A stretch of 64,000 bases of DNA, from the NCBI GenBank assembly GCA_036172245.1, contig JAYWIR010000011.1, positions 2,232,001 through 2,296,000 on the forward strand, in the 5' to 3' direction. The notes under the pieces were generated by a model. The model had not been told where the DNA came from, did no database searches, and saw only the letters and a program-made list of their open reading frames with translations. The translations under genes were made by a program, and so were the position numbers. This document shows, piece after piece, positions 1-64,000 of the stretch; positions within the stretch are counted from its first letter, which is position 1, and every line of letters starts with the position of its first letter. This DNA comes from Raillietiella orientalis. Lineage: Eukaryota.

Positions 1-717
1 TTCAAAATGATTGAGGAGACCACCCAAAAAAAATTTCATGATGAACTTAATTGGATGATGTCAGGAATGTTTATATTCTTCGTGTTGAAATGTTCATTTA
101 GTTTTCCATGTTTTTTAATCTTTTTGAGCAGGGACTTATTGTGTAAAAATTACTAATTTTATCTTTCAGTTGCTTTAGAATACTTTGTGGAAGTTCATTT
201 TTCAATACTACTTGGAAATCATGTATTTTGGCATTTTGCATTACTTAAAATATAAGCATATCCTACAGATATTAGTTCTTTTTAAACCCAATTCAGAATT
301 GTGACCTTTTGATTGTGACCATTTTTGTTTTAATGCTTATAGTCATACTTGCTGTATTGTACGTTGATGCCATGGAATTTTCCAAATGCTAGGAACTTTT
401 TAAGGAAGGAAAGTAAATCATGAATAAGTTCATGAATGAAATTTTCCTTGTTTTTGTAATGTGATCACAAATTCCGAATTTCAGCAAACCAATTTCGTTT
501 CGAATCGAAAATTCTGCAATAATTTAAAACGAAAAAAACTACATGTATTAATTTTTTCTCACATCATTTTAATCCATTGTACTTGAAATTCACTATAGCA
601 CCATGCTTATGCTTGCGAAATAAAAAAATTCTAGAGTTAGCGCCCGTTTTCCGGAACTTAAATGACTGATTGAGTGTTTTTTTTTGAGCGCCCCTCCTAA
701 TTTTAATTTTTTACAAG

Positions 718-1631
718 GTCAAATCACTGAAGAATTCAGTAAATCAGCCAAAGATGCTGCAGAAAGCTTGAGTGATAAAAGTTCCAAGTTGGCACAAACA
801 AAGCCTGTACAGTCTCTCGTTCAGGGTGTTAAAGCAGTCAAACAAGAAATAGATGAATCCACGAATTATAAAACTAGCGTTTATCACCCTCCTGAAAAGC
901 TGCGATTTCGAAAAGAACCTGTAGGAAATGAAAGTTTCTGGATAAAAGCTAATGTAAATGCAACTCAAGTTGAATTACATAAAGATTCTCGTCTCTGGGA
1001 AAGCTGGAAACATTTCAAAGACCATAATCCATACATCAATAAGGTTTTGGATTGGAAAACTCAGTATAATGAAAGTGACCATGTGATCATCCGTGCATCT
1101 CGCCATCTCACAGATCGTATAAGTGACCTATTTGGTGGAATCTTTCAGAAAACTGAAATGTCAGAAGCACTCACAGAAATTTGTAAACTTGATCCTGATT
1201 TTGATAAAGTGTTTTTTTTGCAGCAGTGTCAGTTTGATATCATTCCCAACGTATTAGAAGCATTAATGCAAGGAGAACTTAACATTTTGCGTGACTGGTG
1301 TCATGAACCAGCCTACAATGTACTTTCTACGCCTATATTAGAGGCAAAGAAACGTGGCTTGGTGTTTTCATCGAAAGTACTAGATATTAGCAATGTAGAC
1401 TTGTTAATGGGTAAAATGATAGAACAAGGCCCAGTGTTGGTTGTTAATTTCCATGCCCAGGAGATACACTGCTTGCGTGATCATCTAGGAAGAATAGTCG
1501 ATGGAAGCTTAAATAAAGTAATCAAAGTAAACTACGTGTGGGTGATGTGTCGGGACCCTGTTGAAATTGACCCTAAAGCTGCTTGGCGTGTAATGGAAGT
1601 AGGGAGTAATTCCATGGATCAAATGTTATGA
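718..1631 (+). CDS. TIMM44: Mitochondrial import inner membrane translocase subunit TIM44, last coding exon (5' exons not resolved)
   Basis: Translation has TIM44 hallmarks (LHKDSRLWESWKHFKDHN, IRASRHLTDRISDLFGGIFQKTEMSEALTEI, DIIPNVLEALMQGEL, MGKMIEQGPVL, AAWR). The ORF-track start at 684 is intronic: branch-like CCTAAT and T-tract, then TTACAAG|GT acceptor at 717/718 (phase 1). Stop TGA at 1629-1631. Confidence 0.95.
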
Positions 1632-1641
1632 TCACTCAAAA

Positions 1642-1647
1642 AATAAA
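1642..1647 (+). terminator. Polyadenylation signal of TIM44
   Basis: AATAAA 10 nt after the TIM44 stop codon. Confidence 0.55.
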
Positions 1648-1714
1648 GAATGTAAACAAAAAGCAATGCATATTTCTTGTTGACTAGTCAATACTTTACT
1701 TTAAACAAAATGAA

Positions 1715-3732
<2,018 letters not shown>

Positions 3733-4197
3733 GACAAAATTGCAATGATTACATAGGCACACAACTCGTGAAGCACTCGAATTTTCCCGATGCAGGTGGG
3801 AAAGTGTTAAGGGTGAACCGAATACTGACCTGTGACTCGTTCAACAGCATGTCTACGCCCTCGGTGGCCGCTCACCAACGTTCGGATGCACTCCCGGCTG
3901 GAAACTGCAGCTTCACCGACACGCTTGCCAGAGGAATGCGCGTGTCGTCTTTCATTTGTGGCAGAGCACATGCGATCTTCGTCCAACTGCTGATGTGTGC
4001 ATACCAGATAGGTGGCATACGATCCCCGCTTCAGCCTTGCTGAGCTGTGGATTTGCCGGAAACACGAGGAATCTGTGAGCTCCTGTATCTTACGGATCGC
4101 ATTCTTTTGTTATTCTCTTTCTTGCGAACGAACATCAGCTCCCATATCTCGCGGACGACACTCTGTCTTTTGCTTTGCTATTATCTTGCTCTGCTTT

Positions 4198-4272
4198 GTT
4201 TGTACGTGTGTGTGTTTTTTTGTTTGTTTGTTTGTTTTTTTTTTTTTGGCTGTGTGTGTGTGTGTGCGCGCG
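4198..4272. repeat. Compound (TG)n/(TTTG)n/poly-T microsatellite
   Basis: Directly visible simple repeats. Confidence 0.85.
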
Positions 4273-4499
4273 TTTTGTCATTATAACGCAGTGAAGTAGC
4301 ATTAATGAGACTCCAACTCCTTGATGCTACCTCGCTGCGTTCTGGCCGATGGCCAAGAGGAGCCCCACTCCCACACATGCCAGTGCCTAGTGATTCGTGA
4401 TATTGCGCCACTTTCTGCTTATCTACTGCCGTATTTCCCGGTTTCGGCGGACGAAGGCACCCGAGTGGTGCTCAAAAATAGAAAACTTTTGCAAAATCC

Positions 4500-5745
4500 A
4501 AGCAAAATGAACCAACTGCAGTGGGAAATCTTCGGTTCACCGCCGGAATATGGCAACAGCAGCTTTGGTTTCGTGTCCTCCTAGAGAATACGTTATTTTA
4601 TACCTCCGAAAGTGTAAAGCATAGAGGAAATGCATTCGATTGGCTAAGGCAAGTTGAGACCACGTCGAGGCCACACTATATCTGTGCTCGCGTCCTGGAT
4701 GTGCAATACGTATACTGCATTTAACAAATTGACACCAATAAACTTCGAAGGCTTGACATTTCTGCTTTGCAATAAGCGGAATAATCGCAGAATATTTCGT
4801 CATCCAATGACAGCTTAATGAGAAGGTTGCTGGCATAGATATGGCAATTTTTGATGCGTTGCAGCCATCACCGAATTCAGAAACACGACTTTTTTTTTGA
4901 AAGCATTTTCTAGCATGGCACTCTACTCACTTTCACCAAATAGTTGGTACACAAATAGTTACTTGATCGTTATTTCGAGATGATTATTAAACTTTGATTA
5001 ATTCGGCTGCAGAACCATTTTCGTCTATATCCTAGGTAAGCCTCAGTGAGTTAGTTGCCCGTGGATGAATTCTGGATAAATCATCAATTGCAAAAAAAAA
5101 AAAAAAAAAAAAAGGAAAAAAAGAAGCTGTTTCTTTGATGGGTGTAGCGTACCAGCTACACAAACCATGTCGTTTGAAAGGTGCATTGAATATACGCGAC
5201 TATGTGTGTCGACCAATTGAAATCGCTCCCAAACTGTCTGTATGCAAATGAAAAATGCAAATTGAATTTGCATGGAGATCATGGGAAAATCTATTGGCAA
5301 CAGGAATGAAAGTTAACAAGGCTGCGAACATGCTGAATGAATTTGCCGGAGTGTATGCAAAGTTTAGATGTTTTCCATCATTATCACGGCAATGATAACG
5401 TCCAGAAGAATGTCACCATGGTGACACACGCAATGGAGCAAGCCGTGCACAATCCCATTGCTGATTTTGATTGATGCCGATAGTGGATTCGATTTTTTTC
5501 TTAGGCACTTTTTTCTGGATGCAAACACATTCTGCATTCGAAATTAGTTCTGATTTATGGTTTTGCTGCAGATCATGAGTTGTTACAGTAGGAATCTGAG
5601 ATTTGAAAAGCATCGGGAAGCGTGGGTTCCCTTGACTATGGTGCACGTCGAATTCCATGAAATCTCTTTGAAAGAGATAACCAGTTCCTTCAAAACTTTC
5701 ACGGGTCGATATTTTTCGTGTAATTCTCCGATGAAGAGTTATCAA
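4500..5745 (-). mobile_element. Heavily decayed DNA-transposon remnant, possibly ISL2EU/Harbinger-like (SWIM/YqaJ-type ORF and DDE ORF traces)
   Basis: Minus-strand fragments SAYCKAEMSS...FLYALHF and FPMLFKSQIPT...ISNAECVCIQKK resemble these families. They are broken by stops and frameshifts. Confidence 0.3.
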
Positions 5746-5999
5746 TTATCATCGATTGTTCCTTTACAGTTTCAGGCAAAATCCATTTTGTTTTCGGGAA
5801 GCATTTCTCCTTAATTAGGTTTCTAGAGTGTGATCCAAATATTCCTGCTTTTGTCGTTTGGCGTGTACGTTCTTTGAGTATTGTAAAGTGTTCATAACTT
5901 TTGTGAGCCTAGGAACTTTCCTCCAAGGTCAGTGAATAGCGCTACAGAATATTTTCAGGAATTGATCTTTCAAAACGTTTGAAAAATTGAGCAAACTTT

Positions 6000-7430
6000 A
6001 ATTCATCACCCTATGATTACTTTCAATGTCACGCACACTTGCGTTACGTGAACGGGTTTCAAGTTATCCGGTTAACATGTACCCGGCAAAAAGTGTTGCT
6101 ACAAGGCATCCTAGGCATTACCACGCCTGAAACGAGTCTTGGAGGATCCTCTGCAGGGAGTATATCGATCCTTCCTCCAGGTACAGAGCCTCGAGAGTTG
6201 CTCCAATGGACGCCCTACACGCCCTTCCTTGAGCCAAGCGAGATAAAGTGGTAGTGCACACGATGGCAGAAACATCGCGGAATGCCACCGGAGAAGACAG
6301 CATTTCCAGAGAGACAGGGAATATCCTCAAGGATGAGGGGCAAGCTCCTCCAGACACAGGACTCACAGCATGATTCCCATCCTTGGGAGCGGACGAAGAG
6401 GAAAAGATGCTGTCGAGCTTTTCTACGATGCGTGCAGACTGAGGGGCACTGGAACAAGTAAACAAGTGATCCCCGCATCGGGGAGGGGAGAGGAGGAGCA
6501 GAGGAGGAAGCCGTTCAGGAAGAATGAGCGGAACATTCAAAAGCTTTCCTGGATTAACCAGGTGAAAGCAGTGCGAGCCATTTCTGGTTTGGTGGATGCC
6601 GGTTGCCGAATCTCGATCTCGACCAAGAAGCACTGCATTCGATGTCTTTGCATCTGCATTTACTGCTGCATGACAGGGGCACAAGGAGATCTGCAGGGAC
6701 AGCTCTCCTCCCCGATAGATGTCGCTCCATTCACGGTGGGTGGGATCGGCGCCACCCCGCGCACCGCTGTTCCCGAGCGTGGGAACAGTCCAGAAGCCGT
6801 TACCGAGTTTCTCGTCAAATGAACACGATATTCCAAGATGGAGGCTGCGTGTGTCGCTTGTCTGGGAAATGCCTGTCTCTCACGCTTTTCAATGGGTCAT
6901 GAACAAAGAAATCGCTGACCTCTAGCTCTTTTGGCAGGTCGGAGGACAAAGTTTTGTCTTGCAGACGAGGTGTTGCTTTTCACGACCTCTCATGGGCGTC
7001 TTGGATGGTGTTCCGTGAGGTGTTGCACGATGCGCTGGATAAAGCTGAATGGGAGGGAGCGTAGAAATCCCAGCTCTAAAAATAGCTCCACATCCGAATC
7101 GATTGGAGGGATGGCCCTGTGCTGCTGCCTAATTTTTAGACAGGATCACATCTGCTCTGTTGAGATCGTTTCCTTCTTTCTAGCATCCTTTCATTCCAGG
7201 ATGAATGGGATGAATCTTTGGTTTGATGTCCGCATGTAAGCGTTGCTGTGTCTTCTTCCGCTCTAGAACTTTCCATACAACCTTAGTCCTAAGATCGGGA
7301 ATTGGTGTCCTGAGCTCACTCAGGACACACTCTTCAAGAAAAGCTCTACTTCTCGGGACTCCATGTTTTTTAGCAATCAGCTTGCGTTTCTATAAATATC
7401 ATACCCAGCTGTCTTGAAGTTGAATGGGCA
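6000..7430 (-). mobile_element. Decayed non-LTR retrotransposon (L1/Tx1-like ORF2)
   Basis: Degenerate ORF2 traces (PSKTP, AISLFMT, HAAVNADAKT..LLG, PKDG..GG). 6647-6734 is the reverse complement of 8706-8790 (79/85 matches plus one 3-nt gap). Confidence 0.6.
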
Positions 7431-8149
7431 GTGCTCTTTTTCGCATCAACTGCCACCCTTCTCACAACTCCCGAGTATGCCGTCGTTAATACACGAGTTT
7501 TCGCTATGGCATTATCCTCCATTCCCGCCCTCATTAAATCAAATCATCGAATGCACCCCCGCAGTAACTAAAGTAGGGGAATGCACCGAAGACGATACTG
7601 GTTTAGGCACCGCTACAGCCCCTGGTAATCAAGCACTAAGTAGCAACTGCGTCCCTCTTTGCCATTCTCATTAACATAACTACCCATAAATACCAACTGC
7701 TAACCTCGAAAGGCATCTGATCCCGGGAACCCTCGCATACTAACCATCCAACTCCCGTTAACAAAATACGATCTCCAATACATGTACCCCGAAACGTAAT
7801 TCTACCGCTGTGGTCAGTCTCGCTCCATGTACAAAAAATTACTGAGCAGTAAGAAGTAATCCCTGATCCATCTCACTCTGAAATAATACTGTGTTCACCC
7901 ATTCCTAATTAATGGTAACATGCTTACAGAATCGAAAAGCACTCAATCCAGCTTTTAAAGACTTTTCTATTTCTGTCCGAAGACTTTTCCATCATTTTTG
8001 CTCAAAGTTTTGCTCCGCAGATCTTCCAGCTTTACCGGATTGCAGTGTCTTTGTGCAACCGCTGGTCCTACCTGCCTGTCTATCCATAATCGAAAGCCCT
8101 CATCCCGGTGCGCAATGCCGCTCATCGATCCTCATCTGAACTGTTCTCC

Positions 8150-10050
8150 CGATAACTGCGATGAGTCCGTTAACTTATGGCAATGAGTCTTCGGTGCTGC
8201 TGCTGACAACCCCACTGGCCTTTCCTTAGGATGTGCGGTGGGTCCGCGCGCGACCATTCTTGTTCTCAGTTCCTGAGAGGGAACTGCGCCGCGGTCCTCG
8301 ATGCGCGCCGTCCATTCCAGAGAGCAGCATCGGAGTTCAAGAAGGGGGTCGGCGACCCTGAATGCTGTGTTACGTGAACGGTGCACCGGGAAGGGGGGGG
8401 GAGGGAACATTCGGCTGTGATCAGGGTGTTCCCCGCCATATTCACTCTTCCTCTCGTCCTCTTCCTCTCGCAAGGGGAAGAATGTGGGAGCTGCAAGGCT
8501 TTCCTTTTCATTCTGAGAAGTCCAGGTTTGGTTCCGCCGCCATCCCAAGAAAGGGACGAGTGCTGGAAGAGCCGGAAGCTCCAGGCGCGCGCACGAAACA
8601 CCTCTGCAAGCCAACTGGCTCAGCAGGGGAGCCTGCTGGAAGCACCCGCCCAACGGTGGGACCGAAGCTCAGCATGGGAGCAGTATCTCGGAGGAAGGAG
8701 TGAATGTGAATGGAGTGACATCTATCGGGGAAGAGAGCCGTTCCTGCAGATCTCCTTGTGTCCCTGGCATGCAGCAAATGCAGATGCAAACTCAGGTAGT
8801 CGAGTCGATCCAGAAGACCACGAGATTTGGACTTACCTTATGCCTCAAGCAGGGAAGCAGGCAGGCCCGGACAGACCAGAAAGGACCCTCCCCTCCGGAG
8901 AGCCGCGAGATGTGGACCCCCGCTCAGGGACGCCCCCAACTGAGCATATTCTCTTGCCCTCGAGCGCCCGTCGCAGACCAGTCTGCGGCTCACCCCAATG
9001 TATGAGTCGAAGGGGGGACGGAAGCTGCGGGAGCTTCCTCCTCCTTCTCTCACGCCTTGACGCAATCCCGAGTCATCCAAACGCCTCTCTCAGCCTGCTC
9101 CTCCGATACGGATCCTACAGATGACTTGAGCTCGAGGAGAGGCAGAGCGCATCTATCATCTTCTCCCCCTTTGCTCTAGTGCTGCCCTCCCTAAGGGACT
9201 TAGACAGTGTAATCCCGGCAAGGTGGGAAGTGACTTGCTTCACAGCAGTAAAAACAAAACTTCTGGGGTCGCGGACAATTCGGTAAGTGACGGAAGCTGC
9301 GACCATGAGTGACCCACCCCACGGACTTGTACTCTGGAGAAAGCTGCTTGGTATCCCTCTGGAGGAGGTGAAGTGGTCCTCAGCGTGCTGGAGCAGTGGT
9401 GCCCCTCACTCGAGTGGCGGGACTCGGCGTTGCTGGTGGTACATGGGGGAATCCTATGTAAAGCATGCCTTCACCACTGGACACGGGGGAGCGTGGACGC
9501 TCAGATTGCAACAGGTGCGGGAAGGAGGAGACCCTCCCTCACCTGCTGCTGTACTATGCTGCTCTCCGACCCTTTTGGGATCTCCTCGCCACGATCCTAG
9601 GATCTCCAGTGGGGTGGCCCCAGGGACATTTTCAGACCCCTCTTCGCGCGTGCCTCTTGCTGCCGGCCGCGTTCCTCGCAGTTCTCGGCTGCCTCCGCGG
9701 AATGGTCCAACCTGGAACACCGGAAAAAAAGATCAGAATAGCAGAGACGCCATCCACTGGCACGAATCTCTTTGACGACCGCCTCGAGATGGCTGCTACC
9801 TCGGCACTATCCGGACAAAACTTGCCAGCATCCTAAAGAGGATGGCAGCGTACGGTGTTACCCCCCTCCTCGTGCATAATTCCTCCTTTCCCATTTGTTT
9901 GTTTATTTTTTTGTGTTTTGTTTTCCCTTCCCCCACGTTGCCGAAGCGGACCTCGCTGGTCTGCGTACCGGTCCTCGGCAGGTTCATCGTACGTGGTAGA
10001 AGCAACGGTTCTACCCCAAAAATGTATTATTATTGCTAACATAATAAATG
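8150..10050 (+). mobile_element. Decayed non-LTR retrotransposon (L1/Tx1-like), 3' part with zinc knuckle and 3' UTR
   Basis: CNRCGKEETLPHLLLYYAALRPFW (~9500-9580) matches the C-terminal CCHC knuckle of L1/Tx1 ORF2. It is followed by a T-rich 3' UTR and AATAAA near 10043. Confidence 0.7.
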
Positions 10051-10059
10051 CCCCGGCAT

Positions 10060-10930
10060 AACCGGGCGAGAATCATCCTCCAGGGTTGCATAAGACGCAG
10101 TGTCTCCGAGACTACAATCCACAAGATGGCGGTAGGACTGCCGGGAAAACAGGATGCGTGCGGAGTCTCCTCCGCCGTGAGCTCAAAGACCGATGCCTTC
10201 GATTTTCGGACAAAGAGAAGCGCGGTGATGGCATATGCCAAGATGGGTACGAAAAGGATGCTGCGAGAGGGAAGAGTGAATCCTTGCAGGAAGGCTCGCG
10301 GTGAAAATGCGCTTGCGAAAACACTGTGCACTGGTCCAGAACGCCGCTCATCGGTGACTGCGCTGAAGCTGATACCTCCTGGGACTGATGGAATGAGTTA
10401 ATTCTCAGGAGTTGCCGGATGATTCAGTTCTTTAGGAGGAGCAGAGTGAGCCTCTGGCTGGAGGAGAGCGGAGAGCTCATCCTGAGCTGTTCCAAACGTG
10501 GAATGATCTCGGCGCGGCGATGGAGAAGGAAGTAGCAAGGACCGACGCAAGACATAAGCATAATTTGGCACTCTTGCTGCTCGCATTGAGGGGATCAGCC
10601 GACCTCCCAATCTTCCTGCTGCGGCTGCCATGCCAACGAATGAAAGTGAAGCCATCCATATCAGCAACTGATACCGCCTCCAAGTCCATGGTTGCTACCG
10701 TGGGAGAGCGAGGTCGACAGCCTAGGGTGGACGATGAATCTAAGGAGATATCTAGGAAAATCCTGAAGATGCAGAACGATGTTTCAGTTCTTCTGCGGTC
10801 AACTGGATGTGGTTCGCTCTTTCATAGGAACTGTCCATGGGATTTGGAAGTCTCCCAACCCGGCGTGTTGTGCAAGTCATGGGGGAGTTAGAAGCTGAAG
10901 GATGCGGTCGGGATGACCTGTGAGGAAAAT
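10060..10930 (-). mobile_element. Decayed non-LTR retrotransposon fragment (endonuclease-RT linker region)
   Basis: Weak traces (QDELSALLQP, FLQGFTLPSR) fit the linker and RT N-terminus; many disruptions. Confidence 0.4.
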
Positions 10931-11001
10931 GGCTACATGAGAGAACTCCGAGTGATGACGTCGGCCTTTTCTGATGACAGGAATCAGGAAGTAATAGATG
11001 C

Positions 11002-11178
11002 TAACCATTGTTATATAATCCTTATGTAATAATGTAGTCCCTCCTTTTGTAATGACTGCATCTTGTTACAGGAACATGCGTAATAAATTGAGTGGTACTT
11101 AATTAGATGTATTTATGTGAAATCCGATACGAGCGCTGTGATGTGAAAATGTCTAGTGATCATCCATTCACCCATGTT
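11002..11178 (+). repeat. Dispersed repeat, copy 1 (diverged direct repeat of 12624-12868)
   Basis: TGCATCTTGTTACAGGAACATGCGTAAT...TGAAATCCG..GCTGTGAT aligns by eye with 12737-12823 at roughly three-quarters identity. Confidence 0.7.
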
Positions 11179-11199
11179 AGCTACGACTTGGATGGTAGG

Positions 11200-12310
11200 T
11201 TCCTCAATCGGATCTCATTCTTCGAGAGTCACCAAGTCCGAAAAGGATGAGACCCAACGTGCACGGTTGTCACGGGGCGGAATGGTATCGATACGAGGGC
11301 TTCCACTGCGGGCATCGACTTGAGGGGGACGAAAGTGACTCGCTGAGGAAGGAGGGCACGAGTTGCCCGTCCAAGGTTGTAGGTAGACGAGCTGGAAGAG
11401 GGAAACTGAGGATATAATCAAAATGGCCGTTGTAGAAGTGATGAGGAACTCCACAGGCGTCACGTGCTGGGATTCCAGAAATGTGGCTAGTCCTGTTAAT
11501 TCCGCTTTGGTGAGAAAAGCGACGGGAGAGTGGCTACTGTAAAAGGGTGGATGCTGCGCGGGGCGATGGTTGGAAGTACTTGCTTTTGCGAATGAGATCG
11601 TGCATCTTGCTTTACTGAGTAGATGATGAGCTGCTCTCCGCGAACGCGCCTTCCTAGCCGCAAAGGAATCCACGACTCCTCCTTGATGCGTCACGCACCT
11701 TGAAACATCTGTATACGTTCGCCTGCCCCGTCGAGCACCTCCCTCGAGAGCGACCCTTCAGTCATCGCGTGGGGACGGAATTCTGGCACTGCCTTGGCTG
11801 GCACCTCCGTTTGGTGCTCACGGAGCTTTCCGAGCGAATCCGTCTCCCCGTCTAAAAATTCAGACTTGTGCCTTCTTGCTACAGCTCGACACTGCGTCCG
11901 GAAGGCGTCAAGTTTCATGGGACATTGACCACTTGAATGTGCTAGATGGAAGGCTAGAAGAATGGCGAAGCATACTTATAGATGATCTGGACGGATGGGG
12001 TGAATAACTGATTGGATAGGAAGAGTGGCTAGGGCTTATATGAAGCAGAATATGTTTCCAAGTGACGTGGGGATAAGAACGGCGAAGGGGAGGCAGTAGA
12101 TGGGTTAGCTTGATCAGTTTAGGAGGATGACTCGCGACCAGGTTATTCAGAATGAGTTAACGGTAGGCAATCTGTAGTAGAAAGGAATATCTACTGATTC
12201 CAAGGCAGCGATTGACATTATGAGGAGAGTTTGGGGTAAGAAGGGAATGAATGTAAGTGAATACAAAACTGCGAGCCATTTTTCCATAGGGCTGAATGGC
12301 TTGTGATGGT
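11200..12310 (-). mobile_element. Probable decayed LINE 3' fragment
   Basis: Minus-strand trace PHVTWKHI...HET resembles the region before the zinc knuckle of LINE ORF2; very degenerate. Confidence 0.3.
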
Positions 12311-12623
12311 GCTCTTCTTGAAAGTTCTGTGCGGCAGCGGAGAAGTCATTTTACAGTTTCACTTGTCTGCATCGTAGCTTACCGTATGAGGTGTAATGGA
12401 TAATGCAAAATGAAATTTAAATAGATAATCATTTCATTACATAATTACTTTTATGGCATGTAGATGTTGCTTAATGTTTTATGTTCGATCAAATAAAAGT
12501 TCCATATCGATTTATAGGTAGTTTTGTGTGTGTGTGTGATGTTCACCAAACAATCCATCTTATCGATATAAAATGTACAGACAGAAGATGTGTAAAAGGG
12601 AGACATGATTATCCCACAGAATT

Positions 12624-12868
12624 AAACCATTGCATGTGACCTCATATAATAAGGTAGTTTATCCCTGTGTAATAACTGTACCACGTTACAGTTACTGTTA
12701 CTGTAACATGATACAGTTGTTACAGTCAATGTATCATGCATCGTGTTACAGAAACATGTGTAATTTAATTATCTGCTGCTTAATTAAATGCATGTACATG
12801 AAATCCGTGGCGAATGCTGTGATTGTTCGAATATCTCGAAGCGACGTTATACGTGCATCCATGTTATG
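12624..12868 (+). repeat. Dispersed repeat, copy 2 (with internal GTTAC-rich insertion)
   Basis: Homologous to 11002-11178, with extra GTTACAGTTACTGTTACTGTAAC sequence at about 12686-12735. Confidence 0.7.
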
Positions 12869-15499
12869 TAAAGAACGAAAGATACAGGTCATCGCCCTGT
12901 TTGCATCAAGAAATGTGTCTCTCCTCACGGGAGAGAGTGTAAATGTATGAATGAGTGCCCACGGCTCGCGTGATTCGACTGTTTTTCCCGCTGTTCGCCC
13001 TCGTTTGTCCCGATTTCGCAGTCTTTCGCATAAATGCATGGATTCGTGGACACAGCACGGCAAAGGAAGGCACGATCCAGGAACAGCCATTCCCGTGCAC
13101 CCAAGTGCAACAGGACGTCCGACATGACCCGTGCCCGTAAAGGGTCACCGCGAGAGCCGGGAAACAACCCGACGGAATCGAAGAGGTTGATCGTGGCACT
13201 CTTTGAACCACATTGCTTTCCGATGTTTCGTACACCTTCCCTCTCGCTGCTGCACTTTCGTCCACCAGCAAGTAAGCACAGACGAGATGAAGAGGATAGC
13301 TGAACGCTCGCGCAACGAGTTTTCATGCCAGCGCAATTTTTTTCTCCTCCTTCTCCTTCCTTCTACCAGACATATACAGCTTGTAGCGAATTATATGCGA
13401 GATTAATGTGTAGTTCAGTTGGTTCTGGTTACATGATTGCTCTTACCCCAATGAAGGCCTACTTTCAGCAGGTTTCCCTTCCTCAATGGAAACAAAGAAC
13501 AAACTGTCAAACAACCCTTTTTGGTTAACTGCCAAACAGTTGACCCCAAAAAAAAAAAAAGAAGCAACGTACCCACTCTGCCCATGCCGCAATCAACTGT
13601 ACCTACTGCTTTGCACCCCTGAGCTCCCGGTTTACTGAGAGCTTGTCGAAAATATTGTGCATCTTATTGCTGCAATGGGGTCATTTTGCTTGGCTGAAGA
13701 TGAGGAAAAAATCTTTGTGCGCAGATGATCTTTCTTCCACCTTTTTTTTCAGATCCGAAAGAACCTTATCTTCGCTTTTCTCATCTGTAGAAAACCTCCT
13801 ATCTGAGGTTGCCCTAAACTTCCGGTCTTGCCCCGGTCTTTCTAATTACGTAAAAAAAAACGAAATCGGAGGGAAACACTGAAGGCAGTCTTCGACAGCA
13901 GCATTTCGGAAGTGCGAAAACCTCCGTTTTCGACCTTGAAATTAGAATCGGGAACTTCTGCTCCGAAACATCATCTCGACATACCACCACCAACTCAGTT
14001 ACATGGAACCATGCAAATCACCTCTTTCAAAGACGAGCTTCCAGATTTCCTACGACTTATTTGGGTATGCAACGTTTTGCTCTCTATTGCTGTGGTGCTA
14101 AATGCACAGAAATCTCAACTCTGAAGTAGTTCGAAAATCTTATTTTTTGCCTACCACTTTTGATTCTTATCATGCAAAGTGATCTGTACACATATTTATC
14201 AGCTTCACATGTAGCAGTAGAGGAGAAACGTAAGCGCACTATTGAGGGTTGTAAAGGAAATCTTGGATTTGTGATGAAAGCAATTTCTACCCGCACGTAT
14301 CAGTTGTCAATGTTTAAAAATTCATCGCAAGATTAGGAATAAAAAAAAATCCAGAGACCCTCAGGCAAAAGACCAGAATGATACTACAAGTTCTTGAAAA
14401 TAAAACTCTCCGTTTGAACTCTGCAGATTGCACCTTTAGGTCCTCGTCGATGCCTCTAGCTGGGGAGAATAACGAAACTTGTTTCTTTCCAGTGATTCCA
14501 AGTTAAAATAACGGAATGCTGGGATACTTGAAGATTCAAGTCAGCACTGTGTGAACTCTTGAATTGGCATCCAGCATCCAGAACATGACCGCAGCATCGG
14601 AACTTTCCATAACTGGAGAGCCACATTTTCATAAGAATCGAGGTGCAGCTGCTCTGATATTCATCCAACTCGGTGACATGAATTTGGGATTTGGTTCTGA
14701 GATCCAAAGTTATTCCTTCTTCGGAACTGTGTATTTCAACTGAGCAGCAGAAGACCGGCATATCTGGTATTCTTCCATCAAAGTTGAGGAGATCTGACTG
14801 GAAACGCCTCTAGGAAGCACGAGGTCGGAGCATTTGTTTGCTCTGTAAATTGATAAAAAAAAAACGCTTCATGCTGCACTTGTGGTGAACCTATCACTGC
14901 ATCTGTGAGAACCCAGATGGCAATTGAGACTGCTCGGCGAAAGAGAGAACGAAGAGACGCCAAGGTCAACACATATTAGTTGAGTATTCTGGTGACACTG
15001 AGAGTCCGTGAAATGACCTATTCGTACTAAGCCGTCACTCTGGGAAACAGAATAATATTGAACAGACAATACTGAACCTCCAGAACAACTTCAGATGTTT
15101 ACATTAATAACTTCGGTATTCCCGTGGTCGCTATAGGGTTCCAATGATTGCACAACTTCGGACCTGCATCTGTTGAGGTTAGCACGCCACTCGAAAACGG
15201 GTCACTCAATGTGATCATGACTTTAATCCTTTGTGTATTGGAATTTACCTCGTGAATGCTCCACTTTCCAAGTTGCAGTCCCTCAGAATGCTAGTCTCAA
15301 AAGACGTACTTTTTCTGACTTTCCTTGGTCAATCATCGTGATGATGGAATATCAAATGTTTTCTTGCCTGCAAGATACTTTTTTGGAAAAAAAACTGTGC
15401 ACCCATTACATTCTGGGAAAACCACTTCATGTGCTTCATGTTCACTTCAACAGATACATATTTTAAAGTATTGCAAAGGGTTTTAAAGTACGACCGGAA

Positions 15500-16480
15500 T
15501 TCGCCCAATCTATCCATATGTGTTTATCGATGTTTGAAGATTGAAGAAATCAATGGAGTTTTCTGCTAAAGTACCGCCAGAATGCCACACAACACGGAAG
15601 AATGGTGTTTTCTCGTCTGGTGGAACATGATGTTGTGGGTGAGAAGCAGCAGCGTAATCTAGAAAAATGAGCTGCATTCCACCACCGTCTCAAGTTGAAA
15701 ATCTGGAACAGAGATAAAACTGAGGAGCACTCGAAATCGGATTTTCTTAAATTTCATGCCCATCCGGAAAATCCAAAGAAAAGTGGACGATTGCAGCAGA
15801 AAAGAACGATCAAGTTGTTGTCGGGGATTTTGCGTTTGACCACCACCCGATACGGAAACGTCCTCGCTTCGGGCGTCCATGAAGCACTGCCATTCCCTGG
15901 TTGAAACACCTATGGGTCAGACAAGGACATGACATGCTTTCGGCTGCACGGGGAGCCTAGCAACCTCTTGTTCTCTGGGGGAAGCCTGAGGTTTTCGGAC
16001 TTGCACTCTACTCGCCTCAACTTTCTGCCCATCGGGAATGCGGCCAGGAGAAATGAAGATCTGAAGATGCCACCAATCGGAGGAGAAGTACTTGACCACC
16101 GTATGAGTCATCTCGCATGACGGGATGCGATAGAGGATGGACTCAAGAAGGCGCGAACTCCAGAAGAAGGGTTGTGGTTTCGCAAGATCGGATGATCCCA
16201 GGCTCGAATACCTCTGGAACCTAAACCTCACGCGCAAGAGAAGAGGAAACGAACCTGTGATCTGCTCGTCTGAAAGGGACAACAGAGGCATCCACGCAGA
16301 TCGGATGCGGAAGTTGATGATCCGATTCAAGCTGAAAATTTTCAAAAGCGGTATGCTTGTCGGAAGATCTTCGATTTCGATGAAAAACCAGTCGGCAGTC
16401 CCAGCAGGGATTTCTCACCAATGCAACAAGAACACGGGTTCAACTAGCATGAGCTCGAGACTACAAACTGCTTAAATGCA
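15500..16480 (+). mobile_element. Possible P-element/THAP9-like transposase remnant
   Basis: Collinear traces LTTTRYGNVLASG, HRMSHLA and SDDPRLEYL resemble conserved P-like transposase blocks; stops and frameshifts throughout. Confidence 0.3.
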
Positions 16481-16759
16481 TGCACAAACACTGGGTTTGT
16501 GTTCGCCGTCATGTGTTTTTTCCTTTTTCTTTCACAGTGCACTACCCTTTCTTGTTCTGTGTTTGCACGCGGAGTAAAAACCTGGTTTCTTTCAAGTCCA
16601 GGGAGCTTTGCCGCGCGCAGCAGCCGGATGGTAGCTTTTTCGAGAGAAAGGACCGGAACTTTAGGTTTGGTCGATGGATGCTCGGGTGTCTTCTCGAGAG
16701 TCGCACTGCTGTCTTCACCGGTCTGCGAAATGAAGATTTCTAAAAGTGAAGCCACTTCA

Positions 16760-17100
16760 GTGCTCGAGGAATCACGTCCGAAAGGAGGATGGCCCACGCA
16801 AGGTCAGCTCCCGCGAAGCGCCCCCGCCCTCTGCGGATCCACGCCGAGGCGTGCGGCGCCCTCCGCGTGCGACCCCGCGGCGCGTCTTTCCGCCGCTGGT
16901 CCTGCTGCTGAAGAGGCTTCGAGATGTATCTAATGTATTACCTGAATGAAAAAGGAGAGAGGGTGTACACGCTGAAGGTTGGTGTTCTTTTCCTGTTTTT
17001 TTTTTTTTTTTTTTTTTCCACAGCCGAGTTCGCAAAAGGTGAATCGATTCCAAATCCGTCGTTCGCGTAGAGTAACTCATCATTCGGATCAAATGGCGCC
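16760..17100 (+). promoter_or_regulatory. CpG-rich promoter/first-exon island of a spliced + strand transcript
   Basis: Short GC/CpG-dense island followed by an intron-like ~44-nt segment (GTTGGT..poly-T..CCACAG, ~16978-17022) and then CpG-poor AT-rich DNA. Confidence 0.5.
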
Positions 17101-17262
17101 CAAAACTGTTGTATTGTTCGGTAGTTTTCGGTGGCCTTTAACGAGGGATTTCACCGTTCACAGCGTTTCCCGCCCGATTTGGAATTAAGGATTTGTTTGG
17201 GAACAGTTGGAAAGTTTCGAGATTTGGGCACCGGCAACCTAACTGTCGTGTATTATTTCCAG

Positions 17263-17305
17263 AGCATTGATCCCAATGGCAACAAAACATGTTCTGCACA
17301 TCCAG
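17263..17305 (+). CDS. Small exon with putative start codon (MATKHVLHIQ)
   Basis: CCTAAC branch-like site, TATTTCCAG acceptor at 17262, ATG at 17276 and a consensus CAG|GTAAGT donor (phase 0) at 17305/17306. The downstream partner exon is uncertain. Confidence 0.45.
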
Positions 17306-20300
17306 GTAAGTGATTAGAGGTGTTATATGGTGGTCACTGAGAACCAGCAGAATGCTTCCCCTTAAACATCGCCGGTTTGTATTGTAATCACTGTTTTGAT
17401 CATTTCAGCTCGATTCAGTCCAGAAGATAAGTATTCCAAATACAGAATTATAATCAAGAAACGCTTTGGATTATTACCTACCCAGCAGGCACCAGTTGTT
17501 TATTGAGGCTCAAAGACTTTTCAGGGTGTATTTTATATGCTGTTGTATGATGAAAAACATTAACTTAATAAAATTGAAGTTTCTGCCTTATAGGCCCTAT
17601 TTTGCATCTCTGCTTTCATTGAAGAACTAGTCCATCTGAAAGCTGTGTCAGAATAGTAAATGGGCATATTTCAATTCTGATAAAACTGTTATGAAAAATT
17701 TCAATTTTACTCTGTGAAGCAGTGTTCAAGGGAACAGTAATGTATTTGTTAACACCCAGTTACATGGGGGGTAATGTTGTATTTGCAATAAAGTTCACGT
17801 TTTTTGAATTGTCAGCCTTGCTTTAATGAAAGTTTTGAGATGATTAAACAGGGCTGCTTACCGCATGTATTTTAAGGTTATGTTCAGAGCTTTATTAATT
17901 GAAACAAGACTGCATAAGGAACTACAGTGATCCTGGTATCGAATCTTGGCAAATTATGTTCCCATTAGTTGGGTAGTCATCTGATGTGTAAGCCAAGTGC
18001 CAAAGTATGCAGTGTTTTAAACCAATGTGTTCTCTGGTGTCAGTTATATCAAATGAATCAGAAATCCTAATGCCAAATGTAGTTCGCAAATAAATTGCTA
18101 TATTTATGATGTATTAAAATTACATTTAATGTATGATTTGCACATGTTTTCAAGTCTGTTGGGTTTGTTCAGGATTGATAAAATGCCAAGGAAAAGCATA
18201 AACTGCATGGAAATATGCAATGCTTTGTGAACATGCAAACAAGTAAAAGACTTTCAGAAGCAGTGGTTGTTCAAAGGAAGCATTTTTGAATTGATTTTTT
18301 ACAAGTCATCAACTACCTACTATCAGAAAACACCTGATTTTGTAATATCTCAAATTTCTACACTTTTGAGGTGCTGATTAAGCATTGTGTTTAATGTTGC
18401 CTCTTGGTTATGTAAGAAAAATGTGCTGCTTTAACTGGAAGTTTTGGGCATGATTCAGTAACCTGTAAAGAATTAGCATGTCAAGATTGCATTTCAAAAT
18501 GTTAACTTTATTGTGACCACCGTTGGAACTGGTATGATAGAAAATTTGATGATAATCCAATAAACAAAAATAAAGAGTCTTCACTTTGGAGATGTTCACT
18601 GCCATTAAAACACATGCATTTCGCCCGCGGGAGATGACTGGGAATTATTTATAAAGTGCATTTGCCATTCTTTGTGTTTATTCTTTTACCAAGCATCAAA
18701 AATGCAAGTCCATTAGTTGGCACTTATGGATTTTGGGATTTGGACGACTTCACGTAGGGTTACAACGATTAGATTCTTCGTTATTACCAGCTTTGCTTAC
18801 TGTTTGCGTTCCTTGTTAAATGAAACGAAAATTTCTGTCACATCAGTCATAAATCCTCCTAGCCTGAGAGGATGATTCATGTTCTGCGCATCCTACCCAC
18901 GATGCTCGTAATGATTTTTCATCATCATTCAAAATGTAACGATTTGACTGGCAGTGCGTAATCTGCGTAGTGATCCAGGCCCTCTTTCTGCAAACGTGCT
19001 GCTGGTCTGTTGCATGGTAGAGAAAAGAGATTAACAGTGGGCTGATCTAATTCCAGTCAACACCGTCAAGACGCAGATTTAAGTTCGTGACATCGACTGA
19101 CGAGTTGAGTGAGGTGATTTGGCTCGCCTCCTCTGCGAGGTGCCTTTCGAGTTCTTCCACAGCTCACCACTATGGAGAGATTTGGTGATCTCGAACACCT
19201 AGATGAGAAAAGTTACCAAGACCATCGGGGTTGGTAAACCGGTAGGCGTTTAAGCATCCTTGAAATGAAAGCAAGGTGATTGCACAACTGTGAACCTGCA
19301 GAACTCAGCAAACTTCTGTCTTTCGGAATTTCTTCTGCTCACGGCGGTTGACCCGTTGAACGGAGGTGAAATAAAGGGAAGCTCTTCGCCGAAAGCCGGT
19401 GAGATTCCGAGTGCCACGGAAACGACGGTGGAGTTCGTGAGGATGCTTTGAGACCCAGCCGTACAAAAACACATGGACGTCTAACGTGTATTTTGTAAGC
19501 AGTTTTCAAGGCTTTCAGGTTCCCTGTTTGTGAAGTGATGGCACTCCTGAGATCAGTTCAACAGGCATACACTATTACACTTGAATTAGCGTCTTTCTAC
19601 TGGGATCGTCTGGTTACACGACAGGTGAAAACATTCGTCGAACCAGCCATGTAGCTATAGACAGCTTTCACTCTCAGCATGCAAAGCAGCAAAGTAAAAC
19701 GTTGCTTTCATTAGCGTAATGCAGCGGGTAAAAACTACTCATTTGGTAACCTTGAAATTCATCCACAGGGATGCCAAGACCTATGCAAGGAGATGCATAA
19801 TATTTTCAATGCTGTGGATCAAGATGTGAACGCCCCAGACCAGTCAGAACAGCCCTACTTTGAATGGCAAATACTTTCAGCGACTGCGGTCAACCTCATC
19901 AGCATTTGTTAAACTTCTGCGCCGACTTTTTCCGTGTGCTGTTCTGCGTCTCCGTATACAAACAGACGTGGAAGCATCTGGAAATGGAGCACACGAGAAA
20001 CCTGAAATTGCACCGTTTCTCTGATCATCAAAGTACCTTCAAGGAATGCTAATGCGAATTTCAGCATTGACAAAACATCAAAATTGGCTAGCTTTTGATT
20101 GTGCATTTTCAAAAACAAAAATTCACAGAGCGATCCAAGGCATCGACTGCATGGAACCAATAAATCTATTAAAGTACTTTGGCTTACTAATTTCTCTCAC
20201 AAAATGGCAGTTAACCTTACATTCTTATGCAGCTTATGGAAGAGATGTACGAATTACTTCGGAATGCTGGCATATACTCGTCACCTCCCAAACAAATACC

Positions 20301-20739
20301 ACAGTTTCGAATATGCTAAGGAATTCAATCGGAGATATCGGAATATTTCCAACTTCCGGTGAATTTGCAGTAAAAGAACTGTGATCGATGCCATCGTCAG
20401 TCATTCTACAGTGATGAGACGTATCTTTAGGTTCCCCTGTCGCTTAGAACGAGAGAATTGTGGAAACTGATCCGGAATTGAAGTGATCGCAGGAAGTACT
20501 CTTCTACCAGCCTGATTTGCTTTGAATTATTCGTACAGATTAATGGGTACCCCTTGTTTTGGCTGAGCCTGAAGATGATTTGCTACAATGAATGAGTTAT
20601 GAGCTGTGCAACTTGAGGAATCCACATGGAAATGAAAGGGAGTTCTTGCTTTCAGTCCAGAACTGGCAAGCCCGCGCGCTCTATAAATCAAACGCAATCA
20701 AAGAGTTCTCTCGTGTTGCAAACGTTAGCCACGTTCCTT

Positions 20740-21877
20740 CTAGATTGAAAGAACCATTCGATTACTCTTGATAGAAATGGAAATCAAGATCAGTCGTGCC
20801 AATGCAGGTGAGAGGTTGTAGACTGTTGCTTCGGTGCTGGATGAACATTCTGCAGCTGGAAATGAAGTTTCGCAATTCCTTGAAAAGCTACGCACGTTGT
20901 GTTGTTCACATCGCTGGAGCTCGAAAGCATGATCTCCTGCTCTTTCATCGTTTCCTGTGCTGTTCATCATTCGCACAAAGATTTCGAAACCGCTTGTTGC
21001 TGAGGACATGCACGGCTAAGAATCGAGAACGAGATTTCCATACGACACCAAAAATAATTGCCAAGCAAGAAAATGTTTGGGTAATACTCTTTATTTGAAA
21101 AAAAGCATTCCGTCCATCAGGGGCACCACGTGGCAGACGGAATAAGTGTTCTCCCTGCGAAATGGCACTCAAACGAACCATTCTGCTTTTTGGGTTGTTG
21201 ATATATCTCTGAAAGCAAGACAGGGTTCCCATATGAGTTTTTGCCTGAACTAAATGCATGCAAAACAAAAACAAGTAGAACCACGGGATGAGAAAAAGGA
21301 GGAGTCGATTCGTTTCTATACTATTCTGCTAGGTAACACAGCTCGTGGAATCCCAAATTCAGAAAATTCTTCGATACTCGACAGAAAAAAAAAATAGCGG
21401 CAGGCAAAATCCTAAAAATGAATGGAATGGAAGTTTGTTGAACAGCTCGGTGGTCCGCGAAAAGAGTGCATTCAACGTGCCGAGGGCGAACGACAGCAAC
21501 AAAAGTGCAATACGCTGCTTTATGAAACGCAAAGTCGTGGCTTTCGAGGATCTGCTTCGGCCCTTGATTACGACATTGCTTGCCACCTTACGAACAAAAT
21601 GTCGAAAGCGTTGACATTTGAGAGATGGATTTCGATTTGGAACCGGCGAGGGACTGTTTCCCTTGCTCGCGACATCCACCAGGTGCGCTTCTTCCTCCCA
21701 CGATACACCAAGGTTTCGAAAGACTGAGCAAAAGCGAAAGCATTTCCTCCTCTTTTCTGCCTACCCACGTTCTGCGTTGTTCCGCAGTTCTTCCGGACGA
21801 GTAGTACGATACGCTATGTGTACAACGCGGGTTTCGCTCCGTACGACGAAAAAAAAACCGCGTTGTACGGGGTGACC
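20740..21877 (+). mobile_element. Decayed Tigger/pogo (Tc1/mariner superfamily) transposon with right TIR
   Basis: Traces EMEIKISRANAGERL*TVAS (CENP-B-type HTH), KIIAKQENVWVI and a C-terminal LTNKMSKA..EMDFDLE..RDIHQ. Ends in CGCGTTGTACGGGGTGAC, matching the TIR of the 57047-58065 element. Confidence 0.55.
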
Positions 21878-22305
21878 GGCCCCGTACAACGCGGCGAAGG
21901 AACGGCCCCTGGGCGCTGCGGATGAATTTTGATTTCGCGGCCCAGTGTCCGTTCGGCTGTTTATAAAAAAAAAAAAAGAATGTTTGGATGGATTAAGCAG
22001 GCTGAACTGTTGAACAACGAGAACAACAGAGAGCTGAGACCACAGAAACCTTCAAATCGGTTAACGAAATATCAGCGAAATTCTGAAAGTTTTTGTTTGT
22101 TTGTTTTTTCAATTCAAGTTACATAAGAAACACTTTTCATTATTTCCTTCTTGTTTTAAAGTGACGTGACAGATCTTCTGCTGTTCTCACGTGTAAGGTG
22201 TTTTATGTTTTTTAAATGAAGGAATCGGTTTATTTTATATCCATCATGTGATCCATGTATAACCACGGGACTCCTATAACGCAGAATGTACTCCTCGCGG
22301 TTCAC
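21878..22305 (+). mobile_element. Tigger-like MITE, copy without insert
   Basis: Starts CCCCGTACAACGCGG. Internal blocks AACAACGAGA, CGAAATTCTGAAAG and TTGTTTTAAAGTG and the right end ATCCATGTATAACC..CTCCTATAACGCAGAATGTA..CGCG all align with 57047-58065. Confidence 0.75.
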
Positions 22306-22950
22306 GAGACGGTCGAGGAGCTCCGCTGGAGAGACGTCCGGGAGGTCGGCGTCGGGCGCATCCGGACGTCGCCTGAGTGTCGCGCAGACGACGACGACGA
22401 CGATGACGCCTGCGTGCTGTCCCTCGGCCTCTTCTCCGGGGAGCACCTCGATGTCCTCCCCGGGGACCAGCGCACCCTATTCCGCCTATTCGAAGCCGCC
22501 TGGGACAGCTTCCTGCACGACTCGGCGCTGCTGAACCGGGTGACCCCCTCCTGCGAGCACGTCTACCTCACCCTGTCCGCCTACATCGAGCTGGAGCGCT
22601 GCGTGCGCCCCGCCATCATCACGAAGGACCTCTGCGTGGTCGTGCTGGGCCGCGACGGAGCTCGGAGGTCCCTGAGGCGGCTGTTCACGTCGACGGGACA
22701 GGGGCGTCACCCGTTCGAGACCCACCGGCTGAGCGGCGTCTACGAGGTGCAGCTGCGCCGCTGCACGGGAGCACGTAGTCCAGGGATGCAGCGCCGCCAG
22801 AGGCGGGTGCTGGACACCAGCGGGGTGTACGTGCGCGGCGAGGAGAACCTCAAGGGTTGGGCCCCCCGCGGCGACCACCTCCTCTTCGAGCACCAGTGGG
22901 AGCTGGAGAAGCTGACACGCCTAGAGCACGAGGTCCTTCTCTGTGTTTGA
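22255..22950 (+). CDS. unc-104: Isolated kinesin-3 unc-104/KIF1A-B tail fragment (DUF3694 region), 231-aa intact ORF; partial duplicate, chimera or retrocopy
   Basis: [39 protein letters not shown] and [44 protein letters not shown] are diagnostic of KIF1/unc-104. Homology spans ~22299-22935. No motor, FHA or PH exons were seen elsewhere in the window. AATAAA at 23018-23023. Confidence 0.9.
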
Positions 22951-23249
22951 AACACCCGAACTGTGTTGAGTGCTACACGAGGTGTCGTTCTGGACACTCT
23001 CCCGAAAATAAGGATTGAATAAAGATTCGCATACGAGTTGACTGATATCGTGTTGCGTTTTGAGGCTCTGCGTCGCTGACAGCTGCCTTCCTTGCCGATA
23101 GTTGCGTGATTTCAACGTCGTCAACACTTCGCCCATCATCTTCCCAACACGTGGTGTTTCACAAGTGTGTACTTCGAAATGCACAAGAGAAAAGACCCTC
23201 ACGTTCGCCTGCTACCCGCATATGACCCATCCTGACTGACGCATGGTCA

Positions 23250-23960
23250 CTTGCCAGTTAAGTTTGTGGACTTGCAAGATACCTTTACAAACGAATCGCA
23301 ACCAAGAACTTCAGCTGTTCCGAGTGCAGTTTTCTCTTCAGGCTTCTATATCCTCCAAGTGACACTTTGTGTTTGAGGGGTGTTTGGACGTTAACGCTTG
23401 GTCTCCGCGTGGTATTCTACGCGCTTCGCAGATGGATAGGGAACATTCCACTGTCAAGGAGTCTGGAGCTTAGCCAAGTTGGCATCCGCTAAGTTGGGAA
23501 CTCTCTGGCTTGAGGAGATCGCAAAGGAGGATGTGTGGTACCTGAGAATCAAATCTCACGGGAGCAGGTGTTGCTTCCTCTTATAACCACCCTCCAAGAT
23601 AAGCATACCACTGCACTCTGGGCAGCAGAACCGAACGTGTTCGTGCTGGCGGATGTTAACGAGCACGGCGGTCCGGATCGTCCTCAGGTGGCACTATGGG
23701 TTCTCCTTTTCCATTTTGCGTTTTCCAGCACGAGCGCGTCTTCTGCTTTACTGTCTGGGCCTCCTCCTCTTCGTGGTCATCTACTTTTGCCGCTGCTCGA
23801 CGCCGTGATGCATGAGGACACTTCCTGGTCGAGACGTTCGTTTTCCGACTCGCTCACACCGAGGGACCTTGGCAAGTTTCTTCATCGTCCAGATGAGTGC
23901 CACGCTACGACAAGAATCTGGATGGCTTCCAGCGGATTGCTGTTCCTCCTTTAAAGGACC
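23250..23960 (+). mobile_element. Possible decayed LINE 3' fragment
   Basis: Weak resemblance to the 9300-9830 LINE 3' region (e.g. GGTGGCACTATGGG vs GGTGGTACATGGGG); degenerate. Confidence 0.3.
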
Positions 23961-24699
23961 ACAACTGGGTTGCTCCCTCCATGGATTTGAACCCGCTGCC
24001 GGTACGCAACACGTGCTGGCCGTCATTTTAACAAGCACTGTACAATGGTGCACAAGCGGTGCTTGGCTCACCATGAGCGCGTATCATTGGGATCCTCGAG
24101 CGTAGAATCCTCGTGTTTACAGAACCACACGCAAATCGAATCTTCTAGAGCGTTTCTCGGATTGGAAGCATCCGCGCAGCGAACCAGCCTTCCCTGATTT
24201 GAGAAGAAATTCCCCGTTTTCATCCGTGCCGATGTACCGTTTCGTTTGTATCTCATGTGTACCACGTTTCCTCGTATGTACATGGCACGATGAGCATTTC
24301 TGCCTGAAAAAGGTAATGCGTTTTCCGTATACGGATACAGATTGCTACTTCATTTTCTATACTGCAGGACCTTCCGTCCGTGCATCTAACAACTAATTAT
24401 TTCCCACTTGGAGGAAGCACCCGCTTTTTGATCCTCTTTTGATTCATTCTCTTCCTTCTAATTCATGTCAGGAAATGGCTTTCCTACATCGTGGTGATTT
24501 TTAATCACGCTTCATCGACGGGTGATTTTTTCTTAACTCAGCGCCATGGTTACCTCGAGGAGGCAGCTGGCAGAGAGAAAAACGTAGTTCGCCCACAGCG
24601 CTGTCTGTGCCGATGTGCAAAGGACGGGCAACGGTCAGGAATTTCTGCAACGCGTTAGCCGTTTCACCTTTCAAAAGCACTTTGCTCTTTGTGTTGTTT

Positions 24700-25500
24700 T
24701 TCCTCCGTCACCCGTGTTTGACGGCCCACAGTTGCATGGCATTTCCGATTTCACGCATTGAAACCTCAGCAGGTGAAACCAGCACGGAGCACATGAAATC
24801 CATCCACAGTCAGCGATCATCTTTGAACGAAAGTCGGCTCATTCCGAAGTGCAAAGATGACCTGCCGTTCAGCAGCACAACTGCATTCGTAGGTACCCAC
24901 TTTCGTATTTCCACTTTGTCTGACCGTCTGGGTCCTCAGGCTGATTGGACTTGTGTTTGGGTCTTGCTGACCTGCATTCCGTTTCCAACCCCTTCAAGGG
25001 CGTTCTCGAGCATTCCACGAAAGCATCTTTTAATGCGTCGTTGGTACACGCGGTCCTCGTTTCTTACTATCGGATTCGAAACACATCATCGTCATTGCCG
25101 ATGGCGTTCGCATGCTGAAGATCGCGCAAGTCGGAAGTCACGATCCTCCAGGGAAAGAATGGATGCGGCAGGGATCGTTTGCGAATCCCGCACAAGAGCC
25201 ACCAAACCGCTGGCCGCCAGTTCTCCCGAATCCCTCGTTCGAAGGGACGTGATCCAGCTTTCCCGTTCCGAGGATCACTTAAGGGAGTACGTGATCCTCG
25301 GTATAGTTCCGTGGTATTGCGAATCGCGACCAATCCGATTCGTTGAGGAACCACCTCGGTCACGGGAAGTGACACGGCGGCAAAGAGCTCAAGCTCCTCA
25401 AGGAAACCAAATTGCAACTCTCTCCCTCTTCGGTGTGAAATTTTTAGCAGGCGCTCTTCTTTCTCGGCTCAGTTGCAGGAGCACGCGCAGATCACACGGC
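24700..25500 (-). mobile_element. Gypsy LTR-retrotransposon integrase remnant
   Basis: LYRGSR, PAVWW, SLPHPFFPWRIVTSDL and IFALRNEP occur in the order expected for a Gypsy integrase; frameshifted. Confidence 0.55.
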
Positions 25501-26158
25501 GGTTGGGAATACAAAGGCAGTGCGTAGCAGCCAGACATGCAATGTGAAAGCAATGTGAACACACACTTGAGGATTTCAAGCGGAATGCATTCAGGCTGGC
25601 ACACGTGTGCAACTTTTCTCATCATTGCCGCTGTCGCACTTGGCTACCGCTGAGCATTTGGAAAACGGTCCACGGAGAGTTCGGGAGTCGTTCAAGACTG
25701 CGCATGAAAAAAAGGAAAGGAAGAAAGAAAGGTTTATCCGAAAAGCAGCTTCACTCGTTGCCAGCATCCCTTTCCAGCAACTGGAAAGCGCTCTCGGGCA
25801 GTCGACCTCCTCGTTCGAATCAGCTTCGCAGAGGATAGGGAGGAATCAGGAAGAAGTATGGGGAAAATCGAATAAGGGGGAAAACTTGTGGAAGGGACGG
25901 CGGGGGATGGGGTGGGGGGGAGAAGACCCTCTGGAAACTTATAAAGTTGCACATGCTGCAGCAGTCGCACTGGTGCACGTGTTAACGGGGAGTTCGTGTT
26001 TTCGGAAAGTCACAGGGAAGAAGGGATCGGGAGAGCCGAGGGCACACTCGGGACGTTCCCCGGTCTTGGACGCCGTCCCTTCGCGCGCGCACGCACCTTT
26101 TCGTACGATCTTTCCCGTTATGTTTACCCTGATAAATCTGCTTTCCTTATTTGCTGTG

Positions 26159-29100
26159 TCAGTGATATGTCACTTGGAGAATGCTGTACCCCACCAATCC
26201 CGCAGGGAGATGCATGTTTCCCTTATTGAACAAAGATGTCGTAGGATATGTTGCCTTATCCACGGTCAGCCCGTTCTTGTCTCCTGAAGCTGGATCTGAA
26301 ACCAAAAAAAAAATCACATCACCATCGGACCAGACATCGCTGTATTTGCCACAAGGAAGCCCAAATGTTTCTCGGGGAAAGAACAGAAGGGATAAATTGG
26401 GGCTTGGGATTTCAATTTGCGAAGGCGTGGCCCTTCGCTAAACGATCCGCCACATGAAACCACAGGTGCAGCGGCAAAAGGAGACGAACACTCCCCATGA
26501 TTGGTCCGCGCGGCGTCGGGCCCCGTAACCGTGGATACCGGTGTTCGAGTTCGATAACGAGCACGCGCCGTGACGTCAGCATCGGTAATTAATGCAGAGC
26601 GCGGCATTTGTGCGGTTCGCCCCGCACCGAATGCGTACCCTTGGCAACGGACGTGCCGGCTGGAACACGCAAACGGCTTCCGACCCTTTGATTTTACCTG
26701 CGGATCCCGGATTGGATTCGATCGGCAGATGGAGTGCCTGGGGGTAGGGCGACGGCTCGGCACGTGGGGACGAGGGCTGGCTGACAACGGAAGGGACTTT
26801 CTGGTTTCTGCGCACGTCGCCCCACGAGCCCCTGCCGTGGAAGCAGCACCGTTGCAAGACTTGCAGGAAGCCCGCGTGTGGCTAGGCGGCAGCACTCCCG
26901 CCCGCTTGCGACGCCGTGCAGAAATGCATGGCCACGGCGGGGGCGATGGGGCTCGCGGAGGCGGCTCAAGCAGTGGCCGGCGGGCGACCACCCCGAAGAG
27001 CGGAGGGAGAAGCGAGGAAAGGCTGGATCGGTCCGAAACGATTGGTCGCGTCGTGAAGGGTGGTAGGTGGCGCGAAACCTGCCCTGGGGTCAGCTGCCCG
27101 CGGCAGCGACCTTTTTCGGCGGCCCGTCTGCGGAATCCATCAGCCGCAGCTCCCCGCGGGCGGCGCACGCGCCCACGAAGATCTGCTCTTCGAGCGAGGC
27201 TTCCGGAAATCCCCGCCAGTCTTCGGCTTCAGAACGCCGCCGTCCCCCCCCCCCCTTCCTTGGTTTGCTCTTCCTGCCGCGCTCGAGCCTGGGATGCTCT
27301 GGAGTCATGGGAACACGTGCGCGAATGTCGTCGCGCGCCATAGGCAGCATCGCAAGGCGAGCAGGAAAAAGAACGGGTTCCCGGAGCTCCCTTCCTGCGC
27401 TCGAGCGGAGTCCTTCCCCGAGGAGACGTTCCTCTCCCTCGAGCAAGGGGAGCGGGCGGAGGGGTGCGCGCGGCACGCGACTGCCGACGGCGGGAGCCCC
27501 TCGCGGTCACGCGGGAGACTCCGGGAGAGTTTACCGGCGTCGCGGAGCCGTGAAGAGCGCGCGCGCGGCCAGTGGGCAAGGGAGGTACGGTGGGAATTCT
27601 TTCCCCGAGAAGGGAACCCTCCCGGGCTCTTCCGCTAGTTGTTCCGAGGGCGAGGCTGCGCATGAGAGAGCCGAAGCCGCAGGGAGCGCGCCCTCAGAGA
27701 AGAGGCTCCTCCCACTCGGGGGGCAAGAGAGGCGCTGCAGCGGATTCACGGCACCGCGCCCTCCTCCCCCGCAGCAGCTCCGCCTCCCGGAAGGAGGGGT
27801 TCTCTTTTTCCCTTTTCCTTCCCTGCCCAGGAACGGAAGGAGGGAGAAGCAGCAGCGGCGGGCGACCCCCCTCCTCTTCCCACCTTTCCTCATCACCCTC
27901 CCCCCCAACCAAGGCGAGAGGATCACTCACGCTGGCAGGAGTTGTAGGGACCGCGCCCTCTCCTCGCCCTCTGCGTCCGATGGTTCTTGACGAGGAAGAA
28001 GAGGACCAAAGCGCAGCTTCCGCAGAGGACCAGCAGGAGGCTGGCAGAGACGATGGCCAGCAGGGGCACCTCCATGCTGAGCAGCCTTCCCAGAGGCCCC
28101 GAGTCTGCTCCGGAAAAAGCAACAGCGAGGGATCGGTCTCTCTCCCTTCCCCTCCCCCCTACCTGGGCAGTCCGCTTGCGCGTCCTCGTCGCTCCCGTCG
28201 TCGCAGTGGTCCACGCCGTCGCAAGTGAGGTCCCTGCTGATGCAGAACTCGTTCTTGCAGGAGTACTCGAGGCATGCGTGCTCTGGAAGGGGGGGGGGGA
28301 ATCAAGTCAAGAACGCCGGCGGTGGCAACGTCGCACCCCCCGGAGGGCCCTGTGAGACTTCCCAAAGAGCCTTCCGGGCGTGCCGGCAATGACTGACTGC
28401 CCGCACTCGGCCTAGCCCGGCATCTCCCCGACGCGCCGGCGGGCAGCCACCGGAGAGAGCGCTCTCCCTCCCCCTGCCCTCAAGGGAGGCGCTGAGCACG
28501 AGTGCGCGCAGAGATGCCAGCCGAAGGAAGGATCTCCGGAGGGGCCTCAAGCGCCGAGGTCGCGTCGCTTGGCGACGAGGGCGTGAGCTCCCGGTCCTGC
28601 CTCTCTGTGAGCACCCTCCAAGCCTGCGTGGCCGCTCGGAGCCCTCGTCCAGCCTTCAGCCTCCTCCAAGAACCCGAGGGTGCAGTGCCACGCGTGACCT
28701 GCTCGCACGTTCGCAGATGGCGGACGGGTCACTCCCTGACGGTCCCGGAGCGATGTCCTGCCGCCGCCATCGGCGCGAGGCTCACCTATCTAGGTGCGAG
28801 GCCTCTCCGACCTTCCACGACCCTCCGAAGGAGGCTCCGGAGTTGGTACGAATCCCCTACCGGATTTTCTCCCTCCCGTGGTCACGGTGTGACCCCCGAC
28901 TCGCTGGAGATGGGTCCCCTGACCTTGGCGCGGTGATCCCCTACAGCGTCTCCAGTTGGTCCGAGGAATTACACCTGATTTTCGGGACCCCTCAGGAGAT
29001 GGCGGCCGACCCTGCGGCCGCTCTCGAGGAGCCATGTCCTCGGTCTTTCCCCGCGTCCCGCTCCGCCCCCGGCGGCGGCGGCAGCACAGCAGCGAACAGA

Positions 29101-32100
29101 CCGTGGAAGGTCGGGCCGAGCAGACGAGGACAGGGGCGGCAGCAGCTCGAACCCAAGGTCGAGCGATGACCCTAGCGATGTCCTCGGAGGCCCCCAGGGA
29201 TTTGAGTTAGGACGCGCACGTGAGACAGAAGCGCCTACGTGTGGTCGGCCCCGCGGGTCAGAGGGACAGCCAGGAGCGACGTGTCCAGAGGGAGGTTCCC
29301 TCCGCAGGGGAACGCCCGAAATCCGGGCGCTTCCACGCCCCTGAGTCCGGAAGATCCGCTCGCCGGTCGGCACCGCAGGGAAGGCCGGTCTCCCTGTAAC
29401 GCGCGCGTCGTGAAATTGGAGGATGCTGTTCGGGGATCTGCGACAGGAGTGCAGCAGAGGTCCCGGAGAGCTCTGCCTTGAAGGGGGAGCGCTCTGACGT
29501 CCCGCGACTGTCCCCCACCCCCACCCACCTCCTCCAGAGGCCGCCATCCCGCGGCGAGCGCTAGCAGACGGAGGAACAAGCGAGCTGGTCAGAAACTCCC
29601 GCGCGGTCGAGCCACCCTCTCATGCTTCAGGGCGGGGCAGCAGCCCTTGACCCGTGTCCTCTTCCCTCCTCCCTGCACGCCACAGCTCCTTTTCCATTCG
29701 GGGAGTGCATGTCGGGGAACCCCGCCCGGTCAGCGGCGCGCGAGCGCCTTGAGGCTCCTCCCGACAGCGCGTGCGACGAGTCCGACCCGGGAGAGAGGCA
29801 ATCAGGATGCTTCCAAGACGCCGCGGCCGCGCCCACTCACTGATGTCCTTGAAGGCCGTGATGACCAGCCGGAAACCGTTGCTGTCCAACCCCCAGGAAT
29901 CCGTGACGTACTTGAAAGTGACGTAGTTGAAGTTGGTGTACGTCACTCCGATCGACTCCTTCGAGCTGCGGCAGGACAGGTCGTACTGAAACAGAAAGGC
30001 GCCGGTGGTTGGCTGTATCCTCCCTACCCCCACCCCCTTGCCCCCCGGGTGCCGCAGTGCTCGGCGGGGTGCAGCCGGGCGGCCGCTATATTCTTCCCGT
30101 CGCTCTCTCGCTGCGGCCGCGCAGTTTACCGGAACGGCTCGCCAACTTCCTGAATCGGTCTCGGTGGGCCCCGCGCGCGACCTCGCAGTCGCGCGGTTCT
30201 GCTCCCATCCCAAACGAGCGCGCCAATGCGCAACCAACCGGCGTGGTTCCCTTCTTCCGCTCGGTTTGTGTCTTCCCGGGGTAGACGGAGAGGACACCCT
30301 CGGGATCAAGCGAGGAACCGTGGCGTCTTCCTTCCTCCCGGGAACGGGGGGGGAGGGGAAGCGAAGCGGAGGGAAGACTCCAGCGGGCGGGAGTCCACCT
30401 GTCCTCAGGCAGGCCCTTCCCGGAGTCCGTCCATGGTCCGACCGCTCGAAGGCGCTGGAAGAAACTCGCCACTGCGTGTTTTTCTTCCGGCCAGTCTTCC
30501 GCAGTCCACTTTGTCTTCTGCGGTCCGCTTTTCTCTTGTCGAGCAGGCGGAGGCACGCATGATGCCGAGGAAGAAAAAGAAGGGTCGCCAGCATCGCGCA
30601 TTCACGGCGGACAGTGCGGAAGTGCGCGGCACCGTTTCCGGTGCGGACTCCAGGCAAGCTGCAGAGCGCGCGGGTGCGGACCGCAGTCAGCGGATGGAAT
30701 GGTGGGATCGCGAGGGACACGCGCGCCACAACTTCGGGCGGCGGCGGCGGCCCCAGCGGACGGCACCTCTGGCGAAGCAGCTAGGCGGTTGATTGACCTT
30801 CCGCCTGATCAGCGCGGGGGGTCCTCTGGTCCTCGTCGTCGACGCGAGGCTTCCAGGATCAGCTCCACAAGGGCGGGGAAGCGGAAGTGCACAGCCGACA
30901 GCTAGGTCGTCTCCGAACGGATGCTGGGGGCAGAGACGCGAGTCAAGAGGCAAGGCAGGAAGACGGCAAGGTCGTTCGCAAAAGTCGGTCGGAAGGAGTT
31001 CCACGGTCCGTCCCGGCTCTCCAGCCGTGAACAGGGGCGCGGGCGAGAACGCGTTCCGCTGAGTGACGATAGGCAAAGAGCATGCCCATTCCACCCACCC
31101 ACTCAGCCGCAGCGTAACCGGAGCATCGTGAATGCTTTCGTCGTCGTGGAAACGCCCCGGGGCGAGCACTCTCTACGGATGACTGCCTTCTCCTCCCCAT
31201 TCACGAAAGTTGCCTGCTGCTCGCCAACTCGCGCACTCAAGGACCGCCTGGCGCACGCGGGGCACACCACTTTCGAAGGCAGAGCAAACTCCCACGCGCC
31301 AGAGTTGGTGCGACCTCCCTGCTGACTTATCCTAGAATCCGAGGAGCCGTGGGACCCGTTCGCTGCTGCAGATCGAGCTCCGTTCGAGACACGGAAGTGA
31401 CCGCGGCAAACGCACGCGACCATGGTAGGTGGGAAACGCGCGGGCTTTTCGTCGGAATGCGTGGATTCGCTGCCTGTTCCAGGAAGGGTCTGAGCGAGAG
31501 TGACCTTGCGCGAGACGTGCATCGGAGAGGTCGCAGAGCCAGCCTCCTCGGGGTCCACTTTGTGGTCTCCTCTCGCTTCCGTCAGGGTGACCTGACGCAC
31601 GCACGTGCGTCAGCTCACGATTCCACATCTCACGCGTGCGTGCGTGCGTTGGTGGTGCAGAGCAGACCTTCCCTCCCTCTGCTCCTCCATCCGCATTGTC
31701 CCTATCTTTGGCCAGAGCCGCAGGGAAAGCTTGAGGAAGGAGCAAAAGGTGCGGTGGGGATACTCGCGGTGCTTCGGTTGGATGCGCAAAGACTTTCATC
31801 ACGAAACCGCAGTTTCCGCGGTGCGGTCACGGATGCCCCAGGTCACCCGAGGCAGCCTTCGTTTTCCTTCTTGGCTTTGCAAAGTCTTCGACGGGGTGGA
31901 GGGGAGGGGGACGGCTCCCGTTTTGGGTTGCAGGAAGGGTCAACGGGGGGGCAGAAGGAGACCTTCCTTGCCCCTACCGCCGCGTTCTTCCACGATGCCG
32001 CAGGTCACCCCTGGCCCATATCGAGGCTTCCCTCGGGAAGCGCGAATCCTACCCGGAAGAGGAGCGACGGCGCGTGGCCGCGGGCGTGTATTCCCAGTCT

Positions 32101-35100
32101 GCTCTCTCCTCGGGGTTACGCCTGACTTCCCTTTGACTCCCGGCGGCCGCGACTGCAGATCCAGCCGTTCGTAGCAAAGATGGGTTGCCATCCGCAACGT
32201 CGCAGGGAAGAGAGAAGAGGAGAGTTGCCTCGGACCGTTCGGAGCAAGACTAACCTCTGACCGAGACGGATTGGAGGGGGAGGGGGGTGAGTCGCACGGT
32301 CGCGAGGAGGCTGGCTGTTCTTCAGGGGGGAAGCGGTTTCGGAAGGACTCCCAATGCCGGAAGATGGGGCAAGGTGGTACTGCCCCGACTGACGGGGACT
32401 GACTGTGCGTTCCCTCCCGGATGCGCAGCCGCCCACGGTCGAAGACGGTGGTGGCGCGCTCCCGAGAGGGGCGCCGCCGCACCTTCGGAGCAGTCGCCGG
32501 CTCGTCGCGGGCGGCCGCCGTGCGCTGCGGCTACGGAGTCTCGCGGGAAGCTGCCCAGGAGGCAAAGGAGGTGGCCCGCCGTCACCCTGCAGGCCGTTCC
32601 AGGGGGATGGCGGCTGCAAGAAGGCAATCGGCCATTCGAAGGCCCGCGCCGTTACTGACCAATCAGAGTGATGCAGGCCGCGGATCGGCGAGCGGAAGCG
32701 TCCGAATCGCAGATGTTCACCGAGCGGAGTGTGTGAACCGCCGCGGAAAAAGGGTTGCGTGCCGCTCTCCTTTGAGGAAACGGGCGGGCATAGAAGCCGG
32801 GGCATCCAGGGGATTCGGGGATCACTTCTCTCCTTTAATTAATGTTCCCCGGAACAAAGACGAACCTCTTTAAAAGGGACGCCGGGAGAGACTGGGCGTT
32901 GGTGTTAGCAACGAACGACTGCAGCGGACGCCCAAGAGTTCCTCGACACAGTGCAATCAGGAGACAGGAAGCGTCGCTTATGCTCAGCAACAATGAGGCT
33001 GTCAGTAGGGGCAGAAAGTCATAAACAGACGTAGGGACGGGACGGGGTTGCTGGGTACGGTGGTAGCTGCCACCTGAAGCAACTACCACCGAGTGAGGGC
33101 GCTGCGGCTGCTGCTGGCTGCACGGAGGATTCGACTGGGACTCCCAAACTCACGGGGGGAAGGCGTCGCTCCCGCCGCTCGTCCCCCGCACGATGGTGGG
33201 TCGAGGCAGGAGGAAGCCTGCGATTCGACGGGAGGAACATTCGCGAAGTGCTCCTCGAGGAGTAGCCGCGGATGGAAAATTCCGGGAGGAGTGGCGCGAT
33301 CTGTCCGGACCAGGTCTTCTCCTATGCCGGGAGAGGGGGGAACTCCGGAATTTCCCTGTTCTCCCGGTGTCCTTCCGCCAGCATTGTTTCCAACCGGAAG
33401 TGACCCGGCCTGGGTCAGGGGCAGCTGTCGGGAACGACGACCGCCGGCAGACCAGAGCGGAAAAATGGCGTCGTCGCGCGCTCCTCTCATCGGCCGCCAG
33501 ATGGCACGTTGCCATCGGCGGGAAAAACCGCCCCCGTCGCCGCCCATCATCATTTTCTGGGTGCCTCGGACCGTTCGGAGCAAGACTAACCTCTGACCGA
33601 GACGGATTGGAGGGGGAGGGGGGTGAGTCGCACGGTCGCGAGGAGGCTGGCTGTTCTTCAGGGGGGAAGCGGTTTCGGAAGGACTCCCAATGCCGGAAGA
33701 TGGGGCAAGGTGGTGGCGCGGACCCTCTGCTCTCGTCCTCGAAATTCACCCTCTCCCCCGTTGCCAGGAAAGGGGAGTGGCCTTTCGGAGGGGGGAGAGG
33801 CGCTTTTCGAGGGTGCATCGCGTCCAGTGATGAGCTTCGGGTGCTTTTACGGGGGAGCGCGGACTGGACCCGACGCGCGTGCGCACGAGATGGTCCGGCA
33901 GCCACCTGTGGACCACTTCCAGGGAGTCGAAAATCTCGTGCGCTGCACCCCGCTAGAGGGGGCGAGGAGCCGCCGGATAAAAATGGGTACGCGAGTGCAC
34001 CGGAAGGAGACGGCGCCCTTGGGGACCACGCAATGCCTGGTGGTCCGAACCCGCTTCCCCTGGCCCCCGAGGGCGCGCTCGTTTCCGAAAGCGCTGCGGC
34101 TCCTACGGTATCCGAGGTGGACAATTTCCCCTTCCGGCCTCCCCCGAGGGCACGTCTCACTCTCTCTCCACCAGAGTCACGGAACGTCTTCTGCCCCTCT
34201 GACCGAGAATGCTCCCAGCTGCCTTTTCTGCTCTCGTCCTCGAAGAGGAGCGCCCCCCTTTTCGGACTCCCCCCTAAACAGACTGCAGGGAGTGACCGAT
34301 CTGCCAGACGGTCGCGACTTCCACAGCGATGGGGAGGGGGCACGGCACTGCCGGACCCATATCCAACGTGCTGCGCGCGGCAGGCAGCAGCCCGTCTTGG
34401 ACAGGGTCCCTGGGACGCGGCGCGCAGGTCGACGGGAGGGGAGGTCAAGCGGACGAAACCCTAAAGCCCAGCTTGGACGTCGAGCCGTGCGCGCGGCTCC
34501 AGGTAACGCGGCTTTGAATCCCGCCCGGGGGAGGGTCGGTGTCAAGAAATGAAGGGGGCGGTGAGTGGGCTCCGAGTCTTCCCCGCAGGGTGACGCCGGT
34601 TGGCCTCGAGTGGCTTCGGGTAATGCCCCCGTCGACTACTCGGGGCTGGAAGTCGGCCTTGAATGCTCCTTCCGGTATCCAGGAAGTCCTTCGAGGTTCC
34701 CCTCCGTTTGTGGAAATGGAGCCGTCCTCCCTCACCTCGGCTCTGAGACCTCTCCGAGGCACCTCTTGTGAAAGGTGACTTTCGCACAGACCCTTCGCAC
34801 ACACCCCGTCCGTCTTCGTCAGCCATACCTTGGGGGGCTCGCTCTCCACGAGACGGAGACGCGACCTCGCTCGCGGCAACCGGTGACGCTCTCGTGACCG
34901 CGGGCCACAGGCTGACCGCCGCGACTTGGAACTGTCCACGACAGCGCGTCTCGATCGCGCGCGAGCGTCACTCGGGGTAGCAGATGCCTGCGGACGCGCG
35001 TGTGGGCCAAGCATACCCCTTGCGAGTGGCGCGGGAGCAGAGTCGATCCTTCGACGTCCCGGCGGCGGCGCTCCCTGAAAGTTACGCAGCTACGGTGTCG

Positions 35101-35630
35101 CTTCCCACCCTCCTCCCAAGGAGACTTCCCACCGGGCGAGGGCAAAAGTTGCCGCCGACGGCGTGCTGTCTTGGCACTCGAGAAGGAGTTCCGAGGAACC
35201 AGCGGGCTGGCCGAAGCGGCGGTGAGCGTGGCGCCGAAAAGACAAGCAGCGCTACGGCGGCGCAAGTCGGAAGTTCCTCTCCTCCCCCTGACTCTCGTTT
35301 TCCGAACAAAGCGACGACGACGAACGAATGGTCGGAGCGGCTGCTCGGCGCCTCCAGGCAGGGAGGAGAGGCCACGCATGCACAGCGGGCACGGACTGAC
35401 CTTGGCTTCTCCGTACGCGTGGTTGGCTTCGTATATGTACAGGTGGTCGTTGCAGTCCAGGTTCAGCTTGTCGAACCGAAGCATCAGCTTCTGAAGAACG
35501 GTCTCCGTCTGGAAGGTGACGATGCAGTTGAGGTTCCTCTCGTTCTGCGAGGTCAGCACGGCGCCATCGATGGTGCGGGCGATTTGGCTGAGGAAGGCTT
35601 CCTGCTTTTGGCACAGCTGAGCCATCGTAT
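26159..35630 (-). CDS. loaf: CUB-LDLa single-pass membrane protein, homolog of Drosophila lost and found (CG6024); 5'-partial
   Basis: Exons 35630-35401 (IDGAVLTSQNERNLNCIVTFQT..LRFDKLNLDCNDHLYIY), 29985-29841 (DLSCRSSK..NYVTFKYVTDSWGLDSNGFRLVITAFKD), 28282-28163 (LDLa: CKNEFCISRDLTCDGVDHCDDGSDE) and 28104-27931 (TM helix) have canonical, phase-consistent splice sites. The last exon 26295-26159 is tentative (strong poly-T acceptor, correct phase). The signal-peptide exon was not identified. Confidence 0.88.
32226..32378 (+). repeat. 153-bp perfect direct repeat, copy 1
   Basis: Identical to 33562-33714 on base-by-base reading (offset 1336). Confidence 0.95.
33562..33714 (+). repeat. 153-bp perfect direct repeat, copy 2
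   Basis: Identical to 32226-32378. Confidence 0.95.
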
Positions 35631-38600
35631 CTGGAAGAAAAGGGGGAGCTGTAGCAGCAGCAACAGCAGACGGACTCGTCCGGAGTCACCGACGTATCGC
35701 ACTCGCGGTCCTGGCTGCCCGCCCGCTCCGCGGCTTCCCGCGGTCGTCCTCCTGGCCTTGTCGCTCTGGGGCGCCACCCTCCCTGAAGAGGAAGACCGGA
35801 GGCGGGGAGGTCCCTACGGAAGCCCGGAAGCAGAAGATTTACTCGGGACGGGGGGCTTCCGCCTGATGCGACCGGGAGAGCGGGTGAGGGGGATTACAGT
35901 GGCGCCTCCGAGAGGCGGGCGCTGCTCGTGACCGGCGGCGCGCTGACGGGAACGCGCGCGCGGCTTCCCGGGAGTATCCCGCCGGTGGAGGGATGACCCG
36001 CCAAGGGAGGGCGACACGCGAGGCACCATTCAGGCAGTCGATGGCAGTGGCGCCCGAGCAGCAGGTGGGGCGGGGCGCCTCCTCGCATCAGTCCTGCGGG
36101 AGCGCCCCTCCGGGGCAGAGGAACCTCTGCCCTCTTTCCCGATTTCTCCCCTCTCGGGAATGGGGTCGCTTGCTCTGAGATACCCCGAGGGATGCCTCCG
36201 GGATGCGCGGAGGGCCACGAGTTCTCGGGACCGTCGGCATGCGAAGGGGAGACCGCTGGATACCTCAGGCGAGCGCCCCCGCAGGGTGGGCCTTGAGAGG
36301 ATGCCTGGTTTGACTCCTGAGAGGTGGAAGGCGGAGCTCTGCTGGAGGAGAGCGGCCAGGGACTCTTCGCGCCTGCAGGCCGCAGCATCCGGGCAGGTGA
36401 GGGCCCCGGGGTGCGGGAGAAGACGAGGCTGCCCTCGAACCGGCGTCGCCGCTGGAGGCATCTCAGGAGCGAAGTGGTGCGCGAGAGCTGCCCACGTCGG
36501 GTACCCACCGTAAGGAGGCGGAGACCTGTGGCAGCGCGCGCGAGGCAGCAAAGAGCACCGCCGCAGACGTGGCTCGGCGGACGCAACGGAGGGATCGAGG
36601 GATCGGCGTCGACGCGTCTCCACGGAGATGCGTCGACGGGGGTGCGAACGTGCGACGGAAGGCCGCCTCTTCCTCCACAGCGAGACCCCTCTTCCTCGGG
36701 CAGGACAGATGTCCCGCCCGAGGACGGTGGTCCAGCAGGACGCTGAGGCCGTTGTCGTCGCAGCACGGTGCAGGCGCCGCCAGCGAATGCGGATCCGGGG
36801 GATTTTCTGCGCTGCAGGTGGGACAGGCCAAGGTCACGATCGGTGACCACCGCCTGCAGACACCTCGCGTGCATCCTGCGACCGGCACTCGGGAGCCTCG
36901 GGGAGGAGCGACCGTGGTCGTGAGCAGCGTTGCGGAAGACTGAGCGGCTCAAGTCGGAAGCTCAGCGCTGTGAACTCGAGGACGAGCGCTGATTGCGAAG
37001 CGCCCGGGGCTCACTGGCGGAACACGGTGGGTGTTCTTGAGCGCTCTGGATGCCTCAGCCCCGAGGAAGACCTCGACCCACAATGGGGAGGAGGGGGGCT
37101 GCAGTCCAGAACCAGAAGGCAGGCGCAAGAGAGGGGGAACGCACACGCAACGCTTCTTGCCCGTGGCAAGCGATCCTCAGGGGAGGAGTCCGGTCTGCTC
37201 GTTGGCTGGCAAGAACGAGTGCCGAGTAGAAGAGTTTCCTTCTCTGGCACGAGCGCCACGGGGGCGTCTTCCGGCCTCGCCCGTGGCGCGCTCGCGGCTC
37301 CAGGGCAAGAAGCAACTCGGCAGGAAACGCGCGGTCATGCGCTCGCATCGGATAGGCTGGAGCCCCCTTCCCTCTCCCGAGCCACTGCACTGGCGTGGCT
37401 CGAGTGTGGTCGCCGGGAGGCGGGCCGCACCGGCGGTACCAGTTCCTCCTGGACATTAAGGATACTGAGGCGTGGGAGATCAGGAAGCCGGAGAGGCGCA
37501 AGCTGATGAGGAAGTGGACTCGCAGAGACCTCCCGGAGTCCGCTCGTTCTGGGAACAGATCCCAGAGGGGGACGCCGGTCTGGGTGCTCAGCGGAGAGGC
37601 AGACGGCTCGCGTCCCTGCGGATCGCCAGCGCCGCTCTGGAGGAGGCACGGAGAGAGCAGGCACCGAAAGTTGGTTCCCTTGTCCGCCGCTAGAGAGGGG
37701 AACTTGCACCTGCGGTGGCGACGCGGCGCCAGTGAGCCGGAGGCGTCGCAGGGAGGTGCGAGGGACGCAGCAGGACGAGAGAAGGAGGCGCAGCAGCGCC
37801 GGGAACAGCAAGGAAGGCCTGAGGGAGGAAGAGCAAGGATCGATGGCGGTGGAGCTCCAGGTCCACTTTGCTTCCGGAAGTCTCCCGCTGCGGCGACAGG
37901 GAGGCGCGAAGGCGGCACAGGGCTGGAGTGGCTGGGAGCGGAGGCGCAGCGTCTCCCGGGAGGGCATCGCTCCGCGGCCCCATCGTTGGGGAGGGTGCCC
38001 GCCCCTCCGTACTCCAAAGAGGAACCGAGGGAAGGTCGCCCGGCGGACAAACGAAAATGGCGCCTCCCCCCTCCCCCCCTTCTGCGCGAAGGGGAGGGAA
38101 CTGCAGATCTGCTCCTGCGCGCGCTGCGCCCGACGGGATGATGGGCGACGGGGCGGATGGGGCTGTCACGCACCAAAAGGCCAACCCCCCTGCTCCCGAT
38201 GAATGGGAGACGCCGCTCCGCGCCCCTTCGATGATTCCGACAGGTCGCGAGTGCGCTCCCCGCTGCCGCTCCCGTCTCCCACGCCGGGAGTGCCGCTCCG
38301 CCCGGCGAGCCGGGAGAAATTGATCCGTCGGACGGACGCTGCCGGGAGCGAGCAGCCCGCGCGGCGGGAGGGCGTGCCGCGTCCAGGAGCAGCCGCTCGC
38401 CTCCGGAACCGAAAGCGGGCGGAGGTGCGCGCGCACGGACTCCCCGGAAGGGGTGAGTGCGTCCGTCAGGCGAGGGTGCACTGCCCGGAAGGAGGCAACG
38501 AGCACGGTAGCGAAAAGGCAACGAAGAGAGATGCGCTTCCTCCCCCCACTCCTCCCCCTGCACAACGCACACGCGAGGGAAAGGGGGGCAGGGGCCAAGA

Positions 38601-40549
38601 AACGAGCGCGGTGGACGCGGGCGCCTCGGAGCCGGCCACCAGGAAAAGCGCCAGGGTTTGTGTGGAGCCGACGGACAGACGGTGGAGGAAGGGAGGGGGG
38701 AGCGGTGGCGCACCCTTCGCCAGAGCTCTTCAAAGGTTGGCGCTTCCGCCGACCTCCGAGTGCAGGAGGCACTTCTTGCAGTCGCTCTGTGGGGACCGAG
38801 GGCAGGCGAGAAGAGTCCTCGTGACCGGAGTTCCTCCAGCGGGAGCCCCTGGGACACTTGGGACTGCGAGCGGACGTCAGGCAGGAAGGACGCGCGGCGA
38901 TCTCACAGGGCAACGTCTTGGGTGACTCGGAACGAGAGAGCCAGCAGCTACTCGCGGTGGGAAGCAAGTTCAGAAGCGCCAGATGACTGGGAGGGAGCCG
39001 CGACTGCAAACGGATGGACGCAACTTGGCGGTCGCCCGTGAGTGTTTTCGAGGGATCGTTTCGGCAACCGCAAAGTGAATCGGGAAACGTGCCGATTTTT
39101 TTCCGTTTCTTCCTTGAGGATCGGCGGAAAAATCAACCATGAAATCCATGTTATTTGCGAAGGGAAATCACAAAGATGGAGTTTTTCAGGAGGAAAAAAA
39201 GATCATCAGTTCAGGATCCGTTCTGCAGATTACGCTTAGCTGTACACGTCATCATGCTCTTTCTCCGCTAACCAGCATACGGTCTCCGCGGACGGACAGC
39301 AGCTTATTGAACCACGGATTATCGATCACAAGAGCCTACACTGAAGTGGTCTCGGAAAATTCCGCCTACGTGCGCCTGCGGACATCTGCCTCCATCGTCA
39401 AGCACGCGGAGCCGCATGTGTTGTCCAGACATTCCGCAGAACGGTCGCCCCGCGAAATCCTTTCGGGACCAAGGGGGCTTCCGATCCATCCGTGGGGAAA
39501 AGGCTCGGTCCACGGCTTCGGCGAGCGCACGGAGACTCGTCGCGAGGGGGGAGGGGGGGGGGGGAACGAGAATCACCGCGTGCCTTTTTTTCGCACTGCG
39601 CAGGGGGCGAAATCGAGAAGACACCGAAAATGCCGCACTTTGGTCCACGCACACGCTGGCAACCCTGCACAGACTCGAAGAATGCCGGGCGGGCCAAGCT
39701 CGTAGCCGTGTGCCCGCCCGCTCCCGCGATTGTTGAAGCGACGTTTCCGTGACGACGGTCCCGGAGGGAAAGGGGCCTACGGCGAAGCAAGTCGGACTTC
39801 CGCCCCGCAGAGTTTCCGGCTGAGCTTCACCTCTTCTCCCACCCATTTTTGTGGGAACTCACGTGAAGAGTTTCGCAAATTTCAAGCGGCAGTTCGGAGC
39901 GCGGTGCAAAGGGACTCCATTCGAGTCCTCTGATTGACGCACGGACAACTCCCCCATCTTTCCGACGCCCACGTTTTGTATTCAGCGTTGCCAAACTCTC
40001 TCAAAGTGATTTATATACAGATCAAAATATAAATGACTTTGTATATCAGCAAGCGTGAAACGAAATTCGTATCGAATTGATACGAGATTTGTTTTTTTCT
40101 TTAACTGATACAAGAACTAAACCTGCTAACGTAACTAATAGAGAGGAAGATTCTCAAGAAAGACATCTTCTAATTTGAAACACGAAAGATCTTACAAATC
40201 CTACGGCTACAAATGTAGCAACCGTTATTCAAGTAAGCTTTTCAATGGCTGGTCCCAATTCCATGCAAAAGTCCCATTATTTCAGGCATGCAGGCTTAAG
40301 ATTCGATCCTAACAGACATTTTTGTGTTTCAGTAGGTTTTTTTTTTTTTAAAAAAAAAAAAAAAACCTACTTTTCCCTTCATCCTTTCATTCGTTTTTCC
40401 ATCTTTATTGCAGAGACACTGAGGTGTTGACATAGATCCACTAGTTCATCAACACTTTCCACGGTGCGGTGCCTTGTACTAATAAAAGGTGCTCCATGAT
40501 CTGTTGATTATTTGAAGAAGAAGAAAAAGAAGAAGAAAGGGGGGGAGAC

Positions 40550-41350
40550 GGATGTCTTCTCAGCTGTTCGCTGGAAATCTTCAAAACGATCATTTTTCAA
40601 GATGAATGTTGCATACAACCAGTCTTGAAATGAACCAGCCAGAAATAATTCACACTTTCAGGTATCCCATTCGAAAACCTTGGACTGCAGTTTGACATGA
40701 AACCGAACTGTGCCAATTAAAATCCAATATGCACCTAAACAGAATTTGCGAAGAAGAAAGGAAACCGAGTGAAACAAAGAGCGATCCAAAATATAGATGC
40801 CACTCGAAATCCTTCTACTCGAAACAGCGCGGTATGACCATGGTCCAAGAATCCGACTTTTCGGGGAGAGAAGGAATGCTTGGCAGGAAGAGAATCTGCT
40901 TACCGATTTTCTGATGAATCGAACGAGGGACCCAACTGAACGTTGGGAAAGAGTTCTTGAAAGATCGATTTCCCCTCGGGAAACGACATTAATAGTTAAT
41001 GTATCTGATTCATAGTGATTACGTGTAATTAGGCAGGATGCTAAACGAGTAGCTCGTCTCGGAAAGCTCTCGAATGCTGCAGTTCGGCTTCTGAGAACTC
41101 TGGTTGCGCTCGCATCGTCCGCACGGAAGTCCGTTTATTGGCAATGCTGGAGGTAAGGTGAAGTCGGCGAAGCGAGAAGACATCTCACTCGAGCAAAAGC
41201 AAAAAGTTTGCCCCCGGAGAACTTTCTTTCGCGCTCTCCGGGTCTCACACCCGCCGTTTCTGTACATATGGATAAAAATTTGCAAATTATCTGGAGTTGG
41301 CATAAAGAAGGTTTCTAAACAGTGCGAAACACAGAAATCAAGCGCTGACA
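40550..41350 (-). mobile_element. BEL/Pao LTR-retrotransposon remnant (RNase H region)
   Basis: Traces SSRFA..LPPALPINGLPCG (cf. SRVAP..SIPRLELCG), YESDT and WVPS..SEN..AD..DHG in the correct order; disrupted. Confidence 0.45.
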
Positions 41351-42289
41351 CCTACATCGACTTGCTGGTTAACTGACTTTATCCCACAGAAGTTCCTCCA
41401 CGCACGAGAAGATGGCGAGGGAGGAAGAAGCAATCCAACAGCAGCGAACGATTTCAGTTTTTCAAACTCTAGCATCATACTGTTCCACAAGAAGGGATTT
41501 CTACAAATCAGTTTTACGTATAAAACAAGCGGAAAAACGGGAGCAAAACTGCCGACGTCTATGTGGCCAAGGAGGGAAACTACGGAAAACGTCGATTCCT
41601 CATTTTCATGCATCTTTCCCGTTCCGTGTTTGAACTGTTTTTCTTTCGATTTTGAAGGTTTTCCCAAAGCGACACATTCGTGCCGTCAGTGTTCTCAACA
41701 GTGTGGAACGATTTTGATGAACGGCACGCCCAAGAAAATGAATTTTCCTTCTTCTTCATTGAATTAACATATTAGCACCCAGTCTCATGTAACCCAACAG
41801 ATCTTAAACTACATCTGTGTGAGGTACCTGAAGAATTTTGCATCATTATTCCCCACTATTATTTATTATTCATTAAGATTAATCGAACAGTTTGCCAACA
41901 GTTTCCACTCTAAACAAAAACAAAGAAAGCAAAAAAAAAATCAGCCTTGTGTGCCTTACGCACTCCTAAAAGTGAGAGATTTCCATTCATTACATGTGAT
42001 TCACACTGCAACCATTTGAACCAGCAACAGCTAGACTCCTCCCAAGCAGCAACAACAACCAAAGAAATTACGGGGGCGAAATCTTGCGAATGGGACGACT
42101 GAGTGAAGAGGTGCGACTCTCTCGGTGCTGCAGCATCGCAGCGGAAAAATCTGTGCTACCATCACATGATGTCACTTCCCATGCTGAACCGATGAATGAT
42201 ATGACGATAGCACGTCACTCCCGAGAGCGGTCCCTCTTGATTCAGGGTCGAGCCAAGCACATTGTTGTGTGAGCTCAGACTTCACAATT

Positions 42290-42650
42290 GTTGAGTGGTT
42301 GCAAATTATTGTTGCCATCGATTGTTGTGAGCATAAACATCATTGTTGCGGATACAATTTCCGATTTCCGTGTTTGGGAACACAGACGTGCGGATGAGAA
42401 GACACAGCAGGTTATCCAGGACCGACATCCATCAGCAGTTCGTAGTTTGTTCAACACTGAGAACTGCAAAAATTCTACGCAGCTGCTTGCTGACGTAACG
42501 AAACGTCGAGACCCGGGCGAATGTTGGAAAAACTACGGACGGATACTCCTCAGTCATTCTTTTCGAGATCTGCTGAGGAGTTGTCCAAAAAATGCCTCCA
42601 ACCAATGTCTCGAACGCTGGATCAAGGAATGGAAAACGAACTTTGAGTAA
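42290..42650 (+). mobile_element. Possible mariner-like transposase 3' remnant
   Basis: VIQD... and a terminal CLERWIKEWKTNFE* resemble the end of mariner/Tc1 transposases. Confidence 0.35.
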
Positions 42651-42874
42651 GGTGGTGCTGGCGTGGCGCCCGCGTCGGAGGCTTTGTGGTTGAGGCTTCC
42701 GCGCGTGGCGCCATGCGTCGCGGGTTCGAATACTCCGGCAGAAACTGACGCCACTGCGTCGTTGCGTTCCGAGTCTCTCCTGCAAGATGGCGCTGGTTGG
42801 CCGAGACATTCGGGAGTGGCACGGTGGTCGTTTAAGCCGGAGGCCCCCGATGAAGACCGGAACAATGGGAGTCG

Positions 42875-43500
42875 ACCTTCGACCTTCGGGTCCTTCCAGG
42901 AATCAAGGAGTGGGGAATTCCCCCTCCGGTCGTACAACGGAGAGCGGACCCCCTACACCGGGGGTACCCTTCCGGTTGGTTTCAACATGGAGCAGAGCCC
43001 TCACGGGCACCTCTCCTAGTTGTTCAGATGGAGCGGACCTCCCTTGTTGCTGGGGTGCCTCCGAGTCGTCGCCTCTTCACAGAGTGCACAAGGAAGCAAG
43101 CGAAAGCGATTCCCTGCGGGAAGCTGCAGCGCCCCTTCTGAATTTCGGAAGCGTCCCTTCGGGGTTCTCTTCAGAGGAGTGAATAAAGGAGCGGTTCCCT
43201 TGCGGGTTCCCTCCGGAGAAGAAATTCCTACAAGCGGATCCTTTCCGGATTCCCTTCGGAGAAGTTGAAATGACAGCCCCCCTCCCCATTGGAAGGGGGG
43301 GGGTGTCCCTCCGGAGAGAATGAGGAAGGAGATTCCCTTCGGGGTTCCCCTTCGGAGACAACCAGGGTGGGAGGTGCGATCTCCCCCATCCGGGGAGGAT
43401 TCCTCCCCAAGCGTGAGAGGAACGGACTCCGAGCCCTTCCTGGATTCATAGGGCGGATCCATCCCTATCCCGGGGTGCCCCCTATCCTGAAGAATTACAC
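42875..43500 (+). repeat. Degenerate GC-rich minisatellite of about 42-50-nt units containing hairpin motifs
   Basis: Recurring GxTCCCTT(C)GGGGTTCCCT(T/C)CGGAGAAG-like units near 43153, 43195, 43237 and 43331, plus more decayed copies on both sides. Confidence 0.65.
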
Positions 43501-43719
43501 GCTCCCCTGTGGGTTGTCGCAGGAGAGAGGCGTGGAAACAGAACAGTGTGTTTGAAGAGCCAGTGCGCCGCGAGGCACGCGACCGGCTCTTGAGGTACTT
43601 AGAGAATCAAAAAGAAAACTCTAAAAAAAATAAAAGCTGGAAGGAAAACAGCGAAGACAGAAGAAAAAGAAGAACCCAAGGATTTCTATCATCCCAATAC
43701 TCTTCCCAATACCTGCTGT

Positions 43720-44480
43720 TCGGGTGTAGAATGGTCATTCTGAATTGTGCATACAAACGATTTATCATATCTTCTAACGCGTACCATACCTCTTGAATGA
43801 GGCCGAAAATGCATTATTTAATGTATTCCCCAAAATCTGAGATCAGTGACAAGTTCAATCAATGGAGGAGCAAAATTAAGCACGAGCACCTAAGTAAACT
43901 CGTTTTTATTTATGAATGCACTATGCATGTTCTCTCTTCTCGATTCAGTTCTCGTGAGGTCACAGCAAAAAGAAACATGCCTGCACGCGCAACTTGCAAA
44001 GACCATCAGATGCCAAAAGCAAAGTCACTGGGAGAGGAATCAGTATACCTTTCATCAAGCAGGTACTGAGATGACGCGAAGAAAACAAGTGATAACAACA
44101 TGAATGTATCCACACTGCATCCCATGCTATCAAGATGACCTGTGGCGTACTGTCATACCGAAGGGGGTGAGCGAGTTCTCACTTCTTGTGCGTTTCCTTT
44201 TCAGAAAGAAAAGCCAAGTCACTGGAGCCACAAATGTCGAAATCGTGGTTTCTAAAAACATCTGTCGAGCAGTTATTATATTTACAGATTAGGTTATTGA
44301 CTGCCTTCGTCGATATGGACTCTACACGAAGCGCCTCCTCCAAAGCATGCAGTCCATACATTTCCAAAATTAATGATTTTTCCACCTCTACGTTTTTTGA
44401 AAGCGACTCTCAGTTGATTACCTCTCACCAAACACCACGTAATGTATCCGTGATGCACGGTGTGCTCGTAATCGCACTGC
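43720..44480 (-). mobile_element. Tc1-like transposase remnant
   Basis: RRGG..VWTACFGGG..VHIDEG, SRELNRRENM (cf. SPDLNPIENxW) and IQEVWYALEDMINRL are collinear with a Tc1 DDE domain; multiple stops. Confidence 0.55.
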
Positions 44481-47400
44481 CTCCTAGACGCCGCGTGAAA
44501 CGTGTCTAATCGAAAACGAAAAGTTACACGGCGAGCAGGTTTGCCAAGTGCAGGGGGCACTTTTTGCGACGGCGTTAACGTGCCGAGAAGGGGGACTGGG
44601 TCTCCTTGCGGAAAACTGACTTATCGGATGGATGGCGACCTCATGGCCTGAGAATTTCTCCCCGCTCTGCGAGCTGCAATCCCATGCATCCGATTCCGCT
44701 GCTCCTCCAGGACGTGGAGAAGAAGCCGGATTCCCTCCTCGCTCCTCCAAACAGGGAAATTTCGATTTTCAGGTAGAATTGCTTCTTTGTCGACGTTTCG
44801 GCGCAGCTGATACATCTGAATGGTTTTCCTATCCGTTGAATAAAAACCTCCGCGATCGCAGCTGCTAACGTTCCGCGAGGCTCCATCAAATACATCTTCA
44901 TGCATTGATTTCACTCCCTGCGTCTTTGTGACTCTCTTCCGCTTTGTTCCCCACTGCTTGCCTTTTACATGGGGGACGAGGCGCAGAGCTGCTCCTTCGT
45001 ACAGCGAATAAGCATCATCGCCTCGCTCTCTTCCAGCCTCGCAGCTCTTCCTTGGTCGGAACTTCCGCTCGGCCCGTGCACCGTGTCGCATTTCGCAGCG
45101 CTCTTCGCGCGCACGTGGACCCCTCGTGGTCGCTGTGCAGCTCCTGCGAGCGGGTCCGCTTTACGAATCGCTTCCAAGCCTACGCTCCCGACTTCCCGGA
45201 ACCGACGCTTTTTTTGCGATCAGCTCGGGAAAGCCGGGAGTGGCGGACCGTGGCTGTTGATTGCGACCACGCGTGCGAAAACAGCGAGGCTCGGGGCTAC
45301 TCCGTATGCCGCGCACGGGACGGCACGCAGGGACGAGTTATCGGCAGGAAAACAGGAAGAGGGGGGGGGAAAAAAAAACAGGAAATCGTTCCCGCCGGCT
45401 GTTTCTTTTTTTTCCTGGGCTGCTGCAAGATGAGGGGAGGCACATGAAGTTCGCCAGCAGTTCCGTCCTTCGCAGATTCTTGCACGTTTCGTTTCTGGGG
45501 GAGTCGAAGGACGTTCGGGCGTTTGGAGTTCTCGGGGAATTCGCGACCGCGGCGACGTCCAGCAGTGAGATCCACAGGAATCGGCATGGAAATTCCGAAG
45601 ATGCAGGAGGACAGAAGGCTTTCTTCTCCCCGGTGACGAACGGAAAGCTTGGTCACCGGAGGAAACTCGACCGTCACTCCCAACGATACAGAAGCCTTCC
45701 ATCGGGCAGCAGCTGTCCGACGGTCGCAGCTGCTCCGACCAGTGCTGCTGACCAGGTTCGACGTCCGGCCGGGAACCGGGCGCCCGCCCATCTGGGACGC
45801 ACGAGTTTTCCTTCTTTTCGAGCATCACTTCACGTATGGACCGCAGTCTGTTCACCGGGACAGTTTGCCGGAGGAGCAGTCGCGCGCTGCCCATCCCATC
45901 CTACGTGAGGGGAAAGCGCAAAGCGAACCAGGACGGGATCCTGGACGAGGAGGCGAACACATAGCGGTGTTTTTTGCGATCCTGGTGGCACCCACGGAGC
46001 TCGGCTGAGGAAGCGACCAAGGTCTCAGCTTTCAATCGATGCGAATGGACAGCGTGGCTCGCAATGAACACGAAATGAGGGATAATTGCAGTAAATAACG
46101 ATGTCTTGGAAAGCAGCAGCTCTTAACGGCGAGGGCACGGCGAGGGTTAAGCCCCCGGAAGCCGCATCCATTGGTGCATACGGCGAAACGGGAGTTGCCA
46201 TGGGAACTCGTGATTTGCGCCCCGTGTGCAATGCAATCCTCATGGTGGGTGCTTGGGTCACCTTTTCGCAAGCGCACACGCAGTAGTCCCTCCCTCCCCT
46301 CCCCCCGGTTTGGGGTCGATTCGAGGGCTCTGGCTATGTTTTTCGATTCCCTGCAGCTGGCGACGCGCAAATCCAAATCCATCGCATACCACAGAGCAGG
46401 AAGCGTGGTCGATTCCTTTACACAGTATTCCTCAAATCCCAGCTCAGTTAACAACCGCTTTCATCCCAATAGGTGTTTGAGCGTGGTCGAACGTTCTCGA
46501 GAATCACCACTTTGGCCCCGAATCCAATAAACGGTTTGAGAGGCGCGCCGTAAATTGCTGTTCGAATCCTTGAAGTATTCCGTTCCTCGTAGGATAAAAC
46601 TCTTTCGTTCCTTCCTTTCGGATCAGACAAACTGCCTCTAACTTGTTGAAATTCAAGCAAGGATTCATTGGATCCTTTTGGCTTGCGTGCTGGGATTCTA
46701 CCTCAGGTTCCCTGATCTCGGATGAGAAAACGATAAGAAATTACAAACACATCATGGTTTGGTAACCACAGCACGCTAAGCGACTTGGGGGGAATGCCTG
46801 GGTCGGTTCCCGAAGACGGGTTCGGCAAAACGGAAAAATCGTGCTTTTTGAAAGCTTAGCCCGGGGGGCCAAACAGCGGGCCACTTTTGATCAGTGGTGA
46901 TCTGGAGTCGGACCTTTTCTTCGTATTCATCCCCAAACCATTATTTTGTCTTATACCTTTGGGAAGGGCAGTGGGAAATCCCGCTGTGTAACTTCCATCC
47001 GCAGAAGTATTTGGAACGTTTCCCCATGCCAGTTTCTCGCGAAAGCCGGTATTTTTCTTTCTTTCTTTTTTTTTAAAAAAAATGTAATGAAATAGAAGAA
47101 AAACAGAGAGAGAGAGAGAGAGCTAAATCAGAACTGTTTGTCTCACAAAAACAGTTCCATGTTCCGTACCGTAAACATGGCTCGCCGTTTCGTCATCCGT
47201 TGAGACTTGATGGATGAAACTATTCAGACGTACACGAAAATAAAATAGAAAGAAACCGATTGATTTAGATTCGGGATAGAAGCAAGTTTGCAAAATTAAT
47301 AAAGTGGGGATGAAGCCTGAGGCACCGAGATACCATTTAGGGAGGATCTGAGCCCCGAGTGGTAGCAACCACTAAAACCTAACTGCATGGATGAGACCCG

Positions 47401-47799
47401 TTCGATGCCCCGTTGTCAGGAATTTCGGAGAAAGCCAGCTAGAGAAGGCAGCCTCTACGAAATCAAATTAGGATCCATCCGAACCGCGTCAAAGAATCAA
47501 AGGATGGAAGGAAAAAATCATCATTCCCCAGAGAAAAGCACCGACACGGGTTGGTGTTACCAGCAAATAAGGACGAATCGTTCAAAGTGGGCGAGCAGAG
47601 CCGGACCTCTCAACATGTTCGGTTTCACTCGTAATGACACCTCGACAGAAATCATCATCATTCCGTCATACCGTACATTTCCAAGCAAAGCACTTGCAGA
47701 ACCGTTTTCCCTGCTTTCGGTCTCTTTGGGAGGAAACCCAAAGTCACACGCAGATCGCGAAGATGAAGGAAACATAATTCGTACTTACAAGCAGCATTT

Positions 47800-48290
47800 T
47801 TTTCAGCAGACGCGGGCTGAAATAATTCCGAAAGATGCAACACGAGCACGAGAAGAATATTCGGATCCCATCTACATCTTGGACCTGGTGATCTTTCGCT
47901 CATATCTGGAATGCTTTGCCTGCAGATGGCTTTTTGGATGCAATATGCTCTAACACATCTCCGGATCAGAAAGTACTGCTCGAACTGTGAAACCTAATTC
48001 TTGGGCTGCAGTTTTCACACATGAGAACAAAAATCTTGACTCGAGTAACTAAACAGTATTTCCATCAGCATCCTTTGAAGGCTTTTCTAAAATAACATAA
48101 TCACTTTTTACGGCTTCGGCTGCATACCCGAGTGGAGAAGGCAGAACGCATACACTGATATACAGTATTGATCACGGAAACAATAATTGTGCCATCTAAC
48201 GAAAGAGTAGAGAATTCTTTTGGGACGTTTAAAGGCTCCACGTCCAGGATGTTAGACATTTGCTGTGTTATTTTATAGAAGGACACTGAC
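47800..48290 (-). mobile_element. Possible MULE transposase remnant
   Basis: SLDGT, ELGFTVRAVLSDPE and IQKAI..PD resemble the MULE DDE core; degenerate. Confidence 0.35.
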
Positions 48291-48999
48291 TTGGGTATTT
48301 AGATTGGTCATCTAAAAATAGTAACGCTTACTGTTAAATTGACTTTCTTTAATGCCGAACATGTGATAAAACTCGATGACCAACTATTCCGTTGCCATCC
48401 CAGCCAGGAGGAAATTAGGTGGCTCGAAAAAAAAAAAAAATTACTTACACAAGAGTGTCAATGAAGGATTTATTAGCTTTCACTGATAAACTAAATTCCA
48501 TTAACCTACAAAGCCTAGGTAAAGATCTGCCCCTTGCTCGCGATAAGAAACACGCGTACCTCATCGGAATTTATTCTCTGAGCAATTTCTGCAGATTAAA
48601 TTGTACTTTCCTGCGTTTGTTTTGACTTGCGATGGTAACAGTGATAAGATGAGCCATCTCGGATGCACTTTTTAGATCTTTGAAGAGCACCTCATGAGTT
48701 CGGTTGAAGTAATTAGTAATATGCAGAATACTCTTATTGAAAAGTAAGTGAACCACTACAACAAGAAGAATAACTGGAAAAGAAAACTGGATTTGCTCCA
48801 TCGGTCTGCATGCCTTCCAGCGAATTTACCAACAGGCATGCTGCAGCGTGGTGCACGACGCTTTTCGTTGCGTTGTGGATCTGATGTTCTTCCTCCTGTC
48901 TCCAGAACGGATCATTCCGTTTGCCACCGCCTGCACCAAACTCACCACCGAATCCTCAAAGTGTGCACTTGTTTCCAACTTTCGCAGCGGAAGGGAGAA

Positions 49000-50600
49000 A
49001 AGGGGACTGCCCTTTTCACCCTCCGCCTTTTTTCCTTCCTTGTTGACTTAGTTGACCAATATACTTCCATAAACTGTTCCAAGGGTTAGGCCAAATATTT
49101 AATGTGTTCGCATTCTTCAAAAAACGCAGAAACCGCTGTTTGCGAAAAGAATCGGCCCGCGCGGTCACAGCGAAAGAACCCTTCGCGTCCACAAGCACAC
49201 CGAGAGCATCTCTGCAGACTCTTTTCCAAATGGTAAGTCTTGTGAGCCCCCTGATTTCTGCGGCGAGCGAGAACGCATCTGCTCCGCTGCGAGTTTTTGT
49301 CTTTCCTTTCCTTTATTGTGGTGGTTCAGCAGGCACTCGTTTGGCGGTTCCAGACCTGCTGCGAAGAGAATCATCGGGAACTGTGCAGTTCCTTGAAAGG
49401 GCGGATGGATCGGGCGGCCTGGTGCGAGGGGCCATGCCTGGCATCGCGAACGGGGCCACAGAGAGGGGACACCAAAGCGAACAGCCCCCTTGGCAACATC
49501 CCGTAGCCAGGGTGATGCAGCGGCACCCTCTTGGCGTAAAACTATATCCCGAAGCTGTCCGTCTCGACACGTAGGATTGCGGGTTCCAGCGAATGTCCAT
49601 CAACCAGCCCGAGCACCAGAAATCCACTCGAGTAACCGAGCCTGAGAAGGGGATGAAGAAGATCTTTCTGAACGTGACGCTGTGTCACTGCTTGGTCGCA
49701 GCAGCATCGTTCGCTCCCAAGCCATGGATGTGCAGAAATTTTTGGAAAGCACCACCGGGAGGAAGATTCTCCGCAGCGCACCAAGCGAGTCCTCCGTGGA
49801 ACTCTCGGAACGAAGCCGTCTTTTCCCTTTCCTGGCAAAACGTCTCACTTCGACGGGCAGTTCCGGTCCGCCGGACATGAAGTCACGTGCCCTTGCATAC
49901 TCTTCCTCTACCCTCTGCACAGCATCAAACGCATCCTACATTCGGTCCACGCGAAGATGGAAGAACCCGAGGGTGCGGACAACTGGGGTTACTGTGGAGA
50001 TTCTGCACAGAAGCAACACCTCGATTCTCCAGTTCGCCGTGGTGCACTCCACTTGTTCTCCAAATGAAGTCGAGGGACGTCAAACGAACTGTGCTTATCC
50101 TATAGGATGTTCCGCCCTCCGACGCAGAACTTCCGGATGTGTGTCCATCGCGCTGTGAAGTTTGCAGTTCCTTCGGGAGAAACTCCACATAAGATGCTCA
50201 CGCACGGGCACGGAAAAAAAAACATCCTTGTTAGACCTGAAAAGCGTTCCTTCCGCGGCTGCACAGAACTTGCGAACCATTACGGTCACTTTCGCCGCAT
50301 GGCGGAATCGCGCGCGTGCTGTTCGCAGACAGCGTTCTTCAGCACGTTCATTCTGCTCTGCTGGAGTGGGCTCAGTAAACATACAGCCGTCATCCATTCT
50401 ATCCCAAGCGCCGCAAGCTTTCGGCAGGTGCTTCGCAGCAGCACTTCCAACATGCGACAGACAACTTCGAGATTTCTGCTCTGCGACCTTTCCGAATGTT
50501 GCAATGGGATTCTTTCTTGAGGGGCACCAAAGTTCACTATTCAGATTTCCCTGCTTCTCCAAGGGTGATCAGGATCCGATATTCCAGCAATCGGCGATGA
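49000..50600 (-). mobile_element. Copia LTR-retrotransposon remnant (integrase then RT)
   Basis: LGIEW, PTPAEQNERAE..ARARFRHAAK..RKFCAAA (integrase) precede VEEEY..ELP, QAARS and QLSQ (RT). Integrase before RT is the Copia order. Confidence 0.6.
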
Positions 50601-51373
50601 ACACCTTCCTTTGACAACAAGGTGCATTTTCAGCAGCCTTCACTTACCCTTCCAGGAAACTTCCCCTTGATATACAGCATGACCTTAGAATTCGAAGTGC
50701 GCACTTTTTACCGTGGCACTAAGTACCACACCACACCCTTTTTTTTTTTTTCCCAGCTTTTTTTTACACTGGCAATTCTGACTGGGATGAACTTTCGCTG
50801 TAGATTGATCGGTTTGATTCATCAAGTGCGACTTTTAATCTGAGAAACGATTTTTATATGTGCTCAAAATGGATACTTTCTCTCGTGTAACCTCTCAGCA
50901 CGCTACTATTCACTCCCAATCGCTTATCTGCTACTACAAACTAACCATCTTACCTTTTGGAGACTTAGCTTTCGAATTAGTTTTCGATACCTAGGTCACA
51001 AAAAAGAAATTTTCTATATACGTGGTTTTTCTGTTCCGAAACATTAAAAAAAAAAAAAAAAAGTGCCTTAACAAAGTGATTTGAACATCCTGAATTACCA
51101 GGTGTTCATTCCATGAATATTTCGGTGTTTCTTTCAGTTTGGCATGGTCGATGGTAGTATAACTGAAATGTTTAGTAAATAAGCATATAGGCAGCATCTC
51201 AAAGACGTGTTACAATAGGCCAGTTTTTATTTTTTGTTTTTACATGATGAACACGAAGACTTTTTTTTATATAAAAATGTAAAATCGGTTCCTTATACAA
51301 AAATTTCGAAGTAATGAACTAAAATACATGGTGCATCAAACTTTACAGAACAGGTCTGTATGTCATTAGCATT

Positions 51374-53769
51374 TCAGGAACAGTTTCTAAAGCAGCCTAT
51401 CGACAGGCTTTTCCTATTGGGGTGAAAACACTGGTAATAAACTAGCATACATGCGATTCCCGAGAAAAACAAACAGTAATGCATTGCAAATACCAGTTGG
51501 TGCAACCAAAGCTTATCGGAGACCCTTACAAACCACAGTAAGATGAGAAGGGTGTTCTCTACCAACATCACACCATAATAGGTGACGTAACGAATGCGAG
51601 TGCGGGTGTCCTTTACGTTGAAGTAACAGAAAATGTAGGCAAATCCCACGACAGCATCGAAGAACAACTCCTCGACTCGAGAACTGCAAGCAGCCGTTTT
51701 CTGTACCATCAACCATGCTGTCATGAGTGTCCAGTGAGCTGTTAGCACTACAAAAATCCAATAGCCGTAAGTGGATGCAAAGAGTGCAAGCGTCTGAACA
51801 CGTGAGGCTGAAATTCACAAAAACATGTTAGCTGCAAATTTCAGGGACGTAGAAAAAAAGACCGCGTGCACTTCCGACAACGGAAACGGCCAAACATCTA
51901 CAGCAACCAGTACATAATTACGCAGACGGTGATACATAGCAAGTAGAAGTAAGGTATCCGGACGAAAACTGAGATTTCACTTCGGGAATAATTACATCCC
52001 GTACGTTCAAGTCTTGGGAGAATGATGCCGGCAAGGATCGGCGAAACAAGAAAAAAAAAATTCTGGCAATCATGCACCACCTTTAACCTGGCTTTCTTGC
52101 TGCAATGAGATGGAAAGCACGTGCAATGCAGGTGATGGGAAAGTAAAATAAAAAAACAAAAACAAAAACACGCAAAATGCTGTTTCGTCTTGATTTGCTC
52201 TGACACCGTTTCCATTTAAAAACAAAACTTCACTTTCCAAACAACTTAAATGGCACCATGACGTGCAGATTATGACAATTGATATGATTTTCATCCCAAT
52301 GATTTCAAAGTGTTTCGTCTCGGATGTCATTACATGGCAATTTACACTTTAAAATGTGAAGTCAAATGTGCTTTTATAGTAACACTGCATTTCACAATGC
52401 TTTTCTCCAAGCACACAAGAAACAAACAAACAGTGCATAGATCAGGGGATTCTCTAGGAATTAAAAAGTATCATAAAAGAGGCTTCCTGTGACTTCTCAA
52501 CTTTCCAATGAAATTCAAAGGAAACCATATAATAACAGAATTCGCATCATAAAAAAGGAAGGTATTATCCATGACAAAACATGCAATTCAACAACACGGG
52601 CCAAATCAAATATTTTTCAGAAAAATCCCCGAATACATAAATGGTATGCGAATAGTTAAATGTCAATAGATTGATGCCTGTTTGAATCTTTAGGTCTCTG
52701 TCCTTATTTCTATATTTACCTAAGGTGAGGAAATGCCAAATAGTCTGGATGACTAATCCACAGATGGAAATATTCCGTTTTCTTTGATCACAAAACCGAT
52801 TAGCTCTCTGATAGGAAGTTTGTGACCATGATAAACTAACCAAAGAACTAAGTATAGCTAGGATTTTCAGACAAACTGAAAAAAAATTAAACCTTGATCA
52901 AAAAGTATTTGGAATTCTAAATCACAGCAACTTTTTTTTTACCTACTATGTTTTCTGATGACTTGAATAAATCAGGTGATTCCCCAAGCAAAAAATGTAA
53001 CTGGATCAACAGCTGTGGGGCAGATTCCATAAAGCTCTCAAATAATCGCAGAAGAGCTGCATCAGCATCTTCAAATACCATCAAGCTATAATAGTGAAAT
53101 CTAACTTGTGGATCCACACTTTGGTAACACTTCACTGCATATACCAAGGAATCTACATATCTGTTTGAAAAACATTACAGAGTTCAAAAAGAAATTCTAT
53201 ACCTAGCTGAAAATTATTATTATATCACTGGAAAAAAAAAATCATCTATTACAACTACTAACCCACCTTAAAACTGGTCCCAACTGCAAAATCAGTAAAC
53301 AGATCCTCAGAATCCATTTTTGAAGGGAAACTACAGGTAACATGGGATTTCCTGTATCATTAATGTACCTAAAATTGTTGGGTACATCGTTAGATACCTG
53401 CATCAACAATGAATCAGATTCTGGAATCAAATTCCATTGCTCACGACAAAGTTAACTTCAAATTTGTTTTCAAAATTCTACATGTGCATTTCGGAAATAA
53501 CATGCATTTGCTCACCATCGTAAACTAACAAGGGTCATCACAATTGAAGGAACCACAACAAACATCAAAGTCAGACTGAAATACCACATTTGATTTTTGG
53601 AATAATAATAATATGCTATAAACAAATCCATGAAGATATCGAAAACGTAGCTACAAATTGAGAACACAAGAACACAAACATCCAAAGCTCCAACATGTAA
53701 AGTGTTTGGGATTGCATCCACATTATCATTTTGTATCATGGGATTATCGGATGGATTTTCTTGATCCAT
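51374..53769 (-). CDS. Xkr: XK-related protein (Xkr phospholipid scramblase family), 5 exons, 387 aa
   Basis: Exons 53769-53516, 53368-53267, 53160-52943, 52875-52720 and 51807-51374 total 1164 nt, phase-consistent and GT..AG. Motifs SYVFDIFMDL, QLGPVLRYVDSL, EDADAALLRLFESFMESAPQL, YIFCYFNVKDTRTR and YYQCFHP. Confidence 0.95.
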
Positions 53770-53879
53770 TCCGACCGGCACTTAAACGTGGATGCATTGA
53801 ACTGAAGAGTGGTCGGAAATGTGGGAAAACACGATCACTTCAATCCACTGAAGGCACTCTTTCTACATGTTGGACTGAT

Positions 53880-54820
53880 CGATGCACCACGGCTTCAGGG
53901 CTTCCATAAAGGCTGTTGTTGACCGTCGTCACGCGGACACGTCGTCCGCATGTCGCCCGCTTCCATCGGCTTCACGGGCAAATCTGGTAGGACCCCAGTT
54001 GGGCTCATCACGTTTTGCACACACTCCGGCAGGTCCCAAGCTTTCATCATGCACCGAAGCCGAAGAGCGTCCACCCACCGTGGCAGCAACAACCCCCGAG
54101 GGCCACTTGCCGACGAAGAGGAAGCGCGCAGCCCCCGGCTTGGTGGCCATCTGCTTAGGAGTGACCACCGGTTGCAGGTCCCGCCGCAAAGAAGCGAGCC
54201 CGCAGGCAACACCCAGCAACCCTCTCCTCGAATTCCGCCTTCTTCTTTCACTTGTTCCTGGCCAACCACGGAGCTCACCACCACACGCCAAGTTGCACCG
54301 GGAGCCCCGTGTTTTTGACGCGGTCGGCGGCAACACCCGAAACTCCGGGTCAACTTCCCCCCCCTTCCCGCCCTCCCGAACAGAGGCAGCTCGGGAAAAA
54401 ATCTCCCAAGATCCGTGGGCTAAAGAATCGAAACACCGCCGGACCGATTTGAAAACACGGAACGGTACCACCATGGGCCAGTGAAAGAACAGCAAGAAAT
54501 GGAAACAGACGTGAACTGCATTGGTGCGGCAGAAGTTGTTGCTGCACTTTGCATTCTTCGGTGCAGCGTTCAGCCACGCTTTTTCCGGCTTCCCGACTAC
54601 ACGGGAATTTGTTTGTTCCTAGCTGGAGGAGATTGTGATTGATAAGTCGGGGATTCCCGATGTCGAGCTTGGTTTTGTTTAACGCGTCTCGCACTGAAGT
54701 TCCGAGGGAAGATGAGTAGCACGGATGCTGCGCCTTCCACCTAGGACGAGGCACAATATGGGGAGCGGACTCTTGAGCGGGAGAGGGAGAGACAGAGCGA
54801 GGCAACGACTGCATATTTGG
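53880..54820. promoter_or_regulatory. CpG-rich island upstream of Xkr (promoter/5' UTR)
   Basis: GC/CpG-rich block immediately 5' of the Xkr start codon, contrasting with the CpG-poor gene body. Confidence 0.5.
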
Positions 54821-57463
54821 TTTTAGAAAAGGGAGCCTAATGAGCTTTCCGGAACAGATAATGGTTATGAAATGCTCCGAGGCGCATGCAGAGGAAGATA
54901 TTCACGAGAGGCAGAGGATTACGGACCACTGGACCCTGGAATTTTTCAGTCAGCAGATTTCCAATTCAGGTATTTGAAAATTATGGTGTGAAACTGTTAA
55001 TTGTTTGAAAGCTAACCGGCGAAATACCGGCAATTTTTTTCTTGCAATCATTTTCGCTTTGGCCTGCCAGTTTGAAGCCTTCTGGGAAATAAAACCCGAA
55101 GATCTAACCGCGCCCACTGAAGAGTATCAAAACTGTCGTCTGCGGTGCATGGCGACAATTAAGGGCGGAATTTTAGTAAGATCCGGGCATGCAGATTCCC
55201 TATCCAATAACTGTGTTTTTCTGAAATCCATCTTTTCATCTTTAGTATTCAAATTAAAGTTTGCTTTTTTTTTTTTAAAAAAAAAAAAGGAAAAAAAAAA
55301 CGAGTTTTGATGTACGGTATCTTACGTGCACTTTCCTCTTGCAACTTTCTGTTCAAGAAAAGACATGGGAAAGATGAAGATAAGCGTCCCTTCTCCATCT
55401 TGTCCCCACATAACTGTATAGGTAACGATATAGCCATATGAAAGGGACTTGAAAAAACAGATCAGGGTACTCCTGCTAAGAGAGAATGATTAATCCACTC
55501 CATCGAGGATGGGTGGTCTAAAACATTTGTTTGATCACAGGAAAGCATTACTGATGCTGCAGCTGGACTATGTGGACGTGCTAAGAGACTTTGCATCTGT
55601 TTTCACAAGAACCATCTTCCAAATGGCAGTAGGCGTCAATAGAATAATGCAATTATTAAAAGTCACACGAAGCAATGTGATCCTATAGGTGCATAACTCA
55701 AATGTATGTACATTTCCGAAAACGTTTTCACCCTCCAATGGTGAGCATAATGAAAAGCAAATGAACTTCACTCATTGAATTTTCAATTTGCTACTGGAAT
55801 TCCTCTAACTGAGCTACGGCGTTGAGGATTCAGATCTGTTCAAATGCTGTTTCGACTTGTTTTTAACAGAAAACGTGTGAGGATGCTTGCACCGTCACTT
55901 GTTGATTCAGAATGTTCGATATTCAAAATGATGGATGGAAGGCTTTGCGGGTATGGACCTACTCTCGTACTGCTGCTTCCGATCAACAGCAGCAGGATTT
56001 TCTTTTCCCCCAAATATGTGAGAACAGAGTGGTTGCTTTCGTTTCTGCCAGGCAGAAGAATTCCGATCTCCGAGAATTTCTTTCACGAAGTTTCACGAGA
56101 TGCACGTTCTTTCCCACGATTCCTCCTTGGTACCCATAAATGAGAATTCCAAGATCCTTCCGAAAGGTAAGTAGTTTCAAGGAAAGCTACTCCGTCTATG
56201 CAATGAAAGACATCACAGAACAACCGCGACTGTTTACGACTCGCAGCTCCTATTTGCAATCTTTGTGAATGAAATAAGCAAAACTGCAAAGACGAGGTTA
56301 CCGCGTGATTTCCTGTCTGTTTGATTCATATTTTTGAAGATGCACTTAAGCCAAGCATCTTCTAAAACGTGAAAATCAGTGCTGAAAACACCTAAAAGAA
56401 GAAATCAACACTTCTCTGGAGGGGAATAAACAAGGAGGGCCTTTCCTCGTCCTGCTTGTATCATGTATGGGGCACAGCGAGTTTATGAGAAGCAATAAAT
56501 CCCTTTGCAGATTCCTCTTTGCCGAGTGTCTTGTAAACTTCTCTTGTTGGATAGCAAGAAGCAGTCGGTTCCCGTTATGGGAGATACATTTAATCTCCCA
56601 GTTACAGCACGAATCGTAAAAAGGCATGGAAACTGAATAAGCATTTACTTGTAATAACAAGCATCGCAGTAAGCATTTTACTCGTGACCCTCCATGCCTG
56701 TAGGAGGCGTTTTTTCCTCGAGTTGGGCCTCTCGAATTCGCTTCTCCTATCTTCAAGAAGCTTTTCTTCCTCGTCGTTTCCCCCCCTTTTTGAACGGACC
56801 AGAAATGCATTTCTCCTCGAAGGGCTGATAAGAATGGTAGTCAATGCGAAGACCATTGCAGCGGAGCACCCCTTCAATGGGTACCGAAGTGACCGAATTG
56901 GCACACGTCATTTTGAGGGAAAGGGAAGCGCGGGGTCATGCTAAAGAACACTCCGCCCGTCCGGATTGACCGTAGATGATCCGAAACCTTCGGCCATAGT
57001 TCACCGTTTGCCAATTGCACTCTGGTGTAGTATGAATCCTACTGTACTGTAGACCCCCGTACAACGACGATTCGTACAACGCGACCGAAAAATGGAGACA
57101 ACTCTCTTATAACGCAGCAAATCAGCCAGCCCGTAGGACGCTGTGGATAATTTTAGTTTTGCAGTAAAAGTCAAGTTCGTATACTTTTTTGAAAAGAATG
57201 GAAGCTCATTATCAAAGTGGGCTCAACTCCAATTCATTCACATTTTCGTGAATGAAATAGCTCCTGAAAGTACGTTTTTCAACAACGAGAGGGATGGCCA
57301 AAGTCTACAAGAAAATCGTTTGAACTGATTAAGTAGCAACGAAATTCTGAAAGCTTCTCTTTTTTCTTATACTCTAATTTGAAGAATACACGAACACATC
57401 TATTTTTTGTTTTGAAGTGTACCTCATTATCCAACACTGCAGCCCTAACCTATGCAATTAACG

Positions 57464-57524
57464 AGTAATGTGCCTCAAAAAAGGGATTTCTTCGATAAAG
57501 AAAATATGTCATGCACCATTGCTA
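57464..57524 (+). tRNA. trnI: Mitochondrial tRNA-Ile(GAU) copy within the NUMT (presumed non-functional)
   Basis: Acceptor stem AGTAATG/CATTGCT, anticodon stem TTTCT/AGAAA with loop TCGATAA; short T-arm region. Confidence 0.8.
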
Positions 57525-57534
57525 AACAATTAAA

Positions 57535-57594
57535 TCAAAGATAAGCTAAGTAAGCTGATGGGCCCATACCCCATTCGTGATTCGTCTCTTTGAT
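57535..57594 (+). tRNA. trnM: Mitochondrial tRNA-Met(CAU) copy within the NUMT (presumed non-functional)
   Basis: Acceptor stem TCAAAGA/TCTTTGA, D-arm AAGCTAAGTAAGCT, anticodon stem ATGGG/CCCAT with loop CCCATAC. Confidence 0.9.
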
Positions 57595-57600
57595 CCACCT

Positions 57601-57950
57601 ATTCTTCCTCCCTCAGCTTTACTTGTTTTACCTCTAATCTTTTTAAGAACATTAATTAAACCTTCCACCAATAATTGACTAATAATCTGGCTTAGCTTAG
57701 AAATCAACACAATTTCTATGTTTTCCATCATCTCAACCCTACCCATTCTATTTTCAACACATTCCACGTTAAAATACTTTCTTATTCAAGCATCTTCATC
57801 ATTACTTTTCCTATTCATTTGTATCATTTTCAATTCCTTCCCCTCTATTCCACCATTCTCCAACCATTTCACTAATCATACTCCTAAAACCAGGCATAAT
57901 GCCTTTCCATTACTGACTATTACCGATCATCAACATCATTCCTCATGCTC
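57601..57950 (+). pseudogene. nad2: NADH dehydrogenase subunit 2, 5' fragment, frameshifted
   Basis: In the invertebrate mitochondrial code: NNWLMIWLSLEINT..TLKYFLIQASSSLLFL, then after a frameshift near 57865 LLKPGMMPFHYWLL. TGA occurs at conserved Trp positions. Confidence 0.92.
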
Positions 57951-59399
57951 TCCTTGCTGCGACGTCTTGCGTACATTTGAAATCTTCTACTGATGCCATC
58001 CATCTACAACTCATAGGGCTCGTATAACGCGGAACGTATCGCCCGCGTTATACGGGGGCCTACTGCCCTACGGAATCGTAATAAGCACACGTGAAACATA
58101 ATGAACGGTGTAATGGCAGTGCTTATTGATGATCACGTAAAGTTGGATAATTCTCGCAAGCGTTTTTCATCAAGCGTAGATCGCCAATGTTTGCAAACAT
58201 TACAAGCCAAATTTTGCTAATGAGGGATTTCCATATATACCCCACCATCGCGTGATTCTTGGATTTCCGCTCATTCTAAAACACGGAAAAGCCTTCTTGA
58301 GTTATGCTTTCCAATGGTCAGAATCGCTTTTTCATTTTCCAGTTCACGTCTTCCGTTGAACAATCGGATTTCCTTTCGCCGTGCACTGATGGATGCTTTT
58401 TCTTTGGTCTTTTCACGTTCTCTGGATCCTTTTGTTTCGTTTTGTTCGTTCAGAGCTTCAGCATTCTTCGCACTCTTTGTGCGTGAGAGATGCATTTTTC
58501 TATCTCATTGCAACTGTTTTTCATGGACATTTCGAGTGGTTGCCTTGTTTTTGCAGATGGCATCGATTGCTCTGCAGCCTTAATCGCTGAAAATGTCCTT
58601 CAGAGGATTTGCTTTCTGCAAGAACACCAACAGACACCTTTGCATTGGCACGAGAAGCTGGAGAATATCAAATGAAATGAAAGCTTCTGAGCTGTGCCGC
58701 AAGTGTGATTGCGTTGATCCTCTGACCGACGTGATTCCAGGAGGGAACTGCTCCATAGAGATCCACCTTGTTTTTTTCGATACTCATCTCCTGTAGATGA
58801 ATTCTCATTCTGGAGAAGACCAAGTCAAAAAGCCCCACAAAACGGACCGTTACGTTGAAAAGCTGATACCAGTTGTAACGAGGAGAGCTGCAGCACAACC
58901 AAGTCCAAAAACCCCCGAACGCCAAACCTGCAGAAAGCACCGACATTACCTGGGAAGATGATGTGGAAAAAACCACAGCTATATCTACGAGTCGTGCTTA
59001 CCATGAGCAGTCCCTATGAGCAGCCATTCCAAACCAAGGAATGGGAAGGACCATGTGACTGGCAAGCTATTCTGGATGTATGTGCGGAGAGTCCGAATTC
59101 ACATGATTCGTCTTTTTCGCAGAGGCTCGCTTTCGTCTGCGTAGCCGGGGGCGCAAAGTCACCCCGATCCGCGCGTGGACCACAGAATCATCAGGTTATT
59201 TCCTGAAGAGAGGCACTCAATTCGTATCGCTGCCTTTGTGCAAGCAAGAGTTGACCTATTTTCAAGGAAGTCGTGCCTCGGCGACAAAACCTGCAGCGGC
59301 AGTGCTTCCGGATAGAATCGCGTGGACGAGGAGCGCCCTTTTCCTTTTTGACCTCCGCTTTCCAAACCGAGAGCAGATTGTCTTTTTGAGCTCACACTT

Positions 59400-61466
59400 C
59401 CATGAAAACCTATTTCCAAGAAATACGGACGATTCCCCAGCATGCCTACACTCGAAATCAGTGGAATATTGTAGACCTTGTCTTTCCTTTACCAAACCAG
59501 GAAAGCAGTGACTTGGAAAAAAAGGAAAAAGTACTCGATGAACTCGCCAGTGAAGCATCGTCTTCCAGCACGAACACTTCGTATACTGTATTCACCTACA
59601 TGCGATTTATGTACCATGTGCAGTAGACTGTATTCGACATGCATGCGACTCTGGAGCTGCCGTAAAAAAACTTCCAGTCACATGTTCCCGGCATGCACAT
59701 TTTTCGCCTCGGAAGAAGGAAGGACTGAACGGAAGACACTTTTCTTTGCTGCTTCCTCCTACATGCAGTCCACAGATTGCGAAGTGTTTTGATGAATGCA
59801 CCTCCGTGCTTCTTAAAATTCAGCTTTGCATTTGTCTATCTTCAGATGGACGGAAGACCCTGCGTTTCACTCAGATTACGCATGCCTTCCTCTTTTCATC
59901 CATTTAGACCTGAGGATGGATGGCTGCTTTTATAGTTTAGCAGGTGATGTGTAAATTAACCTCGCATTTCTTAAAATTGCACTTCCGGAATCGATTTTCA
60001 CACAAGGTTACATTCCTTATGTGAGACAATATCGTTATGAAGTGAGATGCAGCTTCAAAAAGAAAAAAAAATGGATATTCAGCCGCCGTCCTATTTTTTC
60101 AGGTATGTAATGTTCGACTTCACTGCTTAATTACTTCTTGTGATTAGCAATGTGCCGTGTCCCTCTAAACGGACTCCTCTGCATAGTTGACCTCAACAAG
60201 CAGCTGATGGTCGAGCACATGATAAATTATTCATGCAAAATGTTGCTTCAGGAGACTTTTTTAAAGGTGCTGCATGGTTTTCTAGGCGATGAATTTTTAA
60301 ATAAGAAGTACTTGTATTTACCCCGTTTATATCCTTGTGGATATAGCGTCTATACGTACATTCACGCATGTGTACCTGCGTATGTACGTTCCCATGCTAT
60401 GCATCCCCACTTGCTTCAGGCAGTTTGCGAGGCTCATGAGACTCATGGATGAGGCTCAGGTTCGTTTTCAATACGCGCGGCTGTGTGCCACTCTAAACCG
60501 AAAATATACCAAACGCGACAGGGAAGCCCGGATAAAAGTGTGCTACCACACCACAAATATGCAGAGGACTTTAAAAAAGGAGAATAAGGTCCCCTGATTC
60601 TCCTTTTTCCCCTATGTCATAGCTTCAGGAGATGTGAATTTCCACCCCATTTCTACCGCAGTGCCCTAAATCAACGTACGGATTCAGCTGAAACATTCAT
60701 CAAAGCGTATCACTGAGGCGTTCGTTTATTCCAAGGAGCTTTGGTAAAAGGGAAACTTTTGAGATCTAGTGGAAAATTTCTGTTATTCCCTAGAAGAATT
60801 CTTTACAAGCCATTTTGAAAATTAATTTGTGGATAGAAACTGACTCCACTAATGTTTTAAAAATTCAGTTTCCCAATTAATTCTCCCATTTTTATGCTCA
60901 CGTGTTTATCCCATCTGAATTTTTTTATATCTGTTCCCCAAAACATGCGGGAGTTACGCCAAGGCATTGAAGTTTTCAGTAATGTTCCCGAATACGCAAT
61001 GTTCGGTTATGCGCCTCTGATTTAAGACGTCATTCCAGAATCTAGATAGATGGAGTTCTGAGTTCTTGAAAAGACGTCTGCTGTTACGTGTACAGATGTT
61101 CTTCTTCGCAAGCTTTAAAACATGAAGATACGAGACCAGCAGGACCACCTAAATCCACCTCCCATCCCGAAAAAGCCTTGATAATGGCATAGTGAATTGG
61201 GAATATTTATTATCGATGACTTGAATTTCTAGATTTTCCCGATCTCCTGGTCTTTGTATGTTTTTTTCCTCTTCGTTAACACATTGCAAGCATGTGAATT
61301 GTCCGCAAAGTTGACTGAAGTCCCTAATTACGATCGACCAGGGATTCAAGAACCGGCATTCCTTTCCAGAGAAGACACTGGTGAAGAACTGAGCTCTCTG
61401 AAAGACTTCAGGGTCCACAACAAGGTTCTGCCAGATATCATGGCTTTGATACATCCCAGGAAATGA
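59400..61466 (+). other. Series of exon-like segments of an unidentified gene or pseudogene
   Basis: Short coding-looking blocks with plausible splice sites (DLNKQLMVEHMINYSCKMLLQETFLK ~60189-60266; FARLMRLMDEAQ ~60424-60459; CELSAKLTEVPNYDRPGIQEPAFL..HPRK* ~61291-61466). They could not be joined or identified. Confidence 0.25.
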
Positions 61467-62379
61467 AACGACAGCAAATGTTTGCATAATCATGTTATGA
61501 CAGCACTGTATGTGTTTGTACGTGGTGTTGTATTAGATGAGAAAAGCTTCGTATTGCAGGATGTCTTGGATTACGCTGCACAAGGGGTATACCATGTTCT
61601 TATAGAGTGTAGGTATTGAGTTTGAACTAGCCTTTCTAAAATGCAGACTTGATCTAATAAATAGTTTGCAATATTGTCTTTTTTAGCACAAAGCCGATCA
61701 AAGCAGCATACATAAAAGAAGATTACTTCCTGGAAAGAAGACGCACCTTAGAGGCACTACTCATTAGTCATCATGACAGTTTCATGTTTTCAACACGGCT
61801 GCTTAGAATTGGGTATGTATTTTTCTTTAGAAAAAGGTTTGGAATGCTTTCATTTTATATTTTACTTCATTTTGGTTCAGTAAATCGTAGATGTTTATGC
61901 AGAAGCGAAACGTTTGTTGAGGCTAAGGTTTGCCTCGGTTTTACCTGAAAACTTTCTTGGGTACATGAGGATAATTTAGTTTACTTTTACATTAATTACA
62001 GCACCCAAAATTTCAGTCATCTGAACAGTACTCTGTGAATATGGAAACTGCAGTTAATCAAATCAGAAACTACCAGTTTATTCTTCCTTGAGACTTTTGA
62101 TCATACACTTGAATAACTTTCATTAAAAGAGCATTTCCATAAAAAATAGATTTAAGTACTGCTTCCGTGTTTTCAGTGAACAGTGTATTCACACATCGAC
62201 ATGAATATACGTGTATTGAACACAGCCGGTCTCAGGGAGTGTGTGTGTACTGCACAGAAAGACATCGCTTTTTTTTCTTATATAAGACCACTCGGTTTTC
62301 TTCGCAGATCCGAAAGTTCCATTGATCCACATCCGAAATTATCCATTTCGAACTGCAGCAAAGTGGCAGCTGGCCTTGC

Positions 62380-62620
62380 AAGCTGTGAAGTTCGTGAACG
62401 GAAAGAAGCCGAGGACGAGACTGCTTTTTTAGTACTGAGACTTCTGAGACTCGGCGCTGCCCAAGTCCAAAACGACTGATGGGCCGGCAAAACCGTGGCA
62501 ACGTTTGGTAAACGTCACCATGGCGAGCTGCGCGCGGTGGAAGGAGCCCGTCGAAAGCGGCTCACGAGAAAGCCATCTTGCGATGATCCAGTTGGAGTCA
62601 TCCATCCAGTTGTGATGATT
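62380..62620. promoter_or_regulatory. CpG-rich promoter-like island
   Basis: GC/CpG-rich block with a YY1-like GCCATCTT motif (~62572), flanked by AT-rich CpG-poor DNA; no gene assigned. Confidence 0.4.
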
Positions 62621-64000
62621 TTCCAGTGATGTTTTTTGTTTTTTTTTTTCCTTTTATGCGAAATAAAAAAAAACACTCTCACGAGGCTGTCATCGTAATC
62701 ACCTTTTAGAGACGATCTGTTGAGCGCTCGTACCGGATTAGACTTGAAACACAACAGTTGTGGTCCATGGATTGCATCTTATGCGAGTTAGCATACTGTG
62801 TTAACTTTATATGTACAAATATGTGATGCCATGTATTGTAAAAACTTACGAAACTTATGCCCCCATGTGTCCTATACTACCCAAAGTGAGTGTTGCAAGT
62901 GGCGAAGTTTTCGTCGAATTCATGAATTTCCTTAAAATACCATCTACAGAATGGGGTTGCTGACAGGTCTCAACACGAATAGAGTATTTTTGCAAACCAT
63001 TCTTAGAAAATGGGAAAAGTATTTTATTGTAGTATCATATATTTTTGGCATACTATGGCTGCTTTTGTTGTCTTGTAAGCGCTACAACTTGGGTATGCTA
63101 TTTTCATAATTCAACTTTTTCAATTTGTATATGCTGCACGTTACCCTTTTCTCACTGTTGTTGCTGCTAATGTATAAGAACGTTTATCATATTGCCCCGG
63201 TCTATCCGTCATGTGATTTCAAGTAAAAGACGTATTAAGAATAGATAGTGATTAATTTTGTAGAGCATTTTAAATGTACGATTTCATCTAGCGGGTATTC
63301 TTAAATACATCGGAAATAACTCAAATATTATATACCAGAAAAGCATTCAATGATAGCATGGTAAGTTTGCATGCACTGAAAAGCTTAAAGAAACAAGGCT
63401 GTTTCTGTAAAGTAAACATGAAAGTAAGATACCAACAAAATGCAGTTTCACATCTGTGAATAATTCCACAAAATGAGATTTGTATTTGAAATTTTTTCTT
63501 TGTATTTACTGATTTTATCCATATTATGTACTTTCAAAAGCATTATTATGCATTTTATATTAGATTTATATCATTTTGTGTTTACTAATTAAAGAATGTA
63601 CACCAATTTCATTGAACTAATGCATAGTGTTAAAAACTTTATCATAACGGAAAAAATCACCTGTGGATTGCTGTGTGGAATTTTGTTATGTTGTAGCTTT
63701 TTCCATTTATTATTACGTGTATTGGAGTGTTTAGCATAATATTATTATAATCAGGTACCATAACAGTATGATATTGAATATGCACATACATGTAATTAAC
63801 CAACTTCAAAAACGTTGTGGTTTCTAAAGATTGACCCAAATTTTAGTGTAATCAACAATGGTGTTCATGTATATCTCAGCAGAAGATGGTTGGAGAGAAA
63901 TGAAAGTGTAAATCAAAACTGTGTATTTGTTGAAAAAAAATTAGCAATTTTTTGAAGTTAGTCACTTCTTTACTGTAACTATTTTAGCTCAAAATTAATG

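Follow-up and report, generated by a model that had tools for sequence, protein, structure and literature searches.

The chimeric open reading frame and its surroundings

The window, by which we mean the whole 64,000-nucleotide stretch under analysis (G000:C11:2232001-2296000), contains on its forward strand, at positions 22255 to 22950, an open reading frame (ORF) of 231 amino acids that runs without stop or frameshift, as a preliminary description of this DNA, made from its letters alone, had stated. The ORF is a chimera, namely, 15 residues from a MITE, 209 residues from unc-104, one inserted leucine and 7 new C-terminal residues. It is found within an old pogo/Tigger-type MITE, in DNA that is apparently intergenic, with the end of the Nop10 gene about 4.7 kb upstream. 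The latter gene occupies positions 16912-17506 (+), and its second exon matches the Pfam family Nop10p with an E value of 1.8e-11.

Other genes of the window are found in A+T-rich DNA: Tim44 and XK-related genes, both recognised with Pfam, at 666-1631 (+) and ~1854-3240 (-), respectively, and, at 51374-52900 (-), a gene recognised by eye that we take to be UDP-glucose pyrophosphorylase-like. In contrast with these A+T-rich gene regions, the segment from 27 to 39 kb has 62-69% G+C, which makes the window a sharp compositional mosaic. An exact 153-bp direct duplication, with its two units 1.3 kb apart at 32226-32378 and 33562-33714, was noticed in this G+C-rich block.

The host MITE and its family

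The left ~490 bp of the host element extend from 21807 to 22298 (+), in a family whose members measure ~505 bp; the left terminus is degenerate and was read by eye, and this start is therefore approximate. A profile constructed from 18 other genomic copies matches positions 21819-22299 (nhmmer, E value of 4.9e-63), and the match ends exactly at the junction with kinesin sequence, ~19 nt before the end of the element. On the other side of the kinesin-derived insert, at 22928-22943 (+), we found a 16-nt remnant of the right terminal inverted repeat, with a score of 17; 7 of 9129 background positions score as high, and the scores of 20 true ends go from 14 to 29. Since these 16 nt match the missing end of the element, the insert lies inside the right terminal repeat, and both of its flanks come from one TIR element, the left one with degenerate outermost bases. 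Where the insert begins and ends, the terminal repeat lacks about 4 nt when compared with the MITE consensus, which is not a true empty allele. The preliminary description had correctly seen a MITE end at this position but understated its extent, as the element is almost whole (~21807-22298) and resumes after the insert (22928-22943).

In an alignment of 482 columns with the family consensus, the copy at 22 kb shows 101 mismatches and has gaps in 81 columns, so that over ~400 aligned bases it is ~25% diverged; the median identity to the consensus of 19 MITE copies is 72%. The family comprises at least 40 right-end matches in the genome, and its ~505-bp consensus has matching ends. Among the 14 right ends that could be recognised, the next dinucleotide is TA in 5, CA in 3 and TG in one; TA also precedes 3 of the 4 recognisable left ends, and a TA target duplication is a feature of Tc1-mariner/pogo/Tigger elements. 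Moreover, a longer relative on contig C12 carries MITE ends on both sides of a 566-aa ORF with the domains CENP-B_N, HTH_Tnp_Tc5 and DDE_1. Based on these transposase domains we place the family among pogo/Tigger-type elements.

The C12 element itself (G000:C12, L063:2670-4900, with the ORF at 2943-4640, +) is full-length, with decayed ends and an open frame, and such an open 566-aa transposase frame in an old copy may represent a domesticated transposase. A second open DDE_1 frame, of 600 aa, was found at C16:2847194-2847760, without the ends of the MITE family.

A sister copy of the MITE is present in the window at 57051-58065 (+), and its right end is the one that the preliminary description had used as reference for a MITE end. 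This copy is broken by a mitochondrial insert at ~57440-57955, which contains an ND2-like frame (Pfam Proton_antipo_M, E value of 7e-4, below the cut-off); a search with ARAGORN detected no tRNA anywhere in the window, the region of the mitochondrial insert included. Long interruptions were seen in four copies among ~30 loci and the window. One of them (L039:1772-1956; G000:C10:4064952-4065132) consists of ~170 bp that are an inverted copy, 86% identical, of DNA located ~1.3 kb off, bracketed by an 11-nt repeated word, and its appearance is that of an ordinary cis Pack-TIR. Another (L043:1658-2133; G000:C20) is a ~475-bp interruption for which the genome search returned no second match, and which by eye resembles the C-terminus of the transposase of the family; this copy is probably a less-deleted derivative.

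The terminus of the 58-kb sister copy folds as a hairpin (z of -4.3; 0 of 200 shuffles). We considered such a hairpin as a hot spot for insertion, and rejected it because the mitochondrial insert and the L039 insert sit elsewhere in the element.

The insert is an internal fragment of spliced unc-104 mRNA

The insert, at window positions 22299-22928 (+), measures 630 nt and corresponds to a spliced internal fragment of the unc-104 mRNA sequence of this same genome. The parent lies on a different contig, C3 (G000:C3:4812937-4811888, minus strand). Within the region spanned by the insert the parent has three GT-AG introns of 61, 161 and 201 nt, and the alignment of the insert with the joined C3 pieces revealed that all three are precisely absent from the copy (3/3). 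Both ends of the insert fall in the middle of parental exons, and at either junction a single nucleotide can be assigned to the insert as well as to the MITE.

In a search of the 210-Mb assembly, which judging from its homologues is arthropod-like, the ORF matched, besides its own locus, only four pieces on the minus strand of C3, and the insert appeared as a single copy in searches of its own genome. The parental gene is intact, with motor exons upstream and with matches that reach residue 1639 of the homologue. On contig C11, by contrast, none of 64 kinesin-motor matches was found, and the window holds no further convincing unc-104 exon, the sole other tblastn row having an E value of 0.58. 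Therefore, the exact loss of introns, together with the presence on C3 of the motor exons and of the remaining parts of unc-104, indicates that the fragment was copied from a spliced mRNA, and does not belong to a gene with dispersed exons. The reading as an ordinary unc-104 exon, which the preliminary description had named as an alternative, is thereby ruled out. The same description had proposed to locate the parental unc-104 by TBLASTN and to compare intron positions; this comparison demonstrates the retrocopy that it had suggested as possible, and its remark that no other kinesin exons occur in the window agrees with our searches.

Two other kinesin-related observations were made in the genome. 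First, near-identical matches to the kinesin motor occur at G000:C2:3990495-3991497 (-) and 4022396-4023398 (+), ~31 kb apart, and are probably an inverted duplication. Second, a 43% match to the C-terminal (PH) region of unc-104, with two internal stops, is found at G000:C25:2541789-2542100 (-), and may belong to another PH-domain gene or to an older fragment.

Among the best 120 listed homologues, most of them named unc-104, the amino acid identity of the ORF is 64-69%. The Pfam family DUF3694 was detected in ORF residues 15-134 (E value of 3.9e-24), covering profile positions 32-148 of 149; the first 31 positions are absent, that is, the domain is cut at its N-terminus. The motor, FHA, KIF1B and PH domains are all missing from the fragment. 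In a flea homologue of 1671 aa, its counterpart is the segment of residues ~1167-1371, in the middle of the stalk. Thus, the origin from the DUF3694 region of unc-104 had been rightly recognised from the beginning, but the designation as a kinesin-3 tail fragment was not accurate with respect to the tail.

The insert and its parent differ by 18 substitutions, 11 synonymous and 7 non-synonymous, and by one 3-nt insertion at 22486, which amounts to a divergence of 2.9% (97% nucleotide identity) and a dS of 0.072. These differences are difficult to reconcile with an assembly artefact, whether due to cDNA contamination or to a mis-join, and so are the presence of the MITE in register on both sides of the insert and the flanks, for which no second match was found in the assembly, with searches that skip very common words. 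We consider such an artefact barely credible.

The longest word common to both flanks is 4 nt, and we therefore recognise no target-site duplication (TSD) around the insert; nor is there an A-tract at its 3' junction. Accordingly, the insert shows the exact intron loss of a classical LINE-made processed pseudogene, but neither its TSD nor its poly(A) tail. An origin by target-primed retroposition of the LINE type, internally primed and of the so-called tailless kind, would nevertheless find some basis in the internal mRNA fragments, truncated at both ends, that are described as LINE by-products by Noll et al. (2015, PMC5322556). However, tailless copies are defined there by TSDs of 8-35 nt, whereas in our case the common word does not exceed 4 nt and bases were lost. 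A related alternative is capture of the fragment in connection with transposition of the MITE itself. Since the insert is 3% from its parent and the MITE ~25% from its consensus, the insertion took place long after MITE transposition; this gap in age, as well as the occurrence of the insert as a single copy, does not fit a capture at transposition. We regard these routes, taken together, as highly improbable.

Origin of the chimeric reading frame

Both ends of the ORF are transposon-derived because the MITE lies on each side of the insert. At the 5' end, an alignment of 20 right ends and the profile alignment assign the first 15 codons, including the ATG, to the MITE (22255-22299, +). These codons match the MITE end of the sister copy at 57998-58050 with 32 of 41 nt identical (blastn), and the local score of this match is 60, whereas none of 5774 background windows scores above 43. 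The claim that the first ~15 codons align with the right end of a MITE, and that the ATG comes from it, is in full agreement with these data. The family majority has ACG at the position of the ORF start, followed by an in-frame TAG four codons on; the open frame of the copy at 22 kb arose by mutation, namely, the change of ACG to ATG, a 1-nt deletion, and absence of the TAG. An in-frame ATG at the phase of the junction exists in 2 of the 19 other MITE copies, in 7 of 57 cases when the three phases are considered, and at 36% of random window positions. The ORF start lies in a weak sequence context (T at -3). A minimal upstream ORF, which consists of nothing but an ATG and a stop codon (22246-22251, +), is located 9 nt upstream of the ORF ATG in the same frame.

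At the 3' end, the stop codon (22948-22950, +) belongs to flanking DNA just past the MITE end, and an AATAAA at 23018-23023 (+), 67 nt after the stop and also in flanking DNA, is a candidate poly(A) signal, such that the novel stop with an AATAAA ~70 nt downstream, as reported earlier, is indeed present. An AATAAA within 100 nt is found for 4.5% of window positions, and either AATAAA or ATTAAA within 300 nt for 20%. The in-frame ATG, the in-frame indel and the AATAAA speak in favour of a function, but we take them to be modest coincidences chosen after the fact, and uncommon ones when taken together. A splice acceptor had also been attributed to the MITE end. What we could find is a pyrimidine-rich AG that ends at 22161 within the MITE; such sites occur ~3 times per kb in the window and no upstream exon is known, and the claim comes down to a common motif.

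The strongly GC3-biased codons of the ORF had been listed among the signs of a gene. The bias is real, with a GC3 of 0.86 for the whole ORF, but in the unc-104 part the value of the copy, 0.895, equals that of the parent, 0.894. Thus, the codon bias of the copy is explained by inheritance from its parent, and GC3 was discarded as a mark of selection. Predicted structural models had a mean pLDDT of 48.6 for the ORF and of 36.7 for an 871-aa homologue, and a fold search gave no match at Z of at least 5, the best being 3.7; none of this was used as evidence. Among solved structures, none was matched by sequence.

The candidate poly(A) signal also bears on the possibility that the locus is a transcribed non-coding chimera, either on its own or by read-through from a neighbour, which would act at the RNA level, for instance by means of small RNAs against unc-104 mRNA. 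The 97% identity to the parent would suit such an action, and some Pack-TIRs are transcribed along with the flanking transposable element, according to the survey by Tan et al. (2021, PMC8277862). Yet Nop10 ends ~4.7 kb upstream, and no host gene was found around the insert, since the six ORFs that we compared with Pfam in the interval from 20.0 to 25.5 kb matched none of its families. Non-coding transcription with a role of this sort is, in our opinion, very unlikely.

Selection and age of the insert

Comparison of copy and parent yielded a dN of 0.015 and a dS of 0.072, i.e. a pairwise dN/dS of 0.21. A ratio of 1 is rejected (P of 0.0015), and against a null of 0.5 the result is borderline (P of 0.066), in a comparison that includes the constrained parent. 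The preliminary description had proposed this ratio as a test, with a value near 1, combined with lack of expression, pointing to a young pseudogene. Pairwise, the ratio is not near 1; on the branch of the copy, neutrality is not rejected (P of 0.07-0.44). Synonymous changes were assigned to branches from the G+C state, with no close outgroup, giving 5 for each branch and 1 ambiguous, and we estimate that ~12-13 substitutions have taken place on the copy since its insertion. Under eight neutral mutation models, the probability of at most 7 replacements among 12-13 changes is 0.10-0.44, and that of at most 6 among 12 is 0.07-0.23. Likewise, the chance that no stop appears after 13 substitutions is 0.63-0.79. 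The frame is therefore intact because the copy is young. The contrast between an intact ORF and neighbouring transposon remnants riddled with stops, which had been taken as a sign of a gene, does exist, but it is explained by age, 3% against ~25% of divergence.

The nature of the changes was examined with two sets of homologues. In the first one, which includes 23 distinct segments from 120 listed homologues, mostly of Diptera, the substitutions V32G, S86F, A156T and G174R alter invariant residues (for G174, 22 of 22 ungapped). In the second one, which consists of 35 more distant proteins, V32 is conserved in 24 of 25 ungapped sequences and S86 in 29 of 29, whereas A156 varies, with T in 2 of 27 ungapped sequences, and one sequence of 25 has R in place of G174. 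None of the 23 segments and none of the 35 more distant proteins carries the inserted Leu78, which falls in a conserved motif around residues 78-88. The new N-terminal 15 residues, in turn, have a match in none of the 155 homologues, none of which is closer than 69%.

These data bear directly on the reading of the locus as a newborn gene, in which the MITE would provide promoter, 5' UTR and start, and the flank the stop and the poly(A) signal, for a 231-aa DUF3694 fragment devoid of motor. Its product could act on proteins that bind the stalk of Unc-104 by serving them as a decoy, which is conceivable given that a binding site for the partner NPHP4 is located in the DUF3694-containing region of KIF13B (PMC5290278). 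The open frame, with its ATG and stop and an AATAAA at plausible spacing, the excess of synonymous (11) over non-synonymous (7) differences behind the dN/dS of 0.21, and the fact that the sole indel is in frame, all speak for it. However, constraint on the own branch of the copy is not significant, invariant residues are altered and a leucine was inserted in the motif around residues 78-88, positions 1-31 of the 149 of DUF3694 are missing, the start context is poor and preceded by an ATG-stop, and none of the 155 homologues, the closest at 69%, shares the new N-terminus. On balance, a newborn gene is very unlikely. A more elaborate version, namely, a gene caught at birth in which an RNA-templated, Pack-TIR-like patch turned coding, with promoter, start and peptide ends supplied by the MITE and with a product that would titrate partners of the Unc-104 stalk, is likewise very unlikely.

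Based on these results, the proposal of a chimeric gene encoding a motor-less tail module does not find support. Youth and inheritance explain the open frame and the codon bias; 4 of the 7 amino acid changes and the insertion affect positions that are invariant in the first set of homologues, and the start of DUF3694 is lost. Judging from the sequence, a function of the ORF is unlikely.

Probable patching of a break with cDNA

The explanation that we favour, and which we hold to be quite probable, is that the locus contains a young and probably non-functional retro-fragment, whose origin would be the patching of a break with cDNA, and whose ORF would be drifting. A germ-line double-strand break would have occurred in the right terminal repeat of the MITE, which is a palindrome in intact copies, and it would have been patched through end joining with cDNA templated by unc-104 mRNA, most likely produced by a LINE reverse transcriptase working without its endonuclease. 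That the hairpin terminus was the cause of the break is a guess, and the 1-nt microhomologies at the junctions are no more than expected by chance. The patching would have taken place long after the MITE had ceased moving. A chance ATG in the decayed MITE would then have been in frame with the insert, and the frame would have stayed open as only ~12-13 substitutions struck the copy, which may now be drifting.

The locus is a clean example of an internal fragment of spliced mRNA inserted without tail or target duplication, and it shows that an intact, GC3-rich orphan ORF can arise without selection. It also belongs to a class of RNA-derived inserts that was filtered out in the main survey of animal Pack-TIRs (PMC8277862). 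Moreover, of two copies of one MITE family separated by 35 kb, one contains a cDNA and the other a mitochondrial insert, which are both donor types listed for break patches by Onozawa and Aplan (PMC5110952), and this makes the window an instructive case. If expression and constraint were to prove true, the ORF would instead represent a chimeric gene of very recent origin, whose start and ends derive from a transposon, and possibly a modulator of a neuronal motor.

Comparison with known systems

The insert shares features with four previously described systems. First, like processed and tailless retropseudogenes (Noll et al., 2015, PMC5322556), it has lost its introns, lacks a tail and is truncated at both ends; unlike them, it has no TSD of 8-35 nt and does not represent the 3' end of an mRNA. 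Second, like chimeric retrogenes (Baertsch et al., 2008, PMC2584115), it has gained new N- and C-terminal residues in frame from flanking or transposon DNA. However, the chimeric retrogenes of that study were chosen on mRNA or EST evidence, whereas ours is known from sequence and shows no significant constraint.

Third, single-copy Pack-TIRs arise by gap filling independent of transposition (Tan et al., 2021, PMC8277862). Their filler sequences measure 100-5000 bp and are more than 90% identical to the parent, and our insert, with 630 nt, 97% identity and a unique parent, falls within these values; in both cases one TIR element is found on both sides, the gap is small, the insert is single copy, and it was acquired after transposition. 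In contrast with that set, the present insert is RNA-templated, and the study excluded intronless copies of multi-exon parents, which is the reason why the insert cannot be filed as a Pack-TIR. Furthermore, Pack-TIR cases are mostly intrachromosomal with breakpoints skewed to the interior of the element, whereas here the parent is on another contig and the breakpoint is ~20 nt from the terminus. A small search of the open-access literature brought up no other case in which a spliced cDNA lies within the terminal repeat of a MITE and gives rise to an ORF.

Fourth, class-2 templated sequence insertions include spliced cDNA and mitochondrial DNA among their donors (Onozawa and Aplan, PMC5110952). 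As in these insertions, the template of our insert comes from a distant locus that stays intact, in this case the parent on C3, and there is neither a TSD nor poly(A). Class-2 insertions also show small deletions at their junctions, to which the ~4 nt missing here with respect to the consensus may correspond. They are described as human polymorphisms, whereas ours is known from one assembly, of an arthropod-like genome; and, unlike those descriptions, the acceptor here is the terminal repeat of a MITE and an in-frame ORF results. By analogy with these cases, the way in which the insert works resembles that of a class-2 templated sequence insertion.

Follow-up and report, generated by a model that had tools for sequence, protein, structure and literature searches.

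The window, that is, the whole 64-kb stretch of DNA analysed here, contains a 542-bp segment of mitochondrial origin (57420-57961, + strand, J-strand sense) that interrupts a non-autonomous TIR element of about 480 bp. We placed the edges of this NUMT by the match of the adjoining element sequence to an uninterrupted relative (element B), by the extent of the ND2 homology and by the GC-skew profile. From 5' to 3', the NUMT comprises 44 nt of unassigned mtDNA, trnI(GAT), trnM(CAT) and codons 1 to about 119 of nad2, arranged on a single strand in mitochondrial gene order. The order trnI-trnM-nad2 has been reported for several arthropod groups. A preliminary description of this DNA had put the trnI-trnM-nad2 insert at about 540 bp, and the measured 542 bp, together with the tRNA calls of ARAGORN in -mt mode and the ND2 homology, bears this out.

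Mitochondrial genes in the insert

In metazoan-mitochondrial mode, ARAGORN called a mitochondrial trnI with anticodon GAT (57464-57524, + strand, 61 nt) and a mitochondrial trnM with anticodon CAT (57535-57597, + strand, 63 nt), separated by a gap of 10 nt. Every stem is paired in both tRNAs, with the T arm shortened to 2 bp in each, and none of the 35 pairs carries a disrupting mismatch. The same mode returned 16 predictions across the window, 14 of them besides these two. We regard the trnI and trnM calls as credible because the two genes are adjacent, ordered and on the same strand, and lie 3 nt ahead of the nad2 frame. Bacterial-mode ARAGORN found no tRNAs, and Rfam gave no matches over 57300-58100 at E ≤ 1; both would be expected to miss arm-reduced mitochondrial tRNAs of metazoans.

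The nad2 fragment (57601-57961, + strand) was recognized from code 5 translations, Pfam, HMMER and tblastn, and corresponds to the 5' third of the gene, approximately codons 1-119 of about 320, beginning with an ATT start. Its reading path contains one +1 frameshift, located between ~57820 and ~57878, and is free of TAA and TAG over 92 + 63 codons in code 5. The frameshift zone includes stretches of T and C at 57827-57843. Part of the fragment matched the Pfam family Proton_antipo_M (PF00361) above the cut-off (E = 2.6e-5, profile positions 2-58), and the fragment also gave profile matches to solved ND2 chains. Pfam assigned no family to the second frame alone at E ≤ 1; this frame was identified as ND2 because of its alignment to ND2-sized proteins and the tblastn result. 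With code 5, tblastn detected ND2 homology at 57613-57849 (frame 1) and 57773-57934 (frame 2), and no further ND2 match below E 0.1 elsewhere in the 64-kb window. Of the library proteins, 76 were matched at E ≤ 1e-3 in an exhaustive HMMER search; the top match is 51% identical and aligns over its residues 7-85 of 320. A word-indexed protein search of the fragment against longer proteins returned none at E ≤ 0.001.

The base composition of the nad2 part (6% G, GC skew −0.67) sets it apart from the element arms and flanks, whose skew is about −0.03 to −0.12. The 44-nt stretch 5' of trnI (57420-57463, + strand), which was assigned by composition, is likewise poor in G (10% G, GC skew −0.58, measured over 42 of the 44 nt, 57422-57463). 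In a manual reading, one of its frames closes with TAA 2 nt 5' of trnI, and the stretch may be the 3' end of the upstream mitochondrial gene. Residues that are conserved in five ND2 relatives are altered in the NUMT (SFIP versus SMFS and GxAPFH versus GMMPFH, among others), and decay of the NUMT could thus exceed what its open frame implies. A vertebrate source of the mtDNA was considered and rejected: AGA occurs within the nad2 frame, and trnI and trnM have no trnQ between them.

The interrupted TIR element

The insert divides element A into a left arm (57047-57419, + strand), defined by its sequence, by motif matches and by BLASTN and global alignment to element B, and a right arm (57962-58065, + strand), defined by the inverted pair and by BLASTN to element B. 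Without the insert, the element measures about 477 bp, and the break lies 373 nt from its left end and 104 nt from its right end. Its arms contain no ORF of at least 100 codons and no Pfam match.

The left TIR, GTAGACCCCCGTACAACG (57049-57066, + strand), and the right TIR, whose reverse complement reads GTAGGCCCCCGTATAACG (58046-58063, − strand), form an inverted pair of 18 nt that bears the recurring core motif; they are complementary at 16 of 18 positions (89%) and lie 979 nt apart. If the outer CWG is included, a manual reading gives ~17/20. The earlier statement that TIRs of ~20 bp are retained at both ends is confirmed. The window has 128 inverted pairs of at least 18 nt within 1.5 kb, and an inverted repeat by itself is therefore commonplace here; we take the ends of the element to be real because the terminal motif recurs. 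The core CCCCCGTAYAACG had 4 matches in the window at no more than one mismatch against 0.07 expected, a number reached in 0 of 100 shuffles, and the terminal hairpin pattern occurred twice against 0.00 expected. The core motif is found again at the ends of element B and of a further fragment, remnant C, and the ends of the family read CCCCCGTAYAACGCGG. In element A itself, the left arm holds three copies of GTAYAACG(C/A)(G/C), at 57058, 57073 and 57106, and the right arm has a terminal hairpin of 12 nt (58021-58032 with 58043-58054, 100% complementary). A full-text literature search for the terminal motif, including variant spellings, returned no match, and the terminal hairpin pattern was not found in metagenome contigs. 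One match to the hairpin pattern in genome contigs, from a bacterial MAG, was a perfect GC-rich palindrome of the terminator type and was discarded as unrelated.

The superfamily of the element was also considered. MITEs of the pogo/Tigger type typically start with CAGT. Element A is similar in that one of its ends reads CAGTAG... and its left flank closes in TA, but it differs in its right flank, CC, in its other end, CTGTAG, and in that no transposase domain was found. Moreover, CTG stands at the outer edge of each end (57047-57049 and 58063-58065), and this trinucleotide is either the outer part of the TIR (CWGTAG) or a 3-bp target duplication, the latter being a further difference from pogo/Tigger MITEs. 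By our rough estimate, which assumes that the TIR starts at TAG, a chance match of 3 bp over the plausible offsets has a probability of ~0.08. Transposase families were sought with Pfam in 128 ORFs (20 + 108); the window has 204 ORFs of at least 100 codons, and the 79 left out of the scan all lie in a GC-rich block at ~26-40 kb. With TA at the left only, CC at the right, and transposase absent from both the element and the 128 scanned ORFs, the term "Tigger-like" used in the preliminary description was not retained.

Relatives in the window and the uninterrupted joint

Element B (21879-22312, + strand) is a diverged relative without the mtDNA insert, identified by BLASTN and by local and global alignment. 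BLASTN aligned elements A and B colinearly over 57281-57408 and 22022-22145 (64% over 131 nt, E = 5e-4) and over 57993-58054 and 22246-22306 (71% over 62 nt, E = 4.5e-5), and the colinear homology carries on either side of the insert. When the insert was removed, the local alignment of element A to element B lay at z = 9.1 above 300 dinucleotide shuffles, and 286 of the 340 ungapped columns were alike in a gap-permissive global alignment. A second, insert-free family member had previously been placed at 21878-22305; such a copy is indeed present, but it is a distant one, at 64-71% identity by BLASTN.

At the point that corresponds to the insertion, element B keeps an uninterrupted joint, TTGTTTTAAAGTGACGT, at 22151. 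After excision of the insert, the joint of element A, TTGTTTTGAAGTG|ACGT, agrees with element B at 16 of 17 positions, and the joint 17-mer has a single match within the window at up to 2 mismatches (22151, 1 mismatch). The preliminary description had placed the approximate insertion point after TTGTTTT(G/A)AAGTG. Because the insert-free joint matches element B so closely, the mtDNA is inserted flush; as judged from a 17-nt local match to a distant paralogue, the element lost no bases at this point.

Remnant C (21819-21874, + strand), a terminus of the right-end type, was recognized from the hairpin pattern at 21820-21872 and from motif matches. It consists of the motif, a 27-nt spacer and the inverted motif, followed by GGGG, and it faces the left end of element B at a distance of 5-6 nt. 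Upstream of it, BLASTN showed no internal homology to element A or B. Element B and remnant C, both without mtDNA, are the only family DNA in the 64-kb window besides element A. The TIR family looks old, given the identity of 64-71% between elements A and B, the TIRs matching at 16/18 and the TA duplication missing on one side.

Nuclear setting and assembly

The same 64 kb carries exons of Tim44, UDPGP, kinesin DUF3694 and XK-related genes (Pfam). With animal genes and with element sequence on both sides of the insert, its setting is evidently nuclear, provided that the assembly is correct. In an Atlas look-up, the Tim44 ORF pointed to Arthropoda, which we regard as a weak lead.

An artefact of assembly would require that a chimeric read or a contaminant mitochondrial sequence had been joined into a nuclear contig. 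In one public run, covering 0.08 of words, four contig pieces aligned to the window. One of them, a 151-nt contig, is identical to left-arm positions 57145-57295; none of the four extends over either junction or the NUMT. That the contigs of this run reach neither junction leaves room for an artefact, as does the lone frameshift, which could be a homopolymer error in the T/C runs at 57827-57843. However, the element homology picks up exactly where it stopped, on either side of the 542-bp piece, whereas a chimera would be expected to leave one break and not a clean insertion with the host sequence restored. The insert is, in addition, a truncated sub-fragment of mtDNA and not a contig end. An artefact is therefore extremely unlikely in our judgement.

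Mobility of the composite

The preliminary description had called the mtDNA "packaged", in the sense of a cargo MITE that spreads mtDNA. We found no support for this wording in the window. Elements with captured cargo include the Pack-TIRs of animals and the Pack-MULE and Pack-TYPE elements of plants (PMC8903248). According to a strict Pack-TIR reading, the mtDNA would have been acquired elsewhere and the composite would then have transposed to this site, with sister copies possible. The structure is permissive of mobilization: the terminal motif and subterminal copies are present at both ends, and the mtDNA is internal and clear of the ends in a composite of ~1 kb. Multicopy Pack-TIRs have been found in frogs, alligators and flies (PMC8277862), although they are reported there as a small minority of animal Pack-TIRs, e.g., 3 of 23 in frog. 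Here, 2 of the 18 TIR positions are mismatched between the ends, a clean TA duplication was not seen, the 128 scanned ORFs contain no transposase, and the family members in the window are highly diverged. Moreover, both the junctions and the NUMT are single within the 64-kb window, despite a second family copy and a remnant. We consider transposition of the composite to this site very unlikely.

We also considered that element A itself is, or recently was, transposition-competent, that it took up mtDNA once, and that the family transposase copied the composite to other loci. It would then represent the first case on record of a DNA transposon amplifying a NUMT, a route of multiplication that numts lack according to PMC2820518, and we give it a very slim chance. 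Metagenome contigs contained no exact match to the 24-nt left-junction string, and a degenerate trnM pattern found nothing in viral contigs. A literature search found no report of a transposon-mobilized NUMT, which is no proof of absence in print. Within the window, the composite shows no sign of having moved.

Discussion

Taken together, the structure of the locus most likely reflects the capture of a NUMT as end-joining filler in a break inside a resident, old TIR element. A non-autonomous TIR copy of ~480 bp, element A, would first have resided in nuclear DNA, either between genes or in an intron. It would then have suffered a double-strand break between ...GAAGTG and ACGT..., and non-homologous end joining would have closed this break with a stray 542-bp mtDNA fragment as filler. 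The fragment would have run from the 3' end of an upstream region through trnI and trnM into nad2, of which it held the first third. The outcome would be an ordinary NUMT nested in a transposon, and therefore inverted repeats bracket the mtDNA. Being truncated and written in the wrong code for the nucleus, the NUMT would have been dead on arrival, and it has since been frameshifted. The data show the anatomy of the locus, the mitochondrial origin of the insert, its nuclear setting, the flush joint and the empty relative; end joining, the sequence in which the events took place and the lack of later transposition are inferred. The preliminary description had offered as its first reading a NUMT landing in a resident MITE, and this fits all observations, namely the flush joint, the old family and the mtDNA-free relatives.

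In this sequence of events, the NUMT would be later than the MITE. The 35 intact tRNA stem pairs and the stop-free nad2 suggest limited decay of the NUMT. The bound on decay set by the tRNA stems is loose (roughly <5%, our own estimate), and a per-arm figure of about that size follows from the two mismatches in the TIRs; thus, these figures do not separate the age of the NUMT from that of the element.

The locus agrees in several respects with NUMTs that arise via end joining. The mtDNA is truncated and collinear and is non-coding in the nucleus, and the insertion is flush, as in the majority class of primate numt insertions, of which 49 of 90 occurred without the loss of a single base (PMC2567098). 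Numts are described as having no transposition mechanism of their own in a 2010 review (PMC2820518). The difference here is that the target was the interior of a TIR transposon, and the NUMT is consequently bracketed by inverted repeats.

Capture without spread may also have been linked to the transposase: the element's own biology would have made the break, mtDNA would have served as the repair filler, and the result would be a single-copy Pack-TIR. The cause of the break is the only point on which this differs from the end-joining reading given above; the element could have supplied that cause through abortive excision, fork stalling or an internal fragile site. Breakpoints in the single-copy Pack-TIRs of animals show a bias towards internal positions in the TIR element, which has been attributed to internal fragile sites (PMC8277862), and the break in element A is likewise internal, 373 nt and 104 nt from the ends. 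However, the gap filling described in that work draws on nuclear templates, usually in cis, whereas the filler here is organellar and flush, a signature of end joining over templated synthesis (PMC2567098). The sequence of a single locus is silent on what caused the break. On balance, we regard an element-driven break as unlikely.

Across 100 animal genomes, Pack-TIR structures were mostly single-copy and formed without transposition (Tan et al. 2021, PMC8277862). Our locus fits the operational description given there, that is, non-TE sequence between two parts of a TIR element. Its 542-bp cargo is comparable in order of magnitude to the median of 224 bp given there, and it is single-copy within the window, as are most animal cases (PMC8277862). 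Unlike those cases, its cargo is organellar and not a copy of a nuclear parental sequence; the string "mitochond" has 0 occurrences in the main text of PMC8277862. Its joints also resemble end joining and not template switching, and no transposition or amplification was seen in the window. Turmoil-1 of C. elegans is a comparable animal DNA transposon in that its inverted ends enclose or contain foreign sequence. What it has captured, however, are fragments of nuclear coding sequence that lie in the inverted repeats (PMC2572040), whereas element A, a decayed and non-autonomous copy, carries mtDNA in its interior.

We thus view the NUMT in a TIR copy as a fresh instance of a known and ordinary type of event. 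NUMTs insert wherever chromosomes break, and transposon copies occupy much of many animal genomes; a NUMT nested in a transposon is therefore to be expected occasionally. Such a composite can mislead pipelines of both kinds, TE annotators, which may call the cargo a gene capture, as well as NUMT or barcode screens. With its flush joint and an empty paralogue in the same window, this locus is a clean example of filler-DNA repair, and the NUMT preserves the trnI-trnM-nad2 order of the donor mitogenome together with tRNAs that have reduced T arms. If the junctions were to recur at other loci, they would reveal a mechanism for the spread of mtDNA through the nucleus.

Boundaries of the mitochondrial insert

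Element A is a non-autonomous TIR element (57047–58065) with a left arm at 57047–57419 and a right arm at 57962–58065. Its homology to the family ends after ...TTGTTTTGAAGTG (57419) and restarts at ACGT (57962), and the final ND2-like codons (ALLAA) stop at 57961. When 57420–57961 was taken out, the 17-mer over the joint matched element B, a diverged family member without the insert (21879–22312), at 22151 with one mismatch, and there was no other match at ≤2 mismatches on either strand of the whole window. The insert is 542 bp (57420–57961), and the element lost no bases at insertion, as far as so distant a paralogue as B can show. The preliminary description of a mitochondrial insert in a TIR element was borne out, with its limits corrected to these positions.

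We also considered misassembly of this mitochondrial piece (NUMT) into the contig. However, the host element restarts exactly where it was interrupted, on both sides of the internal piece; since a chimeric join does not yield exact resumption on both sides, we regard this explanation as very unlikely.

Mitochondrial content of the insert

The nad2 frame opens with ATT at 57601, and the protein fragment is readable under code 5. It matched Pfam Proton_antipo_M at profile positions 2–58 (E 2.6e-5, above the curated cut-off) and 76 library proteins at E ≤ 1e-3; in the top match, identity was 51% across residues 7–85 of that protein's 320. All five of the best full-length matches checked (P0004, P0007, P0008, P0011 and P0015) were Proton_antipo_M proteins of 320–340 residues, and a profile of these five and the two window fragments had solved "NADH-ubiquinone oxidoreductase chain 2" chains as its top match (E 2.7e-91). 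The motif LLKPGMMPFHYW in the +1 frame aligns with the K-x-G-x-A-P-F-H-x-W block of these proteins. By tblastn with code 5, homology covered 57613–57849 in frame 1 and 57773–57934 in frame 2, with no further ND2 homology below E 0.1 in the rest of the window. Because the homology splits over two frames, the fragment covers roughly codons 1–119 of nad2 and carries a single frameshift, located somewhere from about 57820 to about 57878. TAA and TAG are absent from the reading path, and zero stops across the first 92 codons had a chance of 0.03 by shuffling. The nad2 part contains 6% G and has a GC skew of −0.67, whereas the skew of the arms and flanks is −0.03 to −0.12. A vertebrate donor was rejected, as AGA within the nad2 frame and the lack of trnQ argue against it.

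ARAGORN in metazoan-mitochondrial mode predicted trnI(GAT) at 57464–57524 and trnM(CAT) at 57535–57597. Their acceptor, D and anticodon stems are all paired, and their T stems are 2 bp only. This mode gave 16 predictions in the window, 14 of them outside the NUMT, and lone mt-tRNA predictions in nuclear sequence are mostly false. The two calls carry weight only because they are adjacent (10 nt apart), on the same strand and in mitochondrial order, trnM ending 3 nt before the nad2 frame. The order trnI-trnM-nad2 is reported for several arthropod groups.

The 44 nt preceding trnI (57420–57463) contain little G, and a TAA closes one of their frames 2 nt ahead of trnI. A mitochondrial protein gene may have its 3' end here. 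In the ancestral arthropod order, the control region precedes trnI; if the stretch is indeed a protein-gene end, the donor gene order would differ from the ancestral one.

The transposon family

The ends of element A form 18-nt arms (57049–57066 and 58046–58063) that are 89% complementary. This repeat is unremarkable by itself, as 128 inverted pairs of at least 18 nt within 1.5 kb occur across the window. The core CCCCCGTAYAACG was found four times at ≤1 mismatch in the window (57054+, 58046−, 21879+ and 21861−) against 0.07 expected, a count reached in 0 of 100 shuffles. The layout of the right end, in which a motif is followed by a spacer, the inverted motif and a G run, occurs at 58022–58057 and 21820–21872, two instances against 0.00 expected. 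Moreover, element A runs colinear with element B in its interior: BLASTN matched the two along 131 nt (64%, E 5e-4) and 62 nt (71%, E 4.5e-5), local alignment scored 9.1 sd above 300 dinucleotide shuffles, and a gap-permissive global alignment had 286 of 340 ungapped columns identical. Owing to this recurrence of core, architecture and colinearity, the family of A and B is real and diverged.

TA flanks element A at its left end only, and CTG lies outside both ends provided that the repeat starts at TAG, a 3-bp match being weak evidence. Of the 128 window ORFs scanned against Pfam, none matched a transposase family; 79 of the 204 ORFs of at least 100 codons were left out of that scan, all in a GC-rich block at ~26–40 kb. 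In public run X1, a 151-nt contig (depth 2) is identical to 57145–57295 in the left arm, and the rest of element A and its unique flanks had no coverage at ≥95%. This segment could be repeated in the organism of that sample, or the match could be chance at low coverage.

Nuclear surroundings

The window is nuclear animal DNA, with an intronless Tim44 ORF (666–1631), a kinesin DUF3694 exon starting at about 22285 and, both on the minus strand, exons for UDP-glucose pyrophosphorylase (1857–3240) and an XK-related protein (51377–52897). When the Tim44 ORF was looked up in Atlas, an arthropod cluster ranked first, which is a weak lead only.

The right end of element B (22246–22312) runs into the kinesin exon. 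A putative splice acceptor cgcAG (22283–22284) and the first codons (NVLLAVHET...) lie within the stretch aligned to the right terminus of element A, and the DUF3694 Pfam match begins at ORF residue 16 (22297). Either a decayed transposon end supplied the acceptor and exon start, or its final ~25 nt align with element A by chance. Remnant C, a right-end-type terminus of the same family (21819–21874), faces element B, whose left end starts at 21879, across 5–6 nt, forming the near-palindrome CCGCGTTGTACGGGG-TGACCG-GCCCCGTACAACGCGG within 21819–21894; no internal family homology was found upstream of the remnant C terminus.

The GC-rich block (26000–40000) has 63–68% G+C, compared with 34–57% in the rest of the window, and long open frames overlapping on both strands; none of the nine ORFs scanned there matched a Pfam family. 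It contains a perfect 153-nt direct repeat (32226–32378 and 33562–33714, starts 1336 nt apart). Another near-palindrome lies at 12668–12724 (28 nt, 86% complementary, arms 1 nt apart).

Origin of the insert

The best reading is that the NUMT is end-joining filler in a resident element copy: a chromosome break would have occurred inside the element, and a mitochondrial fragment would have been used as filler as end joining closed it. We favor this because the insertion is flush, the family members seen appear old and diverged, the tRNA stems are paired and the frame open, and element B and remnant C, which make up all remaining family DNA of the window, contain no mtDNA. A flush joint is typical: among 90 lineage-specific primate numts in one study, 49 arose without loss of a single chromosomal base, and its authors argue for classical NHEJ (PMC2567098).

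The preliminary description had offered both a NUMT landing in a resident MITE, which is supported, and a cargo-carrying MITE spreading mtDNA. Since element A retains both ends with their subterminal motifs and carries the cargo internally, the structure would permit an element that transposed together with its mtDNA, but no positive evidence points that way, and we consider such mobilization very unlikely. It would be new, because numts, as one review presents them, have no transposition mechanism and duplicate in tandem or segmentally (PMC2820518). A survey of 100 animal genomes gave 370 Pack-TIRs, most of them single-copy and formed without transposition, with few multicopy cases (e.g., 3 of 23 in frog) and no mention of mitochondrial cargo in its main text (PMC8277862). 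A keyword search of the open-access literature found no report of a transposon-mobilized NUMT, which is no proof of absence. As filler in a resident copy, the mtDNA insert in element A would be a fresh instance of an already known kind of event.
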